DNA from: Nemertoderma westbladi | Lineage: Eukaryota; Animalia; Xenacoelomorpha | NCBI GenBank assembly: GCA_032718475.1 | Contig: JAUCBJ010000218.1 | Span: 1 to 50,037 of the forward strand | Reading direction: 5' to 3' | Length of the DNA stretch: 50,037 bases | In this document: one piece after another, positions 1 through 50,037 of the stretch | Numbering within the stretch: the stretch's first letter is position 1 | How the letters are laid out: every line of letters starts with the position of its first letter | Notes under the pieces: generated by a model | The model's input: the letters and a program-made list of their open reading frames with translations, nothing else | The model's database searches: none | Told to the model about the DNA's origin: nothing | Program-made: the position numbers and the translations under genes

Positions 1-679
1 GGAATGTCCGGAAATCGAAGCCTTTTTCTATCTGCCAACATCGAACATCATGGGCTTTACTTACACTCAGCCTCTATTCTCTGGCTGTGATTGACAACCC
101 AACTTGCTTCAGAAGTTCCTTTCATGAATGCCGCAATTTATATTTGGCCATTTTGGTCATTTTGGCCGCCAAAATGACCAAGTTAATGTTTATTGGGATT
201 GGGACTGTATATGATTAAAATCAGTGACTATCGGCAATTCAGTGTGCAGCGGTGTCCGGTGTGCAATAGTCTGTATGTGCTTGTCCGTGTAACAAAGCAT
301 CTCCTAAAGAATGCGCCTTATGTGTAACTTATAATCCATTCCGTTGTGTTTAGTGTAAGTCATAGCTCTGTTTATATAGATAGAGCGCCACGTCCTAAAA
401 GAACTGCTAATATTTCCCGAAAGTGAATAATATTTGTCAGAAATTATATATTAACGATCAATCGAATAGTACGGTAGGCCTGCACCGCAATCAAATTAAA
501 GCATCCGAATCCAGTCTCCCGGGTATATCCAGCGGGTGAATGGTCGCGCATAGACTGGCTTCGGCTAATGTTGGATTTATTTGTGTCAAATACTTGTCAT
601 AGGCTAAAGTCAATTTATAACCTAGAAGACATATAGATTTGGCGGGTTAAACTGCCCAAGGTCTTAAAAGCGCGAACAA

Positions 680-2555
680 TAGCCTGGACTAGCTGTGCCA
701 TTTAAATTGTATGTCGCCTGTTTTATGTCAGCCGCAGTGACGTCATCAAATTGCTCTAATTTGTTTGTGTTTACCATCGGTTTGATATAGTCTAGGGGTG
801 ATCCTGTACATGTGGGTATGTTTGCATCAAGATTATGGCCAACTCCGAGAAAATATTCATTAAAGCAGTTAGCTATGTCAACAGGGTCAGTATACAGTAT
901 GTGCGATTATTATTAGTAATTAAGGTCGGGGTAGTAGCTTTGCGTGATTTATGAACCAATAGATTAATAGACTGCCATATTGCTCTGATGTTATTTTTCT
1001 TGGAGTTGAGGACTTTATTGAAGTAAACTTTTTTGGTATTGCGAATGATAGTTTTTAATGCATTGCGGTATTTTTTGAAGATGGCATTTTTTTCTTGTGA
1101 AGGGTGCAGTATGTATTTTTCATATAAACGATCACGCTTTTTAATTGCTCTGAGGATACCTTCAGTGAGCCAAGGATTTAAGGGATTTATTATTTTGATG
1201 CGCACACAGGGGAATGCAGAGTTATAGATGGGTATGTATTGATCTAAAAAAGCGTCGTATGCATCATCTGGATCAGAGCTCGCATACACATTATTCCAAT
1301 CAGCGTTTTTTATTTTTGTGTCAAAATCTTGGCGTTTTTTTATATCATTAGTTTTCCGGCTATATATATATTTATTAGTATCACTTTTGAGCTGACAACT
1401 ATTAATACTTGATGATTCAGATAATGCGAAAATTGGTAGATGATCAGATATAGGAGATATTAATATTCCAGAGGTAATATCTGATGCTGTATTTGTAAAT
1501 ATATTATCAATTAGAGTGGCAGACGTATCCGTTATCCGAGTTGGTTTTGAAATGCAAGGTTGATAGTTGAATGACGTCATAAAATTAAAAAAATCACTTG
1601 TAAGCGAGTGTGATTCAGTTTTTAGAAGATCTATATTGAAATCACCCATTATAAAGCAAGGCTTGTTTTCTGTATTAATTTTGGATAATGTACCATTGAG
1701 ATTGCTTATACTGTCCTGTATACTCGTGTCTGGGGGTCTGTAGACAACGCCGATAATCGTATTTTTAGATTTTGTTTGTGGTATTTCTACAAAAATAGTT
1801 TCGATAGTAGTATTCATACTGAGTTTTGGGGAAGATAGATCCTTTCTATGCTTAGCAGCTAATGAGTTATTTATATAGAGCGCTACACCCCCACCCGTTG
1901 TTTTATCTCTACTGTAGGTGAACAATTTATAGTCAGGATGTTCGAATTCTTTTATACAATGATTATTTTCATCAATCCATGTTTCTGAGATGCCAATGAA
2001 ACTAAATTTGGTTTGCAGCTGATGAAGTAAAGTTGTTATTTTATCAAAGTTAGCATTCAGACTGCGCGCATTGAAGTGAATCATTGATAATTTTGAATCG
2101 AGTTTGGAAAATTTTGCATTGAAATCATCAGTGAGGTGGTAGGTACAGTTCCGGAGGTGTGAGTAGTCAGTATCAATGTGTAGTTCTGGGTTAATGTCTG
2201 AGTCAAAGTCAATATTTGTTGTATCAGGAACTTTATAGGAATCAAAGAACAAGGAGTCAAGATAAGAAATATCTAGACAGCCGGGAATTCTGTAATCGCG
2301 TATAGTTAGTAGGTATTCATTTTCATCTGCTATGTGTAGATATGGTAAAGCTGATGATATACAACTAGTGCAATACCAGGGTATATCAGATTTTTGATAA
2401 TTTTTGTAATCTTTATTGGTGAGTCCGATTGCAATACACTTCAGATGCAGCCAAGAGTCACAAATGTCGCAGCACAGAGCAGATTGGTTCGTCCTAACCT
2501 CTGTGCGGCAATTCTTACATGGGTACTTCATAGTATTGTGTATGATATCAGCCAT
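680..2555 (-). pseudogene. LINE ORF2 N-terminal part: PHD finger + APE endonuclease, frameshifted at ~895
   Basis: PHD (CKNC..CCDICDSWLHLKC..WYCTSC); APE motifs HFNARSL, GISETW, GGGVALY, YRPP, GDFN, TLIDNIF, SDHLPI; PWLT linker. Confidence 0.9.
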
Positions 2556-3108
2556 TTTAAAAAGTTTTAATTATTCATAACAATATAAAGATCTGGAACT
2601 TCATACATTTCCTATTACAGCATGACATTGGATAAGTTCAGTAAAGGTGTGATAATGTAAATGATATTACTTGGTTGTACCAGTATGTAGTATAGTTTAA
2701 GATACTACTAAAACTTAACTGGTGGATACTACTAAAACTTAACTGGTAACGGGCATTGCAGGTTTAAAGATACAAGTATATTTTGCAAAAAATAGAAATT
2801 TATAATACAGGTACTGTATATTAAGCCTTTCTTAACCATGTTATTAACAAGTAAGGATGATGAAATTGCTGTAAAACTGGTCGACTGACACAGCCAGACA
2901 TAATAAAGTCAGAAAGACCGACCGAATCCGTCATGCTGTAAAGGGAACTAGAGTACCAGATCAAAACAGTATTTAATTAAGCCAGATAAAATACCTATTG
3001 CGATTTGGTCTTTGCTGCAGCGATGGGCTGAGTAACCTTGCTCTGAGAGACTCCCTTGAGTTTTCGGGTTTTATCCTTTTTTTTTTTTTTACATTAATAT
3101 TTCTTTAA

Positions 3109-4057
3109 TTACGGGCAAACAGGGCAAAGCCCTATATCCTGCCCTATGCCCTGCCCTGTTTTATCCTTCTTCCCATCAGTGGGGTTGGAACCGGTACATT
3201 GGCCTATCACGGTGACGATGGAGTTGGTGCTGAGATCCTTCTTCTGGATGGTAACTGAAGGGCGAGGATTGGAGGCAGTAGCAGGGTCCCAGGCTTCTAT
3301 ATCCTTGATAGAGAACACTTCTAGGCTCTTCCCGTTGGAAAGAGCAACGCGAATTCTACCATCAAGTGACCACGCCGACCGCATCCCACCTTTTTCCCTG
3401 GCTAAATTCAGCAGTTGGGAACGTCGCTTCGTTAGGCTGTCGAAAACCGAGATTGCGGTTCCCTTGAGTTTCTTTCGGTTTATTAGGCCTATTGTTTTAT
3501 ATTTCGCGCGATAGTTAGAGAATTTTACGATAGATACCGGCATTGTATTCTCGGTAGGTGATTTTGTTGGTAAGTTATGACAGTTATCAATGTCAGCTAG
3601 TGTGAGGTTAGTTCCGAGTTTGGTGTTCAACAGATCGACGACGTACAAAGCGGGTGCGTCAATGTCCTTACCACTGCTCGGCAAACGAACACCACTGAGC
3701 ATGACACAGTTTTTCCGCGAATACTGTTCGAGGTTGTCGACGGCAACATCAGTCTTAGCCAGTCGATCACTGAGCTTTGCTAGGTTGTCCAGTGATTTAC
3801 CTAAAGCAGAGTGGACTTGTTGGATTTCGAGTTCCAACGCTAAATATATGTCTTGCGTTATTTTTTCCTTTGTAGAGAGATCGATTTCAGGGTCAGCCCT
3901 CAGCACTTTGTAGGCGATCGCGGATCTGACTATTTATAGAAGAACCTAGATTTTCCAGGGCATTTAGGATTTTCTCCTTTTCTAATTCCACTTCGCCCCA
4001 AACGGAATCGACTGAGTTACCAAGAACCTTGTAAGTATTGTCGCCAAGAGATGCCAT
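3109..4057 (-). pseudogene. LINE ORF1 (coiled coil + RRM-like), frameshifted near 3895
   Basis: Track ORF 3109-3906 has DNLEQYSRKNCVMLSGV, DIDNCH, IVKF, SLTKRR and AWSLDGRI, typical of CR1 ORF1. An ATG at 4057 opens MASLGDNTYKV...ELEKEKILNALENL in another frame. Confidence 0.75.
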
Positions 4058-4624
4058 AATTCCTGAAGTTTTAGCGGTAAAGTAGGCCTGATTACAACTC
4101 CGTATAAATCGGTAGGCCTACACAACATATAGAGTCTAAGTTTACAGTGTTTACAAAATACTGAATACTGAATAATTTCACAACCAAAACATTTAAGTGT
4201 GAAAATCACGGTTGGTTAGATTTCCAAGTGGCGTCAAGAATAGTTATGGTTAAATCGCTACCGAAGACTCATTCATACCGATTTTCCTTTCCCTCAACAA
4301 AAACCTTAACTCATTAATTATTGTTATGCGAATTTGACCTATAATTACTGTAGAAAGTGCGCTTTAGTTAAATATAACATTATTATTATTATTTAAACTA
4401 AATGAGTTCATTAAACATCCACCATTTTATACATCCATCACAGTGTTGTGGGTAGTTGTAGTTGTTGGTATAAATTATAGAGTAGCTATCAGGCTATTAC
4501 AAGTTAATTAGATGTTGTAGGATTTTCTGACCACACATTGGTAATACTTTAGTTACAGAGTTAGGCATGCAATCGACCCTTGCACACACTATCACTCTAC
4601 GTCAGGCTGTATGGAAATTAAAAC

Positions 4625-5812
4625 CTAGCTGCGTAGGGCTTATATTTCATTCACTTTTCAATTTGCAATTACCGGTATATTAACAGCATGATAGATTACT
4701 GATCATCATGAAGTCATGTGACCCTGAGCCCTGACCAGGCACCAGCTGACAAGACACACACAGACACCTAACTGACCACCACCTTCTCCTACTTAGGACC
4801 CTTCCTGTGGAATAAACTCCCGAACGAAATAAAACAATTAACCACAGTAGAATCCTTTAAACACAAAGTAAAGACCCACTTACTTAGCCTTTTATCCTCC
4901 CGAGAACAATGCATCTATTCTTTTTAACCATCCCTACAAAAACTCTCATTCTTTTTTTTAATCGTATCGTAACCGTGTTCTGTATTTTTTTTTATTTTTT
5001 ATTTTTCATTTTTTTATTAAGTTTCAATAATGATTTTATAGCCAGATCGATTCACTGCATAGCCAGGGGACCCCCATGGAAACGAGACTATGTCTCATGA
5101 GGTTATCCCCGACATCATTATCTTTTGCTCTGTACCGTTAACCGTTATCATTCCGCGCCCGTATGTATGCTCCCTGTGCGCCTCCTTGTGCTTCCTATGC
5201 GCCTGTATGTTCCCCTTTTTTTAATATTTGTAATTATATCCACATCTACATCATCATTAGGATTCTTTTTAGTGTGCACTCCCATAAAAACTTATTTGTT
5301 CAAACCAAACCGTTTCTCTTCTATTGTTTTTAGTATACAATACCATAATTTTAAAGTCCTACAGCTACAGGCTACACCTTACCGTAATCTAATATCTCAA
5401 ACGATAAAACCGAATATTCTACAGTGTAGGCCTACTGTAATTAATTATAAATAATGAATAAATTTGTAAATACTTGTTTCAGTTTCGATTGTACTGTTGT
5501 GTGTAACGTTTAACGTATTGCCTATGTTTTTAATATTTTTACTGTATTTTGATGTCAATAAACAATTCCAATTCCAATTCCACCAGCATCCATACAGTCA
5601 TCTAGCTGCGTAGGGCTTATATTTCATTCACTTTTCAATTTGCAATTACCGGTATATTAACAGCATGATAGATTACTGATCATCATGAAGTCATGTGAGT
5701 CACATGACTTCATGATGATCTCAGGGTCACAGTGACCCTGAGTCCTGACCAGGCACCAGCTGACAAGACACACACAGACACCTAACTGACCACCACCAGC
5801 ATCCATACAGTC
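4625..5812. repeat. Local ~180-bp direct duplication (4625-4783 plus 5581-5601; second copy 5602-5812)
   Basis: ctagctgcgtagggcttatatttc...gacacctaactgaccacc occurs twice. The first copy is split by the LINE tail below. Confidence 0.85.
4784..5580 (+). mobile_element. 5'-truncated L2/CR1-type LINE 3' end
   Basis: Encodes FSYLGPFLWNKLPNEIKQLTTVESFKHKVKTHLL (LINE ORF2 C-terminus). Ends in aataaa plus an (aattcc)3 tail. Short ccacc duplication at the junctions. Confidence 0.7.
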
Positions 5813-5844
5813 ATAGGCCTATTTACTGTATGTAATAAATAATA

Positions 5845-6080
5845 GTATTTTGCGGTCTTTTGGTGTATTTTGCGGTCTTTTGGTGTCTTTTGCGGTCTTT
5901 TGGTATCTTTTGCGGTCTTTTGCGGTAATTCGTCTTGCCGTATATTCATGCCTTCTCTTTCTTATTTTGGTCATTTGCGGTCTTTTGTGTTCTTTTGCGG
6001 TCTTTTCTGGTGTTTTGCTGTATTTTGTGGTCTTTTGCGGTATTTTGTGCTATTTTGCGGTCTTTTGCGGTAATTCGTAG
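5845..6080. repeat. Degenerate ~10-bp tandem repeat (ttttgcggtc)n
   Basis: Directly visible; explains the overlapping spurious ORFs. Confidence 0.9.
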
Positions 6081-6114
6081 GACCGTGGCTGGCCACCTAT
6101 TAAGATGGGTGACA

Positions 6115-6698
6115 GACCGAACGTAATCAGGATCGAATGTAACATAGTTTTTACGAATCGAACGTAACCTCAATTATGTTACATTGGATCCTATAACTAT
6201 GTTACATTCGATCTACAAATTACTAAGCTCGAATGTAACATACATTTATTTCAGTTGTGATTTGATTTCAGGAGTTCCGACAGACCGATGAAATTCTTCG
6301 TTTATTTACAGGAAGAAACAGTTTGGTGTTGGTGAGTACGAAACAAAGACCCAAGACCCAATTAAGTAACCTGCATAATCTTGTAACATGTGTTAACTTT
6401 CGTTTATTGTTTTGGTTCCCCTAACATGTCTCTGTAACCTGCTCCTTTCAGCCTTTAAATAAAAGTAACCTGCATAATCTTGTAACATGTGTTTACTTTC
6501 GTTCATTGTTTTGGTTCCCCCTACACGCCTCTGTAACCTGCTCCTTTAAATCTGTAAATGCTGAAATGGCAATGGTACATTCGAGCTTAGTAATTTGTAG
6601 ATCGAATGTAACATAGTTATAGGATCCAATGTAACATAATTGCGGTTACGTTCGATACGTAATAACTATGTTACATTCGATCCTGATTACGTTCGGTC
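6115..6698. mobile_element. MITE-like element with ~120-bp terminal inverted repeats
   Basis: gaccgaacgtaatcaggatcgaatgtaacatagtt...ctcgaatgta (6115-6237) is the near-perfect reverse complement of 6577-6698. Internal ~95-bp direct repeat at 6365/6462. Confidence 0.8.
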
Positions 6699-7108
6699 AT
6701 GCTGTCATGTATCCTACCCATACAGCCATAGGCCTGTAGGCTGATAGGCCTAAACAGTTTTAGGTAGCCTACTTATGGTAACTTCCTCTAGTATTTCCTG
6801 TATTTGTAAATTGTTTACTGTATATCAAAGTTTTTAGTTAAATTGTTAATTTACTTGTACAATGCTGCAATGTACAGGTACAACAACAAGCATTAGCTTT
6901 CTACTGTTCTATAGGCCTACCTGACTGGCTGAGTTGACTCTGCGATTGAGTTCAGAATTTTATTGTCAAAATATTTCCAAGTCGCCCGCGTTCTTGGTTA
7001 GGTTCCTTGTTTTATTTGTGCGATGTTGTAAAATATTATTTGCTACTTTTTTTTGTATATTTATTATAATATGAAGTGATTAGCTGTGATTAGTACTTCC
7101 GAAAGGCG

Positions 7109-9454
7109 ATGGCCAATACTGACAAGTCGATGGAACGAAGACAGGGTAATTACTCTCTGCAGGACGACGCATTGAAGTTGAGGGGCGAACTGCGTACTAT
7201 AAACTTTGCAGTTCAACAATACCAGAGCAATGTGGCCTCTCTGCGGAACCAATTCAGGGATGTATCCCGGCCTCACAGCATTCTAAGAGAGGAGTTCAGT
7301 GAACTTGTTGATAAACTTGATTTCTATACCGGAGAACAAAAGAAGTTGCGGCAACAACTACAAATTCCATCAGATAGTGGATCCCTCAATCAAAACCCCC
7401 CAGCATCAGACAACAATGGCGGTAGTCAGACACCCAGCAGCCCTACCACCGCCAACCACCAGATAAAGGCCTTCCTACCCAACAGCCAACATACCACATT
7501 TCAGGTTCGACCGGGGATATCCTTACGGGAGGGCCTCGCCAAGGGGATGAAGATTCGCGGATTCACCATGGACGTGTGCTACGCGTATTACCCAGGGGAA
7601 GAGGAGTCCGTTATAGACTGGGATATCCTATTGGAAGACATACGCATCCCTCACATAATGATAGCCATACGAGACGCTTATAAGGGCGTCTACACCGGTA
7701 TCAGCCACAACTTCGTGAGAAAAACTTTTATTGGAAAGTTGCAATATTGCGACAGTTGTCAGAAGTTTCTCATCCATGGGTTTCGATGCCAGACTTGCAA
7801 CTACAAATTCCACAGCGGCTGCTCTACATTCGTACCAACGCTTTGTCAAAACCTATCAGGCCGACACCTCACCCAGAACATGTTGGCCCACCTAACGCCC
7901 AGTATGCCGACGACCGTCGCTAGTAGCCACCATACGACGCTGCCTCCCGTATCCCGCGCCGCTAAGCCGGCGCACCTCGAGGTCGCGGCCACCACACTGC
8001 GTCAACGACGGCGCCCCGACGCCTGGGGCCACACCATGAAGGAATCAATCTCCGCCCCCAACATCTCGATAAACACGGTGAACCCGAGCGGCGGTGTGGC
8101 GTTGTCGCGAGATGAGTCGTCGTGGTACTCGCCGTCCCGTAAGGGCTCGTTTGTGAGCGACCCGCGACGAACGCGCACTAGCAGCTCGCGGAACCGACGC
8201 GAGTCGCACTCCCAGAGCGCGTCCACCACGCCGGTATTAAGTCGGGAGGCCGCGGTCTTCGACTACACGCCGGAGTCGGTGCGCCGGGGCTCGGTGGGGG
8301 GCCCCGTCGGCTCGGGGGGCACCTCCTCGGGGTACAGCACCGACTCGACGCTGCCCTCCCCCACCAAGACGATCCCCCCGTCCCCCATGGGGACCCCACG
8401 CACCAAACACCGCTCGCGATCCACCGGAGACGAGAAGAAAATCCGCGCGCGACGGGATTCCAACGACGACTGGGAGATCCCCGGGGAGGAGATCATCCTG
8501 GGTCAGCCGATAGGGTCCGGCAGCTTCGGGACCGTCTACAAGGGGAACTGGCACGGGCCTGTCGCCGTCAAGAAACTGAACGTCTCCTCGCCGAGCCCCG
8601 CCCAGCTGCAAGCCTTTAGAAACGAAGTCGCAGTGTTGCGGAAAACGCGACACATTAACATTCTACTGTTTATGGGCTGCACCTCAAAGCCGTACCTCGC
8701 GATTATAACACAGTGGTGCGAAGGTTCCAGTCTCTATAAACACATTCACGTGTTGGAGGCCAAGTGGGATGTTTACCAGATTCTGGATATATCGAGGCAG
8801 GTGGCCCAAGGGATGGATTACCTCCACGCTAAGCAAATTATACATCGCGATCTCAAGAGCAACAATATATTCCTACACGAAGACATGTCGGTGAAGGTTG
8901 GCGACTTCGGTTTGGCCACCGTGAAGACGCGATGGTCCGGGTCGCAGCAGGAGCAGCAGCCGTCCGGCTCGATCCTCTGGATGGCCCCGGAAGTAATCCG
9001 GATGCAGCGCTGCGTCCGGAACGACGGCTCCACCTTCGGGCCCTACTCGCCCGAGTCGGACGTGTACAGCTACGGGGTCGTGTTGTACGAGTTGCTCGCC
9101 CAACAGCTGCCCTACTCTCATGTACACAGTCGCGATCAGATCATCTTTATGGTCGGGAGGGGTTACCTCGTACCCGATCTGGGACGCCTCCGGTCGGACA
9201 CCCCTAAAGCCTTCCGACGTCAGGTCGCCGAGTGCCTTAAGAAGGAGTACAACGAGAGACCGTTGTTTCCCAACATATTGTCTTCCTTGGACTCGCTAGC
9301 CAATCTACTTCCAAAGATCCAACGAAGTCTCTCAGAACCGACAATCAACCGCGCCCAACTTATGTCCGACGATTTGTATTCCACCTCCCCTAAAACTCCC
9401 TTAAACAATCATTTTGACTTCTCCTTATTGCATTCCGGGGGTGGGGTTGTTTGA
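7109..9454 (+). CDS. raf: Raf family Ser/Thr kinase (B-Raf-like), single exon, 781 aa
   Basis: RBD ([11 protein letters not shown]...KIRG); C1 domain ([25 protein letters not shown]); SAPN CR2-like site; [11 protein letters not shown]-region; [41 protein letters not shown]; C-terminal RSLSEP. Confidence 0.97.
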
Positions 9455-10334
9455 TGACCCAGTATTGTTATTGTTACACCACTGAGCACTAACTATATAT
9501 ACCGGTACCACACGGTTCTCACTCACACAGACACACCTACATTGTACTTTAATTTAAAATGTTACTTAAAATATTTTAAGACATTAGTTTGGTAGTTTTG
9601 TGCTTTTTTTTATTTTGTATCCAAATTACTTAAGAGTGACAATATTATATAATGATTATCTATCTATGGTTTGACGCATTCTCACAAAGAGTTGGGCAGC
9701 ACTTTTATTTCGTTTTTCCCATTTATTGATAATTTTTAACTATATAATATTTGAAAATTTAATTATATAACTCTATAGATAGAACGTGGTGTGGTGTATG
9801 TATACTGTATGTTATGTATCACTTTATAAGATGGCTTTATGGGACGGGTAAGGTCGCTTTTTGCGACGAGACTGCCAATCATCAAAGCCTATTCTCGATT
9901 ATCATCGCTTCTGTAGATTATATACTGAAAGTGTATTTTATAAACCAGCTGATTGTTTATGGTTTATGTTTATGATAAACTTAACGAATTTTTTCAAATA
10001 AATATAATATTAATTATTATTGATCGTTATAAGTTGCGTGATTTACATTTTGCTTCATAACAGAGTTACTACAATAAACAAATTGTGTACCTATTATAAT
10101 AATCCGTTTTCTGAAAAGTTAAAGCATAATATCACCACAAATAATTGTTCACATTTAAATTTTATAAAGTTAATAATATTTGTTTCTTTACAATTTAAGA
10201 AGAAATATTTTCCATGTGGGTGTGGGGGGGAGCCAGAAAACTACGAGCCATCAGAGGGGGATTAAAGCAAAAAATTTAAAACAACAAATTGTTGTTTGTG
10301 TTTATTCCAAATGTATGTATTTGTCGGAAGCCTA

Positions 10335-11216
10335 TGTGGCGTGACACCTGGAAAAGGGGTTAACTGGTCAAAATCACAATTCGAGAAAATTGCAGTTAAA
10401 GATTTAGAAGTTTAACAGATGCGAAGCTTGATTGTAGGTGCCGAATTTTTTGCCCCTCTTAGGGGGCGTTCATAAACTATGTTACGCAAATTTTCCAGTT
10501 TTTTTACTGTTGTTGACAGTTCTTTGAGAGTGTTGATATTGTTATTAACACTTCCCAATAAAATTCCATCGTGAAATATATAATTTTTATGAAAATTGTT
10601 ATATATTTTATTTGGTCCCCAAAAGGGGACCAAAAGTGCAAGTAACTCGAAATTTTCACATTTTAAAAGTCGATATATTAGCTATATCTTTGATCCTAGT
10701 AAGGTTATCGCATGCGCTGATTCCATTGGTAATATTCATAAATTGGTTAGATTGTCCAAATGGGCGCAAAAATGAAAAGACCCCCTTACTAGCACTTTTC
10801 AAAAATCGTAGGTTCAAAAATGCAATTTTGATTGTTCCAATCAATTTTATCGTGATCAGCACCCCAGAAAACCCCCATTGGACTGAAATTTCAATCGTAT
10901 AAACGATCTGGTAACGTTGTAATTTTTTAGATTACTTGCACTTTTCGTTCCAAAATTTGGCCAAAAAAATAAAAAAATTCGTGATCAGACCAAATTTTTT
11001 AAATTTCCAGTGGAATTGGAACCCCAAAAACCCAACTACACTTCGAATTGACATCAGAAAATAACTTAAACTACTTATTTAATAGAATAATTTGCGTGAT
11101 TTCACTTTCACCTCTGGAAATGGGGTCTCGGTCTCGCAAATTTTCTATTCACTTTTATGAATAACTAAAAATCTTCCAGATGACCAGTTAACCCCTTTTC
11201 TAGGTGTCACGCCACA
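10335..11216. mobile_element. Non-autonomous DNA transposon (MITE), ~36-bp TIRs, superfamily unassigned
   Basis: tgtggcgtgacacctggaaaaggggttaactggtca at 10335 matches tgaccagttaaccccttttctaggtgtcacgccaca at 11181-11216; TA-rich flanks; no coding capacity. Confidence 0.8.
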
Positions 11217-11830
11217 AATATATATAAGCTGCCAACAAAAAAATATCGATAACTGTTCCGAGGAGATGGCTTGCAATTTGTAAACAAACCATCTGTATTA
11301 CTTAACGCTCGTTTATTGACGAACGTACAATAATTCCCCCCCCCCCCCCCCCCCCCCCTCCAAAAAAAAAAGATGTATCCGTTCTAGAGAATAAATGTCC
11401 ATTCCTAGACACGAGTAAACGAGTTATCACTTCTAGTATTGTGTTGGCAAAATTAAACTTGCCTTGGTTCATATTATTTAGTTGCCTTTTCGAATGGAGT
11501 ACGCCCAGCCCATGGAAATGCCAATTCAAGTGTATTATCATATAAATTGAACTGAAATTGTCAAGAATTTCACTCTGTATGCCGCCCCTTTATAATAAAC
11601 CTACATCCTACCTGGGATATTGGGCATTACTATGGTATAAGAAAAAATTGAAAATTTTAATATGACATTTCTGGACTCATCTTTTGTTTTATTTATTGTT
11701 CCAGAACATCTTAGCTATTTATTAAAAAAAAATAATTATTGAAAAAACACATGGAATCGTTCTAAAACGTGTTCAAAATCAGTAAAAAAAAATTTGAAAT
11801 TTTTTTTATTGATTTTAATTTTTGAACACG

Positions 11831-14800
11831 CATTTTTGAACTTCATTTCCTCTCAGCGATGCACCTAATCCCAGCTCAAAAGGAATGAATCCTTTTACAA
11901 ATCCGCAGGCAGGCACACCAGGATCAACCCAGCACGGTGGTTTGGAGGGGAAAGCACCATGCACCACACAGACCCAAGGTTTTAACATTTCAGAAGATTG
12001 CCTCATTGGTGATGTAAATCCAGTCCATTCGACTTCCAGCACGCAAGGTATAGGTGTCCAAGCCCGTTCAAGATGCTCTGTATGCAAGAAAGATATTCTG
12101 GTAAATGGTAATGGTCACCTTCGCAGGCACAAAGAGAATTCTGGAGGTCCCTTGTGTCCTGGAGCAGGCAAGTTGGCTGACGTCCAGTGTGGAGATTATA
12201 GCAATTCGGAGGAGAAATCTCAGTCAGACGAGCAATTAGTTGGTCCCACATGCAGTGAAGGAAACATGAGAAAGCAGATAGTCCATTGTGCTAACTGTTC
12301 AGTTTGGTATCACCTCTCATGTGTCGGCCTCAGGAAGAAGGATTCAGAATCCCTACCACACTGGTTCTGTGGAACTTGCCTTGATCGACCTCGGACAATA
12401 CTACCAGATGTTGACCCCAGCTATAGTAAATACTTGGAAAATCTTGCATCTTATATTGCCATGCTGAATCAATCCATTCCTGTGTTGGCAAAGATTCCTA
12501 AAGGGGCTAGAATCATGGCTGCAGACGCACTGGCCCCTTTGCTCAAAGAAGCAATTGACAACCCTGTGCCAATAACCTGGGCCCGGCTCCTAGCATTCTC
12601 GTTTGGGGCGTTAGCAAAGCCGATTCCAGCTACAAACGACCATTTGCAACCCTCACTAACATCTAAAGTCAAGCAGCAAATAAGAGACTATATGGCGTCA
12701 CCCTGCCTTCCCAATCCTCGTGTTCCTCTGCACACTACACATCAGCAGCACCAACCATCAAATCTAGATGAAGCAGAACTCATTCGCAAGCGAGTTTCAG
12801 CCAAGTTCATGGATGGCGATGTCCGAGGCGCTGTAAGGATTATCACATCACAGGAGGGTTTTGCAGACCACAGTGAAGATACAATCAATGCCCTCAGGGA
12901 GAAGCACCCACCTGCCCCACTTGACCTTGATCTCCCACCACCCCCAGATGACACACTAGCAGGTCCAGTTATCACTACGAAGGAGGACGTCCTTGCCAGT
13001 ATCCAGTCATTCCCCCTTTCTTCTGCTGCTGGCCCCGATGGCCTTCGCCCAGGTCATCTCCGTGACATGGTCAGCAGAGGAACTGGAGCTGCTGGTGACA
13101 AGCTGCTCAGTGAATTGACTAGGCTCGCAAATACAGCACACCGTGGGGAAACCCCTAAATTTGCTGTGCCAATCTTCTTTGGGGCCTGTCTCTGCGCCCT
13201 TAACAAAAAGGGGGGAGGTCTGCGTCCAATTGCTGTCGGCAATACATTCCGGCGCTTGGTGACAAAAACTGGCATTAAACCCCTATCAGAAGTTCTTGGA
13301 GCTGAACTAAGGCCCACACAGCTAGGTTATGGAACCAAGGGTGGTTGTGAGGCAGCTGTGCATGCGACCCGGCAATATATCAATGGCACTAAGGAACAGA
13401 AGGTGGTACTGAAAATCGACATGAAGAATGCATTTAACAGTATGCGTCGTGATGTTTTCCTGAAGGCAGCTCGTGATCGTTTGCCAAGTATTTACCCCCT
13501 TGTGTGGCAGGCTTATTCCACACCTACAGTCCTTATTTTCGGAGATCACATCGAATCGGCCACTGGTATGCAACAGGGTGATCCTAGTGGCCCTCTTCTC
13601 TTCGCGGTGGGAGAGGAGCCTGTCACCAAACTTGTTGGTTCAGAGCTGAATATCTGGTTTCTTGACGATGGTACGGTAGGTGGTACTACAGAGAGTGTTC
13701 TTTCGGATGTCGTGGCAATAATACCAGAGCTAGCGAAGATTGGTCTAATAGTTAACGATGCAAAGTGTGAATTGATACTACTCAACCATACACCAGAAGC
13801 CGCTACTGAGACAATCCACAAGTTCAGTCAGCTCCTCCCTAATATTAGGGTCCTAAACAAGGTGGACCAGGTCCTTCTAGGAGCTCCCCTTACACGGGAT
13901 GCTATTGAACCAGCTATCCAATCAAAGCTCAAGTCTCTCGAGGTGATGGTTGATCGGCTGGTACATTTTGATGCACATCAAGGCTTCACCTTACTCAAGA
14001 ATTGTCTGGCAGTCCCCCGGCTACAGTACACTCTGCGCACATCACCCACATTCAACAACACTGGTGACTTGCAGGAATTTGATACAGTTGTCCAAGATGC
14101 CCTTTCTAGTATCACCAATGTTAACTTTCATGCAAAATCCAGTACCCAGGGATCACTACCAGTCAGTCTCGGGGGACTTGGGATCCGTAAGTTGGAAGAT
14201 CTGGCACTGCCTAGTTATATTTCCTCTCTTCATTCCACCGATATCCTCGTTAACTCCGTCCTCTCTAACACATTTGGACTGGAGCCATCGTGTGATTTGG
14301 CAGGAGCCGTCAAGGCATGGAGGGAGAAGTTCTCTTCAGTTGAGGAACCCAGTGGGGCAGCCAGGAATAACCAGAAAGCGTGGGACACTATCTCTGCGAC
14401 TATAACACAGAGAGACCTGTTTGCCAAAGCGGATCAGGTCGAAACAGCACGCCTGGCTGCAGCAGCGCAAGTGGAGAGTGGGCTTTGGCTTCATGCGAGC
14501 CCTATTCCATCTTTAGGGTCGAATTTGGATCCGGAAGCTCTTCGAATTGGTATAGCACAGAGAGTTGGTGCACCTATCTGCCATAAACACACCTGCAAGT
14601 GTGGCAAGGAAGTGGATATTCTTGGGCACCATGCACTGTCCTGCCGAAACAGCATGGGTAGGTTCCCACGTCATGCAGCTCTCAACAATGTGCTGAAACG
14701 TTCACTGAGCAGAGCTGGTCTACCATCTGTCCTGGAACCTACTGGGTTGGATAGGGGAGATGGGAAACGTCCTGATGGTATGACCATCTACCCCTACTCG

Positions 14801-15451
14801 AAAGGCCGGTGCCTGGTATGGGATGCTACATGTGTGGATACCTTTGCCCCATCCCACATCATTCGCTCTGCCATTGAGCCATCCTCAGCATCAGCAGCAG
14901 CGGAGGAGCTAAAGCGTGTGAAATACCGCAATTTGGGTCAGCAGTACCAATTCGAACCCCTGGCCTTCGAGACCACAGGAGTATTCGGTCCATCCACCAT
15001 CAGCGTGTTAAAAGATCTTGGCCGAAGACTCATAGCGGAGTCAGGAGACCCATGCGAGAGCTTGTGGCTGAAGCAACGCATCGGGATAGCCATAGTGAGG
15101 GGGAATGCCCTTTGTGTTCGGGGTTCAATCAGCGCTGTGGAATAGAGTTATTCTCGCCGAGGTAAAGGGAGTAGATCAAAGATTCGTCGAGGTAAAGGGA
15201 GTAGATCAAGGAGTCGTGGAGGAAAGGGGAAGAAGAAAGGAAGATGAAAAGAGAGGAAGATCGAAGGGGTGTGGGAAGAAAGGAGTGGGAAAGTCGATAA
15301 ATAATCAATTCGATGTTGCAGCTGGATGGAAGAAGTTGATGAGAGGAAAATAAACAGTTGGAATGTCATTACAGTACTTTAGGTTAATATGATTGTTTAT
15401 CTTGTCTGTAAATTCAAATATAATTTTTAAGAATATATTACTTCGGTTCGG
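11831..15451 (+). mobile_element. CRE-like non-LTR retrotransposon (RLE type), apparently full length
   Basis: Single long ORF, purine-rich 3' UTR, candidate 13-bp TSD atttttgaacacg at 11818-11830 and 15452-15464. Confidence 0.8.
11885..15145 (+). CDS. Zinc finger + PHD + reverse transcriptase + restriction-like endonuclease, 1086 aa
   Basis: CSVC..HLRRH finger; PHD (CANCSVWYHLSC..WFCGTC); RT motifs SAAGPDG, GGLRPIA, KIDMKNAFNS, GMQQGDP, FLDD; RLE motifs CKCG..GHHALSC, RH, RPDG..WD..EELKRVKY. Confidence 0.93.
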   Translation: MNPFTNPQAGTPGSTQHGGLEGKAPCTTQTQGFNISEDCLIGDVNPVHSTSSTQGIGVQARSRCSVCKKDILVNGNGHLRRHKENSGGPLCPGAGKLADVQCGDYSNSEEKSQSDEQLVGPTCSEGNMRKQIVHCANCSVWYHLSCVGLRKKDSESLPHWFCGTCLDRPRTILPDVDPSYSKYLENLASYIAMLNQSIPVLAKIPKGARIMAADALAPLLKEAIDNPVPITWARLLAFSFGALAKPIPATNDHLQPSLTSKVKQQIRDYMASPCLPNPRVPLHTTHQQHQPSNLDEAELIRKRVSAKFMDGDVRGAVRIITSQEGFADHSEDTINALREKHPPAPLDLDLPPPPDDTLAGPVITTKEDVLASIQSFPLSSAAGPDGLRPGHLRDMVSRGTGAAGDKLLSELTRLANTAHRGETPKFAVPIFFGACLCALNKKGGGLRPIAVGNTFRRLVTKTGIKPLSEVLGAELRPTQLGYGTKGGCEAAVHATRQYINGTKEQKVVLKIDMKNAFNSMRRDVFLKAARDRLPSIYPLVWQAYSTPTVLIFGDHIESATGMQQGDPSGPLLFAVGEEPVTKLVGSELNIWFLDDGTVGGTTESVLSDVVAIIPELAKIGLIVNDAKCELILLNHTPEAATETIHKFSQLLPNIRVLNKVDQVLLGAPLTRDAIEPAIQSKLKSLEVMVDRLVHFDAHQGFTLLKNCLAVPRLQYTLRTSPTFNNTGDLQEFDTVVQDALSSITNVNFHAKSSTQGSLPVSLGGLGIRKLEDLALPSYISSLHSTDILVNSVLSNTFGLEPSCDLAGAVKAWREKFSSVEEPSGAARNNQKAWDTISATITQRDLFAKADQVETARLAAAAQVESGLWLHASPIPSLGSNLDPEALRIGIAQRVGAPICHKHTCKCGKEVDILGHHALSCRNSMGRFPRHAALNNVLKRSLSRAGLPSVLEPTGLDRGDGKRPDGMTIYPYSKGRCLVWDATCVDTFAPSHIIRSAIEPSSASAAAEELKRVKYRNLGQQYQFEPLAFETTGVFGPSTISVLKDLGRRLIAESGDPCESLWLKQRIGIAIVRGNALCVRGSISAVE

Positions 15452-15955
15452 ATTTTTGAACACGTTTTAGAACGAATCCATGCGTTTTAAATAGAATCCA
15501 GATTTTTCTAAAAAATGTTCTAGAACAAAAAATATTCGTCATAGAACATATTTTTTTAAAAACAGTATAGCTAACATGTTCTGGAACATTTTCTATACAG
15601 ATAGTAATATAAGAACTATCTACTACAAAATATAGCTTCTACAAAGGATGTCGGAGTCGGAACCAGTGTTGAAATTGCTATAGCTAAACCTATCTAACGC
15701 CCGTGGCCACATTTTTGGATTTTTAACTGTACTTTTATACTAGCTAGTGTTTTCACTTTTTGTTGTTTTAAATGTTCTAGAACATGTAAGTTATTGATTA
15801 AAATATGATGTTTTTCTATGGTAGCTAGTATTTTTAACGTAGCTATTGTTTAAAAAAATTTACTAGCTATATTTAAAGGCATTACTATGTTATGGGAGGC
15901 ATTACTATGGTATGTATAAGCAAAAATTGAAAATTTTTTCGATTGATTTAAATAA

Positions 15956-17146
15956 TTGTTTCCGTGCAAAATCTGTTCAAACTCACTAATACAAGGAAAA
16001 CAACCTGAAAGTCACATTTTTGAAGATGATACAAACAACCAATCACACCATACGCCAGTACTAACCACTTTCTATCTCCATAGGCTAGAAAATATAAATT
16101 ACGATGGCAGGTGGACCAAAACCTTGGGAAGGAAAGCTTACTTATTCAAAAATGCATCAATGAAGCAATTAGATTCCTACAAGAAAGATATTGAAGCCTC
16201 CATACAACCTTTGCTAGAAAACCACAATACTACTGAAGACAACACAATTGATACGGCAGCAGAATCTTTCATAAAGGCTATCTTGACATCTGCCAATAAA
16301 CATATCCCCTATATCACACCAAGAAGAAGAAAGAACTGGAAACCGCAACTATCTAAAAGTAGAAACGCAAGCACCACCAACACCAATAATCGAGAAACGG
16401 TAAACCCTGAAAACAAACTCAAGCAGATGCAGAAAACGAGAGAACTATCCATGCTACAACACAGGATATATCGAGAACAAGTCACTACTCTTACTCAAGC
16501 ATGTTCAACCAGCCCAAACACATTCTGGAACAAACTGAAAGAAAGAGATGCACACAACAGCCACCAAATGTCACCAGGCAATGCAAATAACCTATATGAC
16601 CACTACAAGAATTTCTATAATAACAACAATCGAAGCTTCTCAACTTCTGAACCGCATCCGAAGTTTCAAGCAGTACCTCATCATCAACAAAATAAAGATA
16701 ACCATAATGACTTTAACCTATTGAGTACAGAAGATATAAACGATGCAATTAAAAAACTGAATAAAGGTAAGGCTGCTGATTCAAACAACATCTCTGCGGA
16801 ACACCTATGTTATGGAAACTCCGAATCTATGTGTAATTTTATTGCTTTTCTCTTTAATGAAATGCGAAGCACGGGATACTTCCCAAACCTTATGTGTTTA
16901 GGACTATTGCTCCCACAGTTGAAGAGCTATGATCGACAAAAAAATCAAATGTCAAGTTACAGAGGTATTTCTATTATATCGATACTACTGAAATTGTGGG
17001 AGCACACAGTGGTGAAGGAACTAACATCTATTGACACAAGTTCCCTACAAATGGCATACAAGAAAGGGATGTGCAATGAAACACCATATCTGACAGCTTC
17101 AAAACTGATAGAATGGTTTAACAAGGGCTCATCTCCTTTACACGTA
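15956..17146 (+). pseudogene. 5' half of ORF2 of a 5'-truncated APE-type LINE, interrupted by the Polinton-like element
   Basis: SHHTPV (end of APE), FWNKLK, LNKGKAADSNNISAEHL, SYRGISIISILLKLWE, QMAYKKG. Homology ends at ...SSPLHV. Confidence 0.88.
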
Positions 17147-18095
17147 AGTAGTAGGGTCTTGGCCGGCTCTGCGACAGTTGGACCCAACTGACACCCATTG
17201 GGTGTCATATGACACCCAATTATCACCCTATGGGTGTCATTGGCGCCAGATTGTCTGGGTGACACCTCCCAATTAGGCTAATTAGACCCTAATTGACAGG
17301 TGTCATCAATTAATTAGTACAATTAAACCCTAACATGTGTCCTATTAGGGTTTAATTGATTATCCTAATTAATCAGACTGATTAGCGCCCTGACACACAA
17401 TGGGTCATCAGTGTTGTCCAACTGTCGCAGAGCCGGCTCAAGAGGGTGTCATAAGTGACACCACAGCTCTGTTATTTATTTATATTTAATTTTAATTAAT
17501 TATCTATATTTTATTTACCTTTATTTATTCATATTTAATTTTAAATTAATTATTCATTTGTACTTTATTTTAAATTAATTAATTGTATTACTTTTACTTT
17601 ATACATTGATTTCTATTTTTGATTAATTAGTTTTTATATTACTTACCGCTACTAAATGAGATCATTATTGGAAGCATCTAACCATAGACTTGCAGCCTTA
17701 TTTAGCCCTAGGGTATACAGCTCCCCTACTGGTAACTAATTACTCCAGACAGCTTTACCGTTGACCTTTGACCTTTGACCCCCAATTAGCTTTAACCAAG
17801 CAACAGCTTATTATTAATAGTTGTATCCAAGCGCCCCGCCCCCTCTGTTACACCTACCGGTAGTTGTAATACCGGTATGTTTCTTTTATTCATTAATACC
17901 TATTTATTTTTATTTAATTTTAATTAATTATTTGTATTCTATTCTATTTATTCGTATTTAATTTTAAATTAATTATTCATTTGTACTTTATTTTAAATTA
18001 ATTAATTGTATTAACTTTTACTTTATACATTGATTTCTATTTTAGATTAATTAGTTTTTATATTACCAATGAGATCACTATGACATAATGTCTAT
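17147..18095 (+). repeat. Left terminal inverted repeat (~950 bp)
   Basis: Reverse complement of 31501-32492 apart from a few substitutions and two small duplications in the right copy. Confidence 0.95.
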
Positions 18096-18594
18096 ATTTA
18101 ACTTTATAATTACCTATTGCATCCCCAGCTCACCACATTCCCGGCAACTATCAACTACGTTCATCGGCGGGGGACCCCTCCTCTGCCATCGCTTTTCATT
18201 AGTAGATACAACAGGCAGTGAATCTATACGTATACCCCCCAGGCAAATATAAATGAGCGATCCCGTCTGTTAGCAGTCCCTTCGATGACTCACTAATAAT
18301 CCCATCGCGGCCTTGACTACAGCAAATCCGTATATCGCCCAAGGCTAATGCTCAAGCGGCCCTCCATTGTTCCCACTATAGCCGGCGTCGCTTTGTCCCT
18401 TTCCTATATCCAGGCAGCCCGTATCATAACAATGAAGCGCCACTAATCACGCATTCCTCTCTACTAATCCCTTTCCTTTGCACCAGACCTGCTTCTGTTA
18501 TACAGCCAACTCAACATAATTAGTCGAGATGTCTACGGGGGTTTTCTAATATAGAATCAACACGAGAAGTTGCCTTGGTAACCGCTTTTGCGCG

Positions 18595-18720
18595 AACAGC
18601 CAATCAGCGGGCTTCATTTCTGCTGCTGCGCTCTGATTGGCTCATTTAAGAGACAAGGGCCTCCCCTACTAACCGAATTGCTATTTAATACATCCCCACT
18701 AATATATTACGTCATTATTT
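18595..18720 (+). promoter_or_regulatory. Putative Pol II promoter of the left transcription unit
   Basis: Inverted CCAAT pair (agccaatcag...ctgattggct), TATA-like tatttaat and CRE-like ttacgtca, just inside the left TIR. Confidence 0.45.
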
Positions 18721-18840
18721 CAATTGCAAGTTACGATTAACATCATTTACCATTATTTTGTTTTCGAATTTAATATTATTTATTTAAGAATATTTATTTA
18801 TTATCATCAGTCAACTATCCAGTTGTATAGTTATATTATT

Positions 18841-19855
18841 GTCATTTCGCCTCGTTATCGTTCATCGTCGACAACAAACTTTCCGCGTATCCGCCGCGTA
18901 ATATTTTTCCGATACCATTCCGTTCTATCGGTTGATAAACTCTCTCGTCGTCCACGTCAACCAACTTCCTCACGAACTTCCAAACTTCTGAACTTCATCT
19001 TTCCGTGAATATTTACTAACACCGTAAGTAAAATCTGCCTTCCACCATCTGACGGTACTATTATTGATGCCGGTAGCAAACAATTTACATTTAATGTCTA
19101 CCGGTATAACAGTATTGCAGTAGGCTCATTATTAATTACTGTCAGACTGTGGTGGTACCGATAGCCTAAACCGTGATCGAAGCATTCGATCAATAGGCTT
19201 ACATCCGCCTATCTGCTTACAGTATTTTTTATCTTTTTACAAATATTCATCTTATTTTTCTAGTATCATTTCGCCGCGTTATCGCTCATCGTCGACAACA
19301 AACTTTCCGCGTATTCGTCGCGTAATATTCCAATATTTCTAATTTCAGATACCATTCCGTTCTATCGGTTAATAAATTCTCTCGTTGTCCACGTCAACCA
19401 ACTTCTTCACGAACTTCCAATCTTCTTCTTTCCGTGAATATTTACTAACACCGTAAGTAAAATCTGCCGGTGTCTGTCATTTCGCCGCGTTATCGCTCAT
19501 CGTCGACAACAAACTTTCCGCATATCCGCCGCGTAATATTCCATTATTTCTAATTTCCGATACCATTCCGTTCTATCGGTAAATAAATTCTCTCGTTGTC
19601 CACGTCAACCAACTTCCTCACGAACTTCCAAACTTCTTCTTTCCGTGAATATTTACTAATACCGTAAGTAAAATCTGCCTTCCACCATCTGATGGTACTA
19701 TCGACGCCGCTAGCAAACAATTTACATTTAATGTCTACCGATACAACAGTATTACAGAAGGCTCATTATTAATTACTGTCAGACTGCGGTGGTACCGATA
19801 ACCTAAACCGTGATCGAAGCATTCGATCAATAGGCCTACATCTACCTATCTGCTT
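18841..19855 (+). repeat. Three copies of a ~190-bp unit, each ending in GTAAGT; copies 1 and 3 share a ~190-bp downstream block
   Basis: tcatttcgcc...ttccgtgaatatttactaa(c/t)accGTAAGTaaaatctgcc begins at ~18841, ~19266 and ~19477. Confidence 0.9.
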
Positions 19856-20380
19856 GTCTACCCAACTACCGATACCGCTTCATTCGAGTTAGCCTAGTGC
19901 CACTGTAGTAACGATATAGACCCTACTGAACAACAATGAATACTGCAGTTTTCACTATATATCCTACTGACTAACTGAGTTCTCACACAGCGATTAGCTA
20001 GGCCTATCGTTGATTTCTATTGGTTAACGCTACCGGTACGTCTGACTTCTGGCAGACTTTTCACTAGCACTACTGCATTGACTGACTGTTGACTGCTGTT
20101 TATAGACCCTCTTTCCACGAATAATAACTGCCATCGCTATTGTGTCTTGGCTATCGCCACTATCTAACCGCTGGTACACTAGCACTACTACACTAGATAC
20201 TGCCGACTGTCTGCTTTATGTTTCACTGACTGATTGCTACAATACAGCAATAGGCCTAACTGTACAAACACAGTATTGTTGCCTAGTAACCGATTAATAC
20301 CTACTGTTTTACTTTATTTTTAGCAAGTATACAGTATTTTTTATTTTTATAAATAATCTACATATTTTTCTAGATTCAAG

Positions 20381-23300
20381 ATGCCAAGATCAACCAATAA
20401 AGTCAGCTGCCCCATCTGCGACAAAGAGATGCGGAGTGATCATCTAAAATCTCATATTAAAATTCATTTCGCGCAATATAGATGCGACTGCTGCCCGACT
20501 TGGTCCTTGGAAAAGAAGACACTGGTTGGCCATCTTGTTTCGTGTCCTCAGGGGGGAACAGGATTTAGTTACGTAAACGAGCCAGCCGATTGCCGCTGCG
20601 GGGATTCGCTCACCCTATCATCCTTTACTGAGCATGAATGCTACTCTCGACTTTTTTCGCGGAAACGCAAAACTCCGACTACCTCCCACTCATCCCCCAT
20701 CAACTCTACTCCAGAACAAGTCGGCGGCGGCGGCTCCAATAATGAACCTTCAACTTCACGAGATTCTATTTCCCCAAACAATCCATTTCAACCACCCTCC
20801 AACGGAAGCGCACACGGACGACTGTTTACCTATAACAATGACCTCGCAGAAACAAGACTCGACGCTGAATTAACATTAAACGAAAATTTTCCACACATTC
20901 AAGAACACGTTAGTAGCCATTTACGTAGTGCCATGGGAACTTTTTTAAGAGTCTGGCTTACAATCAATATCGTAATGGAGCGTGAAACCAGCGAGGGATT
21001 TCAAATTGAATCGTTCTGTTTTAAATCTAGCGGTAACAATAATCAAATTCTGAATAATAGCGACTTTAATAACTGGTTTTCCGGCGCCGTCAATCGTATC
21101 GATCAACTGTTAAGCGTGTTTCTCTGCCTCGGCTCGGGTTGGCGCATAATAGCCATCGAGCGAATAACTATTGAGATTGCGCGTTCCCAACGCAACCCCT
21201 ATTTAAAGGGTCAAGGCTTCAATAATTCTAAATTATTATTAAATAAAAAATGTACCGTAAGCGTAGACTGCCCGCTGGGGGAATGCTTTAAATATGCAGT
21301 ATTAGCCGCCGCAAATTATAAGAAAATTGATAGAAAACAAAATAATATTAGTAGAATTTCAACGTTTACTCCTTTCCTAAACATGTTTGATTTTTCCAAT
21401 TTAAGTTTTCCGGTTTAAGTAACTGGTATTCCCCAGTTTCTGAAAGCCAACCCTATATACTGCATAAACCTTCTTTATTGGAGTAATACGGAAGAACTCT
21501 CCATTTTAAGTCAACCAGATAGCGCGCACTGTTCCGGTAAAACTGTACTAAACTTATTATTTATCGAAGCCACAACCAAAAACCCTGCCCACTATGTAGC
21601 TATTACTAACATAGATAGATTAATAAATACTAAAGCTACTTCTACCGGCAACAAGACGCACTGCGAACGCTGTCTCAGAGCCTTTTACACTGACAAATCA
21701 TTGGGAGAACATCGAGAGCGCTGCTATACGGGTAAACGCCAGCTCGAGTATATGCCCGAAAATCTCTTGGTTAAATTTGACAGGTACGATAAGACTCTAT
21801 CCCCACCTTTCTGTATATACGCCGACATTGAAACTATTCTAGAACCTACAAACAATATTAAACTCCCACAGAAACATATAGCTAGCGCGGCAGCCTTTTA
21901 TACAGTACCAAATCAGAAATTAATTAACCCTCCTAAAACAGATGCTCAAATTTTCCGCGACGATGGCAGTAACCACGTAATGCGCGACTTTCTAACCGCT
22001 ATGGAAAGTCATTGTAGGGAGTTATACGATTGGTCCATTTCTAGTACAAACACGCACGTTCCCATGCAACTCACTACTAGCCAACAAACTGACTTTAATA
22101 ACGCTACACAATGCTACGTCTGCAACTGTAATTTAACCCCTGATTCTCATAATTTAAACCTCAATGACAATCTCAGCACCAAAGTCCGCGATCATGATCA
22201 TTATAGCGGGGAGTATCGAGGAGCTGCTTGCGTCAGCTGCAACAGGAAACTTTCCCTAAAACGGAATAATTTTTATATTATATTTCATAACTTGAGGAAA
22301 TTCGATATGCATTTACTACTAAAAGAAGGAATGACCGATAGTTCTAGAACACACTGGAAAATGACTATAATACCAAAAAACACCGAAACTTATATTCACC
22401 TTAAAGTTAGCTTCCCAATCGATCCGAGTACCCCAACAGCCAACACTAAAGAAAGTATCTCCATTAATTTTCTAGATTCCTATCAATTTATGACTGCCAG
22501 CCTAGATAATCTTAGTAGTTATCTCACTAAAAATAATAGTAACCTAGCAACAGCCATACCCCATACACTAGCTCAAATGACCCAACTCTATCCCAACATT
22601 AGCGATAACACAATAAAAAACAAGGGTGTATTCCCATATTCCTACATTCAAAATATTTCAAACCTACACGAAACTACACTCCCCCCAATAGAAAGCTTCT
22701 ATAATGATCTCAAAATGGAACAATGTAGCGCAGAAAACTATCAGCGCGCGCTTACTACTTGGGATGAATTAAACTGCGCAACAATCTTCGACTATATGAT
22801 TGGCTATTTGGTTCTAGACGTTACCCTATTGGCTGATACTTTCGAGCAGTTCCGATCCCTCTGTCTTACTAATTATGGACTCGAGCCCGTAATGTACTTC
22901 ACTGCCCCTGGATTAACTTACGACGCGGCGCTGAAATTCACGCAATCAGAAATTCAATTACTATCAGACGCTTCCATCTACTCGGACTTTGAAACAAATA
23001 TTAGGGGTGGTCTAGTATTCTTGAATACACATTCCGTAGACGCAAATATTCCCGATAAACCCGACTATGACTCCAGTCTCCCCGAGAAATATCTAATTCC
23101 CATCGATGCGAATAACCTTTACGGCTGCGCCCTGAGCCAGAAACTTCCCTACGCTAATATTAAACTCGTAACTACCCCCATAGACCTAGCTACAGTAGAT
23201 GCAAGCGGGGACACTGGTTATTATTGCATAGTTGATCTACATTACCCGAATGAAATTCATGATTTGACCGCCGATCTGCCTCTAGGAGCGGAGAAGATGT

Positions 23301-24433
23301 CAGTCCCTAAATCCTTTCTTAGCGAATACATGGAAGATCTTTGGGAGCATTACAATCTCACCGATACGGCTACCTGTAGACCATACAACGATACCTGTAC
23401 TAAGCTACTACTACATCAGTTTAATAAGGTTGAATACGGTATCCATATTAAGCTACTTCAGCTCTATTTGAAGCTCGGTCTTAAACTTACACAAGTTCAC
23501 AGGGTCTACTCTTTTTCACAAAAATATATTTTCAAGGACTACATTAGTTTTAATACGAATAAAAGACAGTCGGCAAATAACCCATTCGAGGTCCTATTTT
23601 ATAAGTTGATGAACTATGCATTATATGGGAAATGCCTCCAAAAGGTTAGAGACCGCGTTTCTTTCAGGTTATGCAATAGCGACGAACAATGCGATTTGCT
23701 CTTAGCCAAGCCCAACCACGAATCGTTTGTTGTCTTTACCCCCAACTTGAGTGGTCATACTTTCACTAAAGAGGCTGTTTGCCTAAATCAGGGCGTGTTC
23801 ATCGGTTGCACTATACTAGATCTATCTAAGCTACAGATGTACGACCTATTTTACAACAAACTGAAGCCTCTAGAACAAAAACTGGGTTGCCAGATTCGCT
23901 GTCTAGCCGGTGACACGGATTCTCTAATGCTAAGCGTAACTAATACACCACAGCTAACCTTTCTACGGGCAATGTTTGAGGGTGGTTTCCTAGATACTTC
24001 CAACTACAGTACAACACATCCACTCTATACCATTAAACACAAAGCGGCTCTCGGCTTCATAAAAGATGAGAGCTGCGGTTTGCAGTATAAACAGTGGGTT
24101 TTCCTTAAACCAAAGGTCTACAGTTTTCAATCCTACGATGCCCCAATCAAGAAAACCGCCAAAGGTGTATCTAGATCGGTTGTCGCTAAGCAACTAACAC
24201 ACGAGGATTATGCAGACTGTTTTGAAAACGAGGCAATGCTCTTCCGCTATAACTCTACCCTCACTTCTAGAAAGCATCAAATTTTTACTGGTCATGTCTA
24301 TAAGAAGGCACTAACGCTCTGGGATACGAAATCATATTGGAGTAGTAAATATAGCAGCAAACCATACGGACACTATAGCACTAAGCTTGTTAGACCGGCG
24401 AAACGAGTAGTAATCCCCCCTACTAGAATTTAA
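20381..24433 (+). pseudogene. Protein-primed family B DNA polymerase with N-terminal C2H2 finger and EndoVII-like insertion, ~1350 codons, one in-frame TAA at 21416-21418
   Basis: Track ORFs 20381-21418 and 21701-24433 share a frame and 21419-21700 is open (VTGIPQFLKAN...HYVAITNIDRL..CERCL). Motifs YADIE, FHNLRKFD, FLDS, KGVFPY, LDVTLLAD, DANNLYG, KLMNYALYGK, GDTDS, PKVY; RDHDHYSGEYRGAACVSCN. Confidence 0.95.
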
Positions 24434-24447
24434 TTTAATTTTTCTAG

Positions 24448-24963
24448 AATAAGAAATTGAACAACAAAATAGAAATAACCAATAAACAGTTTACCGGAAA
24501 AAACATTGCCAAATTTGAACTAGATAAAATTTCACAGCAAATTATAGGTCAAAGTTGCTTAAAACCAAACATGTTTATCTACAAAGGTGACGATTCAACT
24601 TTAATGCTATTTCCCAGCGGCGCAGTAACAATTGTAAGCCTTTGCAATAATTTAGCTAGTGAATTGCTTTATTTAAAACAAACTATCGGGATGCAATTAC
24701 AAAATTTGAAACTTAATACCGAAACACGAACTATTATTTTTCCAAGTGTTAATTTTAAATTATTAATGAAAAAATGTGGACATCATACAATTAATAATAA
24801 AGCAATATTTATTAGCTATACCCCCGAATTATTTTGTGCGATTAGAATATATATAGGATGTGCATATTTCAGTGTATTTCATAGTAATAAAATCGTTTCC
24901 ATGTGTCCAGCCGGTGAATTCCCTGAATCATTATCTATTTTACAAACTTTATTATTAAATTAG
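24448..24963 (+). CDS. Divergent TATA-binding-protein (TBP)-like protein, ~170 aa, no 5' ATG (possibly spliced)
   Basis: Two-repeat layout and size of the TBP core. STLMLFPSGAVTI resembles TTALIFSSGKMVC; ISYTPELFCAIRI..FSVFHSNKIV resembles SYEPELFPGLIY..LIFVSGKVV. Preceded by tttttctag. Confidence 0.65.
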   Translation, partial: NKKLNNKIEITNKQFTGKNIAKFELDKISQQIIGQSCLKPNMFIYKGDDSTLMLFPSGAVTIVSLCNNLASELLYLKQTIGMQLQNLKLNTETRTIIFPSVNFKLLMKKCGHHTINNKAIFISYTPELFCAIRIYIGCAYFSVFHSNKIVSMCPAGEFPESLSILQTLLLN

Positions 24964-27501
24964 TTTATTTACTATGGTATACATGAAAGTTTACTATATT
25001 ATTTATTTTGTGTTGGTTTTTATTTTTCCGTGAGTAGGGTTTGAATCCGTGACCATCCGTGTTACCTACTTTTTATAATTGCATTAGTAGGACTCGAACC
25101 CTGGTTTTTCCTATTTTGTGTTGGATTTATAATGGACGCGAGTAGGGATTGAACCCGTGACCTTCTGTTTTTCCTAATTTATGTTTAGTTTAGTTACTCT
25201 AGTTATTCTATGTTTACTTTTTATATTTTCATGATTAGGATTCAAACCCTGGTTTAACTTATTTCGTGTTGGATTTATAATGGTCGCGAGTAGGGATTGA
25301 ACCTATGACCTCCTGTTTATTTTCCATAAAACGGGATACGAGTAGGGATTGAGCCCGTGACCTTCTGTTTTTCCTATTTTATGTTTAGTTTAGGTACTCT
25401 AGTTATTCTATGTTTAACTTATTTTGTGTTGGTTTTATATTGGTCGCGAGTAGGGATTGAACCCGTGACCATCTGTTTATCCTATTTTGTGTTTACTTTT
25501 TATATTTTTCTATAAAACGGGATACGAGAAGGGGTCGAACATGTGACCACCTGTTTATCCTATTTTATGTTTAGTTTAGGTACTCTAGTTATTCTATGTT
25601 TAACTTATTTTGTGTTGGTTTTATATTGGTCGCGAGTAGGGATTGAACCCGTAACAATCTGTTTATCATATTTTGTGTTTAGTTTAGTTACTCTAGTTAT
25701 TCTATGTTTACTTTTTATATTTTCATGATTAGGATTCGAACCCTGGTTTAACTTATTTCGTGTTGGATTTATAATGGTCGCGAGTAGGGATTGAACCTAT
25801 GACCTCCTGTTTATTTTCCATAAAACGGGATACGAGTAGGGATTGAGCCCGTGACCTTCTGTTTTTCCTATTTTGTGTTTAGTTTAGGTACTCTAGTTAT
25901 TCTATGTTTACTTTTTATATTTTTTTCATAAAACGGACACGAGTAGGGATTGAACCTACAGTATGACCATCTGTTTATCCTATTTTATGTTTAGTTTAGT
26001 TACTCTATGTTAAAGTGAATTTTCACATTATATTTGTGTTAAATTATAAATTTATGTTACAATTATTATTTATATTATAAAAAACAGTTAAAGTAAATTT
26101 TCATATTATATTTATGTTAAATTATAAATTTATGTTACAATTATTATTTATATTATAAAAAACAGAAATATTCGAGTTATATTGCATTATATATTTTACA
26201 TTGAAGTGGATTACTTTAGATGTTGGGGGGATCTGGTTTGCGAGGGATATTTGAATGGTGAGTATAACTATCCTTGAGAGTTAGTGTGACGTTATCTCAC
26301 CATGGATGGGCTTTACCACTGTACTCGCATCTGCTCCCTCATTGGCTGCTCGATGCCTCAGATTAAGGGTCTAAGGCCTTCAAGCTGGTCATTTGCTTAG
26401 TTCTCTAATTGGCGGGATGTGAGTTTGGACCCTAGAAGAGCATTATTCTTTTTCCTAGCTCTTGGATAACTCTAGCATACACTCTAGCTTTGACTCTCCC
26501 GGCTATAGTTATAGTATGCAACCTTGGGAGTTAATGTGAGTACATATTTCAGTGTATTTCATAGTAATAAAATCGTTTCCATGTGTCCTACCGGTGAATT
26601 CCCCGGATCATTATCTATTTTACAAACTATATTATTAAATTAGTTTATTTACTATGGTATACATGAAAGTTTACTATATTATTTATTTTGTGTTGGTTTT
26701 TATTTTTCCCTGAGTAGGGTTTGAATCCGTGAGCATCCGTGTTACCTACTTTTTATAATTGCATTAGTAGGACTCGAACCCTGGTTTAACTTATTTTGGG
26801 TTGGTTTTATAATGGACGCGAGTAGGGATTGAACCCGTGACCTCCTGTTTATTTTCCATAAAACGGGATACGACTAGGGATCGAACCTGTGACCATCTGT
26901 TTATTCTATTTTGTGTTTAGTTTAGGTACTCTAGTTATTCTATGTTTAACTTATTTTGTGTTGGTTTTATATTGGTCGCGAGTAGGGATTGAACCCGTGA
27001 CCATCTGTTTATCCTATTTTGTGTTTAGTTTAGTTACTCTATGTTAAAGTGAATTTTCATATTATATTTATGTTAAATTATAAATTTATGCTACAATTAT
27101 TATTTATATTATAAAAACAGAAATATTCGAGTTATATTGCATTATATATTTTACATTGAAGTGGATTACTTTAGATGTTGGGGGGAATCTGGTTTGCGAG
27201 GGATATTTGAACGGTGAGTATAACTATCCTTGAGAGCTAGTGCAACGCTACCTCACTATGGATGGGCTTTACCACTGTACTCGCATCTGCTCTCTCATTG
27301 GCTGCTCGATGCCTCCGATTAAGGGTCTAAGGTCTTCAAGCTGGTCATTTGCTTAGTTCTCTAATTGGAGGGATGTGAGTTTGGACCCTAGAAGAGCATT
27401 ATTCTTTTTCCTAGCTCTTGGATAACTCTAGCATACACTCTAGCTTTGACTCTCCCGCCGGCTATAGTTATAGTATGCAACCTTGGGAGTTAATGTGAGT
27501 A
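24863..27501. repeat. Tandem segmental duplication (24863-26542; shorter copy 26543-27501) containing B-box-like repeat arrays
   Basis: The last ~100 bp of the TBP-like ORF recur at 26543. Block ~26000-26542 recurs at ~27030-27501. gagtagggattgaacccgtgacc variants occur throughout. Confidence 0.9.
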
Positions 27502-29436
27502 AAGACCAAGAGATTAGACTTCAGGCTCCCTCTATTGGTTCATTCTTCTTAACTTTATAAAATAACTCAACCCGTATTTAAAGTTTTAAAAATTATGACT
27601 TAGTCGACTAATTTTCCAAAGTATATTATAAAAACATATAATTTCTTGAATAAATAGACCTAATAGTAATAAATAATGTGGGGGTAAATACATTTATAAT
27701 TCTAATATAATTATTAAGGATAAATAGTCCTAATACTAATATAATTATGTAATAGTAAGCAAAATTTTTATGCGCAACCATCAGAGATTATTTGGATATA
27801 AAAGATCACACAGCAGGAGGCTAACTTGCTGGGATCGACAAAGGCTTTGTGTGCGGTGTGTCGCTATGTCTTATATCGGGTGGATGAGAGAGCCCCCTCC
27901 GGCGCAACATTGTGAACATGGGCTATATTGCTAGAGAGAGAACTACATATAAGACCATGGCCGGCCCTCATGCAAATTTAGCGGCGCCAAGGCTAACGGG
28001 GCACCTCGAAGACAGTCTGGCTATAGTAGAGTAGAATGGATATACGAGTCCATAGCTAAAATATATCTGCCATGGAGCCTTCGCGTAGCACTATGCTCAC
28101 CAAATATATTTATAATTCTCTATCCGCGAAATTTTCAGAAATTTTAAATTTTTGCCGTCGCTTCGCGGAAAAAATAAAAAGTAAACACAAAATAGGATAT
28201 ACAGATTCTCACAGATTCGATTCCCTATCCCCGACCAGGGTCATTATGACCCTCCCCGGTGTTTGTACAACATTTTATAGCCCGGTAGTATTATGATTAA
28301 AGCTACTAATCTAAAACATAACAAGTGCAATTATCCTATCTGTTCCAACTCAGTCTCACTACTTTAGATAATATACTATAATAATAGTAATAGCAGCTGC
28401 TTTTAATTTCGCGATGAAATATTGTCAGCAAACGAAATATAGCGAATACATCATAGATAGAATTTTAAATTTTGCAGTCGCATGGAGTGATAACCCTTAG
28501 GTGAAAGCTAAATTTGCTCTACTTTAATCAAATGGGGCATTAAAGCTATGAGTATATTTTCCTCTACATCCTCCCTCGATCTTACGCAAATCTGGGTAAA
28601 AGGCAGTTGAAGGGCTATCATTCCCATCATATGCGGTCCTCCCTTTAATGTTTCATTGTTCTATTCATAGTCGCCTTTAAGAATTTCTCGGGAAAATAAG
28701 GATGAGGGGCTATCACTATCAACCCATGCGGCCCTCCCTTTCATGATTTCATTGAACTATCCATAGTACGAACAATCAAACCAAAGCCTTTGAATATCCT
28801 CGCGGCTTATCAGCGGCGCCATGGCTAACGGCTTAATATTAACAGTGAAGCATCTAAAAGACAGAGTGTCTATGATAGGGCAGAACAGTATACTTACAGC
28901 CTAGAGGTGGTCGCCCTGAAAACTTTGCTCGCCATCAATACATACAAAGCATCGCTTGATGGAAAGAGTAATAGGGTGGATATTTTCATTTTGGTGAATA
29001 TAATTTATAGCATTAATCACAAAAACGCTAAATAATGTATTTTAAATAAATTCAACTCTGATAAACAACTTGCATATCGAGTTTGTAAAGAATTCATAGG
29101 GATTGGCTGTTTATTTAGGGGTTAACATTCAAATTGATTACGAAGAAGCAGTAGGGGTCATTAATGGTATGCTGAGACTCACTTATTTCATGGCTCGCTC
29201 TCATAGTATAGATTAACTAGTAGAGAAAAATGAAAAATAAGTGGTTAAACATCTTATATTTTTTAAACATTATGGGGAAACAAGAATAAATAATTTACCG
29301 ACAACATCAATATTAAATAATATAACAACAACAGATAAATAATTTACCAACAACATTAATAATAAATAATATAAGAACATCAACAATAACAAAAGATATA
29401 GTCAGAACAGTTTTCAATAAATAGAGACTGTTTATA

Positions 29437-31146
29437 TTAATAGGGTTGCTGGCCTCCGAGAATAACTGGTTTAACCCTTTTAGGGTCCGATACTATTAAT
29501 GGTTGAGATAATTTTCTCTTTAATAGATTGTTGAGATAGCCTTTTCTTGGGGGGTGAAATAGATTAAGGTGTGTTTGCTGTGGGAGAAAGATGCCTTCTC
29601 TGAGAGAACGTTTTAGTAATTCGAAAAGGCGCGCGATGGTAAAGTCGTTGGACAGGGTGATAGTGTTGGTATTTTTCGTATTGGTGAATATAATTTCTGT
29701 TGGTTTGTTCTCGATATGAATGTAAGGACTGAGATAGTAGTGAGAGTTGGGTGGGTTGGTTATATTTATCGTGAGAAAATCGCTGCCCCTAATATTGAGA
29801 CCGTTGATGAACTGAAAAGTGGTATTCTCTTCGTCTTTCATTAAAATGGGCCAGATACCAACATATTTTTCGGATTTGAACTTATAGATAAAGGCTGCGA
29901 TACTGCTATTTATGAGATAGCGCTGGTGATTGGGGATCGTAATCTGCTTCGGTTTGAAAGCAAATTGTATAGCCATAGCCTTGAATCTGATTAGAGCCTC
30001 GCGCGCTTGAATCGTGTTAGCTATAGTAAAGGATTCGTTAAATTTTCTCTCGGTTATCTGTAAATCAATTTCTGAATCACTGATACAACTTTGTATCGAT
30101 ATTCGCTCGGAAATGTTGTCTTTGTATACGTTAAGTTCATCGTAGCAGACACATTCACTATCCTCGATGGTTGAATCGAACCATTTCAATTCGCCGACCT
30201 CGGTTGGTGTAAGAAGAATCATGCCCCTAGAAGAAACAATAGCCTTTCCATCGTCAACCTCGTAGCCATTGGTGATCGCTAAATTGCGCTCGTTCCGAAT
30301 ATTTGTAACAAACCCAAAAGTGCAATAGTCAAAAGCAACCCAATTTCCCGGTTTTAGGACAAGGTGAGTAGTAGGATTAATAAAAGGGCGACAGATGTTT
30401 ACATATTGTTGAAATAAATTGGCGCAGGTGACGGAAAATGTGATCCATGAACTGTTTACAGTGTCTTCCAGCTTTATTAACTCGAGTGGATTCACTGGGT
30501 TAATACTTCCATAGGTGCCAACTCTATAATTGATTCCAAAGTAATAGGAGACTTTATTGGCAAAAAAGCATGTGAGCTCATTCAATTTCTCGCCGAAAGT
30601 GAGAACATCCTTATCGAAAAGTTTAAAGAAACGAGTCTCCTCTTCCTCGGTCGGAGTCGACGAGTTCCAGATGAGAAGAAGAATCGAGTTTGCGATACTA
30701 TGAAAATCAAATAAGCGATCATCGGAGAAGAAGGAGGTTACGAGAGTGGTTAAACCCAGTAGACGATTTGCCACATCTTGGTTGATGTTTTCTCGAATAA
30801 AATCGACTATACTAGTTGGAATCGTAAACGTTTCGGGCGAAGTAGTTAGATTGAACGTTATTTTGTTGTCCCTTTTTAAAAGTTTGAAACCGTGGTTGGA
30901 GGAATGAAGTTTGTTATCATCGAGGGTTTGATATTGTCCATCGTGAAGTTCGTAGCAGGCGCGGAAAATAAAGTGCGCGTAGTTTGCCGGAATCGGGATG
31001 GGTTGGTTTAAGGTTGTATTTATCGTTAACGGGAAGAGTTTGTTCGCCGGATCGAAATATAGACCAAACGAGTTGTCTTGTAGCATAAACTGATTTTCGT
31101 TGCAAACCAGATCGTTGATTGAATAGCTGATTTCTGAATGTGCCAT
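29437..31146 (-). CDS. Uncharacterised 569-aa protein, possible divergent PC4-like ssDNA-binding repeats, basic NLS-like C-terminus
   Basis: Intact ATG-initiated ORF convergent with polB; non-repetitive protein-like composition; KRK..PKRVK at the C-terminus. The PC4 resemblance is by eye only. Confidence 0.75.
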   Translation of the reverse strand: MAHSEISYSINDLVCNENQFMLQDNSFGLYFDPANKLFPLTINTTLNQPIPIPANYAHFIFRACYELHDGQYQTLDDNKLHSSNHGFKLLKRDNKITFNLTTSPETFTIPTSIVDFIRENINQDVANRLLGLTTLVTSFFSDDRLFDFHSIANSILLLIWNSSTPTEEEETRFFKLFDKDVLTFGEKLNELTCFFANKVSYYFGINYRVGTYGSINPVNPLELIKLEDTVNSSWITFSVTCANLFQQYVNICRPFINPTTHLVLKPGNWVAFDYCTFGFVTNIRNERNLAITNGYEVDDGKAIVSSRGMILLTPTEVGELKWFDSTIEDSECVCYDELNVYKDNISERISIQSCISDSEIDLQITERKFNESFTIANTIQAREALIRFKAMAIQFAFKPKQITIPNHQRYLINSSIAAFIYKFKSEKYVGIWPILMKDEENTTFQFINGLNIRGSDFLTINITNPPNSHYYLSPYIHIENKPTEIIFTNTKNTNTITLSNDFTIARLFELLKRSLREGIFLPQQTHLNLFHPPRKGYLNNLLKRKLSQPLIVSDPKRVKPVILGGQQPY

Positions 31147-31259
31147 TGTGATTGTGTACCGGTAACTCGTTTAGGAAATAAAAATAAATAAATACTTTTA
31201 CGAAAATAATTAAAACTTTTCAGGAAAACAAAGAGACAATGATTGGGAATGTGGTGAAC

Positions 31260-31395
31260 GGGGGCTATTATAGAGGGGGCTAGAATGGGTTAGCCAATCA
31301 GGGAACAGGAGGGAGAAAAGACTGTATAATTAAACCAATCAGAGAGCAGCTTTGATGACGTCACATCAGGCGAGATAATGATTGCCCAATGTTAT
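31260..31395 (-). promoter_or_regulatory. Putative promoter of the 569-aa ORF
   Basis: CCAAT boxes at ~31294, ~31335 and ~31386; perfect CRE TGACGTCA at 31356-31363; TATAAT-like site at ~31267-31272, ~120 bp upstream of the ATG. Confidence 0.5.
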
Positions 31396-31500
31396 TCAAT
31401 GGTAGGCAGAGTGGCGCCATTGAATAACGAAGACAAAGGGGCCGCGAGAGGAAAGATTATAAAGTTAACGATAAGGGATCTATAAACCATAGAGCTAAAA

Positions 31501-32492
31501 ATAGACATTATGTCATAGTGATCTCATTGGTAATATAAAAACTAATTAATCTAAAATAGAAATCAATGTATAAAGTAAAAGTTAATACAATTAATTAATT
31601 TAAAATAAAGTACAAATGAATAATTAATTTAAAATTAAATACGAATAAATAGAATAGAATACAAATAATTAATTAAAATTAAATAAAAATAAATAGGTAT
31701 TAATGAATAAAAGAAACATACCGGTATTACAACTATCGGTGGGTGTAACATACCGGTATTACAACTACCGGTAGGTGTAACAGAGGGGGCGGGGCGCTTG
31801 GATACAACTATTATTAATAGGCTGTTGCTTGGTTAAAGCTAATTGGGGGTCAAAGGTCAAAGGTCAACGATAAAGCTGTCTGGAGTAATTAGTTACCAGT
31901 AGGGGAGCTGTATACCCTAGGGCTAAATAAGGCTGCAAGTCTATGGTTAGATGCTTCCAATAATGATCTCATTTAGTAGCGGTAAGTAATATAAAAACTA
32001 ATTAATCTAAAAATAGAAATCAATGTATAAAGTAAAAGTAATACAATTAATTAATTTAAAATAAAGTACAAATGAATAATTAATTTAAAATTAAATATGA
32101 ATAAATAAAGGTAAATAAAATATAGATAATTAATTAAAATTAAATATAAATAAATAACAGAGCTGTGGTGTCACTTATGACACCCTCTTGAGCCGGCTCT
32201 GCGACAGTTGGACAACACTGATGACCCATTGTGTGTCAGGGCGCTAATCAGTCTGATTAATTAGGATAATCAATTAAACCCTAATAGGACACATGTTAGG
32301 GTTTAATTGTACTAATTAATTGATGACACCTGTCAATTAGGGTCTAATTAGCCTAATTGGGAGGTGTCACCCAGACAGTCTGGCGCCAATGACACCCAAT
32401 GACACCCATAGGGTGATAATTGGGTGTCATATGACACCCAATGGGTGTCAGTTGGGTCCAACTGTCGCAGAGCCGGCCAAGACCCTACTACT
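31501..32492 (-). repeat. Right terminal inverted repeat (~990 bp)
   Basis: atagacattatgtcatagtgatctcattgg...gccggccaagaccctactact mirrors the left end. Confidence 0.95.
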
Positions 32493-32498
32493 CACGTA

Positions 32499-33689
32499 GT
32501 ATCTTTAGACCTAACATCAGCATTCGACTGCATCAACCATGAAATCCTGTTCGACAAATTGTCCAAGACCAACCTGTCTCCTAGTTTAATTATCCTAATA
32601 CAATCATACTATGATAAGTCCACTGCTATTGTACAGATCGGCAACTATAGACATAAGGAAGCTATAGCATTATCCCGAGGGGTACGTCAAGGTGGAATAT
32701 TATCAGCCTGGATGTTCAATTTTTTCTTGACAGACTTATTTACCACTTTAGAAACAGAACACCTAGGTCCACATATAGGATCCCAGGCATACCCGGCAAT
32801 CGGGTTTGCAGACGACATTCTCTTAATGGCAAACCTGAAAACAGACATTCAGAGAATAATGCAAATCTGCGTTAACTTTTTCCAAGACACACAGCTAACA
32901 CTGAACACCAGAAAATGCCATTATATAGTTTGCACTCCATCAGGAAAAAATACACTTGAATCACTCCAGATAGAATCTGGAAAATATATTATTCAAGAAG
33001 AAAAATTATCATACCTTGGCCTACCATTGCCATCTACAGGGAGAAACCTACACAATCATCTAACCAAGAAATGCTGGATCAACGTGTCAAAAGCAAAGCT
33101 CAGAGGATTATCTGCCCATGATGTACCACTGAACATTTCTTCTTTCATCTGGAAAACCATCTGTTTACCATCTATAATGTACGGTGCCTCAAATCTTGAC
33201 AAGCATTTCTTTGAACAAATGAAAATTACACTTCAGAAGGCAATGAGATCACTCCTTGGCGTTGGAAGCTATATACCGAACAACGTCCTAATGGACCTTT
33301 ATGACAGCCAATCTTTTGAACAAATGATGACCTTTTCAAAATGCTGCGCAATCTATAACCTGTTCAACTGCAACAACGATAAAGTTACACATCTGTTTAC
33401 AACCATTTTAACACATCATGTCGCAAAAACCTATCATGATAATCTGATGGATGATTACAACCTTTTATCGTGGCAAGAAGGTCTCCCGACACTCACTAGT
33501 ATTGCTACCTCACAATACTGTGTGAAGAAGGTGTTAAAAGGAGCAAAGGTCAGAACTAAAGCTGGAAACATCCCCCTAACCTTCAAAGAAAAGTTTCATA
33601 GCTCTTATTTCCGATCAATCCTAAACAACTGCAATAATGACCATACATCCAAACATACTACAATATTATCGTTCTTTGGGCTAGACTAA
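32499..33689 (+). pseudogene. 3' half of the same LINE ORF2 (RT core to C-terminus)
   Basis: VSLDLTSAFD, GVRQGGILS, FADD, YLG. In frame with the 5' half once the insert and one TSD copy are removed. (AT)n tail at ~33775-33789. Confidence 0.9.
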
Positions 33690-34619
33690 ACCTACACATC
33701 AAACTTTTACAGACTGATTTAGACACCGTTTCTAACCATAAAGTCTTCTTTTTATCATATAATCTATGAGATTAATATATATATATATACTGTTAATGAT
33801 ATTGTTATTATTATTTTATATTTGGTATATTGGTATAGATATATACTGTACAACAGTTTGTGCATCTAGCATCCATCATAACATACAGTACATGTATGCG
33901 TGCTTGTTACATATTTTATTTATTTTCTGATACAATTTAATCGAATTATAAATATTTTTATTAAGCCTCAATTTTTCTTGTTACTAACTATTACAGTTAC
34001 TATTTGATTCTTATTTAGATTAATTACCATAAAAAATAACTAAGTGACTGATATTTTATGACACTATTTTCGACTCTAATTGTAATGATCGTAATATGAT
34101 CGTTAATTTTTGTTTAAAAAGTATATATAATCATTTATTTAGTTGAACGTTATTATATAACGCGCTCTATGATTTTATTACACTATCGCTCTATATATTA
34201 TAAATTGCTTAATTTTTTACATTTGTGCAATAATTTACCTGTACACTATCCTATTTTGTTTACAAGTGACGGGGTTTTCATATATTCGTTAATAAATAGA
34301 TACGCGATAATAATAGATATTGTATAGTAATGGAACGTTATGGCATATAATATGGTAATCTATATTAATCTTAAAGTCATGATTTGGCATCTTCCTTAAA
34401 TATTTTTAATTCATATACTACCCTCTGTCACATATTGTTTCTTCTTTTAACCAGTGCACGAACATTTTATTTTGCGATTAAGTGAATATAGCCACCGGGG
34501 CGTAAGCCGGGAATTTAATAGCATGTAACTATATCATAAAAAGTCAAAATCAGAAGACAGAATGAGTGATTTCAACGGACAAGAAAAATTATTGTTCTAA
34601 ATTTTATGGTGTAGCTAGT

Positions 34620-36760
34620 GTTTTAGGTAGGTTTAGATAGTAATTTCAACACTGGTTCCGACTCCTACAGTACTTCCTTCTATAAATATTTTATAGTAGC
34701 TAGTTCTTATTTCTATTTGTATAGAAAATGTTGCAGAACATGTTAACTATTCTTTTTTAAAAATATTATGTTCTGGAACAAATATTTTTTGTTCTAGAAC
34801 ATTTTTTAGAAAAAATTTGGATTCTATTTAAAACGCATGGAATCGTTTTACAACGTGTATAAAAATGAAAGGCACTACTACAGTATGTGTACCCATGACC
34901 GGAATTTTTTTTGTAGTTGCTAGTTTTTGCTATACTTTTTTTTAATGTTCTGTCATATTAGCTATAATTTTGTAAAAAAAATGTTCTAGAACAAATATTT
35001 TTCTTCTAGAACAACAAATGATGAGTACAGAAAATGTCATATTAAAATTTTCAATGTTATGGGTACCCACTTTTTAAACAAATTGTTTCATATGAAAATG
35101 GCTTTTATCATGAGGTTTTTTGTTCTAGAACAAATATTTAACTTTCTGCCTGTACGATGGTAGCTAGTAATTTTGATTTTGTGTTAGCTAGTACTTTTTA
35201 TTAGCTAGTTAAAAAAAATTTAATTGAAAAATTGAAAAAAAATTTACCACGTTTTTTCTTGTAAAAATGTATTTTATTATGAGGTTTTTTTTATCTAGAA
35301 CAAATATTTGACCTTCTGACAGTAAGATGGTAGCTAGTACTTTTGATTTTGTGTTAGCTAGTACTATTTATTAGCTAGTAAATGTAAGATATACCGGTAA
35401 TTTAATTCTCAATTATATATTTGCATGGAATAATTTATGAGTCATAGTGTAGCTAGTAATTGTTATTTGATAGTCAAAGTAGCTAGTAATTATTCACTAG
35501 CTAGTTTTTATACAAAATATAGGCGGATGTAAAAATAGAGATTTTACTTATTTTACTTATTTAGGCCTATTTTACTTATTACTAGATTTATTTATCTTTT
35601 TATTAGTCATTTCGAGAATATTGATGATATGTAAATTGTCTAAATAAAAGGGGCACTACAAAATTTCTTTTGTAATTTTAAGATCACTAGCTACCTTTAA
35701 AAGCACTACCGGTTGCTACCATAATAAAAATAATAGGAAACCTCTCTCAGAAGGTGCAATTTATGTTCTAGAACGAAAAACATCATGATAATATCCAATA
35801 ACATGGTAAAAAAATTGATCAAAAATTAGGTACCAAAAATTTGGTTTTGTAATTTTAAAAATAGTAGCTACCTAAAAGAAATCACTAGCTACCATAAAAA
35901 ACAATAGCTAACGACTAACAGAAGATGACATTAATGTTCTAAAACAAAAAACCTCAAGATAATAGCCATTAACATTGTCAAATAAATGGTCAAGAAGTGG
36001 GTACCCATAACACCTATCATCAATATATTCTCGAAATGGTCAATAAAAAGATAAATAAGGTTCCACCTTGGTGTAGTGGTTGCATTGAATTCACATCTCC
36101 CGTAGGTCGTGGGTTCGAACCTCACATGGGCCAGGGCAGTTTTCGTTTCGGCACGAATGCTTTAAAGGAACCAGCCAGGGCGCATCTCTGCCTTGCATCC
36201 TTAAGTGGTAGCTAAATGAGTACTGGAGTTTCCTCTGGGGAGTAAAGTTCTGGGGGGACCGCACTGGAAATAAGTCGTCAGACTTTGTGCGTAATCCCTG
36301 GCCTAGCGGCCGAAGAAAATTTACTTTTACTTTACTTTATAAATCTATAAATTTTTTGGTTGCCCTGGAAAAGATCAAGAAAATATTGTTATTAAACACG
36401 ATAAACTAGTCCTTTAAGCAACGGTAGAGTTTTGACTGAGTATAATAAAAATGTATAAAATTTACATTTCTCAATAGTAAAAACTGTATTTTGACATCTG
36501 ACTATATTTTGTATAAAAAACTAGCTACCGGTAATGAATAAATACTAGCTAGCCCTACTTTGACTATCAAATAAAAATTACTAGCTACCATAAGAGTCAT
36601 AAATTTTTCCAGGCAAAATATATAATTGAGAATTGAATTATATTTTAAATTTTATTACTAGCTAATAAATAGTACTAGCTAACACAAAATCAAAATTACT
36701 AGCTACCATCTTACTGTCAGACAGTCAGAAGGTCAAATATTTGTTCTAGAAATAAAAAAC
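34620..36760. repeat. AT-rich foldback-like repeat family (tagctag/ttctagaa motifs)
   Basis: ~35290-35520 is inverted relative to ~36520-36760. ~34620-34860 is inverted relative to ~15460-15700. Related pieces at ~11620-11790 and ~43200. Confidence 0.7.
36059..36340 (+). mobile_element. tRNA-derived SINE
   Basis: A box TGGTGTAGTGG, B box GGTTCGAACC, central catcctt..taaatgagtac resembling conserved SINE core domains, (tttac)n tail. Confidence 0.8.
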
Positions 36761-36799
36761 ATTGTAGAAAGCATTTTTACGGACAAAACTGAATTTCTC

Positions 36800-37725
36800 C
36801 TCATACAAAATCGTTTTGGTGCACAAATAGATCCGTCAAAAATCAGGATAGGCGATGATATAATTCAGACAACAGTGCAAGGGATATTGGTTTTGAGATA
36901 GACTCGCACCTAACTTTCGCTAAGCAAATTAATAAATGCTTCGGGAGGCGTTTTTTCACTTACGCAACTTAGCTAAAATTAAACGGTACCTCTCCCAGCA
37001 TGATTTAGAATTACTAATCCATGCATTAATTATCAACAAGATTGATAACAACAACGCGTTGTTCTATGGAGTTCCATCTACTCTTATTAGGAAGTTGCAA
37101 CTCGTTCAGAATTCAGCTGCGCGGCTACTGACGCGAACGAAAAGAAGAGATCACATCACTCCAATCCTGAAGCGACTCCATTGGTTACCCGTAAAGCGCA
37201 GAGTAGAATATAAGCTAGCATTGCTAACCTATAAGTGCCTCAATGGGTTAGCTCAAGTTATCTAAACGAACTCCTAATCTCATATAGACTCTGACGTGAT
37301 CTTCGCTCGAATAGTGCTGGTCTTCTCGTGGTACCGCGATTCCGTTGCGGCACCTACTGTCTGGAACTCTATCCCCCAGTCAGTTAGAGACTTAGAGAGG
37401 CACCTACTCTCTGGAACTCTATCCCCCAGTCAGTTAGAGAGGCACCTACTGTCTGGAACTCTATCCCCCAGTCAGTTAGAGAGGCACTTACTCTCTGGAA
37501 CTCTATCCCCCAGTCAGTTAGAGAAACACCTACTGTCTGGAACTCTATCCCCCAGTCAGTTAGAGAGGCACTTACTCTCTGGAACTCTATCCCCCAGTCA
37601 GTTAGAGAGACACCTACTGTCTGGAACTCTATCCCCCAGTCAGTTAGAGAGGCACCCTCATTGGACACGTTTAAAATAAATAGGCTAAAGACGTTCCTAT
37701 TCAGAGCAGAATATGGTGAATAAAC
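36800..37725 (+). mobile_element. Degenerate L2-clade LINE 3' fragment
   Basis: LRNLAKIKRYL, LIHALI, LQLVQNSAARL, HITPILKRLHWLPV, APTVWNSIP, FK..LKTFLF; frameshifted. Confidence 0.9.
37349..37657 (+). repeat. 42-bp minisatellite, ~7 copies, inside the L2 fragment
   Basis: Unit ggcacctactgtctggaactctatcccccagtcagttagaga. Confidence 0.95.
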
Positions 37726-37773
37726 TTGTAGGACCATCAATTATTTCACTTTACTTATAATGTTGACTCTTAA

Positions 37774-39927
37774 CCTTATTAGTACCGGGCTATAAAATGT
37801 TGTACAAATACCGGGGGAGTCATATTGACCCCTCCCTCTAAAATTTTCAAATTTTTACGAAAACGTCTGATATTTTATTTGTACGTAGATATCACTAGTC
37901 TGGATCCGACCGAAAAAAAAATTTTCAAAAAAATGTACTGGGGTGGTTATATTGCAGCACCAAAATTACAAGTAGTGCACAATTTTCACAAAATTTGAAA
38001 GTTACATTTTTCGGCTAATTGTTTTTCAATACAGGTTTTCTGGGGCGCAAAATACATTGGAAAATATTTAAAAATGATATGATTACTATAAATGGCTGTT
38101 TAGTCCTCTCTGCGTAGGAAAAAATGAAAAAAACAAGTAACCAGCAATTTTCAGTTAGAACACAACATTTTTAATTCACTTATACGATTCTATAATTTCA
38201 CATTTTCAGGTTTTCTAGGGCGCTGATTCTAATGGAATACATTTCTAATATGCCAGATCAATGCTACTTGTATTTTTCGGCGTAATTTGGCAAATTTTGG
38301 TACTGGCACCAAATTTCGTACCCATAACCAAAAAGTACAAGTTTGAGATGTCCAGTGCTGTTTTTATTGATTCCATCGGATTCAGGACCCTCATAAACCC
38401 GTATAACGCTAGAAACAAGATGATACTATCTACTGATCAATTTGCTTATTTTATTTAAATTTGGTGCTGGCACAACAATTTTCACCCACCGGCGAAAAAT
38501 ACAAGTTTGAAAACTCTTATGAAAATTTTCTGATTCCATTGAATTCAGAACCTTCACAAACCCGTAAAACAAGGTGACACAATCAATTGATATATTTCAT
38601 GGTTTTCAAAATTTGGTGCTAGCTTCACATTTTGCACCCACTTCCGAAAAATACAAGTTTGAGATGTCTAGTTCGATAATTATATATTCCATTGAATTCA
38701 GAACAGCTATAAACCTCTAAACCGCAAGAAATAAATTGTCACAAGCAATTTTATTTATTGAATGGATTTTCAAATTTTTCGTGCTAGCACCAAAATTTGC
38801 ACACAGCACCGAAAAATACAAATTTGATACGCATATTAAATTTGATACGTATATATTCCATCGAAACCAGAACCCCAAAAAACCCCGCTTGCGTAAATAA
38901 CAAGTTTCAAACAATCAATTTACAAAGTTGACATATTTCAAAATTTGGTGCTGGCACCAAAATTTGGCACCTGCCTAAAAAAACAAGTTTGACATTTCTA
39001 AATTAATTTATATGAATTCCATCCAATTGCTAACACCAAAAAACCGGTGTAAATCAAAAATAGAGATGTTACAAATCATATTTAATGAAATGTAATTTTC
39101 AAAAAACGTCACAAATAAAGTGCCAAAATGTTAGCGAATTCAATTCCGCTAACCACCCCATAAAGTTGGGAAAGCGGTGCCTTTAAGCAATATTGGGGAG
39201 TACGAGGTTGATTGCCAATCAACCTCGTATCACCCCAATAAACGGGGACGACAAGCCCCAAAGGGCCGCACACAATGGGGGTCAGAGGTTACACCTCCGG
39301 GAGAGGGAAAGTGACAGTAGCGGGGGGGGGGGGGGGGGGGGAAACACTCCCAGAGAGACGGGAGGCGAGAATTAGGTTACTAGCCAATGGGGGGCAAGCA
39401 TCCGCTGAGTAATAGGGCCAACCTAGTGCAGTATATTACCTGTTGATGTATCTCATTTGTTCAGTTAGCTTACTCAGTTCAGTTAGGGCAGAACGGTAAC
39501 TTTTATTACCGTCGCCGCCACCATCACCAATTATATTACCGGTATCTGCATTATACATCCTTCAACTGTGCTTTGTGCTTTACTCCTCTATATTTCATAT
39601 ATACATATCATATACTACAGTACATATCAGTTAATAACATCAGAACTCTTTCAATCTAACAACAAACTCTTTCACACGGCGGGGACGCGTAAATAAAACA
39701 ACCGGTCGGGATTCTCGGATCCCGTCACACAAAAGTAGGGTTAAAAAATGGTGCTATAACTAGAAAACTACCCAATATTTTTGAAAACGGTTTTCACTAC
39801 TAGGAAGACAATAGATCTTTAGGAAAAGTCATAAAATATCAGATTCCCAACTGCGTTTGTTTCAGAATTATAACAAAAAAACCGCGGAGGGTAGTCATAT
39901 TGATCCCCTCCCCCGGGTTTAATAGGG
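37774..39927. mobile_element. Non-autonomous piggyBac-like element
   Basis: TTAA|ccttattagtaccggg ... cccgggtttaataggg|TTAA (12/16 TIR match), subterminal gtcatattga(c/t)ccc at both ends, degenerate internal repeats. An extra right end lies at 40033-40053. Confidence 0.65.
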
Positions 39928-40145
39928 TTAAGTTGTCAATGGCATGTAATGCATACCAGGACAGGCCCAATATTTCCAATTGGTGTTTTGTTTCAGCCTA
40001 TGGAAGTAATTTCTGGGCTTCTAATTGGCTGCCCCCGGGTTTAATAGGGTTAAAAGCCATTTTCATATAAAAAAAACATAATAAAAAAATACGTCAAAAA
40101 GTGGGTACCCTTAACATTTACCCATTTAAGAAGTTTCTGACATTA

Positions 40146-42155
40146 ACGGGCGGAATTATGAACAAAATGTAGCCACGGGCGCAACTATATGAACAAAATG
40201 TAGCCACGGGCGGAACTATATGAACAAAATGTAGCCATGAGCGGAACTATAAGAACAAAATGTAGCCATGGGCGGAACTATATGAACAAAATGTAGCCAC
40301 GGGCGGAACTATATGAACAAAATGTAGCCACGGGCGGAACTATAAGAACAAAATGTAGCCAGGGGCGGAACTATAAGAACAAAATGTAGCCACGGGCGGA
40401 ACTATAAGAACAAAATGTAGCCACTGGCGTAACTATAAGAACCAAATGTAGCCATGGGCGGAACTATAAGAACAAAATGTAGCCACGGGCGGAACTATAA
40501 GAACAAAATGTAGCCACAGGCGGAACTATAAGAACAAAATGTAGCCACGGGCGGAACTATAAGAACAAAATGTAGCCATGGGCAGAACTATAAGAACAAA
40601 ATGTAGCCACGGGTGGAACTATAAGAACAAAATGTAACCACGGGCGGAACTATAAGAACAAAATGTAGCCACGGGTGGAACTATAAGAACAAAATGTAGC
40701 CACGGGCGGAACTATAAGAACAAAATATAGCCACAGGCGGAACTATAAGAACAAAATGTAGCTACGGGCGGAACCATAAGAACAAAATGTAGCCGTGGGC
40801 GGAACTATAAGAACAAAATGTAGCCACGGGCAGAACTATGTGAACAAAATGTAGCCACGGGTGGAACTATAAAAATAAAATGTAGCTACGGGCGGAACTA
40901 TAAGAACTTAATGTAGCCACGGGCGGAACTATAAGAACAAAATGTAGCCACAGGCAGAACTATAATAGCAAAATGTAGCCACGGGCGGAACTATAATAAC
41001 AAAATGTAGCCACGGGCAGAACTATAAGAACAAAATGTAGCCACGGGCGGAACTATATCAACAAAATGTAGCCACGGGCGGAACTATAAGAACAAAATGT
41101 AGCCACGGGGGGAACTATAAGAACAAAATGTAGCCACGGGCGGAACTATAAGAACAAAATGTAGCCAGGGGCGGAACTATATCAACAAAATGTAGCCACG
41201 GGCGGAACTATAGGAACAAATTGTAGCCACGGGTGGAACTATGTGAACAAAATGTAGCCACGGGCGGAACTATAAGAACAAAATGTAGCCACGGGCGGAA
41301 CTATAAGAACAAAATGTAGCCACAGGCGGAACTATAAGAACAAAATGTAGCCACGGGCGGAACTATAAGAACAAAATGTAGCCACGGGCGGAACTATAAG
41401 AACAAAATGTAGCCACGGGTGGAACTATAAGAACAAAATGTAACCACGGGCGGAACTATAAGAACAAAATGTAGCCACGGGCGGAACTATAAAAACAAAA
41501 TGTAGCCACGGGCGGAACTATAAGAACAAAATGTAGCCACGGGCGGAACTATAAGAACAAAATATAGCCACGGGCAGAACTATAAGAACAAAATATAGCC
41601 ACGGGCGGAACTATAAGAACAAAATGTAGCTATGGGCGGGACCATAAGAACAAAATGTAGCCGTGGGCGGAACTATAAGAACAAAATGTAGCCACGGATG
41701 GAACTATGTGAACAAAATGTAGCCACGGGCGGAACTATAAAAACGAAATTTAGCTACGGGCGGAACTATAAGAACTTAATGTAGCCACGGGCGGAACTAT
41801 AAGAACAAAATGTAGCCACGGGTGGAAGTATAATAGCAAAATGTAGCCACGGGCGGAACTATATCAATAAAATGTAGCCACGGGCGGAACTATAAGAACA
41901 AAATGTAGCCACGGGGGGAACTATAAGAACAAAATGTAGCCACGGGCGGAACTATAAGTACAACATGTAGCCACGGTCGGAATTATAAGAACAATATGTA
42001 GCCGCGGGTGGAACTATAAGAACAAAATGTAGCCACAGGCGGAACTATATGACCAATTGTTATATTTTTATATAATGATTTTAGATATTTCTTAAATGTA
42101 GCCACGGGCGGAATTATTGAACACAATGTAGCCACGGGCGGAACTATATGAACAA
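40146..42155. repeat. 31-bp tandem satellite, ~60 copies
   Basis: Unit gaacaaaatgtagccacgggcggaactataa, head to tail with no spacers. Confidence 0.97.
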
Positions 42156-43686
42156 AATCACTCATAGTGTCCTCTAATTTTGACTTTTTATGTTTAAGGG
42201 GGGGGTGGGGGGGGGGTGTGGGTGGTACACCATTTTCGGACAATTCTTCGATTTATCACTCTCAGCGTTTCAAAATTGTTTGGTTTTGGCTATAATTTGG
42301 AATATAGGTGCCTAAGATGCTAATTCTACATGATAGGGTAGAAAAAATTTTTTTTTTCGCTATTTAATATTAGTTAATACAAGTTAACAATAAAAAAAAC
42401 TTGGTTGCGCTTAAAACCCTAAGGCTTTTACAGTTTTGAATCTAATCACATGAAAGTTGTTTTATATGATAGATCATAGATGGGGCAACATAACTATCAG
42501 GCGGTTTGTTATAAATAATATTAAATTTTATTAACAAATTATTTCGAAAAGTTGTCTGATTCTTTAATGCAGGGTGGCTATCTATACACCCACAGAAAGT
42601 TTCAGACTAATTGCTCAAAAATTATAGAAGTAGTAGGGTTTTGAAGTTGACAATATCATAAAAAAAATATTTGGAGATAATCGACATAGTAATAGTAATT
42701 TCAATAGGATTCCCTAAATGGAAATTGTTATAACTTGAAAACTAAAAGAGCTATTAAATAGCGGTTTTCAGATTTGGAAACACCATTCAATGGTGTCAAA
42801 CAAACAGACACGATTTTCTTACAGTAAGTAAATCTGAAGATTTACAAAAAAAAGTATAATACATAGAAAGTTAGACTAGTAAATTACAAAATTGAATCTT
42901 TATTGGTAAATGCATGCAGGGTTTGGTTTTAGTTACTGTAATATATCAAATATTATTAAGTAAAATATCTAATCTAAATAAGCTTTTAGGATAGGATAAT
43001 ATAATTTTACAATTATCAGAGAGGCTTAGAAGAGCGAAGAGAATATGATGGAGGTGACACAGTCTATACAACACCTCGCATTAGCTAATTAATATTTGTC
43101 TTGAAAATCCTTAGATTTGTTGCCTGACGCACAAAGGATGTGAGTTATAGATGCACGAAAACAATTATTAAAATCAATCCAAAATATTTTAAGTTTTTGC
43201 TTATACATACCATTAGTAATACCGGATATTGTGGGGCGAGCCACGAAAAAAATTGAGATTATTTAGAGACTTTCAGGAACCATAGACCATAGTCTCCCCC
43301 CACAGAGCTAATATGTCTAATCATTAAATGTCTTCCCATTTCTTTGCTTTTTTATTCAATTCAATCTGAAACTCGGGAGTACTAGACCATCAATGCGGAA
43401 CGGTGTCATTCAAAAGGGGCTAACCCGCCTGCAGTAGAGTCTGCCGCTAGAGAACGATATGTCTGGATGTGAAATCCTTAACCCATTCCGTTATTTATGA
43501 TCCGTCTTAGCTGAAACTCGTCAGATAATATTCTAGAACACATAGTATGTCTTTGCGGAATCGGTAATCGGTCTGCAGTTCTGCAGTCTGTCTGTAGAGG
43601 GTGTATGGAAATATAAACCTCAAATTTCCCTGATTTCCATTCGTTTCAGTTTATCGGCCTGATGCATTGCAGCTGCACATTGATAT

Positions 43687-45760
43687 GCTGAGTCTCTGTG
43701 CTGAGACATTGAGTATCTATGCTGAGACTGAGTCTATGTGCTGAGACATTGAGTCTCCGTGCTGAGACTGAGTCTCTGTGCTGAGACATCGAGTCTCCGT
43801 GGTGAGACATTGAGTCTCTGTGCTGAGAATGAGTCTCTGTGCTGAGACATTGAGTCTCCGTGCTGAGACTGAGTCTATGTGCTGAGACATTGAGTCTCCG
43901 TGCTGAGACTGAGTCTCTGTGCTGAGACATCGAGTCTCCGTGGTGAGACATTGAGTCTCTGTGCTGAGAATGAGTCTCTGTGCTGAGACTGAGTCTCTGT
44001 GCTGAGACATTGAGTCTCCGTGCTGAGAATGAGTCTCTGTGCTGAGACTGAGTCTCTGTGCTAGGACATTGAGTCTCCGTGTTGAGACTGAGTCTCTGTG
44101 CTGAGACATCGAGTCTCCGTGGTGAGACATTGAGTCTCTGTGCTGAGAATGAGTCTCTGTGCTGAGACTGAGTATCTGTGCTGAGACATTGAGTCTCTGT
44201 GCTGAGAGATTGAGTCTCCGTGCTGAGACTGAGTCTCTGTGCTGAGACATTGAGTCTCCGTGCTGAGATTGAATCTCTGTGCTGAGACATTGAGTCTCCG
44301 TGCTGAGACTGAGTCTCTGTGCTGAGACTGAGTCTCTGTGCTGAGACATAGAGTCTCCGTGCTGAAACTGAGTCTTTGTGCTGAGACATTGAGTCTCTGT
44401 GCTGAGACATTGAGTCTCCGTGCTGAGACTGAGTCTCCGTGCTGAGACATTGAGTCTCCGTGCTGAGATTGAATCTCTGTGCTGAGACATTGAGTCTCCG
44501 TGCTGAGACTGAGTCTCTGTGCTGAGACATAGAGTCTCCGTGCTGAGACTGCGTCTTTGTGCTGAGACATTGAGTCTCTGTGCTGAGACATTAAGTCTCC
44601 GTGCTGAGACTGAGTCTCTGTGCTGAGACATTGAGTCTCCGTGCTGAGACTGAGTCTCTCTGCTGAGACTTTGAGTCTCCGTACTGAGACTCAGTCTCTA
44701 TACTGAGACATTGAGTCTCCGTGCTGAGACGGAGTCTCTGTGCTAAGACATTGAGTCTCCGTGCTGAGACATTGAGTCTCCGTGCTGAGACATTGAGTCT
44801 CTGTGCTGAGACATTGAGTCTCCGTGCAGAGACATTGGGTCTCCATGCCTTGACATTGAGTCTCTGTGCTGTGACATTGAGTCTCTGTGCTGAGACATTA
44901 AGTCTCCGTGCTGAGACTGAGTCTCCGTGCTGAGACATTGAATCTCTGTGCTGAGACATTGAGTCTCCATGCTGAGACATTGGGTCTCCATGCTGTGACA
45001 TTGAGTCTCTGTGCTGTGACATTGAGTCTCTGTGCTGTGACATTGAGTCTCTGTGCTAAGACATTGAGTCTCCGTGCTGAGACATTGAGTCTCTGTGCTG
45101 AGACATTAAGTCTCCGTGCTGAGACATTGAGTCTCCGTGCTGAGACATTGGGTCTCCATGCTGTGACATTGAGTCTCTGTGCTGAGACATTGAGTCTCTG
45201 TGCTGAGACATTGAGTTTCTGTGCTGCGACATTGAGTCTCTGTGCTGAGACATTGTGTCTCCGTGCAGAGACATTGGGTCTCCATGCCTTGACATTGAGT
45301 CTCTGTGCTGTGACATTGAATCTCTGTGCTGAGACATTAAGTCTCCGTGCTGAGACTGAGTCTCCGTGCCGAGACATTGAATCTCTGTGCTGAGACATTG
45401 AGTCTCCGTGCTTAGACATTGGATCTCCATGCTGTGACATTGAGTCTCTGTGCTGTGACATTGAGTCTCTGTGCTAAGACATTGAGTCTCCGTGCTGAGA
45501 CATTGAGTCTCTGTGCTGAGACATTAAGTCTCCGTGATGAGACTGAGTCTCCGTGCTGAGACATTGAGTCTCCGTGCTGAGACATTGGCTCTCCATGCTG
45601 TGACATTGAGTCTCTGTGTTGAGACATTGAGTCTCTGTGCTGAGACATTGAGTCTCTGTGCTGCGACATTGAGTCTCTGTGCTGAGACATTGAGTCTCTG
45701 TGCTGAGACATTGAGTCTCTGTGGTGAGACATTGAGTCTCTGTGCTGAGACATTGAGTCT
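43687..45760. repeat. Mixed 19/21-bp tandem satellite
   Basis: Units gagtctc(t/c)gtgctgagacatt and gagtctctgtgctgagact. Confidence 0.97.
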
Positions 45761-46269
45761 AGCTCAAATCTTGTTGGTGTATTATTACCGTAAACTATGT
45801 GGAAGATATTTGCGGTTGCATGGCCTAGTGTTTTGGGTGCCTTTTATAAAATTAAATTATTTTATTTCATCAATTAAATTATATCAATAAACATTAAGCA
45901 TAATATTTCTAGAACACGTGTTAATTTAGTAACTAGCTATACTGTATTTAACTATTTATTATTTATTTATTTATTTGTATGGAATTAATTTCGCAATTTC
46001 GATTCGCCACGGCGACATATTTTCTAACTTTATACTGTATCGCAGTGCGACATTATACATTTTATTATGTATTTGCAGTATATCCAGGACGTCACCGCGT
46101 CATTATTAGGTTGTTCTAGAAAGTTTGAGTGCATAACTACAAATAATTCCCCAGAAATAAATAAAATTAGATTCACCATTGTTTATAATTAGCACTTTAG
46201 CTTTTACGGCCCTCGTTCTATTATTTCTAGATTATTTCTATTATATCTTCAGAATCACCCTGCCAGGGT

Positions 46270-46700
46270 CTCAGTTTTATCAGCCTTGAGATTGCAAAGT
46301 TTAGGTAGTATCTCAAGAAGTTTGTCTTGACCAGATTGTTCAACACAGTTAAGCAATGTAGTGTAAGGAATGCAACTAATGCAAGGGTTTGGAGCTCTGT
46401 ATGGAAAAACTCACAGCTGATATATATATATATAGATTACATACATCCACAAGTAAGTTTGTCATGTATGTCTCTTGGATAAGCGTCTGCAGCAATGGAG
46501 GGCATGTGAAGAAGTGAGGCTGAGACATAGCCAAGCTTTGTGAAGCGTCGTTCATGATACAATGTCAAATGTTTTACTTGGCCATCACATTCTACTATAA
46601 TAACTGAATAAGGTCAGAAATGGCTGAGTTGTCATGAGTGACAAGATTAAGCAAGGCATAAATGCCAGCAATCACGAATCACTAAAGCTTTTGTTGCTCC
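46270..46700 (-). pseudogene. Decayed coding remnant, possibly DNA-transposon derived
   Basis: Minus-strand peptides LYHERRFTKLGYVSASLL and LLNCVEQSGQDKLLEILPKL look protein-like; broken by stops and an (AT)n run. Family not identified. Confidence 0.35.
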
Positions 46701-47429
46701 TAAAAAAAGCCTCAAAGATGGATTTATTGCCTCTAACCTATCTCTTAACTTTACAGAAAACTGTAATATTAAAATTAATAAAAATTAAATAAAAACAAAT
46801 AAAAACGGTAATATTTAAATTATCCAATCCTTCTCAGTATGACCTCATCAGCCATCAATAGATTCGGCATCAGAGGAATTTTCTGAATCGAATGACATTT
46901 CAAATGCCCATATTAAAATGGCTTTTTAAAATTTATTTATTTTTAAGTCAGAAGTATAGTAAAAATAACAGAATTTTTGTTAAATCTACCATAACTTAAG
47001 AAATTTAGTTCTTAATGACTAAATGGTGACATCTACCCCCACTAATCGACCATTGCGATTCAAATGAGATCAAAATCAAGTCAATACGACCATAATAAGT
47101 TGGTATACAAGTGAAATTATCACAAATCCATAATCGCGCGAGCGCATTGTGGGTACCACTCAGTTTTTTGTTTGGTGCTGATGAATTTGGACTAAAATTT
47201 CAAATTTTTTGTGAATATTATGCCCATATGCCCTAATGCATCGAAAAAACATTTCCCAAGATGATTTGGAGAGCATCATCAAAAATCCTACCCATACCCC
47301 CTACCTCTATCATTTCCCCCTCTCTTGCGTGGGAAACTAGATCACCCATACCGTAACGCTATAAAGCGCCATGTTATGAACAATGTCGAATATAGTATTT
47401 GATGAAAAATTGATGAAAATTTCACCAAA

Positions 47430-47970
47430 AAAATTATTTTATACCAAATTAAATATTGTGACCCCAAAAAAAATTATTCAACACCAAATAAAATAAAGTC
47501 ACCCCAAATAAAATTATTCAAACACCAAATTAAATTTTTCAAAACCAAAAAAATTATTCAACACCAAAACCAATTATTCAACACCAAAACCAATTATTCA
47601 ATACCAAAATAAATAAATGCTCCCCAAAACCAATTATTAGCACCAAAATAAATGTCAAAACCCCCAAAATAATTACAAATATTCCCAAAATAAATACATT
47701 TTCCCCAAAACAAATACATTTTAGCCCAAAATAAATACATTTTCCCCCAAAACAAATACATTTTTGCCCAAAATAAATACATTTTCCCCCAAAACAAATA
47801 CATTTTTGCCCAAAATAAATACATAATCCCCCAAAACAAATACATTTTAGCCCAAAAAAATACATTTTCCCCCAAAACAAATACATTTTAGCCCAAAAGA
47901 AATAAATTTTCCCCCAAAACAAATACATTTTTGCCCAAAATAAATACATAATCCCCCACAATAAATACTA
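47430..47970. repeat. Degenerate ~21-22-bp tandem array (ccccaaaa..aaatacattt / caccaaaaccaattattcaa)
   Basis: Directly visible. Confidence 0.9.
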
Positions 47971-48262
47971 TACTACTGCAGCAAATAGGCCTTGCACTTC
48001 CTGGAAGTTAGACAAAAACTTCAGTAGGCCTACTGCCGTAATACTATAACCTAATAACAGTAAAAGTAATAGGGCATAGGCAATAATAGATAGGCATATT
48101 AGGTATATCGGTACGAAACCTAATAACAGAAAACGTTGTTCGAAGGCAATAGGCCTAGCGGTACGAATTCTGTAACTGAAGACTGAAGCAAGCGCCCATG
48201 TGAAGAATACCGGGATTTAATATAAAATATTTGGTGCCGGAAAAAATTTTATTGGTTGACAA

Positions 48263-49250
48263 GTAATTATTTTTGGGGGATGAATAATTGTTTTTGGGGA
48301 ATCAATAATTGTTTTGGGGGGTAGAATAATTGTTTTTGGGGGATGAATAATTGTTTTTTGGGGAATAATAATTGATTTTGGGGGATGAATAATTGTTTTT
48401 GGGGGATGAATAATTGTTTTTTGGGGGAATAATAATTGATTTTGGGGGATGAATAATTGTTTTTGGGGAATCAATAATTGTTTTTGGGGGTAGAATAATT
48501 GTTTTTGGGGGATGAATAATTGTTTTTTGGGGGAATATTAATTGATTTTGGGGGATGAATAATTGTTTTTGGGGGATGAATAATTGTTTTTTGGGGGAAT
48601 AATAATTGATTTTGGGTGATGATTAATTGTTTTTGGGGGATGAATAATTGTTTTTGGGGGATGAATAATTGTTTTTTGGGAATCAATAATTGTTTTTGGG
48701 GGTAGAATAATTGTTTTTGGGGGATGAATAATTGTTTTTTGGGGGAATAATAATTGATTTTGGAGGATGAATAATTGTTTTTGGGGGATGAATAATTGTT
48801 TTTTGGGGGAATAATAATTGATTTTGGGGGATGAATAATTGTTTTTGGGGAATCAATAATTGTTTTTGGGGGTAGAATAATTGTTTTTGGAGGATGAATA
48901 ATTGTTTTTGGGGGATGAATAATTGTTTTTTGGGGGAATAATAATTGATTTTGGGGGATGATTAATTGTTTTAGGGGAATAAATAATTGTTTTTGGGGGA
49001 CGAATAATTGTTTTTGGGGGATGAATAATTGTTTTTGGGGGATGAATAATTGTTTTTGGGGAATCAATAATTGTTTTTGGGGGTAGAATAATTGTTTTTG
49101 GGGGATGAATAATTGTTTTTTGGGGGAATAATAATTGATTTTGGGGGATGAATAATTGTTTTTGGGGAATCAATAATTGTTTTTGGGGGACGAATAATTG
49201 TTTTTGGGGGATGAATAATTGTTTTTGGGGGATGAATAATTATTTTTGGT
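48263..49250. repeat. ~21-22-bp tandem array (gggggatgaataattgttttt), opposite orientation to the previous array
   Basis: Directly visible; its reverse complement resembles the 47470-47640 units. Confidence 0.92.
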
Positions 49251-49579
49251 GAGAGGCATATTCAATATTGGGGGATGTGAATTGGTGCTACAAAAAAATA
49301 TATTTGGTGGAAAATAATTTATTTTGGTGTTAAATCATCTAATTTGGGGTGGCATTCAATTAGTGGCGATTTTTTATTATTGGTAACAGCTCCGTATAGC
49401 ACTACATTTTTATAACATACATCATTGTTACCATGGCAACTTTGTAGAGTTCTAGAACAACAAATATATAATGTTCTAGAACATACCTGTATAGCTAGTT
49501 ATTTTTAAAATTTAAAATTGCTAGTAATATAAAATTTTTTATTTATTTATATTATTTACCGGTATTTATTCAAAATAGG

Positions 49580-50037
49580 CGGGGGTACCCAGGTTATGGG
49601 TCGGGTGTTTACCCAGGATGGAGGGGCGGGTGCTACCCTGGTTGAGGGGCAGACCCTGGTTGAGGGGCGGGTGGGGGTGGCACCCTGGTTGAGGGGGCGG
49701 GTGGGGGTGGTACCCTGGTTGAGGGGCGGGTGGGGGTGGTACCCTGGTTGAGGGGGCGGGTGGGGGTGGTACCCTGGTTGAGGAGGCGTGTGGGGGTGTT
49801 AACCTGTTTGATGGGGCGGGTGGGGTGGTACCCTGGTTGAGGGGGTGGGTGGTACCCTGGTTGAGGGGGTGGGTGGTATCCTGGTTGAGGGAGCTGGTGG
49901 TAAACAGGTTGAGGGTGCTAGAGGTACCCAGTTTGAGGGTGGGTGTGGTACCCAGATTGGCGGGGCTGGTGGTACCCTGGTTGAGGGGTGGGTGGTACCC
50001 TGGTTGAGGGGGCGGGTGGGGGTGGTACCCTGGTTGA
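49580..50037. repeat. G-rich ~25-31-bp minisatellite, runs off the window end
   Basis: Unit gtaccctggttgaggggcgggtgggggtg. Confidence 0.92.

Follow-up and report, generated by a model that had tools for sequence, protein, structure and literature searches.

A 50,037-nt stretch of DNA (the window) carries a 15,346-bp element at positions 17147 to 32492 with the ends and target-site duplication (TSD) of a Polinton and only three coding units. On balance, we favor reading it as a cleanly inserted Polinton that carries only an early module: a member of an amplified, helper-dependent family that arose when a TBP-bearing Polinton lost its late module, the inserting integrase coming from a fuller relative that shares its ends and resides in the same genome.

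Structure and insertion site of the element

15956..17146, plus strand: host LINE RT ORF, 5' part, the insertion target
17141..17146, plus strand: left TSD, CACGTA, its 6 letters shared with the empty site in 3 of 4 runs
17147..18107, plus strand: left TIR, 961 bp, starting with AGTAGT, with two copies of a ~170-bp AT-rich unit inside
17158..17442, no strand: branched hairpin, 285 nt, forming the tip of the TIR and found in mirror image at the right end (z -18)
31489..32492, minus strand: right TIR, 1004 bp, ending in ACTACT
32493..32498, plus strand: right TSD, CACGTA
32499..33689, plus strand: host LINE RT ORF, 3' part, continuing the reading frame of the 5' part (RVT_1, E 1.2e-22)

The element starts with AGTAGTAGGGTC… and ends with …GACCCTACTACT, and it shows the Polinton-type combination of (AGT)2//(ACT)2 TIR ends and a 6-bp TSD. 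Aligned over 1004 columns, the left and right TIRs showed 7 mismatches and 3 gaps. The first-pass annotation had given AGTAGT...ACTACT ends, TIRs of ~950 bp, a 6-bp CACGTA duplication, and a length of 15.3 kb; all of these held, the TIRs measuring 961 and 1004 bp. The tip hairpin contained many GGTGTCA/TGACACC words, with AGGGT on its flanks, and folded with a z of -18, versus -1.5 to +0.7 in seven control stretches.

The insertion splits the LINE RT ORF in frame, and the empty LINE site, with the six shared letters, was found in three of four runs (X1, X2, and X3; two samples). Together with the TSD, these observations agree with the clean integration claimed earlier. Among the matches listed, each LINE contig differed from the window by 0 to 1 letter, and the insertion is therefore young. 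Coding sequence accounts for 6,279 of the 15,346 nt (41%). The previous count of only three real ORFs stood for the number of coding units but not for the polymerase, which is not one open frame. Elsewhere in the window, a Raf kinase gene at 7109 to 9454 points to an animal host; judged from such sequence, the host of the element is likely an animal.

Polymerase and TBP genes

20381..24433, plus strand: protein-primed DNA polymerase B (pPolB) gene, broken (domain and motif reading)
24448..24963, plus strand: TBP-like ORF, 171 aa stop to stop (profile match, E 2e-13)
29437..31146, minus strand: orphan ORF, 569 aa, open, with a basic C terminus

The polymerase is of the Polinton type, as had been proposed, with a Zn finger, vOTU Cys/His, Exo I to III, an Endo VII insert, and Pol A, B, and C. 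However, it is interrupted by an in-frame stop at 21416 to 21418 (residue 346 of 1350), and its residue 1079, in polymerase motif B, is unlike that of 10 of 10 relatives. An acceptor-like TTTTTCTAG ends at 20373, upstream of pPolB, and another ends at 24447, directly after which the TBP-like ORF starts. No ATG precedes the first conserved strand of this ORF, which contains a two-repeat TBP core with YEPELF-type and F-x-x-G-K motifs. Queried alone, it gave no match in Pfam, phmmer, or PDB searches, its identity being reached only via the neighbor genes of related polymerases; it was recovered at E 2e-13 despite 19 to 24% identity, and all 30 of 30 matches were TBP. The TBP-like gene of the first-pass annotation was thereby confirmed, with near certainty. 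A "TBP" label also occurs in the legend to Fig. 5 of PMC8502044.

In a pPolB tree, an analysis that the first-pass annotation had suggested, the window sequence grouped with every one of the 12 TBP loci included (clade support, 1.0), whereas TBP was present in 0 of 9 loci outside this clade. The long contigs of the clade are complete TBP-bearing Polintons according to the tree and the gene tables, although the closest polymerase identity among the clade relatives was only about 38%. The TBP gene often lies just downstream of pPolB in these relatives. Altogether, TBP was present in 15 of 87 related loci, of which nine, all metagenomic (L008, L009, L010, L014, L040, L044, L049, L053, and L065), also had an integrase; the remaining six were contigs of <8.7 kb. 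ORF cover in the nine loci with both genes was 62 to 93%, versus 41% here. Since the polymerase clade consists of complete Polintons already bearing TBP, the TBP of the element is no new acquisition, and the gene set is the early module of this clade.

In the TBP-bearing relatives, ATAAAC preceded 23 of 48 late genes versus 2 of 21 POL/TBP genes, and TTAAGC preceded 12 of 48 versus 0 of 21, both boxes having been chosen from the same data. A TAAGA late box was not enriched in the TBP loci.

Orphan ORF

The first-pass annotation had called the third gene PC4-like. There may be a resemblance by eye, but this assignment gained no support from Pfam, PDB, PHROGs, or Atlas searches. None of 7119 candidates matched the orphan ORF, nor did any Pfam or PHROGs family, any of 40 clusters from the related loci, or any viral locus, and no homologue was detected in the nine complete TBP-bearing Polinton loci. 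Residues 225 to 520 gave no usable Atlas match, and neither the whole ORF nor its near-end residues matched the PDB; the middle piece gave only non-PC4 PDB matches (E 0.4 to 1.5). The single match among 1.84 billion proteins, a repeat-built Ig-like protein, was dismissed as chance. No significant internal repeat was found. Single-sequence AlphaFold models had pLDDT values of 31 (orphan ORF) and 33, too low to use, and a fold search on one low-pLDDT model was discarded as meaningless. The ORF was present in diverged sister contigs (87 to 90%).

Absence of integrase and virion genes

A six-frame profile search of the element revealed no remnant of integrase, ATPase, protease, or major or minor capsid genes in any frame (best E at least 0.06). 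As a power control, 80-aa pieces of held-out genes were searched with the same profiles and were recovered in 46/46 cases for integrase, 24/24 for ATPase, 55/55 for MCP, and 14/14 for protease; the control was weaker for the minor capsid (23/42). Thus, the reported lack of an integrase or virion module was borne out, and the integrase or capsid remnants that the first-pass annotation had regarded as contradicting it were not found in the element. No match to any helicase family was found in the element either, and the Exo I to III motifs of pPolB are present. In the available text of PMC8097293, a 6-bp TSD with (AGT)2 ends is the signature of an rve integrase. Because the element has this Polinton-type TSD yet no integrase, the enzyme must have been supplied in trans; the only alternative is that the orphan ORF encodes a cryptic integrase.

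Leader-like blocks, repeats, and noncoding center

18840..19669, plus strand: three copies of an ATG-free leader-like block, a predicted spliced 5' leader
24964..27501, no strand: tandem and segmental repeats with B-box-like (tRNA-3'-half-like) words
27803..27957, no strand: ~155-bp module with a divergent TATAAGA pair (27875 minus, 27948 plus) and a run-contig fork at either edge
27958..29166, no strand: filler common to only part of the family (contig forks and depth)

Both leader-like and B-box-like repeats are present, in agreement with the first description. Each leader-like block ends in a GTAAGT donor-like word (19024, 19453, and 19664). The 3' end of TBP recurs within the repeat region (26540 to 27012), and the repeats of this region at 25.4 to 25.7 kb gave a weak tblastx match to related locus L042. 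The B-box-like repeats were also considered as tRNA genes or Rfam families and had no tRNA or Rfam match. For its part, the filler holds an inverted B-box-like unit (28169 to 28237) and the end of a host repeat (28238 to 28300) that also occurs at 37770 to 37831.

The module at 27803..27957 is possibly a relic late promoter. TATAAGA was seen four times in the center of the element, a number reached in 265 of 2000 shuffles and not above chance; its divergent pairing was rare (1 of 2000 shuffles) but was picked post hoc, and a second divergent pair sits in an AT-rich tandem repeat.

Evidence for an amplified family

Compared with the flanking LINE, the run-contig depth in X1 to X3, which is not a copy count, was 13 to 19x for the polymerase, 12 to 18x for the leader, 8 to 21x for the orphan ORF, and 5 to 8x for the center, including the filler at 28320 to 28920 (5 to 8x in three runs). 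All 30 bins of the element were covered by run contigs in X1 to X3, and the depth of the TIR tip was 2.9 to 12x that of the polymerase. Among those listed, the two long ORFs showed 23 differences between copies, 13 of them silent and none at codon position 2, so that the differences in the polymerase and the orphan ORF look selected. Because the whole element was at elevated depth and these differences look selected, the element is likely a member of an amplified family with many similar copies and not a one-off ruin. The three-gene layout, which the first-pass annotation had said would count against its reading if confined to this copy while sister copies were complete Polintons, was common to many copies by run-contig depth.

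The depth dropped to 0.28 to 0.64 just after 27957, right behind a TATAAGA word, and recovered after 29167 (X1, X2, and X3); among the matches listed, a fork at 27957 had nearly the same continuation in X2 and in X5, the run of another organism. Given this drop and this fork, there may be fuller sister copies with different, possibly gene-bearing, central DNA. The letters beyond the forks are only 22 to 30 long and could be other filler. Contigs running into unlike sequence amounted to 0 to 2% (X1 to X3), which argues against many fuller sisters, although short unitigs weaken this measure. Rarer deleted or rearranged variants (e.g., joints 21214>24441 and 19764>32160, among the matches listed) were also present, as expected of a decaying, trans-mobilized family.

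Proposed mechanism and alternative explanations

In the reading that we favor, a single leftward promoter region would produce an ATG-free leader. Depending on which of the two identical acceptors it was joined to, splicing would yield pPolB or TBP. Those copies whose polymerase is open would replicate in linear form, with protein-primed synthesis beginning at the TIRs, and the retroviral-type integrase of the helper would recognize the ends common to both and generate the 6-bp TSD. The window copy likely borrowed its polymerase as well, since it has a broken one of its own but flanks that have hardly mutated. TBP likely reads lineage-specific, TATA-like late-gene boxes in the complete relatives; with no late gene in cis, that of the element would ride along on the polymerase transcript or act on the helper. 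The first-pass annotation had envisaged a helper-dependent distinct class or a viral segment. Integrase supplied in trans and a layout shared by many copies are retained from that proposal, but the broken polymerase of this copy and a gene set that is the early module of a clade of complete TBP-bearing Polintons make a distinct self-synthesizing class or a viral segment less well supported.

It is possible, though rather doubtful, that the element is the early segment (polymerase, TBP, and orphan ORF) of a split Polinton, mutually dependent on a same-tipped, polymerase-less partner that encodes integrase, ATPase, protease, and capsids. The late boxes of the partner would be activated by TBP, and the noncoding center would keep the segment at packageable length. 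With the same tentativeness, such a virus would combine a TBP acting in trans, the same hairpin tips, an adenovirus-style spliced leader, and capsid-size filler DNA. The selection signs in the polymerase and the orphan ORF, the excess depth of the tips, and the retention of a late-gene TBP without a late gene in cis, when the boxes of the relatives precede late genes and rarely POL/TBP genes, fit a two-segment virus equally well. The length of the element also matches the 13- to 23-kb contigs from relatives that carry integrase and capsid genes, and segmented bidnaviruses with matching termini exist (available text of PMC8502044 and PMC11071296). However, the TIR pattern had no match in viral contigs or in the 87 related loci, and neither a helper nor a partner was recovered. 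Very small derivatives consisting of the tips alone (joints 17289>32296 and 17333>32338), or repeats within the tip, may account for the tip excess. The fork at 27957 points to a late module that the element formerly contained or that its sisters still contain, and the late boxes were chosen from the data used to count them. The broken polymerase of the window copy and its 41% coding density also weigh against a segment.

We consider it improbable that a complete Polinton lost its late genes after insertion or that this is a single recent deletion copy. The stop in pPolB, the altered motif B, and the missing ATG of TBP would fit such a ruin, and pPolB and TIR remnants without integrase are described at 10 loci of Caenorhabditis elegans (available text of 10.1101/2024.01.15.575659), but hardly any mutations have accumulated in the flanks, the TSD and both TIRs are intact, no ruined late gene was found, and the noncoding center, including 28320 to 28920, stands at 5 to 8x LINE depth in three runs. 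Quite unlikely, too, is an autonomous element in which the 569-aa orphan ORF encodes a highly diverged integrase or capsid protein. The ORF is long, open, present in the diverged sisters, and without a family match, yet it matched none of the integrase, capsid, ATPase, and protease profiles of the clade, nor Pfam, PHROGs, or the PDB, when the same method found TBP at 19 to 24% identity; the TSD and (AGT)2 ends point to an rve integrase (PMC8097293, available text). A collapsed or chimeric assembly with sequencing errors as lesions is very unlikely. No run contig spans this high-copy, repeat-rich element, but the TSD, the in-frame LINE split, the near-perfect flanks, and the coverage of all 30 bins in X1 to X3 oppose an artifact, which could account for the stop codon but not for the layout.

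Relation to known elements and significance

Polintons are defined by polymerase plus integrase. Non-autonomous Polintons, gene-less and without integrase but with the same ends, were reportedly described by Kapitonov and Jurka in 2006. As presented in the available portions of PMC8097293, PMC8502044, and PMC11161782, Polintons/Mavericks (Alpha-type adintoviruses; class Polintoviricetes) share with the element (AGT)2 ends, long TIRs, a 6-bp TSD, a length of about 15 kb, and a pPolB with vOTU Cys/His and Exo/Pol motifs; the element differs in lacking rve integrase, ATPase, protease, and major and minor capsid genes, in its 41% coding content, and in the broken polymerase of the window copy. The complete TBP-bearing clade has the same pPolB lineage and TBP gene but keeps integrase and most of the late module. 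Nine capsid-less Polintons with concerted loss of the virion module (no MCP, protease, or ATPase) come close, but integrase loss, as in the element, is not reported for them in the available text of PMC4028283. Non-autonomous Polintons and the local remnants in C. elegans have the same ends, lack integrase, and are mobilized in trans or left as remnants (10.1101/2024.01.15.575659, available text for C. elegans), whereas the family described here keeps polymerase, TBP, and orphan genes with signs of selection. Transpovirons are likewise linear elements that lost the structural module and kept replication genes, but theirs are pPolB-S1H helicase fusions in parasites of giant viruses, unlike the exonuclease-type pPolB of an element integrated with a TSD (PMC11161782, available text). 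Segmented bidnaviruses have a Polinton-derived pPolB and segments with common termini but are ssDNA viruses with a parvovirus-type capsid and NS1 and no integrase (PMC8502044 and PMC11071296, available text).

Should the helper prove to be a complete Polinton of the ordinary kind, the element represents a moderately interesting non-autonomous family. If the helper were to lack a polymerase, the system would be a segmented, integrating dsDNA virus, of which no description was found in a literature search. A family without integrase or capsid genes but with apparently selected replication and transcription genes would mean that Polinton modules complement each other in trans, like defective-interfering or satellite genomes. 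The TBP-bearing clade, with its lineage-specific late boxes and likely spliced leader, offers a testable early-to-late switch for the Polinton life cycle.

Insertion site and ends of the element

The element, a Polinton derivative, occupies 17147-32492 (15,346 bp), ends in AGTAGT…ACTACT and carries terminal inverted repeats (TIRs) of 961 and 1004 bp that differ by 7 mismatches and 3 gaps. A 6-bp target-site duplication (TSD), CACGTA, lies at 17141-17146 and 32493-32498. These measurements agree with the Polinton-type ends, ∼950-bp TIRs, TSD and 15.3-kb length of the first-pass annotation. The insertion splits a LINE reverse-transcriptase ORF in frame, and the empty site, with its 6 shared letters, was present in 3 of 4 public runs of the same organism (X1 to X4, with X1 and X3 from one sample). 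With this empty site, and with the LINE contigs listed each differing from the window by 0 or 1 letter, the insertion is exact and likely young. In X4, the element was covered in 26 of 30 bins and the flanking LINE was nearly absent, so this LINE may vary from sample to sample.

The TIR tip at 17158-17442 (mirror, ∼32197-32481) folds as a branched hairpin of 285 nt (z for DNA, -18; seven control stretches near 0) containing eight GGTGTCA/TGACACC words, versus none in the element interior, with AGGGT on both flanks. The tip may serve as a signal for replication or integration, or may be a MITE of which each TIR received a copy.

Elsewhere in the window, a Raf kinase ORF (7109-9454; 781 aa; RBD, C1 and kinase) suggests an animal host; being intronless, it may be a retrogene, or the animal may be poor in introns. 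Retroelement ORFs lie at 873-2570 (minus; PHD finger and endonuclease) and 11885-15145 (plus; PHD finger and RT), and a 31-bp tandem satellite of ∼60 copies, most with TATAAGA, at 40033-42100.

Coding content and predicted expression signals

Only three coding units were found, as initially proposed, amounting to 6,279 nt (41% of the element).

Coding units of the element
20381-24433: pPolB gene; 583 of 5975 candidates match, best identity 38%
24448-24963: TBP-like ORF; identified by Atlas, a related-locus TBP profile and alignment to solved sequences
29437-31146, minus strand: orphan ORF, 569 aa; no detectable relative

The vOTU Cys/His, Exo I-III, and Pol A and C motifs of pPolB agree with those of relatives, and motif B residue 1079 differs from that in 10 of 10 relatives. 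The gene had been recognized correctly but is not intact: at 21416-21418 (residue 346), a stop codon that had been overlooked interrupts the reading frame. Run contigs carry other letters at this stop, so the break is not common to all copies. The TBP-like ORF alone gave no TBP match by Pfam, phmmer or PDB. Its assignment was nevertheless upheld, as 30 of 30 Atlas matches were TBP (0.95) and a profile built on 15 related-locus TBPs matched it (E, 2e-13); an alignment including it retrieved 35 solved TBP-type sequences. Its first conserved strand has no ATG upstream. The orphan had been called PC4-like, a resemblance by eye only: searches of Pfam, PDB, PHROGs, Atlas, viral loci and related loci found no relative, and fold predictions were unusable.

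Three ATG-free repeats at 18.8-19.7 kb are each closed by GTAAGT (one site in three copies). The 9-mer TTTTTCTAG ends at 19263, just before a leader block, at 20373, directly preceding the pPolB start, and at 24447, directly preceding the TBP ORF; no other copy exists in the element, and three copies were reached in 1 of 1000 shuffles. The GTAAGT-ended repeats and the 9-mer before both genes suggest one predicted leader spliced to either pPolB or TBP, with TTTTTCTAG likely marking putative adenovirus-style alternative 3' splice sites. At 25037-26995, 16 plus-strand B-box-like words, which on the minus strand resemble a tRNA 3' half, occur in ∼55-nt repeats; placed beside TBP, they could be putative TFIIIC sites or insulators. 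A host-repeat end captured at 28238-28300, also found at 37770-37831, adjoins TTAA, has very high depth in the runs and may be piggyBac-like.

Absence of late genes

Profile and tblastn searches with genes of related loci detected no integrase, ATPase, protease, or major or minor capsid gene in six frames of the element (best E, 0.06 or worse), nor any such gene in the rest of the window, confirming the reported lack of an integrase or virion module. As controls, 80-aa fragments taken from held-out genes were recovered in 46/46 (integrase), 24/24 (ATPase), 14/14 (protease), 55/55 (major capsid) and 23/42 (minor capsid) cases, and in 44/46, 23/24, 14/14, 54/55 and 16/42, respectively, after 30% random change, these genes being nearer to the profiles than those of the long-branch window element would be. 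Despite the long branch, TBP of 19-24% identity was still recovered by profile.

Origin in a TBP-bearing clade

The polymerase alignment, used as query, retrieved 87 loci and biases this sample towards the window's own clade. Fifteen of the loci had TBP; nine of these also had integrase, and the other six are contigs of <8.7 kb. The tree (FastTree; midpoint root; 852 columns) held 97 of 100 input sequences, drawn from the window, loci with long polymerases, the best 39 protein matches and eight named sequences. The window pPolB fell in a clade of support 1.0 with all 12 TBP loci of the tree, TBP occurring in 0 of 9 tree loci outside it; its position inside the clade had support of 0.36, on a long branch. 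The tree and locus counts thus indicate that the pairing of polymerase with TBP is no new assembly but the early module of complete Polintons. Of the distinct replicon first proposed, the missing integrase and virion module stand, and a distinct self-synthesising class is not supported.

Two words chosen post hoc, ATAAAC and TTAAGC, lay upstream of 23/48 and 12/48 late genes in TBP-bearing relatives, versus 2/21 and 0/21 for POL/TBP; loci without detected TBP gave 5/25 and 2/25. The words are lineage-specific (L004, L008-L010, L014, L018 and L065 compared with L044, L049 and L053). The TAAGA box was not enriched among the TBP loci examined. Related Polintons also encode a ubiquitin-conjugating enzyme (L010:13480-13974), a KilA-N protein (L008:11783-12640) and an adenovirus protein X (mu)-like product (L044:16128-16538).

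Variation within the family

Contigs of X1-X3 covered 30/30 bins of the element. Depth relative to the flanking LINE, which does not equal copy number, was 13-19x for polymerase, 12-18x for the leader, 8-21x for the orphan, 5-8x for the central filler and 46-223x for the tips. Among 40 differences listed (588 more exist), 23 lay in the two long ORFs, 13 of them silent and none in the second position of a codon (P, ∼1e-4), and none lay within the TBP ORF. Contigs of 87-90% identity span parts of polymerase and orphan, and rarer joints reveal internal deletions and rearrangements.

Contigs continuing into unlike sequence made up 0-2% of the aligned contigs in X1-X3 and 42% in X4; the X1-X3 value argues against many complete sister copies, short unitigs making this a weak measure. 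Right after 27957, depth drops to 0.64, 0.34 and 0.28 in X1-X3; it is 0.25-0.49 across 28320-28803 and recovers past 29167. Contigs fork at 27957 in X2, with almost identical fork letters in X5, from another organism, and at 27803 in X1-X3; a divergent TATAAGA pair between the forks is a weak, post hoc observation. From this drop and these forks, part of the family carries other DNA behind 27957, either the late module, possibly, or just a different filler.

Discussion

Parts of the published record describe Polinton end motifs with a 6-bp TSD (PMC8097293), nine Polintons without MCP, protease and ATPase (PMC4028283), 10 Caenorhabditis elegans loci with pPolB and TIR but no integrase (10.1101/2024.01.15.575659), vOTU and transpovirons as products of structural-module loss (PMC11161782), and bidnaviruses as segmented (PMC11071296) with common segment termini (PMC8502044); general background is in PMC6431247, PMC11131425 and PMC3014272. 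In the portions covered, TBP appears in PMC8502044 only as a label in the Fig. 5 legend and is without mention in 10.64898/2026.06.19.733378 and 10.64898/2026.10.13.758929. The search, which lay outside most subscription papers, Repbase and supplementary element tables, found no bipartite Polinton and no integrase-less polymerase-plus-TBP family, of which those tables could hold cases.

The element is a real, cleanly inserted Polinton derivative without integrase and capsid, from a TBP-bearing clade. As a tentative alternative, it could be the genuine early segment of a Polinton in two parts: the retained TBP, the signs of selection and the depth excess at the tips speak for this, but that excess could also stem from tip-only mini-elements. 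A one-off ruin fits the data poorly and is improbable; a cryptic integrase, also a poor fit, is slightly more so, and an assembly artefact, fitting no better, is the least probable. Non-autonomous Polintons were reportedly described by Kapitonov and Jurka in 2006.

We somewhat favor an amplified, helper-dependent derivative that retains the early module. Copies of such a derivative with an open polymerase would replicate themselves by protein priming, and integrase would be supplied by a fuller relative with the same ends; the window copy would likely need polymerase in trans too.

Follow-up and report, generated by a model that had tools for sequence, protein, structure and literature searches.

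Does a Polinton-type element in the genome of Nemertoderma westbladi carry a gene for a TBP, and what would such a gene do in an element of a group that, to our knowledge, has no RNA polymerase? The question is raised by an open frame in a 50,037-nucleotide stretch of contig JAUCBJ010000218.1 (the window, to which all coordinates refer unless another locus is named). A first-pass annotation had described this frame as a captured, fast-evolving TBP, not belonging to the core Polinton genes, which could redirect host polymerase to the promoters of the element or act as a decoy. We find that the frame at 24448-24963 is indeed a real, divergent TBP, located in an element that is not an intact Polinton, and that this copy has probably decayed or fallen silent.

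The TBP frame and its start

The two-lobed TBP-fold frame (24448-24963, plus strand) begins 14 nt after the stop codon of pPolB and thus directly downstream of it, as annotated. The three sequence motifs on which the annotation rested are all present, LMLFPSGAVTI at residues 52-62, SYTPELF at 123-129 and FSVFHSNKIV at 141-150. The length of ~170 residues, in contrast, corresponds to the 171 codons from stop to stop: there is no ATG in the first 41 codons, and the first one, at 24571, yields a product of 130 residues. In both profile and hhalign comparisons the homology to TBPs starts at residue 9-10, before this ATG, and the 130-aa product would be expected to lack the first strand, the helix and the conserved asparagine of the saddle. 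The absence of a start codon had been overlooked, as had two further points (see below): pPolB is broken, and the genes that a promoter factor would serve have been lost.

Directly 5' of the frame lies a putative splice-acceptor-like word, TTTTCTAG (24440-24447, plus strand), recognized by its letters only, and the same word, as TTTCTAG, is also found at 20367, just 5' of the pPolB ATG. None of 20,000 base shuffles remained open across the TBP frame. Its base composition is unlike that of the other two long frames of the element (GC3 0.23 compared to 0.42-0.45). A partial duplicate of its 3' end is located at 26540-26643 (plus strand); the 33 codons compared have five differences, two synonymous and three non-synonymous, and are too short for a dN/dS estimate.

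Identification as a TBP

Searched on its own, the frame is nearly invisible. Pfam returned no family at E-values up to 10, so that the gathering score of PF00352 was not reached; NCBIfam and the PDB sequences gave no match, PHROGs a single one with an E-value of 0.29, and single-sequence searches of protein sets of 5.8 billion and 1.84 billion entries none. Scans of viral contigs with the frame also found nothing. We gathered 105 loci with related polymerases and compared 1319 ORFs from these with the TBP frame. The best two, from loci L028 and L039, matched at E-values of 1e-4 and 5e-4, the next at 0.22, and both are Pfam TBPs above the PF00352 threshold. A profile of the three sequences retrieved 121 proteins, with PF00352 in 116 of the 120 listed, and the resulting family profile matches 35 TBP sequences in the PDB with E-values from 1e-32 to 1e-24.

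Against a profile of 88 relatives that excluded the query, the TBP frame scored 45.2 bits (E 5.8e-13) among 1119 frames of the window; the second-best frame reached 5.1 bits, and 2000 shuffles at most 9.6. An hhalign comparison gave 97.8% over 150 columns. In the ESM Atlas, 30 of 30 matches were TBPs, the best three at 0.95, with low ESM recognition (1761). A structure model computed with a 101-row alignment had a pLDDT of 83, whereas the single-sequence model was unusable (pLDDT 32.6). In Foldseek searches with the former, all 38 rows listed among ranks 1-44 were TBPs, and VIA gave Z-scores of 12.0-14.3 for 38 TBP entries and 7.8 for the next fold. Since the model was guided by an alignment of TBPs, this fold evidence is partly circular, and the profile score provides the cleaner test. 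Both approaches agree with the annotated identity.

Compared to cellular TBPs (PF00352; yeast 1ytb and 1ngm, human 1cdw), the model forms the saddle over 158-165 aligned residues with an rmsd of 3.3-4.6, and the ELF motif and both lobe phenylalanines are retained. However, sequence identity is only 13-18%, the N-terminal extension is missing, the first stirrup is shortened and has no phenylalanine, and the first stirrup glutamate and the following proline are changed.

Conserved and altered residues

We matched residues to yeast TBP by reading printed alignments. Three of the four intercalating phenylalanines are kept (F55, F129 and F144) and the one in the first stirrup is absent, both here and throughout the family; the saddle appears in the alignment-guided model, with an incomplete set of phenylalanines. 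The four phenylalanines are tied to DNA bending in passages of PMC12529657. N12, the first of the DNA-contacting asparagines of the minor groove, is also kept, as in 94 of the 94 relatives with a residue at this site. For the second asparagine the register is ambiguous, and most relatives have a serine.

Passages of PMC7221094 tie two stirrup glutamates to TFIIB and give their conservation in viral TBPs as ~40%. Of 100 relatives, 99 retain the pair, while the protein of the window has only the second of these acidic TFIIB-contacting residues of the C-terminal stirrup. The conservation of YEPELF in the family is inflated, because the search that collected the relatives used a profile including the query, together with shared short words, and so favours this motif. 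Overall, the window protein is changed at six of 17 near-invariant sites, the most of all 101 rows, 95 of which are changed at none or one. The six include the first stirrup glutamate, three glycines and the proline after ELF; passages of PMC12529657 link this proline to a preferred T as the first base of the TATA word.

A reduced Polinton-derived element

The TBP frame is part of a Polinton/adintovirus-derived element of 15,346 bp (17147-32492) with AGTAGTAGGG termini. The element is flanked by the 6-bp target site duplication CACGTA (17141-17146 and 32493-32498, both plus strand) and bounded by TIRs of 961 bp on the left (17147-18107, plus strand) and 1004 bp on the right (31489-32492, minus strand), which contain long A/T-rich repeats. 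They differ by seven substitutions in 961 aligned sites, a divergence of 0.7%, and by three indels. The insertion site is a LINE-type reverse transcriptase frame, found in two pieces at 15956-17146 and 32493-33689 (plus strand), the right one of which matches RVT_1.

Three long coding regions make up the element. The first, pPolB (20381-24433, plus strand), has 757 relatives, among them the named PolB of a coral adintovirus (E 3.9e-110), and weak matches to a zinc finger and to endonuclease VII below the Pfam cut-off. Its frame is interrupted at 21416-21418 by a stop codon in phase; one such stop agrees with the divergence of the TIRs, from which 0.6-1.3 are expected. The second is the TBP frame, and the third, the only other long frame, is an intact orphan of 569 residues (29437-31146, minus strand), for which Pfam, NCBIfam, PHROGs, PDB and the ESM Atlas returned nothing significant. 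Upstream of the orphan are two CCAAT-type words and one TATA-like word. Upstream of pPolB, at 18840-19855, units of 200-390 bp are duplicated or triplicated and contain short frames of protein-like character as well as three words resembling a splice donor, GTAAGT; they may be what is left of a gene with introns.

Long TIRs and a 6-bp target site duplication are features of autonomous Polintons and adintoviruses. A retrovirus-like integrase is described as a defining Polinton feature in PMC5499653. Of the autonomous features, the element has the TIRs, the duplication and a broken PolB; no integrase ORF and no virion module were found. In tblastn searches with 1319 frames from the 105 related loci, only pPolB and the TBP frame were matched within the element, and no trace of integrase, ATPase, capsid or protease was detected. 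The query frames included integrases, ATPases and frames that we take to be capsid and protease, Pfam having given no label for these two. The missing integrase and virion genes make the element Polinton-derived and non-autonomous: either it relied on an integrase supplied in trans or it lost the genes after insertion.

Family and origin of the TBP

Sequence comparison places the TBP frame, as a highly divergent member, in a family of ~120 short, two-lobed TBPs carried by Polintons. It scores up to 32.6 bits against members of this family, but 8.3 and 2.7 bits against the more canonical viral-type TBPs of loci L107 and L106. In a quick tree of 48 of 125 rows, computed without cellular TBPs, it groups with the short-TBP family with a support of 95, on an end branch of 3.43 compared to a median of 0.3. 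This branch bears out the annotated fast evolution, and its length leaves the position in the tree unsure.

In a FastTree analysis of pPolB, covering the 27 loci of at least 10 kb and 11 proteins and leaving out 78 shorter loci, L028 and L039 were the only two of the 27 long loci to fall into the clade of the window pPolB (support 100); the remaining nine rows of the clade are proteins without genomic context. A search through 12,053 frames from the 105 loci turned up no TBP besides those of L028 and L039. Among the loci without one are seven short ones of 3.4-8.9 kb whose pPolB scores are high, but these loci are partial. In the two relatives the TBP gene follows pPolB at a distance of 1.0 kb (L039) and 5.5 kb (L028). 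With TBPs in two of 27 long related loci, the gene is not a core Polinton gene, as the first-pass annotation had stated; its confinement, among these loci, to one pPolB clade gives it the look of a lineage gene rather than of a one-off capture. The scores against the Polinton-linked short family and this confinement speak against reading the gene as recently captured from the host.

Locus L107 contains a near-canonical TBP with the phenylalanine of the first stirrup (2764-3351 of that locus, plus strand), on a Polinton-like fragment with an A32-type ATPase that sits in a bacterial MAG, probably as a contaminant. Such a protein points either to capture on a second occasion or to an ancestral state.

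Candidate promoter words in relatives

In L028, the word CATAAAC precedes seven of 12 genes by 11-123 nt, with 12 copies on the sense strand and none on the antisense strand; the genes so preceded include ATPase and integrase and exclude TBP and pPolB. In L039, whose TBP falls into a different subclade from that of L028, TTAAGC precedes seven of 14 genes, including five of the seven in the minus-strand module. When all 27 loci were tested uniformly, only L028 (CATAAA) and L039 (TTAAGC) had a shared 6-mer that was reached in at most one of 100 dinucleotide shuffles; two loci without TBP came to two of 100. In plain base shuffles, the 6-mer of L028 was reached in 64 of 200 and that of L039 in 13 of 200, while the 7-mer of L028 was reached in none of 200. 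As the pattern comes from L028 and L039, two elements that are related and differ in their word, and the threshold was set post hoc, the link between TBP and promoter words is suggestive only. It lends indirect support to the proposal that host polymerase is redirected to promoters of the element. The three genes of the window element have no common upstream word, and neither CATAAAC nor TTAAGC occurs before them.

A TATA and B-box array downstream of the TBP

Downstream of the TBP frame lies a tandem-derived array (24990-27050, minus strand) that holds 12 of the 13 B-box-like words of the form GGTTCRANNCC in the window, for which shuffles gave a mean of 0.43. The interval 24960-27150 has 16 TATAAA words. 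In five units of the array the box is followed by a run of four T at a distance of 12-13 nt, and in three it is preceded by TATAAA at a distance of 84 nt; the tandem amplification limits the independence of these words. To our eye the units resemble the variable loop and T arm of a tRNA. An assignment of the array to tRNA or another known RNA was rejected, as there is no tRNA gene and no significant Rfam match. The 23-nt unit of the array was not found in the viral contigs, and other loci have at most two B-box-like words each.

A 63-bp inverted match connects the interior of the element (28238-28300) to flanking host DNA (37770-37831) and lies beside a single copy of the array unit in reverse orientation.

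What the TBP may do

The explanation we favour, with moderate confidence, is drawn mainly from comparison with more complete relatives. In these, the short Polinton TBP would bind an element-specific TATA-like word before the virion and integration genes and, so bound, recruit host TFIIB and RNA polymerase II, acting as a late-gene promoter factor with a word of its own. DNA binding, recognition of the word, recruitment of TFIIB and late timing are all steps that we infer. For the copy in the window, the loss of the target genes, the missing start, the low GC3 and the absence of either word before its genes together indicate that it is probably silent. Against silence speaks the TBP frame itself, which has acquired neither a stop nor a frameshift despite its very long branch. 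Moreover, six changes at near-invariant sites are too many for a TIR divergence of 0.7%, and must thus have arisen before the insertion, possibly under selection. A rewired, active TBP gene in the window element is therefore possible.

Such a gene is the subject of one competing explanation, which we regard as unlikely: the TBP of a non-autonomous lineage may still be produced, by way of a spliced leader or by initiation at a non-AUG codon, and serve new targets, such as the promoter of the orphan or the TATA and B-box array as read by Pol III. The acceptor-like TTTTCTAG, which abuts the open frame just where it begins, would fit this, as would its counterpart before the pPolB ATG and similar pyrimidine-AG words before genes of L028 and L039, but no leader exon was identified. 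The 171 open codons, unmatched in 20,000 shuffles, and the retention of 11 of the 17 invariant sites along a branch of 3.4 substitutions point in the same direction. The 12 B-box-like words and 16 TATAAA directly downstream would offer targets, yet the array consists of few tandem-amplified units with no clear A box by eye, its folding is inconsistent (z-scores of +1.5, -2.7 and -0.4), it has neither a tRNA nor a significant Rfam match, and no other locus has more than two such words. The decoy proposed in the first-pass annotation, a dominant-negative TBP that soaks up host TFIIB or Brf1 or competes with the TBP of a helper element, seems to us somewhat less probable again. It would agree with the missing stirrup phenylalanine in the first lobe of the whole family, with the replacement in this copy of the first stirrup glutamate, of the proline that follows ELF and of three glycines, and with an element that has no virion genes and hence little to activate. 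However, the TBP accompanies a common upstream word in the relatives, which fits activation, and the retention of DNA-contacting phenylalanines and asparagine alongside a changed TFIIB-contacting residue is the reverse of what a sink for TFIIB would need.

The TBP fold might also be used in protein-primed replication, on the A/T-rich terminal repeats or on single-stranded DNA. This would explain why the TBP was retained beside pPolB after the loss of the virion genes, directly behind it in an element of three long frames with long A/T-rich repeats in its TIRs, and a divergent Giardia TBP that lacks key phenylalanines is reported to prefer single-stranded DNA (PMC12209930). We nevertheless consider it very unlikely, as three phenylalanines are retained here, the TBPs of the nearest relatives lie 1.0 kb (L039) and 5.5 kb (L028) after pPolB, and 25 of the 27 long pPolB loci show no TBP. 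Finally, the window element alone may recently have picked up a TBP or TRF paralogue from its host that is now degenerating, which would account for the deviating base composition of the frame; the unsure place of its long branch leaves room for such an origin, and the canonical-like TBP of L107 indicates that capture may have happened more than once. We can give this hardly any credence in view of the scores, which reach 32.6 bits with short TBPs of the family, compared to 8.3 for L107 and 2.7 for L106, the shortened first stirrup with the KP motif that the window protein has in common with this family, and the identity of only 13-18% to solved cellular TBPs.

The favoured late-gene factor can be extended to a more specific scenario, which we offer as a tentative and rather doubtful one: a single clade of animal Polintons would possess a one-protein late switch, in which the TBP diverges together with its own word (CATAAAC in one branch and TTAAGC in another) and keeps its contact to host TFIIB, and a capsid-less satellite lineage, of which the window element would be an example, would retain a rewired, splice-started TBP that serves the neighbouring TATA and B-box array of Pol III units.

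Relation to known systems

A TBP gene in adintovirus-like viruses has already been named. The legend of Fig. 5 in Starrett et al. 2021 (PMC8502044) labels a TBP-like gene in MELD viruses, which have an adintovirus-like PolB, and figure legends of the preprint 10.1101/697771 also name it. MELD viruses resemble the element described here in combining a TBP-like gene with a Polinton-type PolB in a midsize linear element. To judge from these labels, the present case differs in that the TBP can be linked to a single pPolB clade, to ~120 family members and to candidate promoter words, and in that the copy of the window is without integrase and virion genes. An analysis of the MELD gene was not found in the parts of PMC8502044 covered, nor TBP or TATA in one of its supplementary files, and the parts of PMC12220804 covered contain nothing relevant to TBPs in such elements. 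In the literature searched, with RepBase, bioRxiv supplements and subscription papers outside its scope, only the Starrett paper and the preprint link a TBP to such elements, and we found none on the timing of Polinton or adintovirus virion genes or on the role of their TBP. What we describe is thus a divergent variant of a known gene, probably in a defective copy and with a conjectured function.

Viral TBPs with a comparable role have been proposed elsewhere. In beta- and gamma-herpesviruses, passages of PMC12529657 propose a TBP fold for the recognition of a non-canonical TATA-like late word (TATTWAA), in the case of KSHV by ORF24, a multi-domain protein with four phenylalanines and without the TFIIB-contacting acidic residues, which works in a viral complex of six proteins. 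The Polinton family, in contrast, consists of a bare core of ~170 residues with three phenylalanines and with the TFIIB-contacting acidic residues kept. TBPs of large dsDNA viruses (passages of PMC7221094; BFVD matches; L106) are likewise two-lobed, with conserved DNA-contacting phenylalanines and diverged regulatory surfaces. The same passages state that these viruses mostly encode their own TFIIB; by inspection, we noticed no TFIIB-like ORF in L028 or L039. The stirrup glutamates also set the groups apart, with ~40% conservation in the large viruses and 99 of 100 in the Polinton family.

If the favoured explanation is true, a bare 170-aa TBP and an element-specific word would form a very simple viral late-gene switch, compared to the six-protein complex of herpesviruses or the TBP-TFIIB pairs of giant viruses. 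The family would also provide natural TBP variants with altered promoter specificity, testable by swapping words between relatives. The copy in the window, which is probably dead, mainly illustrates the survival of a TBP gene in a reduced, non-autonomous lineage.

Other features of the window

Outside the element, non-LTR retroelements are represented by a PHD-endonuclease frame at 873-2555 (minus strand) and an open PHD-RT frame of 1086 residues at 11885-15145 (plus strand). The stretches 40033-42100 and 43600-45900 consist of a 31-bp satellite, present in 60 copies or more, and of further minisatellites of low complexity, which give rise to spurious ORFs. At 7109-9454 (plus strand), a single frame of 781 residues encodes a B-Raf-like kinase with RBD, C1 and kinase domains, which matches human B-Raf with an E-value of 3e-178 and points to an animal host; having no introns in its coding region, it is either a retrocopy or the gene of an intron-poor animal host.

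Follow-up and report, generated by a model that had tools for sequence, protein, structure and literature searches.

The 569-aa ORF P0001 is an intact, real orphan gene of a three-gene element of the Polinton/Maverick type, which lies within the window (the whole 50,037-nucleotide stretch of Nemertoderma westbladi DNA that was analysed). We tentatively infer that its product may be a nuclear DNA-binding accessory protein, and the element is apparently a helper-dependent Polinton derivative. The original prediction had proposed tandem PC4-like ssDNA-binding domains for P0001. That it adopts a PC4-like fold, or acts as a PC4-like SSB, is in our judgement rather doubtful.

The element and its insertion site

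The element starts with AGTAGTAGGG and terminates with CCCTACTACT (Table 1). Its TIRs, of about 980-1020 bp, are identical at 965 of 975 aligned bases, with 47 gap positions, and the LINE ORF that it interrupts reads on in a single frame from its left to its right part when the element and one TSD copy are left out of account. Long TIRs and a 6-bp TSD are typical of Polintons, as stated in the accessible part of PMC3014272, and with these ends, this TSD and its pPolB gene the segment 17147-32492 is a Polinton/Maverick-type element. Such ends and TSD do not resemble an ambisense ssDNA virus genome, the kind of genome that the original prediction had tied to a capsid fold. Among the duplications inside the element, 24860-25170 and 26540-26850 are alike at 95.5%, so that the 3′ end of the TBP-like gene is present twice. 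In addition, a 63-bp piece at 28238-28300 inside the element matches host DNA at 37770-37831 (87%), with a very high contig depth, and is probably a fragment of another repeat.

The Raf-type kinase and the LINEs of the window suggest an animal host. In the flanking host DNA, an uninterrupted 781-aa Raf-type kinase ORF with RBD, C1 and kinase domains (7109-9454, plus strand) is either a single-exon gene or a retrocopy. An intact 1086-aa ORF with PHD and reverse transcriptase (11885-15145, plus strand) and a 560-aa ORF with PHD and AP-endonuclease (873-2555, minus strand) are, by their predicted domains, non-LTR retrotransposons with PHD fingers, and a satellite of 31-bp units, in at least 60 copies, extends over about 40033-42000.

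Table 1. Features of the element, of its insertion site and of P0001 (positions in the window)
Feature	Position	Strand	Remarks
Host LINE ORF before the insertion	15956..17146	plus	
6-bp TSD, left copy	17141..17146	plus	CACGTA
Whole element	17147..32492		15,346 bp; AGTAGT...ACTACT ends
Left TIR	17147..18125	plus	
Duplications of about 210 bp	18840..19855		non-coding
pPolB gene, N-terminal part	20381..21418	plus	zinc fingers; ends at in-frame stop
pPolB gene, part after the in-frame stop	21419..24433	plus	
TBP-like ORF	24448..24963	plus	no ATG at start
AT-rich degenerate duplications	24860..27501		contain the TBP-like 3′ end again
P0001, orphan ORF	29437..31146	minus	569 aa; ATG to TAA
P0001 regions (low-confidence secondary structure)			beta-rich 1-125, helical 126-257, beta-rich 258-525, basic tail
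Basic clusters, P0001 residues 542-558	29473..29523	minus	candidate nuclear localisation signal
Strongest-looking PC4-like stretch, P0001 residues 415-456	29779..29904	minus	not significant
Second PC4-like stretch, P0001 residues 278-319	30190..30315	minus	not significant
Right TIR	31475..32492	minus	
6-bp TSD, right copy	32493..32498	plus	CACGTA
Host LINE ORF (reverse transcriptase) after the insertion	32493..33689	plus	in frame with left part

The element retains pPolB and a TBP-like gene

The pPolB gene (20381-24433) encodes exonuclease and polymerase motifs together with an endonuclease VII-like insert, and 323 relatives were collected at E <= 1e-5, the best at 39%. It carries an in-frame stop at 21416-21418, a spot at which the contigs of other copies differ. 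The part up to this stop (20381-21418) matches the N-terminal region of the relatives' uninterrupted pPolB ORFs, and since these ORFs are continuous over it, the stop is a break in this copy. A quick tree built from 40 polymerases joined the window's pPolB to P0003 (SH-aLRT 95), inside a group of 19 rows to which L017, L018 and L024 belong, the loci of this group including complete Polintons. L001, a virophage-type contig with a Sputnik-like MCP, has a pPolB that is 31% identical to that of the window.

TBP-like genes that pass the Pfam TBP cut-off were found in four of the 81 related loci fetched via the polymerase alignment (L017:14573-15139, L018:4701-5207, L024:8900-9502 and L069:9084-9743); an integrase is present in all four and an MCP-cluster ORF in three. 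The window's TBP-like ORF gave no match by word search or in PDB, and it is far more diverged than the four relatives (19-24% identity), but it matched their TBP profile at E 1.7e-11. The context given for P0001 at the outset, a pPolB element with a TBP-like neighbour, is thus confirmed, and the neighbour is genuine. The same TTTTTCTAG, which resembles a splice acceptor, stands directly 5′ of the pPolB start (20365-20373) and of the TBP-like ORF (24439-24447), and the frame of the latter opens immediately 3′ of its AG; judging from this motif, transcripts of both genes may receive a leader from further upstream by splicing.

When the element was searched in six frames with 17 family profiles, with stops read as X, only pPolB, TBP and a zinc finger were matched (next-best match, E 0.026). 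By this search no integrase, ATPase, protease or capsid gene, and no visible remnant of one, was detected in this copy. In the accessible part of PMC4028283 the genes named as conserved in Polintons are those for pPolB, RVE integrase, ATPase and protease, and nine Polintons without MCP, protease and ATPase are counted; by the definition given in PMC5499653 every Polinton encodes an integrase. In the portion of PMC8502044 that is available, the legend of a figure dealing with MELD viruses carries a TBP-like gene label, and the available portion of 10.1101/2023.08.22.554363 reports an HNH domain in pPolB2 and does not mention PC4. The main texts of PMC11071308, PMC11071296 and 10.64898/2026.10.13.758929 mention neither PC4 nor SSB, and the accessible parts of PMC11131425, 10.1101/2025.02.07.637071 and PMC6431247 do not describe such an element. 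Literature on Polintons and PC4 yielded only an unrelated use of the term 'PC4', and supplementary data could include Polinton genes of the PC4-like or TBP-like kind. Judged by titles and the beginnings of abstracts, in a partial coverage of the literature, no integrase-less Polinton family that retains pPolB was found. Short non-autonomous Polintons have already been described.

P0001 is an intact ORF for which no homologue was found

The predicted 569-aa ORF is present on the minus strand, with the plus strand across 29437-31146 closed to translation, and at the base composition of the element a run of 569 codons would stay free of stops with a probability of 3e-17. P0001 is net acidic over residues 1-398 (pI 4.7-5.1), the basic part comprising 399-569 only, and no transmembrane segment was detected (top 19-residue hydropathy, 0.96). 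The basic C-terminal tail of the original prediction was recovered as residues 526-569, with a net charge of +7 and a pI of 10.7 and with the clusters KRKLS (542-546) and PKRVK (554-558). The interval 5′ of P0001 (31147-31490) contains a CRE-like palindrome, TGACGTCA, at -217, a TATAA at -126 and four CCAAT boxes, all scored without a chance control, and a polyadenylation signal, likewise without a control run, lies downstream.

No credible homologue of P0001 was found in any library searched. There was no relative among 7119 candidates of 312-996 aa, no match in IMG/VR or among PDB sequences, nothing in the ESM Atlas with the whole protein or with residues 398-525, nothing credible in phage records (best E 0.05) or PHROGs (best E 0.089), and no similar ORF in the 81 related Polinton loci. 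The lone match among 1.84 billion representatives was a bacterial-type PKD-repeat protein, whose score came from six weak repeats, and it was rejected. As far as these searches reach, P0001 deserves the label orphan that it had been given. No usable structure model of P0001 was obtained: AlphaFold2 without an alignment gave a pLDDT of 30.7 for whole P0001 and 32.2 for residues 259-525, and Foldseek matches of these low-pLDDT models, with TM below 0.2, carry no information on the fold.

The resemblance of P0001 to PC4 is at chance level

All three stretches that had been said to echo PC4 are present in P0001, the third being residues 58-70 (nt 30937-30975). Their resemblance to PC4, however, did not exceed chance by profile, glocal scan or hhalign, and that of 58-70 is unsupported. 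Pfam PF02229 matched neither whole P0001 nor three segments of it. A PC4 profile was then built from 57 PC4-family sequences, all from bacteria and T5-like phages and none eukaryotic, with L132, L147 and L185 (open frames, wrong orientation), as well as L149 and L161-L164, excluded. The best P0001 domain found with it scored -2.5 bits at residues 418-430, and full shuffles of P0001 equalled this score 175 times in 2000, local ones 165 times in 2000; in the glocal scan, 51 of 150 shuffles scored equally well. With hhalign, residues 400-466 came top of eight segments, at a probability of 1.4% and a pairwise E of 0.037. No viral contig matched in a scan for the PC4 motif. Of 1718 ORFs, a motif regex picked out just P0001 and one of L010, and this match was not counted as evidence because the regex had been composed after P0001 was seen.

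By eye, three pairs of beta-beta-beta-helix units (1-125, 258-398 and 400-525) can be laid around a helical linker, an arrangement that we treat as a lead only. Internal repetition was not significant (of 15 pairs of units, the highest z was 2.8; at the level of tandems, z was at most 1.2), and MAFFT did not reproduce the register set by eye. Sequence comparison is a weak test of a PC4-like fold: in a sensitivity check the PC4 protein of phage T5 (T5.115), which has a solved PC4-like structure, reached a PC4 chain of eukaryotic origin at no better than E 1.4, and PC4-like domains mostly lack sequence similarity, according to the accessible text of PMC7549692. For this reason the PC4 idea is not refuted by the tests on P0001.

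Three ORFs of the related Polintons, L063:4237-4668, L069:8792-9565 and L010:5534-6052, are small, have a PC4-like look and are good candidates for putative Polinton SSBs. The L063 ORF, which adjoins pPolB, matched Pfam PC4 at E 0.07 and PC4 by hhalign at E 0.0036 over 55 columns, ranked third of 1718 ORFs with the 57-sequence profile, and has a short hairpin pattern in common with P0001 418-430 (z about 2). Those of L069 and L010 are small two-unit ORFs that are mutually related (z 8.3), and a scan gave no further relatives of them. Their PC4 likeness was not established by Pfam or hhalign, the measured weak match being that of L063 only.

Other copies of the element

Contigs bearing P0001 were taken from four DNA runs (X1-X4) of three studies, X1 and X2 being from one sample, and one of these runs may be the source of the window itself. 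The interval 27520-31480 was matched by 1385, 1083, 532 and 34 contigs in the four runs, and 19860-24850 by 1551, 1339, 621 and 34; no contig spans all of either interval. Coverage of the pPolB/TBP stretch and of the P0001 stretch was 30/30 bins in X1-X3 and 23/30 in X4, where uncovered parts were not taken as absence, just as contig depth was not taken as copy number. The contigs on 27520-31480 range from over 99% to under 90% alike, and we take them to represent a family of many copies, some young and some older. Other copies may carry extra genes in 17147-19859 and 24851-27519, beside the two intervals compared. In X1 and X4 there are contigs that join 21214 to 24441; some copies therefore lack most of pPolB, and further deletion derivatives exist.

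The selection signal is weaker for P0001 than for pPolB. In pPolB 18 of 28 substitutions were synonymous (P 4e-5; among 40 listed of 269), and in P0001 9 of 18, against 5.5 expected (P 0.066; among 40 listed of 189). A single indel of the 12 listed (of 24) on the P0001 stretch fell inside the ORF, and it kept the frame (P 0.011). Gaps and deletions inside P0001 were seen in low-depth divergent contigs.

Discussion

Several other readings of P0001 have to be weighed against that of an accessory protein. P0001 could well be cargo peculiar to its lineage, or a protein of host interaction, with a different fold, such as a transcriptional regulator or a counter-silencing factor: the accessory genes of the relatives are diverse (KilA-N, RING, dNK, PLA2-like), P0001 is unmatched in all 81 loci, and it is mostly acidic, with PC4 tests at chance. 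Nothing, however, points positively to any named family, and the other genes that the element retained serve replication and transcription only. The relatives' profiles tested on P0001 (integrase, 15 sequences; protease, 7; MCP, 9; two minor-capsid-like families, 4 and 5; accessory, 3; ATPase, 12) were all at chance, equalled by 28 to 500 of 500 shuffles, with hhalign at most 0.34%. A highly derived virion protein, that is, a major or minor jelly-roll capsid protein of a satellite virus, is improbable. P0001 would suit it in being beta-rich, 569 aa long and basic at its C-terminus, and some relatives have ORFs of ~530 aa opposite to the pPolB strand, but the MCP profile and those of two families of ~300-530 aa, which we take to be minor-capsid-like, were equalled by 176, 114 and 196 of 500 shuffles, so that the capsid fold named as the alternative in the original prediction is not supported. 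Among the nine MCP sequences of the relatives, one matched Pfam Capsid_N at E 0.0073. In addition, the element is without a packaging ATPase or protease, and the 130-aa helical middle of P0001 (in a low-confidence secondary structure) is unlike a jelly roll.

The 6-bp TSD needs a maker, and with the integrase gene absent P0001 might act as an integrase or transposase that has escaped recognition, and the element would then be autonomous; D272, D335 and E365 form a possible DDE-like set by eye, with an atypical spacing. Pfam rve, however, did not match P0001, and the 15-sequence Polinton integrase profile found no domain in it (hhalign 0.13%), so that we give this reading very little credence. 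Nor is it probable that P0001 is a non-functional passenger, intact only through the youth of the family. The TIRs are 99% identical, decayed copies exist among the contigs, and the synonymous excess of P0001 falls short of significance, all of which a passenger would accommodate, but 569 open codons are not attributable to chance, the listed indels avoid the ORF, and CCAAT and CRE-like motifs upstream and a polyadenylation signal downstream, for which no control was run, accompany it.

Our preferred, if tentative, reading remains that of a nuclear accessory protein, P0001 being assigned to the nuclear phase because the element kept only replication and transcription genes. An integrase supplied by a complete Polinton elsewhere in the genome would excise and integrate the element in trans, the element would amplify by protein-primed strand-displacement synthesis, and P0001 would aid either copying by the polymerase or transcription by the TBP-like protein. 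The most likely single mechanism that can be named, although itself doubtful, is that P0001 would shield the displaced strand by means of repeated beta-sheet-plus-helix (PC4/PUR-like) units. It counts against an accessory role that no homologue, domain or usable fold backs any function of P0001; its acidic residues 1-398, the PC4 tests at chance, the weaker selection signal, the gaps and deletions in divergent contigs and the lack of a match in the 81 loci weigh in the same direction.

A single-strand-binding protein is required for protein-primed strand displacement in adenovirus and phi29. None was found to be named for Polintons in the literature searched, and the three-gene element narrows the SSB candidates to one expressible protein. 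That the element is a multi-copy, three-gene satellite Polinton without integrase and virion genes, whose equipment for self-replication and transcription comprises pPolB, a TBP-like factor and an SSB built as one chain from up to six PC4/PUR-like units, is unlikely; if true, a satellite Polinton would amplify itself on a borrowed integrase, and a candidate single-strand-binding protein for Polinton replication would be at hand. An integrase-less Polinton family with pPolB under purifying selection would represent a helper-dependent lifestyle between virus and non-autonomous transposon. If P0001 proves to be cargo, it would be an ordinary orphan in a deleted Polinton.

Two P0001 stretches echo by eye the hairpin and strand-helix signature of the PC4 family (PF02229; eukaryotic PC4, T5.115 = 4BG7, YdbC), and T5.115 shares with P0001 a replication context, but PC4 proteins are dimerising proteins of ~70-130 aa, whereas P0001 has 569 aa and no significant PC4 match. 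In the accessible text of PMC7549692 the PC4-like fold consists of beta4-alpha units with swapped helices, as a dimer or in tandem. The Type I tandem domains described there (Pur-alpha, Whirly, MRP1/2) have several beta-beta-beta-helix units per chain, and a potential intramolecular pairing of this kind can be drawn by eye in P0001, although its repeats are statistically undetectable (z <=2.8). The small ORFs of L063, L069 and L010 are not significantly similar to P0001 (in the best of 12 comparisons, 15 and 9 of 500 shuffles did as well; hhalign 0.5%), yet they lie beside TBP-like or pPolB genes and show by eye a P0001-like pattern of units. The element differs from typical Polintons in having no RVE integrase, ATPase, protease or major or minor capsid gene and a large orphan gene instead, whereas it has in common with Polintons/Mavericks (Polintoviricetes, adintoviruses) the long TIRs, the 6-bp TSD and the 15-kb size (accessible parts of PMC3014272 and PMC4028283), a pPolB with an HNH/endonuclease VII-like insert and, with four of the related loci, a TBP-like gene.
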